The translations under genes and the position numbers were made by a program. A stretch of 55,949 nucleotides of DNA, filler included, from Dugesia japonica (Eukaryota): assembly GCA_001938525.1 (NCBI GenBank). It is 4 parts of 4 records of this genome, joined end to end, with 100 filler letters (N's around TTAATTAATTAA, not from the genome) between each part and the next. Parts side by side here need not be neighbours in the genome. Positions count along the whole stretch, not along the records: positions 34,463 to 55,949 come from MQRL01634241.1; 3 more parts are not named here. One strand, given 5' to 3'. Under the pieces are notes generated by a model. It was given only the letters and a program-made list of their open reading frames with translations, searched no databases and was not told the DNA's origin. Below are positions 1 to 55,949 of the stretch, piece after piece (positions within the stretch are counted from its first letter, which is position 1; every line of letters starts with the position of its first letter).

Positions 1-2610
1 AGAAAAATGGTTAAATATACGATATCAAAACAGGTGTGTCCAGACATCATAGGACAAATAGATCTACAACAGCAATTTGCCTTTGAGTTACAAGGATCAT
101 TGGAAGAGAATGAGATAAACATCTATGTTTTAAAAGCCAAAATTGGAAGCGTCATATCGGAGGAAGAACNNNNNNNNNNNNNNNNNNNNNNNNNNNNNNN
201 NNNNNNNNNNNNNNNNNNNNNNNNNNNNNNNNNNNNNNNNNNNNNNNNNNNNTGCTCGTGAAGCATAAAAAACCAAAGGAAAGCCAATTAACATAAGGCC
301 GTTACGTCAACCGATGAACTTAAAAGAAGAAATTGAAAAAACACTACAGAACTTAGAAGAAAGCAGCATGATTATGAAATGTAATTCAAGATGGAATATG
401 ACACTAGTTTGTATATGGAATAAAGATTATTAGTTGAGATTATGTTTAGATTTTAGCATATCCAATGCCAAACACGGAGGAACTGCTAGATAAATTAAAT
501 GGAGTCCGCTTTTTCAGCACAATTGACCTAGGCAATGGGTATTATCAGGTTAAATAGGAGGAATCGTCACAGGAGAAAACAGCGTTCTCAACAAAAAAGT
601 AAATACTGTTTCACGAGGATGCTGTTCAAAATCGCAGCAGAACCAGGTAAATTCCAGAAATTGATGGCACACGTACTGGGAAGCACACCTGGAGCAATGG
701 TATATAAGAATGATATTTTAATTCATTCAGATAATACCGCGGACCATTTCAAGACGCTGGACACTGTGCTGAAAGAAGTAGCAAAAGCTGAATTACGTAA
801 AAGCCCTAAGACATAAAGTCTCCTACAGAAAGAGGTAAAGTTTCTAGGACATATCTTGGACGAAGATGGCATCCGAATAGACCGTAAAAAATAGAAAGTA
901 TACAGAACTTCGGGAGGCCAAAATGTACAAAACAAGTCAAAAGCTTTCTAGGTATGTGTAACTACTATTGGAAATTCATAAATGGCTATTCTGCAAAAGC
1001 CAGCGCATTAGAAGAATTATGTGGCAGAAACAAAGACAAACTAATATGGACACCGATATGCAACGAGACATTTCAGGAATTGCAACAGGCTTTAATAATG
1101 ACACATATAAAGCCTTCATATTAGACACTGATGCAAGTTTTAACAATATCGGGACTGTGTTATCACAACTGAATGAGAACGGTCGAAAATGAGTATTCGT
1201 ATACGGGTTCCACGCAATAAACGCGCACGAAAAAGGATATTGCATAACCAGAAAAGAACTGTTGATAATATAATACTTTTGTAATAGTTTCCAACATAAT
1301 CTATACGGTAGACGATTCATCCTACAAACTAATCATAAGGTGATAGCCTTCAGGATAAATGCAATCATGATAAATACAGCGCAGTTTCAGAACTGGATAA
1401 ACTACTTAAGTAGTTTGGATATGGATATTCAATACAAAAAAGCACATTCCAATGTGACATGCTATTCACAATGGAGTGCAAAACTTGTGTACGGTGTGAA
1501 ATGCAACACGAAGAGCCAATGACAGGTAAGATTAAAACATAAAACCTATGTACGATGACAACAGATACGAAGTTCAAATGGCAGAAGGACAATGTTGAAA
1601 TAAAGGATATAATAAGGAACATCAACGAAGNCAGAAGTTCAGAATACACAATAAAAAATGGATAGTCATAACAAAAAGCGAAAAAATATGGATTCCTAAA
1701 GAGAAATGATCAGAATGGCTGAAGGAAATTCACACCCTACTAATGCACGTGGGTCAAGAAAAGATATTACATTATATTACAAGTGGATATAATATGCTGA
1801 ATATACGCGAAATAGTAACAGAGACAACACGAACATGTTGAGTTTGCAAAATGAATGAAGTGTGCACATCAATAAGAAAAGACGAGAAATTAATAAAGGG
1901 CGCTAACCAAGTATTTCAAAAGATCTATATCGACGTATGTGGACCGTTCCAAGAGACACAACGGAGAAAAAATACATTCTAGCCATAATAGATTACTATA
2001 GTAAATATTTATCATTGTCGGCCATAGGAAGACAGGATGAGGAAACCATATGCAAAATAATCATAAAAAATGGATTCTACGGTTTGGAGCACCAAAAGAG
2101 ACACATACTGATTGCGGGAAGACCTTAGAATCAAAAGCGTTCAATGATATGCAGAATGGACATAGAACTATGTTGCTCAAGCNCATACCACAACGGGACA
2201 AATGGCATGGTTGAGAGACAATTCAGAACCATCAGGGATTGCATAAATGCATATAGAAAAGCAAGTGGGAACGAAAAGATTCCACAATTAGATTTCATGA
2301 TGAACGCAATATATCAAAAGACGAATAAAACTAGCCCAGCAGCCATGGTGTACGAAAAAGAGATTCAAAGAGAACGATGGATCGATCATGAATAGGTAGA
2401 AGAGAAGTTTATCAGTAGGGAACTATACTCAGCCGGTAAAGCCTTCAAAATTGGTCAGAAAGTATTGGTGAAAAACGAAGTATAGTCAAAGGCTAAGGAA
2501 AGATACGATGGTCCATACGAGATAAAGGAAAAGATCCATGAAAGAAGGTAAATGCTAGAAGACAGGCAAGGGAGAGTAATAAACATAAATGTGGAAAAGT
2601 TAAATTTCTA
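1..2610 (+). mobile_element. Ty3/Gypsy LTR retrotransposon pol pseudogene (RT-RNaseH-integrase), frameshifted, 5' part outside window
   Basis: RT-like FSTIDLGNGYYQV and EKTAFST; degenerate YxDD (VYKNDILI); EVKFLGHI; SFLGMCNYY; RNase H FILDTDASFNNIGTVLSQ; integrase YILAIIDYYSK and YHNGTNGMVERQFRTI. Order RT-RH-IN is Ty3/Gypsy. Confidence 0.92.
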
Positions 2611-2849
2611 AAAGAAGGGGAATGTTAGGATGTTTTAATATCCAACATAAAAATTTTATGAAAAGTCTCGTAAAAGTATTATGTATTAATAATGGAAGAA
2701 ATTTCAAACAAAAAAAGAAAATAATTAAAACAATTAATTGTTTTAATACTGCTATTTTGTTTTAGAAAATTTTTTCACTGGATTTAATTATAACTTATTC
2801 ATAAATATTTACAGATGAAAACTGAGAGAAAATATAGTAGCGGCTAACA
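2610..2849 (+). repeat. Polypurine tract (2610-2622) followed by putative 3' LTR (2623-2849)
   Basis: AAAAGAAGGGGAA directly followed by TGTTAG; the segment ends in CTAACA, the inverted complement of TGTTAG (TG...CA termini). Confidence 0.65.
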
Positions 2850-3831
2850 ATCACCAATAACGTAAAAAATACCGGACCCATATAGAACCTATATAAGATT
2901 ATTTAATTAATTTCATTGAAAATTCTTTGGGGAAATGTTAGGTGAATCTAGGTGGCTCACCTTTGAATTTAAAAGAGTTTTTGAATACATGAAATATTTA
3001 TTAAAAATCAAAGAAAGATATAAATTTATTTTTTCAAAAGAATTAAATAAGCTAAACAATTTGAAAATCAATTTTAATCCAAAGAATTTTTCAATAAACA
3101 TTTTTAAAATTAATTAATTTTNNNNNNNNNNNNNNNNNNNNNNNNNNNNNNNNNNNNNNNNNNNNNNNNNNNNNNNNNNNNNNNNNNNNNNNNNNNNNNN
3201 NNNNNNNNNNNNNNNNNNNNNNNNNNNNNNNNNNNNNNNNNNNNNNNNNNNNNNNNNNNNNNNNNNNNNNNNNNNNNNNNNNNNNNNNNNNNNNNNNNNN
3301 NNNNNNNNNNNNNNTTTTAATATTTTGAAATCAAATTATTTTAAATTAATTTAACTCTAAACTCTCGAAAAAATTACATGTGCGATTAATCTTTTTTTAC
3401 AGAAAACATTTAGCTATTTTAAATTTTTACATTCTATGCAATTGCATCAAGTGATGTACTATAAACAGAACAAAAACGAATATTAAAACAGTTATTTGAA
3501 CAAATATCGAAGAATATTTTTCTTTCGATGGCTTTGATGATTGAATCAGTTTATTTTCTAGCAAATATATCTCTTAACTGATTAGAGTNNNNNNNNNNNN
3601 NNNNNNNNNNNNNNNNNNNNNNNNNNNNNNNNNNNNNNNNNNNNNNNNNNNNNNNNNNNNNNNNNNNNNNNNNNNNNNNNNNNNNNNNNNNNNNNNNNNN
3701 NNNNNNNNNNNNNNNNNNNNNNNNNNNNNNNNNNNNNNNNNNNNNNNNNNNNNNNNNNNNNNNNNNNNNNNNNNNNNNNNNNNNNNNNNAAAATAGTCAT
3801 TTTGAATTATGTGTCTAAAATTATTAAAACA

Positions 3832-4320
3832 TTATTAGGTGTACAAATAAGACTCCGGGTTTTTTTCAGTAAAAAACGAAGGCCTTTTGTTAAAAGTTTA
3901 ATTTAAAAGAATTTCAAAATTGGTATCGTTTGAAACGGCAACCTTCGCTTATTTTTCAGGCAATGAATGAATTACACAAAAGAAGAATTCTGACTCTTGA
4001 AGGAATCCCAATTTTGAAGTTCATCACCGGAATTGAANCGCTCTACATTAAGTGCTGATTACATTGGGCGAAACAAATGATAATCCGAAGAAACAATATC
4101 CGGTGATTACGTCGGGTGATGTAAGACTTCTTAGCCTCCTTTTTTAACAACCGAATGAACACGTGGTCTAGCGTTATCATGTTGCAAAACTATCTTTGCA
4201 TGTCTTTTCTCNNNNNNNNNNNNNNNNNNNNNNNNNNNNNNNNNNNNNNNNNNNNNNNNNNNNNNNNNNNNNNNNNNNNNNNNNNNNNNNNATGGTTTTA
4301 GCAGTTCATAATAGATGCTA
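3832..4320 (-). mobile_element. mariner transposon 3' remnant
   Basis: TA+TTAGGTGTACAAATAAG TIR-like end; minus strand gives LQHDNARPRV and DIVSSDYHLFRPM, degenerate mariner D,D34D motifs. Confidence 0.75.
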
Positions 4321-5604
4321 TCTTTCTGATCACATTAGTGATAAAATTCTATATTTTTAAAATTATTTATTAAATTCAGTTGAATAAATCCACTACAATC
4401 ATTACATATGTAATTTATAACAAGATCAATAATTAGATTGATAATATTCACATTAAGAATTATGTATGTTAGAGAAAACGCTCGTTGAATATTTAAATCA
4501 TATTCACTCAGTGTATCTATTAGTTAAATTCAAAATCTCACAACTCTCCATAAATTTTTATTGTTTAGTTTTTTGATTAAAATGAAAAAAGATGAAGAAT
4601 AATTCATAGTATTCAAACAAATAATCTGAGAAATTTTAATAAAATATTTTTTTAAAATATGGGTTTTAATTTTAAAATACTTTTATTTTACATATATCTT
4701 TAATCGTTTTTTTAAAACATAATTTCATAAAATAATTTTAAAAATTTATTGTCATTTTTTTCATTTATATGTGAATGTTTTTAAAAATAAATTTTAAAAT
4801 AGTATATATAAAAATTAAAAAATCTCAGATATTCAAAATCTATGAATCACCCTTACAGTATTCATATTAAAATTTATTACAATCCAAAATAAAAAATAAA
4901 TAAAAACTATTACCGTATTATCCGGGGTATAAGCCGCGACATATATACGTTGAAATTTTGAAAATTAAATTTAACTTTTTATTTTTATCTTTTTANNNNN
5001 NNNNNNATTATAATTTTAAAATTCATTTTTTAAAATTTTAAATATTTTAAACAAAATTTTAAAAATTGATAATTCTGTTTTAAGTGTGAATTATGTTAAC
5101 AAATTTTTTTATTTTCTCCAAAACCAATTCTCAGAATTTTTGTAATTTATAACAGATCAATCGTGAACATTTAAGACAAAAAGATTTCCTTGAACTTACC
5201 CATTTCCGTCAATTTCATGAAAGTATTTCAATAATAGATCATTAATCTTTTTTTATCAATTTCTGATTTTTTACCAAGAAAGTTTCTGTGAAATTTGTAT
5301 ATATATTTTAGTTAACTGGTGAATATGCACAATTAGATCCTCTATAAAATAAGATATGTAAACAAAGCACAGTTTTGCAGAGGTTATTAATCGTATTATA
5401 ACTGCATAACATGTTATGGATATTGACGAAAAGTGAAATATTGTACATATTAATAGAACCGATGTTATCAATTGAAAAATTACTGAGTACCGCTGATTTC
5501 TTAAGGTAAAATGAGGCAAATTTACTTTATATAAAGCTTCTAAAAATGTAACATTGTAACCTATTAATAAATAGAACTATTAATGAACCAATAAAAGAAA
5601 TTAC

Positions 5605-6029
5605 TTTATATATGAATTTATCGAATTATTTTCTAAAGAATTTTTCCTGTTACCATTATTACCAGGAAAGCTTGATCCCGACTGATTTACTGGTGGATGA
5701 GTATTTGGAACTAATTTTCGACGATTCGAATTATTTTGACCAGCAAAATATGATGCCTCAGCATTATTAGTTCCAGAACCACTACCTAAGAAGAGAAATA
5801 TTCCTCATAATGCCCATTCAAAAGCAAATACTGTGATCGAATTTTCTTAATGTGCCTTGATTACATGGACAAAGATAACTTTTAGGGATAAGACTTTGAA
5901 TTACATCAAGCCATGGATTAAAAGATCTCTGACGATCGATATAGGCACGAATTTGCGGATTTAATTTAATAACGTCAGATTTAATCTTTTGTTCCCACAT
6001 GTTAAGGCAAGTGATATGAATCCATCCAC
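5605..6029 (-). CDS. Headcase-domain protein exons (6029-5832 and 5785-~5605); probable upstream exon ending near 7911; possibly a pseudogene
   Basis: GWIHITCLNMWEQKI...RAYIDRQRSFNPW...L...CPCNQGTLRKFD fits the Headcase N-terminal pattern H-x2-C-x3-WE...QR-x2-N-x-W...CxC-x2-G-x-LRK. An in-frame 46-bp GT-AG intron lies at 5831-5786 and an acceptor ttttag precedes 6029. Confidence 0.6.
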
Positions 6030-6357
6030 CTAAAATTAATCATTTAAATCATTTTTGAAATAATTAGCAAAATAATTTATTATATTAAACAAAATCATTT
6101 AAAAAAAAGAAGTATACAAACGAGTGAAACTTTAAAAAAATCATATTCAAACTTTTCCACTTTTCATCAAGATGAGCTTGGATAAAATTGATCTATAATA
6201 TTTATATCATTCTTGTTTTTATTAAAATAGCACTAATTATACAACGTAAAAAGAATTGGAAAATAAAACAGCTTTTAAAGTGTGATGTATTTGTGTACTT
6301 TGAATTTAATAACAAATTTCTCTGATGAATAATTACAACTAAAATTTAATTTGTATA

Positions 6358-7645
6358 TATTAGGTAGTTGCATTACTTCTCGCTGTTTTTTAATAATAAG
6401 AAGAAATGTAAATAAAAACTCCAAATAAATCTATTTTTACATAACATCTCATTCAAAGAAGCGTCCATCATTGCTAATAACATTTTCCCACCTTTCTGGC
6501 AACAAATCAATTCCACGATAAAAAACCTTTTCTTCCTTGGAATTTACCCAATATTCATGCTATATCCGGATATCATAATGATTGTTGAAGTGCTGTTCAC
6601 AAAGGCCATGTTGCATTGAACAAAAAATGTGGTAATCACTTGGTGCGATATTTGGTGAGTATGGCGGGTGAGGTAACCCTTCCCATCTGAATTCTGCTAT
6701 CGTATTCCTCAATAAAATCGAAGTGTGGGGTCGAGCATTACCATGCTGTAACAAATCCGTATCATGTCTATTGGAATAGTCTGGCCGTTTGTCATGCAAA
6801 GCTTGCCTCAATTTTATTAATTGTTGTTGATAACGCCGCTTCACGTTTGTTCAGAAGCTCAAAATAAATAATCCCCNNNNNNNNNNNNNNNNNNNNNNNN
6901 NNNNNNNNNNNNNNNNNNNNNNNNNNNNNNNNNNNNNNNNNNNNNNNNNNNNNNNNNNNNNNNNNNNNNNNNNNNNNNNNNNNNNNNNNNNNNNNNNNNA
7001 TTTTTCATCACAAGTAACAATGCGATGTAAAAGGACTTTCCTTTGCTTGCTGAGCAGCGTCTGACAAATGTCTAATCGTTTTGCGATATCTGCTTCTTTC
7101 AATTGATGAGCCAACCATTTACCGACTTTCTGTTTGTATCCAATGGCTTTTAATTGTCTGCTTATGGTAGATTTATTTGCATTAATTATTTCTGACATTG
7201 TTTTAATTGTTTCGGATCGATCTTTGAGCAACACTTTTTCTAAATCTTCATCTGAAAAACACTTTGGTTGACCTGGACGTTGTTGATCCTGCAAATCAAA
7301 GTCAACCATTTTGAATTGACGAAACCATTCTCGACAGCATGTTTCAGACAGAGCATGGTTGCCATAAGCTTCTGAAAGCATCCTATGACTTTCTGCAGCA
7401 CTTCTTTTGAGATGAAAACAAATAAGCAATCCCTCCCGCAAATGTGCGTTTTTTGGAATAAAACTAGTCATATTAAATGTATCGGTTTTCATTTGCTGTA
7501 CAACTTACCTAAATAATATACCATTATTTTAACATTTAAATATTAATACTTAACAAATCTTACCGATTGATTTAAATTATCGCTGAAATATTTAATAAGT
7601 TAGTTAATTAAAACAAACTTCGAGAATTAATGCGACTACCCAATA
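6358..7645 (-). mobile_element. Full-length mariner element (~1.29 kb) with TIRs and TA ends; transposase ~7492-6449 disrupted
   Basis: Left TATTAGGTAGTTGCATTACTTCTCG matches the reverse complement of right CGAGAATTAATGCGACTACCCAATA. HTH region, WLAHQL (WVPHEL), IVTCDEK, HGNARPH and HPPYSPNIAPSDYHIF are present. Confidence 0.95.
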
Positions 7646-8450
7646 TTATTATAATTGATAAGTATATAAAACATTATACAGTCATCACAAATACTCTATA
7701 AAATTACAATTTGTAAAACAAATTTGAGTTTATTACATTTAACAAACTTGGAAAATAATCAACAAAATTAATTAATTTTTTAAAAAAATCACAACTTAAA
7801 AATTACACACTTAAATTTTATGAATAATACCATGATTACATTTCAACTGGCAGTACAGATTCTAACATTTCAATTATCTGAATGTTTTTAAATTTTATTT
7901 TCATACTTACCACTTATTATTGCAAAACCTGGTAAAAGTCAATATAATAAAATTTGATCTTGGCAACCCATAGTCCTACTTGAAGGTATTCATAAACTTT
8001 CTATTGAATGGCTGACTCGTCAAATTAAAGATTGGGCCGATAGCAACCCACTATTATTTCCTCTGAATCAGTGGTTACATCCAACAATTATTCTCGCAAT
8101 AATTGTAATTGTAAAACACAGAAATCTCTTCATAATGCCTAGTTGGATATCTTTGATACATTTTTGGTAGTTTTTTTTATTATCGTATTTCAAGAGAAAT
8201 TCATGCAAAAATTTTGTTAATGAATTATTTTCTTTAGTAGATTTTTAATAAAAACTTGCTCATTTTAAATAAATATCTTGTCTAAAATATTTTCATTTAT
8301 TAAAAAGAATGATTTACAAATTGTATTTGGAATCATCGCTATGAGAACTTAACATGTTCTCTCATTATGTATTATGAGCTTGTATAGTTATTAACGTTCG
8401 TTACACTCTGTATACTAGATCAAATTATTCCACTTCATGTACGGTAAAAA

Positions 8451-9170
8451 TACAGTGTGTTCACAAAGTCTTAAGACATTTTCAAAATTATATTAAAATT
8501 ACAAATGAAATAGGAAACTGTTGAAACGTTTAAATAATATCAAGTGATTTATAAAGTTTATATTCAATTCAAGAGAAAATTTCTGGGTTCTCCATTAGTT
8601 GCACGGATGATATTCAAACGATACACAATTTCCGTCCATGTTCTTCTTAGCATGACTTTGTCGATGGTGTCTGCAGCGGTAGGTATTCTTTGTTTCAGAT
8701 CATTTATATATTTAGCCCTTGTTAGACAAATAGAATTTTTCACGTAACTCTACAAAAAATCCATTGGTGTTATATTCGGGGAACTATGAGGCTACAAAAT
8801 CGAGCTATCTCTTCCTATCCAGCCATCAGGAACATTTTTATTTAAAAATTCGCGAACAATTTTCCCCAATGAGGTGGTGCACCATTTTGCTGAAAGTTGA
8901 TATTAGGATGAAGCTCTTACAATTTTGATGCAACGAACTCTCTTAGAGTATTAAGATAAATATCTGCTGTTATTGTTTTTTCTTGCGGACTGATCACCTA
9001 AGCGATATTTTAAAAAATTTAGCTATCCGAAAATTAAACTACATTTAAATTTTTCAACAGTTTTAAACAAAACATAAATAATGAATGATTGATATTTTTA
9101 TGACAATAAGGTGCATTCATATTTAATTAATCATTAATAATTTTCAAAATTGCCTAAAGATTTTATAAAG
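8451..9170 (-). mobile_element. Tc1/mariner-superfamily remnant, internally deleted
   Basis: TACAGTGTGTTCACAAAGTC terminus; minus strand gives FQQNGAPPHWG and PHSSPNITPMDF, degenerate QQDGAPPH and WPPRSPDLTPLDF. Confidence 0.7.
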
Positions 9171-9969
9171 ATTATAAAAATACAATAATGAAATGCGAAT
9201 ACTGATCAAAATTAAATTATAATTTATAACTTATAATTTTTTAATATTATTTAATCGCAATAATATTTGGATAATTTGAACAATTACTAGAAAGTCAAAC
9301 TACATTTCATTATTAAATATCCTTATCTTAATTAAATTGAGTTTAAATTAAAGGAACAATGTGATCAAGCCAAATGTGTGATTTTAATATGGTACCCCAA
9401 TGCATAATGATTATATTTGATAAAGGTAATTTTAAACACCTTAATTACTATTAATTAAACTTATTGAAATATGATATTATATTACTTATATTATATTATC
9501 TTTTCTTATTCTAATTTCAGTAGTTATTTATTAGTTAATTTAAATTCAATTTAGACTCATTTTAAATAATGATTCTTTTAAGTTATTCTTATTAAAATTA
9601 ATTCACGGGGAAAACAAACAATTGTAAATCCTAGAAAAAATAGGTATATTAAAGAAGGAACTCTATAAAACACATATTTACATGAAATATAACACTCGTA
9701 TAACCACTTTACAATCACATAGAAAACTTTTATTATTATAATTTATCATTAATTCGATAAAATCAACCAATCATGTGAGCAGTATCATCTTAATTAATAC
9801 TTAATTAACAGGATTATCAAGTGTAGCATTAAAACAAAATAACTAAGTATTTAATTATAACAAAATGTACTAATAAATAACTGTNNNNNNNNNNNNNNNN
9901 NNNNNNNNNNNNNNNNNNNNNNNNNNNNNNNNNNNNNNNNNNNNNNNNNNNNNNNNNNNNNNNNNNNNN

Positions 9970-10028
<59 letters not shown>
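9970..10028. repeat. (TTA)n microsatellite; other (AAT)n tracts at ~20913-20995 and ~34462-34523
   Basis: Seen directly; each lies next to an assembly gap. Confidence 0.95.
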
Positions 10029-10937
10029 GATAAAGATATGATAAAAATTAAATCAAATTTGCAAGATGTACAAATTTCAGTCTGAAAAGTTGAAAACTAA
10101 ATGTCCAAATAATACATACACATGATAATTCCAACACCAATTAGAAATCAGTTAGATACAAATTAAGTGTTTAATTTTACTTGTTAATCATACCTATGAA
10201 AATTGTTTGTGTATAATAAAATTTTAGGTTAATATTCTTTGTGCAATTTTAAATTTAAGTCTTCTAATATTTAGTCTACAAATACAATGAAAACACAATA
10301 TTTAATAATTATTCGATTCTTTTAAAGTAGTGGACTAAAACTATACAGGAAATTATGATTTATATAGATGCATTATAAATTCTTTATGATTTTAAGTTTT
10401 AGTCAAAAGACACATTTATCTGACATGGTGATTAAAGTGTTAAAAAAAACAATTTCAATACAATCAAATTAAACTTTTCAGTAATTTATTTTAATTTTTG
10501 AGGGTCAGATAAATCAATAACATAGATATACATTTCAAAATTAAACCTCTATTTTTATATATTTTTATTTATATATTTAATGTGTAAAGTACAGTATTGA
10601 AGCAATTAATATTTTGCATTGATTTTAGCACATTTAACTTTAAAAAACTTATGTATAAGATGAATTTAAAAATTTTTAAAGAAATATTTAATTTTCTTAT
10701 CACTGGTTAATAATAATTATTGGATTGTTCAACAAGTTTTGGGACAGTTTCAAAAAATCAATTTTTTATTAAGTAAATTCCAATAAAAAAAAGACTTTAT
10801 CTTCAAAAAAAAGACCATGATTTAATATAACTTTCTGCTGTCGATCTGCAAGATTTTGAATCGGTAAGGAAAATTTTACAATTACAAGAATTATTGCGAT
10901 AATAATTGTTAGGCTTAACTATTGATCACATTTGAGA

Positions 10938-11076
10938 TTTCATTAAATTAAAAGCTTCGATCAAAATGCTCCTCAAATTCCTGAAGAAGACAATAGTCGA
11001 GAATTCGGTTAACTACCAAGAAAGAAATAAAAAGAAACAAAACAACATTTTGATCGAAGCTTTTAATTTAATGAAA
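10938..11076 (+). ncRNA. Penelope pLTR fragment with a degenerate minimal hammerhead ribozyme core inside a 31-bp perfect inverted repeat
   Basis: AATTC-CTGAAGA-aGAC-AATA-GTC-GAGA-ATTC at 10976-11006, homologous to 32589-32660 downstream of a GIY-YIG remnant. Inverted repeat arms are 10938-10968 and 11046-11076. Confidence 0.6.
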
Positions 11077-12226
11077 GAAAAATTTGTTAAAATAATTTTA
11101 TAGCAGAAATGATTTTATTGATGTTATTGTATGAACATATATTTGAATTTTGTTAAATAAAATATGTGTGAAATTNNNNNNNNNNNNNNNNNNNNNNNNN
11201 NNNNNNNNNNNNNNNNNNNNNNNNNNNNNNNNNNNNNNNNNNNNNNNNNNNNNNNNNNNNNNNNNNNNNNNNNNNAACACATGGTATTTGTACATCAGAT
11301 TTTCTAAATGAAATTTCCATTCAAGAAATAGTTAAATGTAGTTTTTATATCAGCGATTCTACAATGATGTTACTCAGAACGTCAGTGTTCCGTGGTAAAA
11401 AAACTAAATATCAATTAATAAATATCCCGTATATAAAAAATGTGATCTCCAAAAGTATTATTTTTGCGAAATGTTCCCTGATCTGAAAAGTTTGTGAACC
11501 ACTGCTTTAGCTACTTAATAATGTTAGAATACTAAACATCAGAGTTATCCATTTTCCATATTATAATATACAAATGTCAATCATGCGTAGTTTACAAATA
11601 CAAAGATCATTCATTATATAATTTAAAATATACAAGGTAATAAAATATAACTAATAAAAATGAAGAAGTGATCATAATTCGTTTTGATGCTGTAGTATTA
11701 TATCTCAAAAATAGAAAATACTTATGTATATACCATGTTTTTCATAAAATACAACATCCTCCAAAGAAATCCTATATAGATTTTATAAAATAGAGGTAAA
11801 TTAAATAGACAGGTTGATTCGGGGAATTTTTTTGTGGCAAATCAATAAAAGAATAATAATTTAAANNNNNNNNNNNNNNNNNNNNNNNNNNNNNNNNNNN
11901 NNNNNNNNNTTAATTAATTAANNNNNNNNNNNNNNNNNNNNNNNNNNNNNNNNNNNNNNNNNNNNAATTATAAATAAATAAAATGTATTTTTATTAAAAA
12001 AATTTACAAATACTTTTACAGTAAGATTAATCCACAATTACAACTTATTACAATACAAAATGAATTAATAATATTTAAAATTAAACAATTATAAATAATT
12101 AATGACTATGTAAAATAACTTACAAATTTTATATTCACAGAAAATTTTTATTCTTTAAAACAACTTTGTAAAATCTATTTACATAACAAATATACAACTT
12201 ATATCAAAAAATTTCACATACATTTA

Positions 12227-12896
12227 TTATCTCTGGAGAGCTTCTAAGTTTTTAATGTTATTATTAATTTGTTGACACTTTCTCTTGATTCTCTTGATTT
12301 TTATTCTTCTTAGTTCTGTTTTTCTTCATGCTGTTTCCTTAATATCTTCTAGGGGTAGATACCCCGAATCCAACAGAAATGTGACAATGCCTCATGCATT
12401 GTTTCACCTACTATGCGATATCCCGTCTTTGTATTTCAATTTCTATGGCTACAATTATTCTTCTCCTGAATTTCCCTTCTCCCTTCCCTGTTTCAATTTT
12501 CGTAGAAAATCTTTCTGTTTGTTTCTGGAATCCCATCATTTCTTGCTGAATTGATTTTATGTGACCATTTAGCTGAGTTTGTTGTTGTAAGAGCTCTGTT
12601 TTTCTGATGAGTAGTTTCATGAGTTCTCCTTCTATCTCGCTCCTCAATGTCTAAATTTCCCTGATCTCCTTAGCATGAGCTTTCTTCTCTGTGATGAGCA
12701 ATTCTCTGAGAGACATAATCTGTATATCTTTTTGCTTCATTTGGTCTTGTAAGATCCACCAAGGCTTGGAATCCGTTCTCTTGAGCCTCAATGAATCACA
12801 TAGATTCGGCATTTAATTTGCAGAGTTGGAATTAAATGACCTAACTTCTTCTTCCAAATATTTTGCAATGTTTATATGCATTATTCTCCTTGCCAT
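12227..12896 (-). pseudogene. Unknown coiled-coil 'PWWI' family protein, copy 1 (internal stops)
   Basis: MARRIMH...FNSNSAN*MPNLCDSLRLKRTDSKPWWILQDQMKQKDIQIMSLRE...ELMKLLIRKTELLQQQ; homologous to 39200-39694. Confidence 0.55.
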
Positions 12897-13219
12897 TTTA
12901 ATCCATAGNNNNNNNNNNNNNNNNNNNNNNNNNNNNNNNNNNNNNNNNNNNNNNNNNNAATTATAAATAAATAAAATGTATTTTTATTAAAAAAATTTAC
13001 AAATACTTTTACAGTAAGATTAATCCACAATTACAACTTATTACAATACAAAATGAATTAATAATATTTAAAATTAAACAATTATAAATAATTAATGACT
13101 ATGTAAAATAACTTACAAATTTTATATTCACAGAAAATTTTTATTCTTTAAAACAACTTTGTAAAATCTATTTACATAACAAATATACAACTTATATCAA
13201 AAAATTTCACATACATTTA

Positions 13220-13889
13220 TTATCTCTGGAGAGCTTCTAAGTTTTTAATGTTATTATTAATTTGTTGACACTTTCTCTTGATTCTCTTGATTTTTATTCT
13301 TCTTAGTTCTGTTTTTCTTCATGCTGTTTCCTTAATATCTTCTAGGGGTAGATACCCCGAATCCAACAGAAATGTGACAATGCCTCATGCATTGTTTCAC
13401 CTACTATGCGATATCCCGTCTTTGTATTTCAATTTCTATGGCTACAATTATTCTTCTCCTGAATTTCCCTTCTCCCTTCCCTGTTTCAATTTTCGTAGAA
13501 AATCTTTCTGTTTGTTTCTGGAATCCCATCATTTCTTGCTGAATTGATTTTATGTGACCATTTAGCTGAGTTTGTTGTTGTAAGAGCTCTGTTTTTCTGA
13601 TGAGTAGTTTCACGAGTTCTCCTTCTATCTCGCTCCTCAATGTCTAAATTTCCATGATCTCCTTAGCATGAGCTTTCTTCTGTGTGATGAGCAATTCTCT
13701 AAGAGACATAATCTGTATATCTTTTTGCTTCATTTGATCTTGTGTGATCCACCAAGGCTTGGAATCCGTTCTCTTGAGCCTCAATGAATCATATAGATTC
13801 GGCATTTAATTTGCAGAGCTGGAATTAAATGATCTAACTTCTTCTTCCAAATATTTTGCAACGTTTATATGCATTATTCTCCTTGCCAT
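13220..13889 (-). pseudogene. 'PWWI' family protein, copy 2 (993-bp tandem duplicate across a gap)
   Basis: Near-identical to 12227-12896 with scattered SNPs; the duplicated unit is ~11966-12908 versus 12959-13901. Confidence 0.55.
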
Positions 13890-15000
13890 TTTAATCCATA
13901 GTAATAATAATTCATTAGTAATAATAATTCAGTAATAATAATTCATTATATGTTTAATGTAAGTCTTTTCCATTCTTATTCGTTGACATAATGAACGACA
14001 GTCACAATCATTTGAAGCAAAATCAGATTAAATCCTAACAACAACGAAAACGTAATCATTATATTAAAAAGAAGAACTATTCGTCACAATCACACCAGTT
14101 GCAACTTGATTTAATTAATTAGTTTTAATTCAAATCGTTGTTTACTCTAGAAAATTTTGTAAGTTAGCAACCACCATTTAAATTTAAAGTATCGCATCTC
14201 CGTTACTGTGTCGACCAGTTTATCTTTAATGAATTTCATAAGAGTGCCTATTTTACATCTATTCAAATAAAATTATCAATATAAAATCAAATTAAAATTA
14301 TGAATTAATTCGAAATGTAAAAAGCAAGAAATAAATGTATAGTCAATAATAGTAGGAGACATTAAATCTTAAAATAAAATTCAAAAATAATACAATAATA
14401 AAATATCAAATAATAAATTAAGGTTAGAATCATATTATAATTAGAAAAGATGAACAATATACAGATTATGATAATTTTGCTATATCATTTCAAAAACAAT
14501 AATAAGGCCACACAAATCACACGAAATATCAAACGTATATTTGGCGAAGCCAGTGTATAGCTGATCATTGGTTTCGGAAATTTAAAGACTGAGATCAAGG
14601 TCTCTGTTAGATGAGTTTGTGGTACTCATCGGATCATCAATACCAAGATTCAACTCCATAGGAAAATTTATTCAAAACCAAAATTATAACATCATTATTT
14701 GTTTATTCAAACAAATTAAAATCTCGTGTTTTAATTAGTGATAATCTTATTAAATTATTTAAAATTTATTTTAAGTTATTTAAAAATTTTATTTTATTAT
14801 TCAATCGTCATCTTAAAATTTAAAACTAAGTATTCATTTATTCAAAAACGTTTAGTTATTATTAAACCAATTTTCTGTTCAGTCAAAAATTTTTAATTTA
14901 TTACTTAATTGTCATTCAAAATTTAAAATCCAATATTCGTCATTTAAATTTTTTATCTATAATTTAAATCTTTTTTGAAATAAAAGATTTTTAAATAAAA

Positions 15001-15290
15001 ATGATCACCAATCACACAAAAATTTCAACTCGCTTTTCAAAACACACTCATAGTCTCGAAGATGAAAAAGGCTGTGAATGGGACTCTACGATTGACATTG
15101 ATCGATTGAAGGAGTTTGACGAAATTGATATGCGGAAAACTATTCGAAAACTTGGTTCTGAACGAGGCGTATCATCTACGATCCTTTTATCATTCTGATC
15201 CTTTGTGAGAAATTGAAAAATCAAGGAAGCTCGACAGATGGATACCTCACGAATAGACAGAAATTCGAAAAATCATCGTTTGAAGTTAAA
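15001..15290 (+). mobile_element. mariner transposase N-terminal remnant
   Basis: STIDIDRLKEFDEIDMRKTIRKLGSERGVSSTI (second HTH) followed by KLDRWIPHE. Confidence 0.7.
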
Positions 15291-15321
15291 TTCTACTATT
15301 TCTTTGAAGTATAGTTTATAA

Positions 15322-15793
15322 GGGGACGTCCATAAAGTATGTCATGTTATTTTCGATAATTTTTAATTCCTCCTCCCCACATCACAAATCTTGAAAATTC
15401 CCCTATAAGTACGTTACACTTTCGAACTAAAAAATTAGCAACTAATTAAAATTTAATCTATTAAAAACATACTTCACCATTAAATTGTATTACATTTTTA
15501 AAATTCTAACTCAAAAGAGCTATCACGTTATTAAAATGACTAATTAGACTAGTTGAGCATTTGTTACAATTATTCATGAAGCAGTAACTCAATATAGATT
15601 GAATTTTAAAACAAAAGATACGAAATTTAAACTAGACAATTATTAGAATCACTGTTAATTTCGGGTTTTATATTTTAAAAAAAAATACAAAACTTTTGTG
15701 ACGTCATACATGATCTTTACCTCCTGCCATAAACGGTCACATTTTTTAAGATTCTCTCCCTCTCAGAAGCGTGACACACTTTATGGGCACCCC
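15322..15793. mobile_element. PIF/Harbinger (Tourist-like) MITE
   Basis: Left TIR GGGGACGTCCATAAAGTATGTCATG versus right CGTGACACACTTTATGGGCACCCC; TAA on both sides (15319-21 and 15794-96). Confidence 0.8.
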
Positions 15794-16268
15794 TAATATA
15801 ATATTATCGTTAACAAGTAACATAATCATTATATAATTCTCATTTGAGTTCAGATAATCCTCTGTTATCGGCAATTTTAAGAGTAATAATTTTTTTTCTT
15901 TCAGGTTTAAGAAAAGAAACTTCCATCCTCTCCATGCCTACCTAACTTTTATAAAAAACGACATATTCAGACAAAACTCGCGACGTCAAAATATTTCAAA
16001 GATAATCCAAAATTTAAAAGAAGAAAATTTATTTATATACAAAAGATTATATAAATAAATCCAAACATAAAAACAGAATAAATATTTAATTATATAAAGA
16101 AATACCGAAATTGTACATTTCAAAGAAATCAACAACAAATAAAAATGCAAAATATATTTGAATTCAGGAGCGTGAATAGTAAAATAGTCCATATCGAAAT
16201 ATACGGAATTAAAAAAGAAAAGAGTACTGAATTAATATTAATTGTAAAATATATATTTTTAGTATAAT

Positions 16269-18063
16269 CTACATAGTTGTATCAGCCAGTTCGGACAGGG
16301 ATAATAAATCATTGCTTTTATCACTAGAATCAACAATAACATTCATTAAATTATTATTATTACTATTATCAATGACAACGGCAACACCGGGTGTATTTGA
16401 CTCAATGGGTACTGATGAACTCGGAGGACGAATTTGGTTAGAGTAGCTAAAATATTGATTTGAAATTGGAATATGTTGGGGTGTGTGATTATGATAATTT
16501 GAATTCTGGCGATAATTATTNTCTCTATATTGTTGCCTAATGGGAAGAGGGGATTCTTGATGTTGTCTAGGAGGCATTTGGGGACGCGGGAAACCTCTGT
16601 TACAGTTCTGATGAGAATTCATGTAGGATCGTTTTTCGTATTTGTTGTGATGATAATTATGCTGTGGTCCATTTGAATAAGTTTCACTTAAAGAACTTGA
16701 TGGTCTTCTATTTACGGTTTGTTGAAGTTCCCAACAACTACATGATCGATGGATTTTAGCAGCTTGTCTTTCACAACCGCAACAACTTGGAGAACGATAG
16801 ATATGATTTTCACGATAACCTTGATTTACCGAAGGCCGTAGACTTAATTGATGTGAACAACCTGCAATCTGTTGATTATTGCTTTGGTTTTGATTTTTTA
16901 ATTTCAAAACTGTATCATTTAATAATTCGAGTTTGTCTAATAAAGAGTTGACGTATTTTTTCATCGATTCGATTCCATTTACATCCTCTCTCGGTTGGGG
17001 GTAAGGTTGTCTGTAGGGATTAACTAATGGATTGTACATTGAAGGAGGTGGATAATAATTGGGGTTCATTGGCATTATGTTTGGGAAATTAAAAGATGTA
17101 GGATAAAAATTAGAAGGTCTCGGATAAGGTGGTGGATAATTTTGGAAATTGGAATATTGTGGCATTATTGCACAATTTGACTGATTTAATCCTCCAACCC
17201 ATGGATTAATNNNNNNNNNNNNNNNNNNNNNNNNNNNNNNNNNNNNNNNNNNNNNNNNNNAGTTTGTCTAATAAAGAGTTGACGTATTTTTTCATCGATT
17301 CGATTCCATTTACATCCTCTCTCGGTTGGGGGTATGGTTGTCTGTAGGGATTCACTAATGGATTGTACATTGAAGGAGGTGGATAATAATTGGGGTTCAT
17401 TGGCATTATGTTTGGAAAATTAAAAGATGTAGGATAAAAATTAGAAGGTCTCGGATAAGGTGGTGGATAATTTTGACAATTGGAATATTGTGGCATTATT
17501 GCACAATTTGACTGATTTAATCCTCCAACCCATGGATTAATGGATCTATTAGCCATTGGCATTTGGTTGTATGAATAAGTATTAGACTGATTACCATTTA
17601 GTAAATTAGGCATACTTTTCATATTATTGTTCTCCATATTGTACGGTTGGTATTCGTTAAACATTCTATGATTAAAATCGGGATATTTACCTTGGTTGAA
17701 ATAAGCTGATGCATAGCTAGCATGCTGACTTAATGGTCTAAATTGTCCATAATGCTGCGGGGCAGAACGATAAAAATTTGACTCTTTCATCATGGGTCTA
17801 GGATAATCTTTTTGAACATCACTATCAATATCTGATCTATCATTTTCATTTTCTGTAAATGCACAATCTAAAATCTGTGACGAATCTTGTGTTTTTTTAG
17901 CAATTTTTCTTATTTGCTCCATTGAAGTTTTCCAGGAATCAGCAGATCTGTCAATTTGTTTAGAAATTTTTGTATTGTTTTCTTCTAGTTTTTTCAATTT
18001 TAATAGTCGTAATTCTTCAGCTTTGTTTATAGTTTTATTCTTTGTCGGGGTGGGTCTATTCAT
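16269..18063 (-). CDS. Intronless low-complexity N/P/Y/Q/S-rich protein, ~487 aa after collapsing the gap-flanking duplication
   Basis: Two long ORFs share an almost identical segment (MPQYSN...NSLLDK) on both sides of the 17211-17260 gap; 189+298 aa when merged; short coiled-coil segments; no recognisable domain. Confidence 0.7.
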
Positions 18064-18280
18064 TTATGTTGTAAATGTTTGATTAAGTCAAACATCAATA
18101 ATGATTATTGATTAATAAAAATTATTAAAAATATTCTAATTTATTTCATGAATTTATTTTCTTTGTTAATCTATTAATCTCATAAAACCATTCGAGATTT
18201 GTTAAAACTTAAAACCTATTAAGCATTTTACAAATATAATTTGTAAATTATAAATTAAGATTTTTCAACTATTGACTTGA

Positions 18281-18515
18281 CAGGGGCTATCTATTAATTA
18301 TGTCAAGAACTTTCAGAAAACTTTGAACCCCCCAACCATTGTCAACAAACCCCCCCACAAATTAATAATATTGTTGACCATATTTTTTTTATTAAATTCA
18401 ACGTATATAACTTGTTGGTGTCAATTTATATGGGACACCCTCCTCTCCCTTGTAAACAATTGCCAAACTTCTTCAAAACTTCTCTCCAGATTTTGTTGAC
18501 ATAATTAATGAAAAG
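18281..18515. mobile_element. Degenerate Harbinger-type MITE related to 15322-15793
   Basis: AGGGGCTATCTATTAATTATGTCAAG ... TTGACATAATTAATGAAAAG inverted ends, with C-rich subterminal segments as in the 15.3 kb MITE. Confidence 0.5.
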
Positions 18516-18517
18516 TT

Positions 18518-20409
18518 TTTTATCTATCAAATAAAATTTTCAAAATGCGAATATCAAAATTGGTTTTTTATTCTATTTTACTAGATTGTTCAATATCTCA
18601 ATATAGGATTCATCAGGAACGATTTTTCCAATAATAGACAATCGTTATTGGTAAAGTCTACTTTTGAATATTGAACAATATAATAAAATAAAAAAAAACT
18701 AATTAATAAATTAAAAATTTTTAGAAATATTAATCAATGTATTAGATAAAACTATTTTATTGATAGACATTCCAATTCACACATTATTCATTAAAACAAT
18801 TTGATTCTTTCAATAGTTTTCAATGTTTTCTGAACTTTTTGACTTAAAATTGACCTATGTACAATTTACTAACTTGCTAAAAATTGTTCTTTTTGTTTAA
18901 ATTATTCAAAAAATAGTTTTCAATGAATTTTTAAAAAATTAATAAATAACCAAAATTGCTGAAAATTTAAAAAAATTAATTAAAACATTTAATTTATCAC
19001 NNNNNNNNNNNNNNNNNNNNNNNNNNNNNNNNNNNNNNNNNNNNNNNNNNNNNNNNNNNNNNNNNNNNNNNNNNNNNNAAATATTTAAAAGCTATAAATA
19101 TATTCACAAAATGAAACAAAACTTTTCTTCATTGACTATATTTAGATTCTTATTGATTGATAAATCAAAATGTCATTAAATAATGCTTGACCGATTTTAT
19201 CTTAAAGAAAAAAATATTTATCGGAATATTTTGAAATTTAATCGACTATAAGTAATATATTATAATATATTGTAATCTATTATAAGTAATATGAATATAC
19301 AAAGAAAAAATAAAACGAATTTAAATAAGAAATTGATAATTTTACGTACATTGGAAAAATGTATTATTTCTGATTTCATAAGAGGACACTGATAATTTAG
19401 GTTAAAACGAGTTTTCCCGATTGAAATTGAAAGATANNNNNNNNNNNNNNNNNNNNNNNNNNNNNNNNNNNNNNNNNNNNNNNNNNTTTTATCTATCAAA
19501 TAAAATTTTCAAAATGCGAATATCAAAATTGGTTTTTTATTCTATTTTACTAGATTGTTCAATATCTCAATATAGGATTCATCAGGAACGATTTTTCCAA
19601 TAATAGACAATCGTTATTGGTAAAGTCTACTTTTGAATATTGAACAATATAATAAAATAAAAAAAAACTAATTAATAAATTAAAAATTTTTAGAAATATT
19701 AATCAATGTATTAGATAAAACTATTTTATTGATAGACATTCCAATTCACACATTATTCATTAAAACAATTTGATTCTTTCAATAGTTTTCAATGTTTTCT
19801 GAACTTTTTGACTTAAAATTGACCTATGTACAATTTACTAACTTGCTAAAAATTGTTCTTTTTGTTTAAATTATTCAAAAAATAGTTTTCAATGAATTTT
19901 TAAAAAATTAATAAATAACCAAAATTGCTGAAAATTTAAAAAAATTAATTAAAACATTTAATTTATCACTTATTTAAAAAAACAGATTTAAAAAAATTTA
20001 TCAATACTTAACGAAATTTGAAATTTTAAAATAATAAAATCAATCGAAATATTTAAAAGCTATAAATATATTCACAAAATGAAACAAAACTTTTCTTCAT
20101 TGACTATATTTAGATTCTTATTGATTGATAAACCAAAATGTCATTAAATAATGCTTGACCGATTTTATCCTAAAGAAAGAAATATTTATCGGAATATTTT
20201 GAAATTTAATCGACTAGTTTAAAATATTTTTTTCTGGTTTTGTGATTAATATTTATAAGTAATATGAATATACAAAGAAAAAATAAAACGAATTTAAATA
20301 TGAAATTGATAATTTTACGTACATTGGAAAAAGGAATTATTTCTGATTTCATAAGAGGACACTGATAATTTAGGTTAAAACGAGTTTTCCCGATTGAAAT
20401 TGAAAGATA
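18518..20409. repeat. ~970-bp direct duplication broken by gaps (18518-19436 vs 19487-20409)
   Basis: Near-identical sequence on either side of N runs; probably uncollapsed haplotypes. Confidence 0.8.
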
Positions 20410-20912
20410 NATACATTTGATGTAATATAATTAAAAAGAACATGTTAAACCTTTGAATAACTTAATAAAATAATTGATAAATCTAAAACTGGGGATGGAT
20501 TAGTGTGAAATGTGCTCCGATGCCTAAATTAAAATTGCGCTTTTGGATATAAATAACTATATGGCATGAAGTATAAATTAAAGATGAATATTAAAATAGG
20601 TTCTGTAGTCAGGTGTCGTTTTATCAGAGCCGGTTTATTCATTGTGCCAACTGTGCCCTGGCACAGGACCCCGTCTCGGGGCCCAAAAAATAATTTAAAT
20701 AAAAAAAAATTGTATGTCCCTTATACTATTCTGTATGTCATCATCACCATATTTGATGGCTTAAGCTTCATAAGCGCGGCATGTGATTGTTTTAATTAAA
20801 AAAATACGTCATNNNNNNNNNNNNNNNNNNNNNNNNNNNNNNNNNNNNNNNNNNNNTTAATTAATTAANNNNNNNNNNNNNNNNNNNNNNNNNNNNNNNN
20901 NNNNNNNNNNNN

Positions 20913-20955
<43 letters not shown>

Positions 20956-21019
20956 GTAATAATAATAAAAATATTAATAATAATAAATTATAATAATAGC
21001 AAATATATGATTAGATCAA

Positions 21020-22060
21020 TACACAACACAACACAGATAAATAGTTTCAACATAACCACAACCACAACCACAGTACAGTTTAGATAACACAGCACAACCT
21101 CAACCACAGCCACAGATAAATAAATTTAACTTTACACAACACACTTATTTTACATAACACAGCATAGATAAATAGTTTTAACACAATCACAACCATAACC
21201 ACAGCCACAGTACAGTTTAAATACTACACATAGTATAAAGAAATACCACAGCCACAGATAAAAAGATTTAACTCAACACAACGAAGATAAATAATAATAA
21301 ATAATAATTATAATAATAAGTAAAAGAAATAATATTTAATAATTAATTAAAACTTTGAAATTATTTTAAATTAATTCTATTTGTAATCGTAAAGCTATTT
21401 TATTGGTAAAATTAGCATTATAAAATTTTAAAACAATGAGATAACTCAATTTACATTAAAATAATTCTAAAATCATACATATAATTTAAATTGCAAGATT
21501 TATTTCAAATCATATTGTATATTTCTTTGATCATAATGGGTCTGGATTCTATTAACAGTCTAAAACTAATACAATAATTAAGTTTAATTTACTGATTTGA
21601 TCAAGTTCTGTGATAAAATACTACCAGTTATATTCACTACTTTACTCTATTTATTGATTTACTGAAACACATGGGCTTACTGCACCTATTTTCTTACTGT
21701 ATCACATTGGTTTTACTCTATAGCATGGGCTTACTGTGTACATTGTTTTTACTGTTACACATTAATTTACTGTAACACATTTTATTTATTGTCACACATG
21801 AGCTTTACTGTATNACATTGGTTTACTGTTTCTATTAGCTTTATTGAAACACATGGGCTTTACTGTGTCACAGTGAGTTTACTATATCAAATAAGATTAC
21901 TATAACACAATCTCTTTTATTATTCATTGGTTTTTCTGTAACACATTGGCTTACTTTATCCATTGGTTTCCTGTCACTCGTATGATTTTACTGGATCAGA
22001 TTGGTTTACTATACCCATTTGCTTACTTTATCCTCTTGTTTACTGCATTTCTGGCTATCT
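21020..22060. repeat. Degenerate minisatellites: ACCACA/ACACA-rich (~21020-21290) and ~19-21 bp TTTACTGTATCACATTGG-like units (~21630-22060)
   Basis: Repeated motifs visible directly. Confidence 0.7.
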
Positions 22061-22311
22061 GTAAATTCTGGCTTTCTGTTGCTAAATTCAATGAAATTTA
22101 TAAAACATAGAGAAATTAAGGAAATTAATGGCAATTTAATAAATCTTTATTAAGTTGGTCTATATTTTAATTACATGTCTGTTCATTTTAATGGAATTAT
22201 TTATGGACTTGGTATATATTTTGTGTATATCTATAGAAAATTATAAAAATCAAGTTATACAAATAAAATTCAGACTTAAAAATTTCAAACTATTGTCTCA
22301 ATTGATACGTA

Positions 22312-23330
22312 GGGGAGTAGGTAGATAGAGGCGCATCAGCCCACCCCCCCGGCCAGAGAAAATTTCGGGCTGAACAGTTTTTTAGTGACATACCATCCCC
22401 TGGGCAGAGAAAATTTTGGGTTGAACATTTGTTTTACTTTTTATTTTTTATTTTTTATTTTTTTAATTTTTTTTAAACTTGTTTTTTTTAAATTTATATT
22501 TTTGTGGTAATTTTTTGTTTTAATTAAGTAAAATTTGGTACCGTTAGAATTCTAAAGTGATGACAAATCTGATTATTGCGTTAAAAATTTAGTGACACGT
22601 CAAAATAAACGGATTTTTCAAATTTAAAATTTTTAAATTTTTAAATTTTAATTTTTTCGAGTCGAGACCGATTTCATTCTTCCTAAAATCAAAAGTTACC
22701 TATACATGACCTAAAGGACTATTCTCGGAAAGTGCTTCGTTTTGGAGATAAGGGTTGTGGCGCATCAGCCGTCGAAGGAAAGGTAATAGCAAATTCAACT
22801 TTAAACATATAGATGTAGAATTTAATTCTAAGAACTTCTGTGATCTCTAAATTTTCGATTTGTGTGTCGGCGGCACACATATTACCGTTTGAAGATTTGA
22901 AAGCGGTCTATCTCCGATATTTTTTAAAATGGCCCCAAAAGTCCTATATGCAAAAGGTAGAAAGTTTAATTGTCTACATTTCATATATCCATTGTCATCA
23001 AACCAAATGCTTCAAATTTGAGATATTTGACATTTTAAGAAATGTGACTTTAAGGGGGTAGCTTTGAATTTTTCAATTTGAAAATGATATCAAAAATCAA
23101 AAACTGACTATACACTGTTTAATGAATAATTACCGAAAAACGCTTCCTTCGTGGTGAAAAAAAGAAGGACGTGAGAGTAGGTAGATATTGGCGCATCAGC
23201 CCACTTTTCATTTTATTTGAAGATTAAAGGTATTGTTGGATAGGAAATTAAAAAGTAAGATAGGAATGTCTCATGAACTTGTACCGTAAAATGCTTCCTT
23301 AATGGTGAAAATCATGTTTCAATATTATTT
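22312..23330. repeat. Non-coding interspersed repeat with internal direct repeats
   Basis: GAGTAGGTAGATAxxGGCGCATCAGCCCAC at ~22315 and ~23175, GGCGCATCAGCC at ~22759, and a related block at ~52470-52560. Confidence 0.55.
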
Positions 23331-24599
23331 TTAATTTATTTTTTTTTATTTATTTTTTTTAAAATTTTTTTTTATTTTAAATTTTGTTTTTTTGTAATTT
23401 AAATTTTTTTAATTTTTATTTTTTTTAAAATTTTTTTTTTGAAAATATAGGAAATGAAAAAGTAAATTAGGAATGTAACAAGAACTCATATTTAAATATT
23501 TCATTCCTAGTAAAAATTTAGTTTGAATTTTTTTTTGAATTGCTTAATATATACAATTTTCATGAAACACAAATTTGTCCAATTAAATTAAGCAAATAAA
23601 AATAACATGGAAATGCTTTGTTTTACATGCAATTGTATAGCACTTGTATTGTACTACTTTTGCAATTATAATATTTAAACAAAGAATAACCAATCAAAAT
23701 AGTATATAGAACCAAAACAACACACATAATTCAAATAAAGAACAGCNNNNNNNNNNNNNNNNNNNNNNNNNNNNNNNNNNNNNNNNNNNNNNNNNNNNNN
23801 NNNNNNNNNNNNNNNNNNNNNNNNNNNNNNNNNNNNNNNNNNNNNNNNNNNNNNNNNNNNNNNNNNNNNNNNNNNNNNNNNNNNNNNNNNNNNGAAAACC
23901 TACGGAATTTCATGGAATCCAAATGAAATTCCTCAAGAGGGCAATAATATATTCATTTCAAGTAATTATTTTTATAATTTAATTTTTTTTTAAATTTTAT
24001 TTGGGAACCTGTGAGGATACAACGATCTACGCATAATTTTTTTTTAATTCTGATATCAGCTCAAATGACAAGAATATGCTAAATTTATTATTCTAAAGAA
24101 TGGAACCATCAATTTCAATGAAGTATACAGTTTTTATCAATTACAAAGATTCAAAAGGAACCGTATTTGAAAAAACTTAAAAATATATGATCCAAGTAGA
24201 AATACAAGGAGTCATGAAAAATGGAAACGACATTAACTCTATAATAAACAGAAAAGTTAACTCTCCTATTTAGAAAATTCGAGAGATTTATTAAATGTAT
24301 GAATTAATTTTGTGAATTATAATAAATGTTCTTGTTAGTAGTTATTATTATTTATATTAAGTTTTTTTTATTTTATTTTATTATTATTTTTTTTAATATT
24401 TTAAAGTTATAAATAAAAATCATATTGATAAACAAAATTATATCAAATTAAAAACGAATAAAAATAACTAATAAAAAAATTAACTTTCAAATAAAACTAA
24501 AACTCTATTAAATACCAACAATCAAAATAAACTTAATGAAATAAAAAAAACTAAAATAAACAAAACAAAAATAAATTTAACAACAAATTTTATTTAATT

Positions 24600-25763
24600 A
24601 AATTAATAAGTCTTTCAAGCAAATTATATCAACACTTACTGCATTCGCATGCAAAGTGTAGATATAATTGCTTGTTGTACTCCATTAGCACTGCATCAAT
24701 ATCTTCTTTCTTTCATATCTTATTTAGCTGGCAATCTTCGATGTGCAGCTTCAGCATAGTTATTGCTACGACTCACTGTTCTAACGTTAGGTAATTTCAT
24801 TAACCAATGCCTTTAAAAGCCACATCAAGGTCATCCATTGGAACAAACGAAAGTGCGACTATCATTCTAGCAGTTAACGCAAAGTCAAGATCATGTTATA
24901 TTGGCAAAGCAGGTCTTTGTCTTCTAGTTTCTTACGCATGTTCTTCGTCAAATAAAAGAGGCATCCGTAGATTGTACAATTTGGAAACGTTTCAAGAACA
25001 ACACTAATTGCGGCCTTCTCAAAATCTATAGAAACTGATAAGGGACTGAGATGTAGCCACAATTCTTTAATAGCATCAAACATTCGTATGTATGCTTGAC
25101 TTTCATTTTTTTGTAATATAGCATATAGAACAGGTAGTAGGAATCATCATCTGTATGCCATGATTACGTATATGTATCAGAGCAGGAGCCAAGCTGAATA
25201 TTCTGTCTATGTACAATTTTTCCATCTGCATACTTCAATCACCATTCGACTGTCGGTCAGAAAGAAAAATTCGATTTACATCTTGCTCACGTGAATCCCA
25301 TGAAAAAAATTCTTGGATTTGATCTGGTGTGACTTTGTACATACGATATGCATCCTGAATGATAATTGATGCTCGATCTGTAATTTTGGAGGAGTTGCGC
25401 AATTTTGTTTCTAGTTCACTGAATAACCTTTCGAATAGCGTCCTTCTTTGGAATCTTTGCTTGAACTAAAGTCGATGTTCCTTACAGAACACTGTTGAGG
25501 ATCATTGGCGGAATTTCTGTTGTCTCCGTTCCAGCCTTGATCATTGCAGCCTGAAGTTGCGCTGCGTGACTTCAATGAATATGCTGGTTTATCTGCATCA
25601 AAACCTTATCACTATCTACAGTCGTATATAAACGGACCTTACATTCGTTCTTTATCTCAGATCACCAGAACTTCTTGGAAAAGTCTACAGTGAAATTATC
25701 AAATACATAGAGATATCCTTCGTGCATAATTTTTTTGCCACGCTTTGATTGAATATTTTCCAT
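24600..25763 (-). mobile_element. MULE/Mutator transposase pseudogene with N-terminal FLYWCH finger
   Basis: MENIQSKRGKKIMHEGYLYVFD...KFW...CKVRLYT (FLYWCH); SIDFEKAAISVVLETFPNCTIYGCLFYLTKN (MULE DxE...CxFH); LSFVPMDD. Confidence 0.85.
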
Positions 25764-25899
25764 GTAANNNNNNNNNNNNNNNNNNNNNNNNNNNNNNNNN
25801 NNNNNNNNNNNNNNNNNNNNNNNNNNNNNNCTCTGCTTAACCCTGTTTTGTTTTTTTATAAATGTGAAGAATACATAATATTAGAACTGGAGTACGAAA

Positions 25900-26330
25900 T
25901 TATGGCATAGACACCTTTAAAACCATAGGAAATACTATATTGACCATAAAAAACAGTCTGTCGATCATAATACATAAAATAAATACATAAGGATTGGTAT
26001 AAAAGTTAATGGCTCATAAATTGAACAAAGAGGACTTAACAAAAGAGCTAATAATGAATAGTTGCAATGACAGAAAGATTAAACATAAAATCAAATCAGG
26101 AAAAATAGAAAAAGTAGACGATGTATTTAAAGCAATAAAAGAATGGGAAGACATACAAGACGAAATAAAATCTGAAGGAATTAATGTAGTTGGTAACTAC
26201 AGAGATGCCGTTCGCAGAAACCCAGAACAAAGAAATTTCAACACGAATCGTAATGAAGGAATGCAACAAAACAGAAACAAACAAAGACGAGAAATCACGT
26301 GCTGGACATGTAACGAAATAACAAAAACTG
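25900..26330 (+). mobile_element. LTR retrotransposon gag remnant
   Basis: Helical gag-like region, then an R/N-rich linker and ITCWTCNE (start of a CCHC zinc knuckle), truncated. Confidence 0.55.
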
Positions 26331-28412
26331 TAACACTTACTAGTGGAAATAACAAAGAGAAAATAATCATCACAAAGTGAATATCAACTAGCTGACAAAA
26401 ATGACATTTATTTAAATGAAGTAGAACGAAATTCGACAAGTTGGCCAGAACGTTATTATTTTAAAATATGAATATTGAGCCAGAAATTAAAGAATTAAAA
26501 GACTTGAATTTCCGATTAATAATAATTTATTTAAGAAAACTCTATCTACAAATATTTAATTATTTAAATAAACACAGTGCTGGTGTTAGAGTATTTGGCG
26601 CCCTAAGCGAAATTGTCAGTGGTGTAGTTTGAATCCTGCGATGAACCAATTATTTTACAATTTTTTAGGATTTTACTAGTTTTCTATAAGGTTTGATGAT
26701 TTTAAGCAATGATATTCGAAAAAAGCGTAAATTTTCTATCGCATATCAATTTTAAAAAATAATCAATCAAACCAAAATTCAGCAAATTCGACCAAAATCA
26801 ATCAATTCAACAATTCTGAGTAAATTAAACTTTAGTGATAATGTTAGTGATAATAATCAACCAAAAATAGCCCAGGGGGACAAGTTGGTGCTCTTCTATT
26901 TATCTACTATTCATATTATAAATTTATAGAAATATTGGTTTTGTTTTCTGATTTATTTTATATTCTAATTTTAGTATTTCTTAATTTGCTATTGTTACAA
27001 TTCAGTCAAATTTAATAATACAGAAGTCGATAAATTTGATCAAATTTCAACTAAATAGATTCATCCTACCACGATTTATCTGAAAAACTATGATAAAATA
27101 ATATTAAACTGCCATTTTCTAATGAATTTAAAGATTTACAATTGATTTTATAATCAAATAGAATTAATGTCTCTTCACACTAGCTGAACTTATTGATGCT
27201 AAAATATCTAATTTAACGCAAAATCGCTAAAAGTACCTTTGTTTCAACTTTAAATCGTAGTAGATGTGGTTATAGTGTAAAATCATTATCAACTAAAACC
27301 ATAATAATTATCTTATTATAATACAAATGATAACTTAATTGAAACTTTTATCGTGTTGTTATCTCATCAAAAGAAATAACTGTGGTCATCAAATAAATTT
27401 AAAGCTGTCTTTTAATAAATAAATCTTGATTCTCTGCCTTTGTTAGGACAATTTATAGATAATTATACAGGCTTTTCTTTTAGGAGATGTCAGACCAATT
27501 CAAGTTGGTATCTATTTTAGAATTCAATAGAAAGGAAATATTTTTTGTTAAACGCTTTTTATAATCTTCAATATTTATTTTTAACTGTAGTGTTCTAGTT
27601 AAATTTTTACTTTGTCCTCACAAAAGTAGTGATATGAGAAATTTTTCTTATTTAATGAATGATTTCATTTCTAATTCTTCTTTAAATTTGCATTAATCAA
27701 ATAAATGGATATTTTAATTGAATTTACTATTTCATTTTCTACTTTAGAATTAAGTGGAATTGTTATTGCTAAATATTGGATTTGTGTCATAATTTATTTA
27801 CCAAAAATCTATTCTTTGATTTATACAATCAAAATAATTAAATAGATTAATAATTCTAATATTTCCATCTCAAATTACATAGATTCAAAATCGTCTTTTT
27901 CTGGATCACAATTCGCATAGCCAATGAATGAGATTAATTTGTAATCGTAATTAATCTTTTGAATTCTAATATTATTAAAAATAGGCACCGTTTCAATTTG
28001 TAGACCTAGTAGAATTGTGATACACCTGGTTTCTAGTTAGATATTCTGTAAAAAGATTATCACTGAATTCTGAAGAATATTTATTTTGTGGGAAAGAAAA
28101 TTGTATTTTAAATGTTAAATAATCATATACAATTTCTGTTTTCATATTTTAATGTTTTCCATAACAAAACATTATCCATTAGTTTTATTTAAATCTATTT
28201 TACTCGATTATTTTTTCTTGTTAAATATTAAATGATTTTTAGTTAAAGAAATGTTATCAAAATAATACATACATTTTTTTAATCGATTATTATAAACTTT
28301 TTATAGACTATCTAACAGAAAAATTTGATGTTTCCTTTAATTTGAATATTTAAACAAATATTTTAACACCTATGAAAATTTTAAATTTACAAATTTTAAC
28401 AATGATTCAACT

Positions 28413-29650
28413 TATTAGGTTGTCATATATGAAATGTCCGATTACGTAATAGACAATAAAATCAATAAAAGTCCAATAAAATCAAATTTTATTTAAGTAA
28501 AATAGTCATCGTCGGATTCTACACCTTTTTGACATCTAGAAACTAGTTTCAAAATACCTTTAGCAAATATATTTATTTCTCTGGAGTCTATGAATTCGGA
28601 TATGGCCATTTTGACACCCTCCCGATTAGCAATGATTTTTTAAATAAAAAATTATCAAAATGTTTAAAAAAATGATAATCTGTCGGAGATAAGTCAGGCA
28701 ATTATGGTGAATGTGGCAAAGTTTCAATTTTTAAGTCTGTCAACTTTTGCGACGACTTCTTTGTCACATGTGATCGGGCATTATCATGCAAGAGTATGAT
28801 TCCTTTCCTATTGACCATTGAAGGCTGTTTAATGCATAATTATTTGTGCATTAATTCAATTTCAGAACAGGATTTGTCTGAGTTAATAGTTTGACCTTCT
28901 TCTAACAAAGAAAAATGTATGACTCCAGCTATAGACCACCAAACTGTCAGCATTGTCTTTTTCGGGTGTAAATCCGGTTTAGGACAGTGTAAAGGAGTTT
29001 GATCGGCATCTAACCATTGTGCAGAACGTCTACGATTGTAATGAATAACCCATTTTTCATCACAAGTGACAAGGCAATCTAAAAAAGATTCCGATTTATT
29101 TCGATCCAGCAGCATTTGGCAAATTTTCAATCTTTGCGATTTTTGGGAATTATTCAATAAATGAGGAACCCATTGGTCCATCTTTTTTTTCTTTCCAATG
29201 CCTTTCAAATGACGGGAAATTATTTGACGAGTAACGTCCAACGTTTTACTAAGTTGTCGTACTGATTCACTAGTGTTTAGTTCCACTTCACGTTTTACAT
29301 CGTCGTTGCTAATGACAACCCTGGGGCGCCCCCTTTCCACATTGACCCGGGTTAAATCACCATTTTGAAATTTGTCGAACCATCTCCGAAGAGTTCTTTC
29401 ATTAGCTGAACCCTNNNNNNNNNNNNNNNNNNNNNNNNNNNNNNNNNNNNNNNNNNNNNNNNNNNNNNNNNNNNNNNNNNNNNNNNNNNNNNNNNNNNNN
29501 NNNNNNNNNNNNNNNNNNNNNNNNNNNNNNNNNNNNNNATAATTTAAATAAATAGATTTTTAAAACAAATATTATATAATGATAATCAAATATTCCACCT
29601 TCAAAATGATATTTAAATAAGTTCTAAATGTTAAATATTACATAAAAATA
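28413..29650 (-). mobile_element. mariner element with disrupted transposase
   Basis: TATTAGGTTGTCATATATGAAATGTCCG TIR end; ERGRP, WVPHLL, VTCDEKWV, HPKKTMLTVWW, LHDNARSH and PDLSPTDYHFF. Confidence 0.9.
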
Positions 29651-29689
29651 TATTAGTTTAGAATATACCGAAAATGCTAGAGAAAATAA

Positions 29690-29992
29690 TTGGAAAAAGC
29701 CTTGTTGAAATCGTATTTGGAAAGAGAATATGTAGAGAAAAGGGTATTAAACTGAAACTCAAAGAGTGCGCTAAGAGCAAGATAAAAAGATATTAACCAA
29801 AAGTCAATTCAAGGTTGATAATGAGGTCTTAGTGAAAGTTTAAACAAGAAACAAGAACCAACATCGATTTAAAGGACTATATAAGATTAAGAGGAAGGTT
29901 CAAAAAAGATGTTAAATCATAGAAGATACAAACAGCAAAAGTCTTGAAAGAAACTTAGAGAAGATCAAAAAATTTCTTTAAAAAGGGATGCG
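29690..29992 (+). mobile_element. Gypsy integrase C-terminus and PPT remnant related to the element at 1-2610
   Basis: EIVFGKRICRE, DEVLVKV, RFKGLYKIKRKV, ERNLEKIKKF, then AAAAAGGGA-TG; parallels 2340-2624. Confidence 0.6.
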
Positions 29993-30578
29993 AGATAATT
30001 TTTGAAAGCAGGTTTGAATTTTTTGTATTTTGAAGAGGAATTTATTGAAATCAGATTTGTTAAATATTTAAAATTGAATCATTAAAATAATTTGTAAAAT
30101 AAATTTTAAAATTTATTTGTGTACATAGAACAAATATGAAATTTATAATTTGTGTAAAGTAGAAAATTTTAATTTGCAAAATATATTAAAATTTTATGTT
30201 TTTATATAATTTGTAAAATTATCAAATTTCTGATTTTCAACAAAATATATTTTTACTGTATTTTTAAATTTTACGTTATTAAAATTTTAAATAAACTAAA
30301 TTAATTGCATATTTTACAAAATGCTGATATTTAATATTTTTCGTTTCGATTATAAATTTTTAATTTGATTGCAAAAAACAAATTTATATTCATAGTTTTG
30401 TTTTGTGAATAAATTTTTTTATAGAAACGAGTTTGGGAATTAATCATCCAATGACTACTTCAAACTCATCTAACACAAACCAATTTGAATAGCAAAAAAA
30501 ATCTGTAAATTATAGAAATCAGTAACATTAATAAAAAATTTTAAATTACATCTGAAATTATAAAAATAATTATATCAA

Positions 30579-31518
30579 CTAGTTCAAATTTTTCATTAGG
30601 AAAGCAGAATGGTATAATTGATTTATTTTTGCTCTTTCTTTATAATTTCTTTTCAGGCAAGAACTTATGAACAATTTCATATCATCGCTACTATTCGGCG
30701 GGTAATAAACTTTGAGCTTTCCTGATAGGATATTTGATACCATTTTACGAATATCTAATTCGTGATGAGGATGTCTTCCTAAGTTATTCATAAAGAAATA
30801 ATATGCTACGAATTGTTNNNNNNNNNNNNNNNNNNNNNNNNNNNNNNNNNNNNNNNNNNNNNNNNNNNNNNNNNNNNNNNNNNNNNNNNNNNNNNNNNNN
30901 NTCTGGACTCATCCAATTGAGAGTGGCCACTGTTGATTGAACAACACCATTTAATAAATCTCCACTAGAAAGATCTATCAAAATATTAGCCAATCCAAAA
31001 TCACACAATTTCAAATCATCATTCTCATCCAACAATATGTTATTTCCTATCAAATATCAACATTATTATGTCAAATAATATTGAATTGCCTTTAAGATCT
31101 CTGTGCAATATTCTATTATCATGAAGATATTCCAGACCTTCCAATATTTGTCGAGCAAATTTAGCAATTCTAGGTTCAGGAAATGGGCCTTTACCTTTCA
31201 CATATGATCCAAGACTGCCCTGTATAATCAATTTAATTATTTTGATTCATTTCATTAATTACTTTCTCCATATATTCCATCAAAATACACAAACTGTGTT
31301 TTTTAATGAAATGATTTTCGTATTTAATAATTCTAGGATGAGATTTTAATTTGAAATAACAATTAACTTCTTGAAATTTTTCTTGTCGAGAAACCAAATC
31401 CTTAGATATATCAAACTTTTTCAATGCCAATATTTGATTTGTCTTTTCATTTCTGCATTTGTAAACCTTCCCAAACGATCCTTTGCCTAGTGAATCCTTC
31501 AGTTCAAAATCATGCTTT
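30579..31518 (-). CDS. Ser/Thr protein kinase catalytic domain, MAP3K/STE-like, spliced
   Basis: LGKGSFGKVY, ALKK, HPRIIKY, LMEYM, QILEGLEYLH, HRDLKG/NNIL, LKLCDFG, TLNWMSP. In-frame introns at 31262-31220 (GT-AG) and 31089-31047 (GC-AG); acceptor before 31518. Confidence 0.88.
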
Positions 31519-32269
31519 CTATAAAGTTAGCAAAATATTTTATCACTTGAAGAATTCTCGTTATTACAAATCAAAAGATTTTGTTTAAAATAAAATATAA
31601 TAAAAATTTATTCATAAAAGATGTTCTATAAAAATTTCGTCTAAAACATTATTCCATTTTTGGATCTATAAGAAAATACATCTAGCAGCTTGAGAATGCT
31701 GTAAATTTAACAGTCTTTTTTTTATATATTTACTATCATTTATACATTAGTTAAGAAATCAAAATTTCTTAATGGCATAATTTGAGTTCCAAATTATCGG
31801 AAACATCTGATTCTTCAAACAGAAATTTATCAATAACTGAGTCGCTTTTCACATGAAGAAAAAAAACCAAAAGTTGTGACATAGCGTTTAAAATAATTTT
31901 TCAAATCAATTGCAAAGAACCAATGAAATTATATTATTGTTAGTACACACATCCAAATATGGTTTAACGAAAGCATTTTGAATTTTAATTACAACTGTAT
32001 TCAAGATAAATAATATTTTCATTTTAATTTCCAATATTCTTCAAAACCTTAATCTAAAATAGTGTATTATTTTTCAAATTAAATAAATCTAATTATTGAC
32101 CAAATTTATATTGCAAAGTAATGTGAAAGAAATTAAACAGACGAAAGAAGATATAAAAAGTGTCGATTAAGTGTAAAGAAAATAAAGACAAGAAATTATA
32201 GATTTCGTAAGAGAAGAAAGATGCAGATGATTTAACAATGTCATTTATAAAATAACATCTCACATTTAT

Positions 32270-32670
32270 AAAGAAATATATAAGTAAACATGTAGAACAA
32301 GAATTAAAAAAAACCCTCAAGCAAAAATAAAATGAAGTTCTCAAAAATTTCCAATACAATCATAACATTTCACCAGAACAACATCATATAACATGGAAAA
32401 CTCTAGGAACATGTTAAATTTTCACACTTCTAAAGTAAAAGCAAAAAAAATCATTAATTAAAAAAGATAAATCTAAATTCAATGTAAATTATAATAATCA
32501 AAAAAAATTAACCAATTAAAATTCAATTCAATAAAATAAATTCTAAAACGTTTTCTATTTCAATAAATAAATCTTAAACAAATCAAATAATTCCTGAAGA
32601 ATATAATTATTGAAAATTTGAATTACTAACAACTAAAATACAGCATTTTGATCGAAATTTTTTTAATTAA
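32270..32670 (+). mobile_element. Penelope-like element 3' remnant: GIY-YIG endonuclease tail plus pLTR with hammerhead core
   Basis: YISKTCRTRIK...HITWKTLG; AATTC-CTGAAGA-...-GAAA-ATTT-GAATT at 32589-32624; homologous to ~54990-55210. Confidence 0.65.
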
Positions 32671-33772
32671 TTTATTTTTAATTAACAGTCGTTTTAAGTA
32701 GTCGAATTTTATAGGTTAGATAAAATAAATTAAATAACAAAATAAACGAAAAAAATAAAAAAAAAATTGCACGAAAAAAACCCTATTCTGGATAACATGG
32801 TGACATTTACTTGTTACTACTGCGAGTTAGCCAATCAACTGAAATATTTGAGAATAAATTTGTTGTAAAACAGTACATTTATATTCTGCGCCAATTTTAT
32901 TTATAAATAAGTGGAATAAATCCCAACTAAATTCGAAAAAAAATTAATTAAAAATTATCCCAAATGAGTTATTATTATAATTATTACTATAAAGAAATAA
33001 AAAGAAAAATATGCGTTGCATTGTCTTTGTGTCGATATATTTGTTACCTGTCAAATTGTATAATCATCATTGAATATATATCGAATGCAAATAGTTAAAG
33101 GATATTAAGGATAAGTTAATCAGAAGTATTATTGGATTAAAAAAAAACAAAAAGAAAGATGGTTTAGTAATGGAGAAAAGATAGGGAAATTTATAGATCA
33201 AATAGAAAATAAAAAAAGTTCAGATTGGATATTATGCGTTAATTAAGATAGAAGTAGAATTAAAAAGCAAATATAAATATGCAGATTCATAAAAAATAAT
33301 AAAACAAATCCATGATTAGGGAAAAAAAACAATTGAAAATGTTTAACTGTTGAACTGATTACATTGTAAAACTTTAAAATAAATTTATCTGTTATAATTC
33401 TACTATTCCGATAATATTCTTGCATTTAAATCAGCTTTCGAAATTATTTATACTAGTTTGTTCCATGATTTTCTTTGATTAATATTATTCTATGCAAAAT
33501 CAATTACCAAAACCAACGGTTTGTTACGCTTCAGATGCAAACCAGAGATATCAATGCATGTACTTTACGTATTTATGTTAAAATAAATTTGATATAAATT
33601 GATAAAACCTATAGATAAAAAAAACTTAAGTTATTCCTTTTAGAAATTTCATTTAATGTTGATTTTCTAGCAATTAATTTATCAATATTGCCACCCACTC
33701 ATTCAATGATAAATCAATTGATTATTATTTTATTGATTTGCAATCATAATTAATAAATCAATTTAATTTTAC

Positions 33773-34362
33773 TGGGCGAGTATTTCATAATAAATTGTTA
33801 TTTGCTTGCTATTAATTTCACTGTTATATAAATCTCGCAAATCTTGATCATTTCTGATTTGATTGATTTTACCAGAATCAGAATACAATTTTATAACTGA
33901 GTCATGAAGTTGATATTTCTTGCATATTTTGTTAATTANNNNNNNNATATCAGATATTTCTGTGATCGCAAATGATTCGTATTTTTCTGACAAAGGAATC
34001 ATTGAAGCATTGTACCAAATGTTACTCAGACGAGAACTATTATTAGATAATATTTGTTAAATATTTCATAATATTACGTAAGAATTGTCATATTTAATGT
34101 GTCGCCATTATTTATCCAATAATCATTTAATCGGTAATCATTTCTCATTTCTGAATCATTATAATTTAACTTGATTTGCTTCGAAGAAACACTCATTTTC
34201 TGACAAATCTGTTGTTTTAATATACCAACTGAGCCATATTTATTCGCATAAATGACATAACAATTGTGGTAATACTTTATATATAATGGTATAATATGGC
34301 AACTATCTAATTCAACAGTACATCCATTAATCAATTTGCATTGCATCAATGTTGTTACGTCA
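33773..34362 (-). CDS. Ubiquitin-like domain plus PB1-like domain exons
   Basis: SVGILKQQICQKMSVSSKQIKLNYNDSEMRNDYRLNDYWINNGDTLNM (Ubl); an in-frame 41-bp intron at 34077-34037 joins it to ...IKLYSDSGKINQIRNDQDLRDLY (PB1/OPCA-like); donor at 33772. Confidence 0.6.
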
Positions 34363-34462
34363 NNNNNNNNNNNNNNNNNNNNNNNNNNNNNNNNNNNNNN
34401 NNNNNNTTAATTAATTAANNNNNNNNNNNNNNNNNNNNNNNNNNNNNNNNNNNNNNNNNNNN

Positions 34463-34514
<52 letters not shown>

Positions 34515-37500
34515 TAATAATAATGACACTATTTAGAACATTTAAGAATAAGGATAAGTTATCAGAAATAGTTAAACTATTATATTCTTACACAAAAATC
34601 ATTTCTTTACAAAGTATTAGTGGTCCTATTAATGTAAAAACCGATTTATATGAGACTTTAATTTTTAGTAATTTATAGAATTTACAACAGTAATAACACT
34701 ATAAATGATATAAACAATCTTTTCAAAATAGATTTATTTTTCTTTGAGATTAGTCTAAACTAATTTTCAACACGATTCGATAAACCCTTAATGTTTATAA
34801 TATTTAATTTAATGTTATTATTTTGTAAATATAAAAATATTTATTTAATTTTTTCTCAAATTAAATTTTTTGAATTGTTCTATACTGATTAGAAATTAGT
34901 AATTATTACTTGAGAATATGTTGAATATTTCAAACAAACATATAATGTATTTCAAGGTTATTCTACACGCGATTTCTAATTGGACAAGGAATTCAACTTT
35001 CAATTTTAATTTCAATAATTTTGAATTATATCTGTCTCCTGATTATTATAAATAAATTCTTCTAGTACGTGTTAAATATTAACTATAATTAGTCTTAATA
35101 ATGCATTGATTAAATTTTATTAGTTTTGACCTTTGTAATATGGAATATTTTATTTAAATCAATCGCGAGACATTTTNCATCAGAATTATTTTTAGTACTA
35201 TAATAATAATAATGGTAATAATTATAATTATTATTTTTATTAATAATAATATTACATTAATATCATTTGCTTTCAATATTTATGTTGATTTTAAATTAAT
35301 TTACTTTATTATCTATTTTGTAATTTATTCTCGGACACTATAATGATAAGGTTTAGACTAATATACAAAATTTTCCGACATATATTTATTTATTTATTCA
35401 TTTAAATTATTAGAAAGAAAAAAAATGGATTTAATGATATCATTCTCATTGGTAAAAAATTGAAATACAAAATATAGTTATTAATAAAATTACGATAATC
35501 AATGAAACAACAGCCCTATCATTATCATTAAAAACGTTTTCGTAAACACTAACAAATATCATTCCACATTTGATAAATGCCAAAAAATAAGTTAATAATT
35601 AATCATATTTTTCCAGATTTTTTTTGTTTAAATGTGAATTGTTATTGATTGAGTTTGTGTGTTGTCACACTAAAATTGAGTGGGTAGTCTCATATAGAGA
35701 TGATCAAATTTCAATTGGAATTTGCTAAAACGTAACGTAGAAAAATTTTATTCGAATATTCTATGAATATTCATGTATTTATTTTATGATTGTAGTTTGT
35801 ACACTTCTTTTAACGTTATAGTTAAATATATGAACATTGTTAACAGAAATTGTTTAAATTAATAAGAAAATATTGAAATCAAAATTACGTGAAATAAATG
35901 AAAATTTTCTTTCAGTGGGTTAATTTTAAAAGGACAAAAAAAATTTTTTAAGTAAAATTTTGTAGAGGTTTTCAATCACGTTAAATAGTGAATGAATTGA
36001 ATATAAGCTAAATTTACAATATAAAAGCATGAATCTTTCTGTATGGTGCATCCGATTCCTGGAATACTAATGATTTTTTCGTTACCGTACAACCAGTATT
36101 CAGCTCTTCTGAATACCGGGATTTTAATACTGAAGACCTATCCATAAATGAAATTATTCAGATTTTCGACTACCCTCCTTCCTCTTGTCATAAAATGTCA
36201 GACTTCTTTAAATATAACGACAAAGCTCTGAACCGTCTTTACAAAAATGTTGGGCTGAAAAGGCCATTTAATAAAAGAAATATTAAAACTAAACGAAGCA
36301 GTGAAAAGAGGAGACAATAAGATTCACGATTAAATGAAGTGGTAAAAGGAATAGAAAAGCGATAATAAAGAATAAAATAAAATAACGGCTTCAATAAATC
36401 GATAAATTAAATGAAAGTAATTAAATTAATAACAATGAGAGAAATGAATAGAAAATAATAATCAGAATACAAGAAACAGATAAACCGGAATCATCGGAAT
36501 AAATTAAAATGTCGAATTATTGCATAAATTTAAGATTTAATTATTGAGAGAATTAAATAAACTCAGAAACCAATGATTATTAAATAAAAATATAATAAAA
36601 GGGGACATTAATAATCGAAAGTGCTCACGACAATGATGAACCGATTAAAGAAAGTAAATGATAAATTCAGAGATAAAATAATNATAATGAAATACTAAAT
36701 AAAGAACGTGAAAGAAAAGAATAATAATTCAATTATTAATTAATGAATACTTTATACCAGAAATATAAAAGGAATTTAATTCAATATGAAATGCTCAAAG
36801 AAATAATAATCAATGAATTAAAAGCATGAAAGCTCACATGATATAAATGTGGCTCACGAAAATAAAAAGCAACTCGAATAAACCAAAATTAAATGTATGA
36901 ATTATGTTAGGAAATGGTAAAGAAGAAATAATAAACGAAATCGAAATTAGAATGTGTGATATATTATTATTTATAATTATATNNNNNNNNNNNNNNNNNN
37001 NNNNNNNNNNNNNNNNNNNNNNNNNNNNNNNNAATATAATAAAATAATTAATGTAAGAAAGTAGGATTAAAACAAAAGTATTTTAATAAAAGATTTTATT
37101 AAAATTTATTGGAATTATTATAGAAAATAAATGAAATAGATTGGTATTATCATTATAGGTAAAAAACATTAAAGAAATTATTATTAGGCCGTTAGGAAAA
37201 ATCTAATTACTAAAATAAAGTCTTTTTATAAATAGACTGTAATATTATTGTTAATTTTAGTTAAATATTATTAATTATGAAGAAGGAATTGGAATTGANA
37301 GACCGGAATTATATGTAATAAAAGATAATAGAAAGTTAAATTAATATTTCAAAAGCATATTGAATTAATTACATTTATTCATGTAGAAATCTTTATGTAC
37401 ATTTTAGAAACAAACTATGGAAATTATTATTATTTTACAATAAATATTATTAAAATTATTATTATAGTATAAATAGTATTATGTAAAAGAAATAACTGGA

Positions 37501-39199
37501 ATACGGAAATCAGAATTAGATGCAAGGAAAGATCGTAATAAATTATGTTGGATTTTTATAATTATATTGAATTATTTATATTTGGTCATGTACATTTTCC
37601 AAATTATATACTCAGAACAGACTTTCAAGAATTATTATTTTAAATAATAAATATGATTATTTTTTAAAAGCAGCTCGTACCACATCAGAGGTTGCAATTT
37701 TTATAGGCACCAATACAGGTTTCAACTGATCGGTTTATTCTGAAACATGTGTCGCGTGAGTACCGCACATCATATGTAGATAAGAAAATTATGTGTATTG
37801 AGTGAGCACCAAACACAATGAATGTAATATCAACGAATAAAGTTTATATCGGGTGAGCACCGAGAAACACTAAAAATCTATGATGCTGATTGAGCACCGG
37901 TACTCATATGAGTATTGAAATTAATACAGATAAAAGATGAACATCTAAATGCAAATAAAAAAATGACTAAATTTAGACATTATGAACGTCGCATGATTCA
38001 GTAAATTTGTAGAAAAATTGAAGTGGGTACCTACACCACCTGTCAAAATATGACGATTAATTTTGATATAAAAGAAGTTACAATTTACACAAAATTTTTA
38101 ATTATTTGATATATCTCAAATCTCTTAAAAAATTTGTGACTCTGGTTATCTTATTGTTAAAAGTTACCAGTAGTTTTTATATTTCCAAAACTATCATCAA
38201 CAAACGAAAATTAATTTTTACTTTTATTTATTTATTAAAATTATATGATCGGAAGACTGGGACGATGTTTATCGTTGACTGGCAGCACTGGCAATGATGG
38301 ACATCAGTGCTCATAGATTCGAATTAATACGAGATTATCTACCATTACATTATAAGAGCCATGAAAGATGTTGTTATATTATGAAAGTCATAAAAGATGT
38401 TACTATATTATGAGATGATATTACGATATGAAAGTGGTTCATGAAAAATCCTATTATGTGAAGTGAGTTAATAATGAGATTGGTTGATGACAGTATGAAG
38501 AAAATGTAGAATATGAAAGCGATAGAGGTGTAGTTATGAAAGGATTACTGAACGAGGATGGTAATGAGAGATGTGGTTTAAAAATGAAATGAGGTGAATA
38601 CGAATTGGGTTGTTGAATTCTAGAAATAAATATGTCTCTATTTACTGATATGTGGAGGTTGAATTCTATCTAATGGTTATTCAGATATTTACTTTTTGTA
38701 CAGTTATATTGCGGTTGTGCCTGTAATGAAAATATTAAGTTGATGTTCGATTACCGATGAACTTTATTATTTTAATCATGTTTCATATTATTGTTTATAC
38801 ATAAATTATTATAAAATATAATTTGATACTTCATTATATAGAATTTTAATATAATAATGCACGTGGACCATTTGTTACGATAATGGAGATAGATTTCCAA
38901 GTGGTGGCACCTAATGAATAAAGATTAATACGGATTATGACAAACACGAAACCTCAATTGACCACAGATTTATGAATTTATGTAGCTTATGCTAAATCAT
39001 GAAGGTTTCACGAAGATGATCTAACTCCTTCTACTCATGACGAATGATCGGTGATCTGCGATAGTAACTTGGTTAATTTAATTCTTTATTAAATGGATGT
39101 TGTCATACAAGAAGTGGTTGGTATTGATTAATATATCAATAATGATTAAACGTTATAATATTCTAATACTCAAAATACTCTCGTCATATAACGAAAACA

Positions 39200-39694
39200 A
39201 TGGCAAAAGATTCGCTAAGCAACGAGGGGTGCTTCTTTAATGCAAACTAATGTAACCGCATGCCTATTTTTTTGGATTCACTTGGATCGGATAGCACATA
39301 TGTAGATCCATGGTGGATTACGGAGGATCACCTCAAGTAGAAAGATTTTCAGATCACCAAGTTGAAAGAGCAAGTTTTTCAGCAGGCAGAGACTCTAGAG
39401 AATAACCGGAACATGCTTGAGCATTTACAAGAACGGGTGGATAACCAAGAACAGACTTGTTGAATTGACGGGAGAACGAGAAGTTCCATAAAAGGAACTA
39501 GTTGCATTGCTCGTTCGCTCTAACGAATTGGCTCAGCAACAACAGAGGTAAATAAAAGCATTACGTGCCACATACATTAAGACAGAGGAATATTCAAAGA
39601 TGTCAGATCGATTTTCTTTTAAATAAGGACCATATTGCAGCTGATCCTGATTCCATTATATGAAGAAGAAATTTTTGTCGAGACAGTTGTGTGA
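39200..39694 (+). pseudogene. 'PWWI' family coiled-coil protein, diverged copy 3
   Basis: FNAN*CNRMPIFLDSLGSDSTYVDPWWITEDHLK*KDFQITKLKEQ...ELVALLVRSNELAQQQQ aligns by eye with 12227-12896. Confidence 0.55.
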
Positions 39695-40604
39695 TTCAAA
39701 CTATCTGTTTACATTATAATATAGTTTTAGTTTTTAATTGTTTTCTTACTATCGGGCAAAATGTGCACATAGAATTTTACGAGGAATTAATGTGATAACA
39801 AGATTAAGTTGTGGTAAAGATTAAATTCGATGATTATAAAACTTAAATTTAGTTGATGATTTTCAATACGGATAAATTGACAAATTTCATTCATAAATAT
39901 AATTTGCTTTCAGTTATAAATTATAAATCTAAACACAAGATGAATGCTAATTTCTTCATAATTGCAGTGTAAAATCCGAGAAAGCTGACCGACTCATCAC
40001 TATCGGATATTCGGAAGAAGTAGTGTACTGTCCAAAGAAAGTTACAATCTGAAATCGTAGATCTACAACGAAAGAACTCATCGTTGCGTGAGGCAAACGT
40101 GAAATTGAAGGTAAAGGATCTGGTCTTACCACAATCTTAAATAATTGAATTGAATCCGGGAATGGGAGATTTTATTGCTAGAAAAAGCAACGAAAATGTC
40201 TGTGGTAACTAGGTATCATCCTCCCAGACAGAAATGATATTGAGGAGAAGAAAAAATTATTATCGAGATATTAAAAATAAAGATCAGGAGAAACGAATAT
40301 TAAAGCAACATCAAAAAGCCTAGCCACCCAACAAAAAGAACATTATTTCAAATAAAACATTTTATTCATGACATGCTCTGTCTGCTGAATGTTCTGATAT
40401 TTGTAAACCCTGACTTGTTTGAACAACTGGTAAAGAATGAGGAACAAATCTATATGTTGTAACCCTAAAATAAGAGCTTCTTGGTATAGAGGAGCACTTA
40501 TTGTTAGTGTATTTTACAATCTGTATCAAGTATTAGCTTGTTCTAATCTCTAGTCAAATTGCATTGTAACGAAAGTTCAGACCTTGTTGGTTTTGTTATT
40601 AAAA

Positions 40605-41163
40605 ATTTATTTTAAAAAATCAATAAAAATTCCCAGGCACGTGTTGCTGTATTGCATTTATATCGCATTCCTAATGCATTCATTATTAAAACATTGAGGT
40701 TGTTTGGATATTTATGTATGATAACGGAGAGTCTTGCTATTTTTGATATTATTGCAAGATTTTAGGCAGTCTTAAATTTAAATAAAATTAATTATTATGA
40801 CAAAATTTTCAAAGAGAGTAGTCTTTGTGATATTTACATGATAAAATATTCAAATAAAAACCTTTTTTTACAAGATGATAAAAACAGAACTTGTTTCATA
40901 AAAAATATATTACTAGTGACAATTTTCTATAAAAAACATTTTAGTCATACAATTTTTCCATAAAAACATTAGCGATGCAACTTTTAATAAAAAATCTCAT
41001 AAGCGAAGAAATTTTTAATAAAAAATCTTATTACATATTAATCATGCAATTTTTTTATAAAAAAAATTTTAGCGATGCCATTTTTAATAAAAAATGTCAT
41101 TATCAATGCCAGTATTAATAAAAAACATATTAGCTGAAGCCTTTTCTGTACAAAATGATAAAA
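40605..41163 (+). repeat. Left terminal inverted repeat (inner portion only)
   Basis: AAATCAATAAAAATTCCCAGGCACGTGTTGCTGTATTGCATT... is the reverse complement of ~47440-47902 with scattered substitutions; contains ~30-bp degenerate AAAAACATTAGCGATGCAATTTTT units. Confidence 0.9.
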
Positions 41164-41524
41164 AAAACGAAATTATTTTCATAAAAATCATAAATTCACG
41201 AAACCTTTCCATATATAACTAATAAGTATAAATAAAACTTATAAGAAAATATTTTTATGATTGTATATGGTTAATGAGTGTATTTTTTGCATATTTACCT
41301 TGTATTATTTACATAGCAACCGTGTAATATAGGGGTTATGAGTGTATTCTTTACATATTAACAGTGTACTAAGATGTTGTCATGCAAAATTATTAGTTCA
41401 TGAAATTAATTTATTCAAGATATTGTTTTTGTTTAGTTAATATTATAAAAAACCTAATTTTTTTACTAATTATAAAAAAAGAAAACAATTATCCAATAAA
41501 ACATTTATTACTACAACATTTTTT

Positions 41525-42034
41525 GTGATATTCTTCAGTCATCTTCAAATTTTTTCTTTTAAGGTTTCATAAAATTCCTGTTTTCATTGAAAAGGAAATC
41601 CAATTGAAGTTCTATGATGAAAATGTTCATAACTAGATTCATGTATATTACTGTTGTCTGTAATAAATGATTAAAATATTCATTCATCATCAATCGCATA
41701 TATTCATGAAGAAATTCTAGAAACATTTCATGTAATATCCCCAACGCTAATTCTAAGAAAAAATAAAGTTAAATAAAATAATAATAAATTAAACACTTAC
41801 CATAATAATTTTCATAATTTTTGTGTCCAATTTCAGTATAACCATCATCACCATCACTGTCATGTTTTCATCATCCAGTATTTGTTCATCTTGAATGATT
41901 GCTTGTTCATTTACTTTTTCTTCATTAATATTCATGGTTCCGTTATCAATGGCATCCTGGTTAGCAATATTTTTAAGATCTCTTCCGCTTTAATTCTGAT
42001 TTTCAAAAGAATTTACCAAAGTATTAAAATGCAT
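41525..42034 (-). pseudogene. Spliced acidic accessory gene of the Maverick, unknown product
   Basis: ATG at 42034 after a TATA box and initiator; intron 41800-41753 (GTAAGT...TTAG) joins ENYY to ELALGILHEMFLEF in frame; exon 1 has stops or frameshifts; overlapping AATAAA/TTTATT at ~41497-41509. Confidence 0.5.
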
Positions 42035-42242
42035 TTTTGTAAAAGTGAATTTATTTTAAAAAACAAGTCCTATTTTTATAAACCCGGTAACCAATCATAA
42101 CTGTTAAAACAAATATTAACAAATCATATTAATTATAGCAGATGTTAACCAATAGGAACTCGCAAATAACGAGTATGTGTGTATCGCAACTAGTATATAA
42201 GCAAAGGCTTACATAACATTAATCACTTTTACAACTCAAAAA
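42034..42242. promoter_or_regulatory. Divergent twin TATA+initiator promoters
   Basis: Plus strand: TATATAA 42194, TCACTTTTACAA 42223, ATGCAT 42242. Minus strand: TATAAAA 42080, TCACTTTTACAA 42048, ATGCAT 42034. Two AACCAAT boxes lie between them. Confidence 0.65.
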
Positions 42243-42557
42243 TGCATGAAAATCAACAAACTAAGGAAAATATCTCAACAATAACTGTGGAACTAGGGGA
42301 AATTAGTAATTTCTACAAATTCAAGTTGTTCTTTTTGAGGACAACAATTATATATGACTTCAAAGTAAATTTTTTATTACATGTTATAACTTAATATTTC
42401 TTTTTAGAAACCAGGATCAATAAAAAGATCCAAATTTAGTTTGCTTCTATCTGGAATTCATGAGAAGGATAGGAATATTCTAGAAGCTCTGTTTGCAAGA
42501 TTAAACAGACAAATCGAAGTCAGTGAGGCTATTTATATAAAACTTTTTATATCATAA
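42242..42557 (+). CDS. Spliced 90-aa accessory protein of unknown function
   Basis: Exon 42242-42364 (41 codons), phase-0 intron 42365-42407 (GTAAAT...TTTTAG), exon 42408-42557; open frame throughout. Confidence 0.55.
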
Positions 42558-42742
42558 AGTTTGAAATCATGCAGTTCTAATGGTTTCTTACAACCCATTA
42601 TTCTACATTTTCCTGATCTGAAGAATATAATTGTATATTTGTCAGTTTTGACTTGGAATTGACATGGTTTGCCTTTAGGAAAGCTCATTTTCTTTGTTAC
42701 TTCTTGCGTCACCTCACCTTGGTGATTAATATTGTTAATCAT
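42533..42742 (-). pseudogene. TATA-binding-protein-like ORF (one TBP repeat, truncated)
   Basis: MINNINHQG...PCQFQVKTDKYTIIFFRSGKCRIMGCK resembles the TBP repeat pattern NI...LIFxSGKxVxTGAK. Confidence 0.6.
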
Positions 42743-42821
42743 AATTAAAGAAGAACATTGGGGTTTTGATGGAATTAATTTAATTGATCCGTTAAAACAA
42801 ATATAAGCAATGTAATAAATT

Positions 42822-43467
42822 ATGAATAAATTTAAGAAAAACAAGATGGAGAGATTAAGAAATGACCCAGTCTATCAAATTGTTGGACCTAGTGATAGAG
42901 GAAAAACTTTGTTTGTATGTAAATTATTAGAATCAAAGTTATTCGAGTCTAAATTAAAAAACATATACTGGCATAGGGGCGCCGATAAGGATCATGGATT
43001 GATTAAATCTGAATTTTGTAATATTAAAATGAAAATTATAAATGGTTTTGATTCTAATTGGTGCAAAAGACTAAGACCAGGTGATGTTATTGTTGTTGAT
43101 GATCTGTATCAGGAAGCAAACAAAGTAAAAGATTTCAATAATTTTTTTCACAAAGATAGCGAGACATCGTAATGTTGTTGTGATATTTATTACGCAAAAT
43201 CTATTTCATTAAGGGGTTAGTCATAGAACCCGCAATTTAAACGTGCAATATTTGGTTCTATTCAAAAATCCCAGAGATCAAACTGTTGTTGATTTTCTAA
43301 CAAGACAAACATATCCAAATAAGAGACAATTTTTTATTGAATCCTTTCCAGATGCCACAGAAAAACCACATGGATATCTATTTATTGACTTTAAACAACA
43401 ATGTCCAGTTGACTATAGAATGAGAACAGATATATTCAATCCAAATGGTATCACAATATATAAATAA
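42822..43467 (+). pseudogene. FtsK/A32-like DNA packaging ATPase (frameshifted near 43150)
   Basis: Walker A IVGPSDRGKT, Walker B VIVVDDL, RHRNVVVIFITQNLF, YLVLFKNPRD and PHGYLFIDF...RMRTDIF, all typical of Polinton ATPases. Confidence 0.92.
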
Positions 43468-43755
43468 AATAGTTAATTTTTGCATAATATTTCAAAAAGT
43501 GACAAAACTAAAGAAATTTGTAGTTGATCAAGAAACTTTGGTGTTGTTAAACGTCAAATAATATCTTTTGAGAAGAAAAAGTATGGAAAAAAGAAGAAAC
43601 AATCGCATAAGAAACATCATATAAATAAGAAGCAATGAGTAAATAAAAGGAATATGTTTAAAAACTTGCAAAAAGAAGTGGAAAGAAGCTGAGATTGATG
43701 AACAGAAAAGCGATTATAAACAAATAAATGGTATGTATTATTTTAATAAATAAAG

Positions 43756-44074
43756 ATGAAATTACAAAGAAGCATTTTGTTTTTTAGCTTTGATTAAATC
43801 ATCAAAACCTTTTAGAATGAGAATTATACAATCATTTCCACCATATTTTATAGATGATTTACTTGAAATTATTATAAATATTGTTCGTGGTAATGTAGAT
43901 TTCAGTACAGCCAAAACGAAAACATTGAAGAAACATAAAAAAAACTTTATTAACGCTTGTAAACACAAACAATAGAAAATCAATGAGACGAGTAATGAAT
44001 AATCAAGGTGGTGGCTTTATAGCAGCATTGTTACCAATTGCATGGCTGCATTAGGCTTAACTTATTTCAAATGA
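43756..44074 (+). pseudogene. Conserved small Maverick virion-module protein with GNV and QxGGF motifs
   Basis: LLEIIINIVRGNVDFSTAKTKTLKKHK...NQGGGFIAALLPI, with frameshifts; QGGG-F resembles an adenain cleavage site before a hydrophobic helix. Confidence 0.7.
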
Positions 44075-44149
44075 ACAATGGGTAGATTGCGATCATTACC
44101 TAACTTTGACCTGAAATTTGCATCAAATTGTTGTAATGGAGACAAAGAT

Positions 44150-44524
44150 GAAGACAACATATACGGATCCAAAAAACCTTACAAGTTTTTTAGGCATAAA
44201 AAATTTGATGAAAGCAACTCAAAAAACGAAATGAAAAACAAAAAAGTGGTTATCTGGACAGATAGGACACAGCCTAAACAATTCAATGTTGAAAAGAGTT
44301 TCAACAAGAGCATATAAAGCATATGGTATTGATGATTTATGGTATTTATGATTTATCTAATTGAAATGATTTCATTTTCAAAGATTAATAAAATTTACAA
44401 GTATATTTTGTCTTTTATCGTTGTATTCAATAGATTTGCAAGAGCTGTTCTATTTTAATCAAAGAAACTGGAAAGAATAAGCAATACGAAAACTAAGTTG
44501 GATATTAATAAGCCGCAAATTTTG
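44150..44524 (+). pseudogene. Polinton retroviral-like integrase, N-terminal remnant (most of the core deleted)
   Basis: KWLSGQIGHSLN...RAYKAYGIDDLW..DL..EMISFSKINKIYKYILSFIVVFNRFA matches the Polinton INT consensus WLxxQxxYTLH...IDxxWQADL...NxGYKYILTVIDVFSKYA. Confidence 0.75.
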
Positions 44525-45600
44525 ATGAAATCTAATCATTTCTATATGCTTTTACCTAGTAATAGTAGTTCACTAGTTCATACAAATAATACTGCTAGTA
44601 ATTACATAGTTGAGCTTCAAAATTCAATTTACATGGATGGTAGATGGGAAGTTGCTATGGTGGATTTCACCATTGTATATTCAGCTATGCCGATTTACAG
44701 TCAATCTATGATTGATTATGAATTATTTACTATAATTGAGAAGGAACTAATACTTGATGTTAACAATAAAGAACAAAAGTTCTTTTAAATGTTAATTCTC
44801 AAGACAAATATAAAAATAACAAGGAAACAGTCATACAATTATCGAATGAAAATGTATTGATCTTTACTAGTGATATTACATACCACAGTTTATTATTTGA
44901 AAATCGGGAAACTAGAAAGAAATTTTCACGTATTAGCAGTGAATATTTAAGTGAAAAGACTAAATTAGATTTTTATGCTAGTAAGAATTTTAGAGATAAA
45001 ATATTTTTTCTTGGCTTTCACTACTTTCAAGATGATGATTCCATTGAAAAAATAAAAATTAAATATTATTATTCGATTGTAACTAAGCATTCTTTTCAAT
45101 TCGAATCGGAATTGTATTTAAAGTATTTAAATCAACTAAATGTCTATTTTAAGAAACACCTTCTAAAGTTATTTAAAAAGTTTACATTAAAACAAGATGA
45201 ACTATTTGAATTTACATTAGCAACTAGAATTAAAATGTTAAATTCAATAAAATCTTAGCAAAAACATTAGGATTAAAAGAATCGCAATATACTCGAATAT
45301 AATTGAATGATAAACAACTACTATATAAAAGTAATAAGAAACCTAGAATATTAAAGTTTGGTAGTGAAATGTTCATCTATTCCAGTATTGGTGAACCTAT
45401 AATTGTTGGAGATGTTAATGTTTCTTTATTGAAAGCAGCATGGATAGAAGAACATGAGAATGATTAGGTAGTTAATATAATTGTTTCTTCATCATAAATA
45501 AACAATACAGAAATCAATATACGTGATGATAGTGGACAACTAGTCAACTTTGCTGAAGACTCAAAAACACATATAACGTTACATTTTAGAAAAATTAATA
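44525..45600 (+). pseudogene. Minor capsid protein (penton), disrupted
   Basis: N-terminus FYMLLPSNSS...NNTASNYIVEL...GRWEVAMVDF; C-terminus MFIYSSIGEPIIVGDVNVSLLK...INIRDDSGQLVNF...ITLHFRK. Confidence 0.85.
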
Positions 45601-45828
45601 ATGAATCCTGGTACTGTATCATTGTATAGTACTAGTCAAGCAGAGGGAGAAATACCTTACTTTCTTGAAAAACAGTATGAATCTGGTTGGTTATGAACAA
45701 TAGGGAGATTTGCTTTGCCTATTCTTAGACGTATTGGTTCTTTTGGTATGAAAACAGCTCAGAATGTACTACCTAATGACGGAAAAATGCTACCTACTTT
45801 GAAATCAAATGCATTAGCTGAACCTTGA
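45601..45828 (+). pseudogene. Small QxG-motif amphipathic virion protein ('cupiennin'-like adintovirus protein)
   Basis: YSTSQAEGEIPYFLEKQYESGWL*TIGRFALPILRRIGSFGMKTA matches a degenerate YxxQxGG..PxF..QxGxG..LxR...PxL pattern; lies between penton and major capsid. Confidence 0.65.
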
Positions 45829-45884
45829 AATGTAGTTTCTTCCTTACCTAATGGAGTTACCAGTATGATTCCAAATTATCACAA

Positions 45885-46857
45885 AGCGATGAAGGTTTTT
45901 TTATAAATGGATCTCAAACAGACTATTTGGATTTGAATGATACTTTATTGAATATTAAAGCAAAAGTAGTTGATAAGGATGGTAAAGATTTGACTGATAC
46001 GGATAATTCAGTTCCTAATAACTTTATGTTGCATGCGCATGCTAAGGATGTAATTCTTTCATTTAATAGTTTTAAAATTGAAGGTGGAAACGGATCTTAT
46101 CTTCACAAAGCATTGATTGAAACTATAATAACTTATAATGGTAATAGTAAGAATATATGTCTTACATCAATGGGGTATGGATCAGAAGCAGATAGAAAAA
46201 TTCTATTGCAAAATAAAAACTATTATCTCTATGTGATTGTTTGTAACTCAATTTCATGGATAAACCAAAATACTTTATTCCAGGTGTCAATGTTCATATT
46301 CGATGGAAACGAGCATCTTCTAAGATTTGTTTGAAATCTGCAGTCAATGGATCTAAATATGTATTACTAAATGGAAAAACGTTGAGGGGTTAAACTTTCA
46401 GTACTAGCTGTCAATCAACTTGGACTAAAAACGCAAAATTCAAAGTAGAGAACAATTAATGATAGTTATAAAAGCTCTAGTTCAATATTTAAAAGTCTAT
46501 AATGCTGTTTCTGTTTTCTTGACAAAAAACTCCGATTATCGAGAAATATATACTCAAGATTTTACAAACGATAATTATACCACAACATATATGCAATCTA
46601 TAGTAAGAAATATGGGATATTTGGATAAAAATAAGAATTGTGGAATAAAACTTAGTGATTTTAAGGACAAATATCAATTCTTTATATTTGTTCTTGCTGC
46701 AGATTTTGATATAAATCAGAGTCAATTACCTCAACATCGAAATTTGAGATTGAATATCAAATTTGCCCAAGCTTTAACAACATCGACATATTTTATAATT
46801 TATTGAGTATTTGAAAAAGAAATTCAGATTAATGACAACTGAACAGTATTGGTGTAA
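45885..46857 (+). pseudogene. Major capsid protein (double jelly-roll), with deletions and frameshifts
   Basis: FFINGSQTDYLDLNDTLLNIKAKV...PNNFMLH...SYLHKALIETII; C-terminus FIFVLAADFD...NLRLNIKFAQAL...IIY*VFEKEIQI. Confidence 0.88.
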
Positions 46858-46919
46858 ACAATATGTTGTATAATTGGTACATGTCATGAAGTAAGTGTTA
46901 ATATATTAATGATATTTAT

Positions 46920-47290
46920 TTTAATAGTACTATTCAGATTGATCAGATTGCATCAAAATGGCTTGGATCAGCATCACTAGGTTTTTATGCGTTAGATAAA
47001 CTTCCAAAATATATTCCAGTAAACAATGCCTTGATTGTCGATACTCATACATTAAATCTAGATGGAGAACATTATATTGCTGTTTACAATAAACCTGCTC
47101 AAATACTAATATTCGATCGATTAGCATTTTATTATCCATCAATATTGGTGTCACACTTATCTAAATTAACAAAACCAATAGTCTACATTAAAGCCCGATA
47201 TCAAAATTCATTTACAACTACATGTGGTCAATATTGTTTATTATGGTTGAAAAAACAACATTGTACTTCACAGATTTTTTTGCTCTTGTT
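46920..47290 (+). pseudogene. Adenain-family maturation cysteine protease
   Basis: GFYALDKLP, IVDTHTLNLDGEHYIAV (His), IFD (Asp), YQNSFTTTCGQYCL (Gln/Cys); frameshift near 47010-47030. Confidence 0.88.
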
Positions 47291-47439
47291 GTATAAAATA
47301 AATGTCTTCTTTGAAATGAAATCTTTGTTATTTATTAAAACAAGGAATAAAACTAAGAACAAAATAACAACATTTATTTAGAAAATATTTGTAATTAATA
47401 TGCTATTAATGCATGTTTTTATTATTATTTGGACACGTT

Positions 47440-48555
47440 TTATTATCATTTTGTAAAGAAATGTTCTCAGCTAATAGGTTTTTTATAAACAAATTGCATG
47501 ACTAATATGTTTTTTAATTAAAATGTTGCATTGGTAATGGGACTTTTTATAAAAAATTGCATCGCTAATGTTTTTTATAGAAAATTACTAAGCTAATATT
47601 TTTTTATTTGAAACAAGTTCTATGTTTTTATCACCTTGTAAAGAAAGGTTTTTATTTGAATATTTTATCATGTAAATATCACAAAGACCCATCTCTTTGA
47701 ATATTTTGTCATGTTAATTAATTTTATTTAAATTTAAGACTGCCCAATATCTTGAAATAATATCATAAATATCAAGACTGTCCATTATCATACATAAATA
47801 TCAAGACTACCTCAATGTTTTAATAATGAATGCAATAGGAATGCAATATGAATGCAATACAGCAACACGTGCCTAGGAATTTTTATTGATTTTTAAATAA
47901 ATATAATAAGTATGCAACTCAAATGCAACACAGCTGCAACACACACACACTAAAAATTACATGCCTGAGAATTTGGACTGCCCCAAAACATGTTAAATAT
48001 AGAGACTGTCCATACCATGCAATAATATCAAAATATCAAGACTTACCACACCCTGTAAAATATAGAGAAAAGACTGTTCATACCATGTAAAATATAGATT
48101 GCCCATACCATGTAAAATATCAAGTCTGCCACATCTCATACAAAATATAGATACTCCCCCATCTCATGCAAAATATAAAGTCTGCCCAAAAAAATTTTAA
48201 TTTCCCATCAAAAAAAAAATTTGAAATTTCCTGCCAAAATATTTTTTTTTGAATTTCGCGCCAAAAAATTTCCTCTTCAAAAATATCCAGACTCCTCTCT
48301 TCCTCCTTCAAAAATAAATATTAAAAACAAACTTTCCCGTATAAAAATACTCAAAAATACCAGTATTTTCAATAAATTCATCATTTTAAGCAAAATACAG
48401 CATTTTTACTCAAAATAAAGATTTCAAAAAATTATTACGTCATACCCACCCGCCAGATAATTTTTAAATAAATCTTAGAAAATTTGATAATTAATTCTCT
48501 TTCAACCCATACCATTTTCCCCTGCCGAAATGTTTTTTAACACACTTATACTACT
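47440..48555 (-). repeat. Right terminal inverted repeat (~1.1 kb) with subterminal tandem motifs
   Basis: Inner 47440-47902 mirrors the left TIR; the outer part has repeated AGACTGTCCATACCATGTAAAATAT units and ends in ACTACT (48550-48555). The outer boundary is inferred from that motif. Confidence 0.75.
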
Positions 48556-49251
48556 TACAAATATCAACTAATCAAATTCAGGCACTAAAAATTCGAAATT
48601 CTTGCACAATGGACAACATGCGTATACTCCATCACGTAACCTTTCCAACAACTTTTCCCTAAACAAAATCCATCAACTACCAACAAACCTATTAACAATT
48701 AAAAAACACTACACGATAACTCATACGTCTGTGGCAGTGTGCCACTACCCTTCTAGGAAATACCATTCATCCAACCTCATAAGTTTTTTAGACAATGTAT
48801 AGACTAAAGCTCAATAATCGTGGACAGCAATCGTAATCAGCCGGAACACCGTCAACTATCAACGCCAGACAGCTAAACACATTTCTGTGATATTTTGACT
48901 TGCTTAATTTTGGAATGTTTCTTATTAGCAGCTGATGCTTATTTAAACTAAAACGTAAGAAATGATCCTTTTTGGGAAGAAATTGTTTTCAATTCTTGTA
49001 ACCAATTATCAGCTTTAACTTGGTCATTTGTATCATTTTATGGAATTTCACTTTTCAACCAGTGCTTCTTGGCTAATCTTCGTGCTTTGTGTAGAAAATT
49101 CCAGAATTTATGCATAAAAAGACGCTAGTATATTTTACTTTTATCCTTTATAGCTGTCAATTCTATGCAAAAATTAATTTTAAATTTTATTATAAACAGA
49201 CAAATTAAATTTATTTAAATCAATAAATAAAACAATAATTAATAAAATAGT

Positions 49252-50508
49252 TACAGGGATATTCAAATCTATAAGTACTTTTATGCTAATCTATAAGTAC
49301 TTTTATGCAAACCTATTAGTACTTTTATAAAAAAATTTAAATTTCTTAACCATTCATGAGTAGGAAACCTAAAAAGATTATCACCAGTGATATTTTCAAT
49401 CTTGCTATAACAATGTTGGATTCAGAAAAATACACCCTAAAGGATATCGCATCCTCATTGCACATAAGTACAAATGCTTTGAGAAATTTAATTGCGAAAA
49501 GAGACTCTGGTAAAGTATTCGTTCCAGCAAATGAAAAATACAAAGCCTCTTGTAAAAGAAGAAATGACTCTCTTAATATAGTGGAGCAAACTATATTTAA
49601 TACAATTTCGTGCAATAATTTTATTGTACAAAGAGAGATAAAGGCGAATGTTCTTGAAACTACTAATTTAGAAATATCACAATTAACAATTTGCCGAAAA
49701 TTAAAAACGCTTAAGGTTAGTAGAAAGATGCTTTCACTTGTTCCAAATGAAAGGAACACTGTAGACAGAAGACAGGATCGTGCGATTTATGCGACTGAAA
49801 TTGAGCGATTTTTTCCAGGTGAGACTGGCTTTAACCAGCATACAAGAAGGCATTATGGCTGTTCTACTATTAATATCAAGACTTATATTAATGTTCCAGC
49901 AAATAGAAATATTAANNNNNNNNNNNNNNNNNNNNNNNNNNNNNNNNNNNNNNNNNNNNNNNNNNNNNNNNNNNNNNNNNNNNNNNNNNNNNNNNNNNNN
50001 NNNNNNNNNNNNNNNNNNNNNNNNNNNNNNNNNNNNNNNNNNNNNNNNAAAATATTAATAATGGATAATGCAAGAATACATAAAACAAGAGCTGTTTTAG
50101 AGGTATTAAGGCAGAATAGTATTTCCTATACGCTTTTAGTGCCATACTCTCCAGAATTGAACCCGTTAGAAGACTTTATTTCAATGATAAAAGCAAGATG
50201 CTGTTCATATAAAATTCAAAGGCCTGATTTGTCGATCGAAAGAATCTTAGATATTATTTTAGCTGCTGAAAATTCTTATATAACCCAATCGTAGGGGGTT
50301 TATAAAAATATGAGGAGATGGATTGATAAAGCAAGAAGAAATGAGCCTTTCATCTAATTTTTAATAAAATTTCTACAAATATTTGTTATTATTTAAAAAA
50401 AACTTGTTTTTTTAACCATGTCTGTGTGTGTTTTGCTTTGAACTAAAATGTTTGACTTTGTAATTTATTTGTACAAATTTTTTTCAAATTTTTTTTAATA
50501 TCACTGTA
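49252..50508 (+). mobile_element. Tc1/IS630-like DD34E transposon; transposase 49356-~50357 disrupted
   Basis: TACAGGGATATTCAAA / TTTAATATCACTGTA ends; HTH; GETGFN (first Asp lost), IMDNARIHK and PYSPELNPLE with 34 residues between D and E; three subterminal CTATAAGTACTTTTATGC-like repeats at 49265-49329. Confidence 0.88.
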
Positions 50509-51039
50509 ACTTTTTAATTAAAAGACTTATCTGCTTTTATTTAATCTGAGAATAAGAAATTAAATTTTCATTATTCAAATGCCAGTAAAAACTGACTTGC
50601 TCGTGGAATAATGAATAATATAGAACGATTGTTGCCTATCTCGGTAAATAATCTAAAAATTCATATGAAACCCAATCAACATTATTATTATGTAATTCTT
50701 ATAACAAAAAAATTACCATTAATAAAGACATTTTTTTACATTTAAAAATTTTGCGTCATTTCGACTTTCGATTAACGTCACATTTCTCCAATCTCTTCCC
50801 CTCGTTATACTTCGTCACAAATATCAGTACCCGTCTTTTATAGGTGCGTGATTTCATTTATGAAAGTCATTTTCAAATAAAATTTTCATTTAACAATATT
50901 TTTCTGTTTTGAACAAAGTAAATATTTTGGAAAACAATGATATATAGTAAATAAAAGATAGTCAAATGACAATTTTTTGAAAATAAAAAAGAAAAGAAAT
51001 TGAATGCAGTAGGCGAAAGAAATTTTCGTAACCTCCGTA

Positions 51040-51770
51040 GAACTACGAAAATCTTTATCTGTTTATGGGCTTGAGGTGGTTAAATCGAAAAGTTTTATTC
51101 ATAACATGGTCATTAAATATGCAAAATTTATTCAACGACAAAATATATATCAAATTACAAAGCTTAAAGTTGCACGAATGGACTAAACAAATCATCGTTA
51201 TTAAAATGTAATCCTAAATATTCAAGGTAAATATTTGACTTTCGGGTTTGTACTTGTACTTTCACCCTTACCAGCAAAGAAGCGTGCTATATTGATTGAT
51301 GAAAAATTAAAGTCATCTTATTTAAATGTGAATAATACCATCGTCTGTATTATAACCAATGGAGGTGGGGTTATGAGAAAGTCGAAAAATTGCTTAATTG
51401 TCATCAACAGCTATGCTTTGAGTGTGAAATTCATTAACTGTACAATAAGTTTTGCATAAAAAGAATGCACATCGTTCTCAGAAGAAAATCGTCGAAATAA
51501 AATCAAAAGATTATGAATCAGAATAAGAATTCGATAATAATGACGGATATTTGTTGATTTGACGAAATTTGGCCAGAATTATTCTAAGATTGATTTTCAT
51601 TTATTTATATAGCAAGAAGTGTTGTTAGATTATTCTGCCTGTCCCTCGCAATAAAAAGACAATATTCTTCAAATAATATAAAAGCAGAATTTGTTAATTT
51701 ATTAATTAACTTGAAAACTCGTTGGAACAGTCTTTATATTATGCTAGAGCGGTTTTCGAAGTATTGGTCA
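51040..51770 (+). mobile_element. hAT transposase remnant
   Basis: IVCIITNGGGVMRK (TDxxxxM motif) and KTRWNSLYIMLERF. Confidence 0.8.
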
Positions 51771-52033
51771 GTGATATAATTTATGCTTTATTTTTTCATC
51801 AAAATGAAAAAACAAAGTTAAGACAGTCAAATATTATTTTAATCACTTAAATATGTTTCCTTTTGGTGGATAATCTCTTGTTAGCATTGTAGTAATTTCA
51901 TTATGCCCTTCTTAAAAAAACTGGATTTTCTAAGCACTTTTTGACATTCTCCAAAGAATAAAATTGCTGTGTATCTAAATTATTTTTATTTGATCTGAAA
52001 AAGTGTTAGTCCATAGAAGCTTTATTTGTCAAG

Positions 52034-52420
52034 TACAGAGGGTGCAGCATTACTTCCCAAACAACGTTGACCAGTTTATACTTAGTCACAAAATCAGTAG
52101 GTGGTCTTGTGTTGTTATGGGGAAAGACCACATGCTCCTTTCTTGTCAATTTTATGTTTAATCGGAAATATTTTCTTTAATTTGAACACAGTTTCCTATT
52201 GCATTGTTATTTTAATTAATTGGAAACAGCTTGTAATAAAGAATGCATTTTCATTCCAACTAAATACATAGGAAACTGATAAGTTAACTGAACCTCATCA
52301 TGACCTTCGACGACTAATGTTGTTCTAAACAACCTATTTCTCGTTCCCAGTTACGATCTGCTTAAGCAATAGATTCACAGGGAATAGTTTTTATGGCTAA
52401 CTTTTTCATTTTGAAAATTC
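52034..52420 (-). mobile_element. mariner remnant
   Basis: Minus strand gives VVFPHNNTRPPT (HDNARPHT) and upstream IVTGNEK (degenerate VTGDEK); TACAGAGGGTGCAGCATTACTTCCC terminus. Confidence 0.6.
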
Positions 52421-54754
52421 TTACAATTTTTGAAATAATATTTTGAATTTTATTTCTACCATTGGATTCAGAATTAAAAACTGTCTAAATATTTACTAAA
52501 GGACTATTATCGAAAAATGCTTGATTCATGAGATAAAGCTAGTAGTGCACTGATTCACTTAAGATAATACTAGTAATAATTATAATTATATAACAATAAT
52601 AGTAAGGAGAAAAGCTTTCAAAAGCGGCTTTATATCAACCAATTAAAATATAGGAATATTTGTACATGGGCAATACGAATAATACGTTTGATTTAACTTT
52701 GGATGAAAAATTTAAATAAAGTATTTGGCGGACGATATGAACTAAGTATTGCATCAGTAATACTTACGGGTAACATGCGTATTGTTTGCGTGATGTTTTC
52801 GAAAAACTATTAATATAAATAAAATATACACCACAAAAATAATTCACTACATAAAAATAAAATTACTAAAATTTCAATACCTAAAATTTATTTTCAAAAA
52901 CTAAATTGTAAAACCAAATTTGAAAAAATATTTTCAATCTAAAATTAAAAATTTCAAACTTAAAATTTGCTCGTGGTTATATTTTAGGAGATTTATTTTT
53001 TCTAGGGGTCATTGGCCACACCCATCCATGATTTATCCCGCCTTCCTGAAACCGATCTTCTCGGCGGCGTAAGTGACTCTTCCAGGGAGTTCAGTACCCA
53101 TTTACTTTGAGATCAAAAAATAATCTTTATCGAGTGATCAAAGCTCTTGATTGATCACGCTTAATTGATGCTCATCTATACTCATATGAAAGTAAAATAG
53201 ACTTCAATAAATCAATATGTTTATTGAATAATAAATATAAGATCACATCATTGTTAATTTTTAATAATGGTCGAAATAATCAGCACCAATATCAGATAAT
53301 AGATGTATTATAATGAGGCCTGTTGTTGGTAGTTTTTTCAAGATGTTTTAGAATAAATTATTTAAGACTGAAGGTCGGGAATATTACGGTAGTGACATTC
53401 TTTTCTTTCCGCGTACTTTCTTTAGGCAGGACTTGTAAATAGTATAGGTTTAGCTTGTAACCACATTTGCTGACATTTAATTTTCATTGATACTGTTTTA
53501 CATTATTTAGGGAAGATCTGAATTTATGGTTGGGTATTAATTTTAAAAAAACTATTTTCATATCTTTGAAGAATAATCAGGAATTTATTATTGGGTGTGA
53601 TCAGACCAAGCTGCAATCAAATAGTTAAAAGTAGATAAATTCTTACCAAAAATTAAGATGGCGACCAATATGGTTGACTATTTTCTCCTCTCGTTGAAAT
53701 ATGAATTGGAATGTCAATTGCAAAATTTTGCTGATCAAAAAATGTGAGTCAAATTCATTTTTGGAGTAGAATTAATGTAATTGGTTTTCAGCACACGAAC
53801 TTTTTAAAATTGTGGATTGAATATATGGTACAATAATTATTTTTGGAGATTTATCGATCAAATTTCTTAATTTCTTTCTCTGTTCTCGCACACGGTTGGC
53901 TTGGGAGAATGACTTCTAAATTTTCTCGAAGAGAATATTGTAATTGATTGACACAGACGAACTAGGATCTTGTTTTCCTTGATAATCTCAATACTCATTT
54001 ACTATGAAGGAATATTGAAAACCTACACAGGATTTTATTTTATTGAATGGTTAATTATTTATTGGTTTTCTGGAAATCGATTTCAGATTGCAGGTGAAAA
54101 TTGTAGATTAATTGAATCCCGTGTAATTTTCTACTGACGGAATTGAGAATTTGTTTGATTAATTTTTTGTAACTTGACGAGGAGAGCAATTTGATTGATT
54201 TCGATTTTTTTCCTAGATCGAATTTTGATTTTTCAAGTGGAGGAATTGTTTTCCTTCGCGTGGATAAATTTCAGATCGATCTTTGATTTTCATGTAAATC
54301 AATTTTTGATTTTTTTCCTGGTGTATTTATACTTTTTTATCGTAACCTGATTTTTCTATTGGTCAAAGTAAATTTAAATTAAATTCTTTGATAACAATTT
54401 GCTTTCATTTATTGCGAATTATTTTGATTTTCCTACAAATTTGATTATTTAATTAATAATTCTTTCACTATCTCGAATATTGTTGGAGTTACTTTCGAAT
54501 CATTTTTATTGTTTAGAATTCACAAATAATTCCTGGGAAACATTTTGTTTTCGCCCAATTGATTTTCCTTTTAATATAAATCGTGGATAATTCTTAGGGA
54601 TTGTTTTCTTATTGCATTTCTGGTTGGTTGTAATTACTTTGTGATTATCTTGCACATTCACTACTTTGAAAGTTTTTTATTTTTGATTATTATTTTTGGT
54701 GTGATTTGTATCAATAATCTGATGGATTATATCCCAACAAAAGTTAAAATTTTA

Positions 54755-55260
54755 TACCCAAAGGTGCTTGAGTTTTAAATATAATTCTTGAATTGTGAAA
54801 AAAAATCCAAACTCAAACTCAATCAATGAATTATATTTAAAACGCAAGCACCTTTGTGTATTCAATTACTGAAACCAAGATAGAATTTTTGTGGTCTCAA
54901 ATGCATTTGTGATGGTAAAAATATATGCAATAAAAATATTTTACTTACAAAAAAACATACCTTATAAAACATACCTTATGTAAAGATACATATATAGGAT
55001 AATCATGCAGAACCATCCGTACAAGAATTTAAAAAATCTCAAACAGAAATAAAATGAAGTCTTCAAGCACTTTCAAAATAAACATAAAATCATCATATTA
55101 CATGGAAAACATTAGGAACAGGCTACATTTCTACACTTCAGAGAAAAAACATGAACAAATATTAATTAAAGAGGATAAACTTAAGATTAACGTGATTTTC
55201 AATAATTAAAAAAAATTTCAAAGATTTTCAACAAATAAAATAATTAATAAATTTTTTAAA
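54755..55260 (+). mobile_element. Penelope-like GIY-YIG remnant with a 5' inverted segment
   Basis: KDTYIG*SCRTIRTRI...EVFKHFQ...ITWKTLG; inverted repeat 54755-54787 versus 54828-54860. Confidence 0.65.
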
Positions 55261-55319
55261 AAATTGTAAAAAATCAGAGTTTTAATATTGTAATATTTTA
55301 ATGCTAATAAAAAATCCAT

Positions 55320-55800
55320 AAGAAAATCCACAAATTATTGAATTAGCAAATACATTAAGTGGGGATAGATTCAAAGATTTAGCAATTAGTGATATCACTG
55401 AATTATTCTTAGATCATGGTTTCGATGAAGATGATTTCGTAAACATGGTGAACTTAACCAATAATCCTGATAACACCAGTGATAGGGAGGAAGAACCGTT
55501 AGAATTCATTTAAAAATTGTTAGGAAAGATCATGAATAAGGTAAAAAATTAAAAATTAATTTTTTAACCACGATCCAGTTTTTGGGCGAGTTTTTAATTT
55601 CGACTTATTAATTAATTTATTATTAATTAGTTATTAATTTCGACGAGAACTCAATCAAGTTTTCTCGAAATACCAAGAAATCTATAAAAATTTGACCAAA
55701 AATAACATTCAACAGTCAATTACTGATTTTGTGACAAAGATCACACCGCAAGAAAAGTATATAAATGATTAAGAAACTTCTATTTCATGCAAAAAAAAGT
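55320..55800 (+). mobile_element. pogo/Tigger transposase C-terminal remnant
   Basis: QIIELANTLSGDRFKDLAISDITELFL...DEDDF resembles the Tigger tail IVxLAxxxGGEGFxDxxxxDIxELL; QQSITDF motif near 55710. Confidence 0.55.
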
Positions 55801-55949
55801 AAAATTGTTCCATTTCTAAAAAGAAACTATAATATTGAGGATTCTGATAATTAAAATTCAGTAACACTTTACTAAGTTTTAAAAAATGAATTATACTTTT
55901 TTATTAAATGTTTAAATTAGTATAAATTTCTCTTTTTGTTATACTTTGC

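Follow-up and report, generated by a model that had tools for sequence, protein, structure and literature searches.

The window analysed here, a stretch of 55,949 nt of Dugesia japonica DNA (filler included), contains between positions ~40596 and 48555 the remnant of an endogenous Maverick/adintovirus, of which 7,960 nt are present (Table 1). Seven genes run in one direction on the plus strand, in the order ATPase, GNV/QxGGF protein, integrase remnant, penton, QxG protein, major capsid protein and adenain. This is the order given by the first-pass annotation, which described all genes as co-oriented; the description does not extend to the minus-strand TBP-like gene and the two accessory reading frames found in the interval from the left repeat to the ATPase. 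Stops and frameshifts are distributed across the whole gene set.

Table 1. Features of the Maverick/adintovirus remnant, with positions along the window
Feature	Position	Strand	Basis or remarks
Left terminal inverted repeat, inner part only, 31-nt subrepeats inside	40596..41131	+	93% core identity to right arm reverse complement
Accessory gene remnant, acidic N-terminal part, stops and frameshift	41502..42034	-	Putative 48-nt GT-AG intron 41801-41754
Accessory gene remnant converging on TBP-like gene	42242..42554	+	Putative 43-nt GT-AG intron 42365-42407
TBP-like gene, first repeat only, one in-frame stop	42506..42742	-	Pfam TBP E=0.002, profile, relatives
A32/FtsK-type packaging ATPase, full length	42846..43467	+	Family search; frameshift near 43150-43160, one in-frame stop
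Small GNV/QxGGF protein remnant, frameshifted	43754..44060	+	Motifs at 43889 and 44004
rve-type integrase remnant, ~400 nt, N-terminal part, stops and frameshifts	44133..44530	+	Motifs at 44160, 44325, 44402
Putative minor capsid (penton) remnant, three frames	44525..45602	+	Motifs 44525-44656 (N-terminal) and 45519-45593 (C-terminal), position
Small QxG amphipathic protein remnant, stops, continues into truncated capsid gene	45601..45878	+	Sequence
Double jelly-roll major capsid remnant, frameshifts and stops	45879..46854	+	Homologues, fold of relative P0083
Adenain-like cysteine protease remnant	46929..47300	+	His, Asp, Gln, Cys motifs at 47064, 47109, 47196, 47223
Right terminal inverted repeat, ~1.17 kb, ACTACT end at 48550-48555 (probable terminus)	47382..48555	-	Alignment

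Long inverted repeats had been reported to enclose some 6.3 kb. The inner repeat ends lie ~6.25 kb apart; the repeat core (40596-40940 versus 47567-47909) aligned with 314 matches, 23 substitutions and 8 gaps, and the extended pair (40596-41131 versus 47382-47909) scored 563, whereas none of 100 shuffles exceeded 39. The repeats are nevertheless not symmetrical: the left arm lacks the outer ~650 nt of the right one (47905-48555), no copy of which was found at the left end or anywhere else in the window. Displacement of the outer left repeat upstream by an insertion was ruled out, as no match was detected in positions 1-40595. One repeat unit of the inner arms recurs in the outer right region, where 47993-48043 matches 40730-40781 (E=2e-5). 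The arms fall within the 100-1,500 bp described for Maverick/Polinton terminal inverted repeats, the left one in truncated form, but the size of the element lies outside the 13-25 kb range of these elements (PMC10748475). The terminal motif of Mavericks is (AGT)2//(ACT)2 (PMC8097293); the ACTACT at the right end has no left counterpart, and the hexamer occurs 10 times on the given strand of the window. The 6 nt past the right end were not found in 38000-40700 as the 5-8 bp target site duplication of such elements, the left terminus itself being lost. The 23 substitutions among 337 aligned core positions, a difference between the arms of about 7%, indicate that the insertion is old.

The proposed Maverick/adintovirus identity is borne out by these repeats, which exceed the shuffled controls, and by an A32-family ATPase and a double jelly-roll capsid family. 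A search with the ATPase found 48 of 55 candidates to be related, with identities of up to 75%, and 44 of the 48 carried the Pox_A32 family (PF04665), so that the gene predicted beforehand is a member of the A32/FtsK ATPases. A phage collection search gave no match; in a GTDB scan with the ATPase alignment, one hit among the at least 600 pattern matches listed was a 45-residue Walker A segment in a bacterial MAG and was discarded as irrelevant. For the capsid, 12 of 315 candidates were relatives (406-412 aa). The structural model of P0083, an intact relative 65% identical to the window copy over the queried part, matched double jelly-roll capsids (Faustovirus MCP: Z 24.1, rmsd 3.7, 343 aligned), which agrees with the predicted major capsid assignment and, as judged from this model, places the gene among double jelly-roll capsids. 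A PDB sequence search with a capsid relative returned chance matches only. The best BFVD match of the model was R9XLG5 of Cotesia sesamiae bracovirus (25% identity, E=1.5e-22), which we take to be a Maverick-derived gene; the capsid described here is distant from it and has a different genomic setting.

The remaining plus-strand genes were recognized by motifs and position. The motifs listed in Table 1 for the integrase, penton and adenain remnants are presumably those of an rve-type integrase, of a penton and of an adenain. The GNV/QxGGF remnant, by position and motifs, would suit the cupiennin-like gene of Beta-class modules, and the QxG remnant, by position, presumably corresponds to a GasderminX-like gene, a name we infer. 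A Beta-class module is suggested by these two small genes at fitting positions. Searches of Pfam, PHROGs, NCBIfam and PDB, and single-sequence folding, did not identify any of these five remnants: the GNV/QxGGF and penton remnants had no library match, the integrase remnant did not match the rve family, PDB sequence searches with the integrase and adenain remnants gave chance matches only, and the single-sequence model of adenain had a pLDDT of 36. No match to the patterns of the integrase's second Asp or Glu motif was detected in the element.

A gene overlooked in the first-pass annotation lies head-to-head with the ATPase, 104 nt from it. A HMMER search with this piece gave 34 matches, 31 of which were short relatives; the other three (P0061, P0079 and P0080) were long repeat proteins and were rejected as spurious. 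A word-indexed homolog search had yielded no candidate, and the family surfaced in the full HMMER search. PF00352 was matched by 26 of the 31 relatives and the second-repeat motif was present in 24. These proteins are short, mostly 144-183 aa when complete, with two TBP repeats bearing LIFxSGK-type motifs and a divergent first repeat; one of them, P0050, matched solved TBPs (E=3e-13), aligning over both repeats. On sequence grounds, the gene is a divergent member of this short two-repeat TBP-like family. The window copy retains the first repeat only: a profile of 18 natural relatives (154 positions) matched the window over profile positions 2-78 only, and the second repeat was absent from all six frames of the window. 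The homology ends at ~42506, which marks a deletion junction. A deletion junction near 42530 had been named beforehand as pointing, if private, to loss in this copy; this one, which halves the TBP-like gene, lies close by.

Both accessory genes appear to be spliced. In that at 41502..42034 the two exons stay in frame with each other over the putative intron (22 + 64 open codons); it had no family match, and an Atlas search with 41562-41753 gave only scores <0.9. In that at 42242..42554 the exons do so too (57 + 49 open codons, against 8+5 and 2+10 in the other frames), the intron pattern having 9 occurrences on the plus strand of the window; it too had no family match, and was probably cut at ~42506.

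The absence of a family-B polymerase (pPolB) from the repeats and from the rest of the window, stated at the outset, held in all the searches. Six-frame tiles over 41180-42832 contained no pPolB (30 of 30) and did reveal the TBP control; nor was a pPolB detected in 147 of the 159 stop-free stretches of at least 55 aa in the window, the remaining 12 being covered by other searches. Patterns for polB motifs had no match in the element, with all three control patterns detected. A whole-frame Pfam scan of 12 long frames (X at stops) returned no family in any of the 12, those of the TBP and ATPase controls included; as it missed these controls it was dropped as insensitive, and the tiles and stop-free stretches were used instead. 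The scan of stop-free stretches also revealed decayed gypsy, mariner, MULE and Tc1 pieces. Neither tiles nor motif patterns revealed any polymerase fragment left at the ~42506 junction. A minus-strand frame at 42170-42530 was considered as a polymerase remnant and rejected, having no motif or profile match and a better reading frame on the plus strand. The only Walker A-like match inside the element is that of the ATPase. The element therefore has neither a protein-primed family-B polymerase nor the SF1/SF3 helicase that substitutes for it in group 2, and because of this the copy is classed as a defective derivative rather than as an intact Maverick/Polinton member.

The copy is decayed, as had been noted, with stops, frameshifts and deletions: the left end is ~650 nt short, some 400 nt of the integrase are left, without two catalytic motifs, and the TBP-like gene is halved. 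The capsid gene (976 nt, against 1,218 nt in P0083) lacks two blocks, namely the first 36-39 residues compared with all 12 relatives and ~40 internal residues; the 'full virion module' originally described is thus not full. Nor can the element be regarded as a compact intact design, with left repeat, capsid, integrase and TBP-like gene all carrying deletions.

This locus is quite probably a dead genomic fossil, left by an ordinary Maverick/adintovirus that was full-length and carried a Beta-class virion module (cupiennin/GasderminX-type). As in its family, integration of the parent would have relied on its rve integrase and replication on a polymerase of its own, and the A32 ATPase would have packaged its DNA into double jelly-roll capsids. 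After insertion, this copy would have undergone point mutation and at least five deletions separate from one another. The one at ~42506 would have halved the TBP-like gene and most likely removed a replicase block lying between this gene and the converging accessory gene; it is most likely the site of polymerase loss, a loss that would be private to this copy. Of the two explanations offered at first for the missing polymerase, a deletion derivative is favoured by this junction and by at least four further deletions in the left end, integrase and capsid, and a family relying on a helper or second segment is less favoured. In vertebrates, 96% of Maverick loci are reported as degraded, the intact ones measuring 12.7-24.6 kb (PMC8097293). 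Relatives of normal size would fit the contigs of 10-20 kb that bear seven of the 48 ATPase relatives and four of the 12 capsid relatives (one of each being given a 16,200-nt contig), although the contigs with the three closest ATPases are short (2.4-6.6 kb), and contig sizes are silent on gene content and may include host flanks.

It is unlikely that the copy belongs to a non-autonomous subfamily that lost the replicase block in a single deletion and whose shortened members owed their further copying and integration in trans to full-length sisters recognizing the same repeats, this copy decaying later. The inner repeat arms are kept at both ends, and polB-less polintons that went on amplifying are described for the butterfly Pieris mannii (10.1101/2025.02.07.637071), where the cupiennin/GasderminX group is part of the dataset. 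However, neither a second copy nor a second repeat was found in the 56-kb window, one more deletion among many unrelated ones is unsurprising, and in a survey of a lizard genome, non-autonomous Polintons were reported to be apparently absent (PMC3014272). The Pieris mannii polintons resemble this element in being repeat-flanked and in keeping other hallmark genes without polB, but they carry LINE or gypsy cargo and have amplified, whereas here there is one decayed copy with no cargo transposon and no sign of mobility. Because of this precedent, even a replicase-less reading would be less new. An assembly artefact, with two diverged copies of a multi-copy element joined or collapsed and the replicase block and outer left repeat lost, is quite improbable: the scaffold has 34 N runs, with duplicated blocks beside gaps (698 nt at 11922/12915 and 563 nt at 18518/19487, N counted as match), and the arms do differ, but no N occurs between 37300 and 49915, so that the element lies within one contig, and the stops and frameshifts in all genes resemble true decay. 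Most improbable is a virus that is segmented or natively without a replicase, of which this layout would be one segment or satellite, its polymerase being carried by another element that has identical termini: although virion, integration and transcription genes are retained between long repeats and a PLV subgroup, VC40, is described as having no detectable replication genes (10.64898/2026.06.19.733378), the gap falls inside a gene, as it would not in a natural compact genome.

Compared with Mavericks/adintoviruses in general, the fossil shares long inverted repeats at the termini, ACTACT standing at one end, the A32/FtsK ATPase, the double jelly-roll capsid, and remnants at the positions of the integrase, penton, adenain and two small membrane-active proteins. 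It differs in having neither PolB nor a substitute helicase, in its ~8 kb, its broken genes and lost left end, and in carrying a TBP-like gene as well as two accessory genes that appear to be spliced; the ORFs of intact vertebrate Mavericks are described as intronless (PMC8097293). The TBP-like gene, head-to-head with the ATPase, and the accessory genes are the fresher lead. This gene likely belonged to the parent element, that is, to an animal Maverick lineage with its own divergent TATA-binding protein, and its product would most likely have been a viral TATA-binding factor that assisted host RNA polymerase II in starting at AT-rich viral promoters. A TBP gene is named for a MELD virus, a midsize linear dsDNA virus, in the Figure 5 legend of PMC8502044 (section on non-animal datasets); one supplement file of that paper contains neither TBP nor any of four planarian terms and six motifs. 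The likeness lies in a TBP-like gene carried by a virus-type element and in a family that aligns to solved TBPs over both repeats, but this family is short and its first repeat is divergent. That such a lineage, with its own TBP and spliced accessory genes, spawned a mobile replicase-less subfamily copied and packaged with the help of full-length sisters is distinctly unlikely.

As a typical virus fossil, this element indicates that genes missing from single decayed copies should not be taken for a new genome design. If the junction were common to sister copies, it would make a second case, in animals, of polintons that are mobile although they lack their polymerase. If the TBP-like gene proved regular in a Maverick lineage, it would offer a first handle on how gene expression of these elements is turned on within the animal nucleus, and the promoter preference of a TBP that is encoded by a virus and has a rewired first repeat would be directly testable.

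The longest inverted repeat of the window (40605-40886 versus 47623-47904) widened on gapped alignment to 40596-41131 versus 47382-47909, with a score of 563 (no more than 39 in 100 shuffles) and a core of 314 matches and 23 substitutions; the long inverted repeats described in the first-pass annotation are therefore real. The left arm starts mid-way into the sequence of the right arm, which goes on for about 650 nt more, its internal repeat unit continuing there (47993-48043 resembles 40730-40781, E = 2e-5). Since no copy of this outer part was found at the left end, or anywhere else in the window, the left terminus has been lost. The right arm ends in ACTACT (48550-48555), the end motif given for Mavericks in PMC8097293. 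The right terminus would lie here, judging from this one hexamer, which occurs 10 times on the same strand, and from the continuity of the repeat. Tandem subrepeats of 31 nt and of 26-38 nt are present inside the inverted repeats (40894-41134, 47469-47607; 47729-48239), their copy numbers differing between the arms.

The ATPase gene is preserved over its full length, interrupted by a single frameshift and a single stop; 48 of 55 candidates were relatives (identity up to 75%), 44 of them annotated as PF04665. For the capsid piece, 12 relatives of 406-412 aa were found among 315 candidates. A model built on these 12 for P0083, an intact major capsid relative (pLDDT 70), resembled the double jelly-roll capsids of Faustovirus (Z 24.1), PBCV-1 (Z 24.1) and mavirus (Z 16.7), unrelated folds remaining below Z 8; its best viral match was a Cotesia bracovirus protein (25% identity). 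The window capsid lacks the first 36-39 residues relative to all 12 relatives. A second block is missing internally: it corresponds to residues 229-268 of P0083, with 236-265 left uncovered against every one of the 12. The integrase remnant spans about 400 nt, and patterns for the second Asp and for the Glu motif were not found in it. Of the full virion module initially proposed, the ATPase and major capsid stand, but the capsid is without two blocks and the putative integrase is a remnant. Integrase, penton, adenain and the two small proteins bear presumptive names, given on motifs and on the order of the genes; none was confirmed by Pfam, PHROGs, NCBIfam, PDB or a single-sequence fold. The gene order appears to fit the Beta-class module of PMC8502044, which includes cupiennin-like and GasderminX-like genes. 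A lysine-rich decayed frame with no Pfam match (43470-43750, plus strand) separates the ATPase from the GNV protein and is possibly another small basic gene.

No polymerase was detected in 30 six-frame tiles over 41180-42832, the same tiles detecting the TBP (TATA-binding protein) control. None of the window's 159 stop-free stretches of at least 55 aa resembled a DNA polymerase; 147 of them went through one scan, which picked up old transposon pieces, and the remaining 12 through separate ones. PolB patterns found three of three controls and nothing in the element; one loose match lay outside it, at 52383. The reported absence of pPolB from element and window holds, within scans that could overlook very short or heavily decayed fragments. 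The element's sole Walker A-like match belongs to the ATPase; a helicase replacing the polymerase, as reported for group 2 Mavericks (10.64898/2026.06.19.733378), is therefore absent.

A TBP-like gene, overlooked at first, starts at 42742 on the minus strand, head-to-head with the ATPase across 104 nt. Its Pfam match had E = 0.002, and 28 of 30 Atlas matches fell in TBP-bearing clusters at about 0.93, which is under the tool's recognition level. Members of the look-alike clusters included viral, nematode and Nucleocytoviricota entries. An HMMER search with the TBP-like piece against 1.84 billion representatives yielded 34 matches, three of which were dropped as long repeat proteins. The 31 short proteins form a divergent family with an altered first repeat; PF00352 matched 26 and the second-repeat motif was present in 24. 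P0050, a TBP-like relative, aligned to solved TBPs across both repeats (E = 3e-13). A profile of 154 positions made from 18 of the short relatives matched the window at positions 2-78, ending at about 42506, and its remainder was absent from all frames. Neither accessory gene to the left (see table) has a family match, and their introns are putative, as read from the sequence; introns are not described in intact vertebrate Mavericks, whereas two short ones are predicted here. Two converging genes meeting at the cut are what deletion of an intervening block would leave, and no polymerase scrap was found at the junction. Among the matches listed, no paper described TBP in animal Mavericks, Polintons or adintoviruses (a coverage without Repbase, subscription journals, figures or bioRxiv supplements), and TBP was absent from the available parts of PMC10748475, PMC11161782 and the PLV preprints 10.1101/2023.10.16.562556 and 10.64898/2026.06.19.733378. 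A figure legend on a MELD virus names a TBP gene (PMC8502044; preprint 10.1101/697771).

The window is AT-rich (GC mostly 14-35% per kb), with 34 N runs, and contains decayed transposon pieces and kinase fragments (see table); these contents, like the family of the element, point to an animal host. Near-identical blocks flank N gaps (11922/12915, 18518/19487) and 12-nt AT islands lie between paired N runs (11910-11921, 20857-20868, 34407-34418); these duplicated blocks and islands are scaffolding artefacts.

Accessory genes of the element and other features of the window
Feature	Position	Strand	Remarks
Accessory frame converging on TBP-like gene	just left of ~42506	+	putative 43-nt GT-AG intron, 42365-42407
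Acidic accessory gene	further left	-	putative 48-nt GT-AG intron, 41801-41754
Tc1/IS630-like DDE transposase frame	49350-50294	+	interrupted by N gap; 800 nt right of element
Mariner (Mos1-type) transposase remnants (two)	6851-7504; 28840-29559	-	
Gypsy-like RNase H and integrase fragments	962-2125	+	
MULE transposase fragment	24877-25143	-	
Protein kinase, three pieces	30582-31526	-	gene or pseudogene
Ubiquitin-like domain	34077-34361	-	gene or pseudogene
Headcase N-terminal match	5821-6039	-	gene or pseudogene
Q/P/N-rich long frame	16269-18063	-	no Pfam match; 281-nt block duplicated across N gap

The element is a Maverick that lacks a replicase and carries at least five deletions (left end, TBP junction, integrase and two in the capsid). 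Its parent was probably a normal element of 13-25 kb, the Maverick size range in PMC10748475, and would have lost its replicase at about 42506, after insertion. Counted for the fossil reading is the degradation of 96% of vertebrate Maverick loci (PMC8097293). Contigs of 10-20 kb carry 7 of the 48 ATPase and 4 of the 12 capsid relatives, counted for a normal-sized parent, although contig size says nothing of gene content and the closest ATPases sit on short contigs, which counts against over-reading the parent's size. In Pieris mannii, polintons without polB are reported to have gone on amplifying (10.1101/2025.02.07.637071), and for PLVs both replicase swaps (10.1101/2023.10.16.562556) and a subgroup without replicase (10.64898/2026.06.19.733378) are reported; with deletions at so many sites in this copy, a subfamily mobilised in trans seems unlikely. 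An assembly chimera is less probable still, the element lying in a single ungapped stretch (37300-49915 without any N), and a native segment or satellite is very improbable. Searches of GTDB and of a phage collection supplied no context for choosing among these readings.

Because polymerase is lacking and the length falls short, the element is filed as a defective derivative: it is a real but ordinary decayed Maverick. The putative link of the TBP-like relatives to Mavericks comes from a single locus, and the TBP-like gene is the lead to follow.
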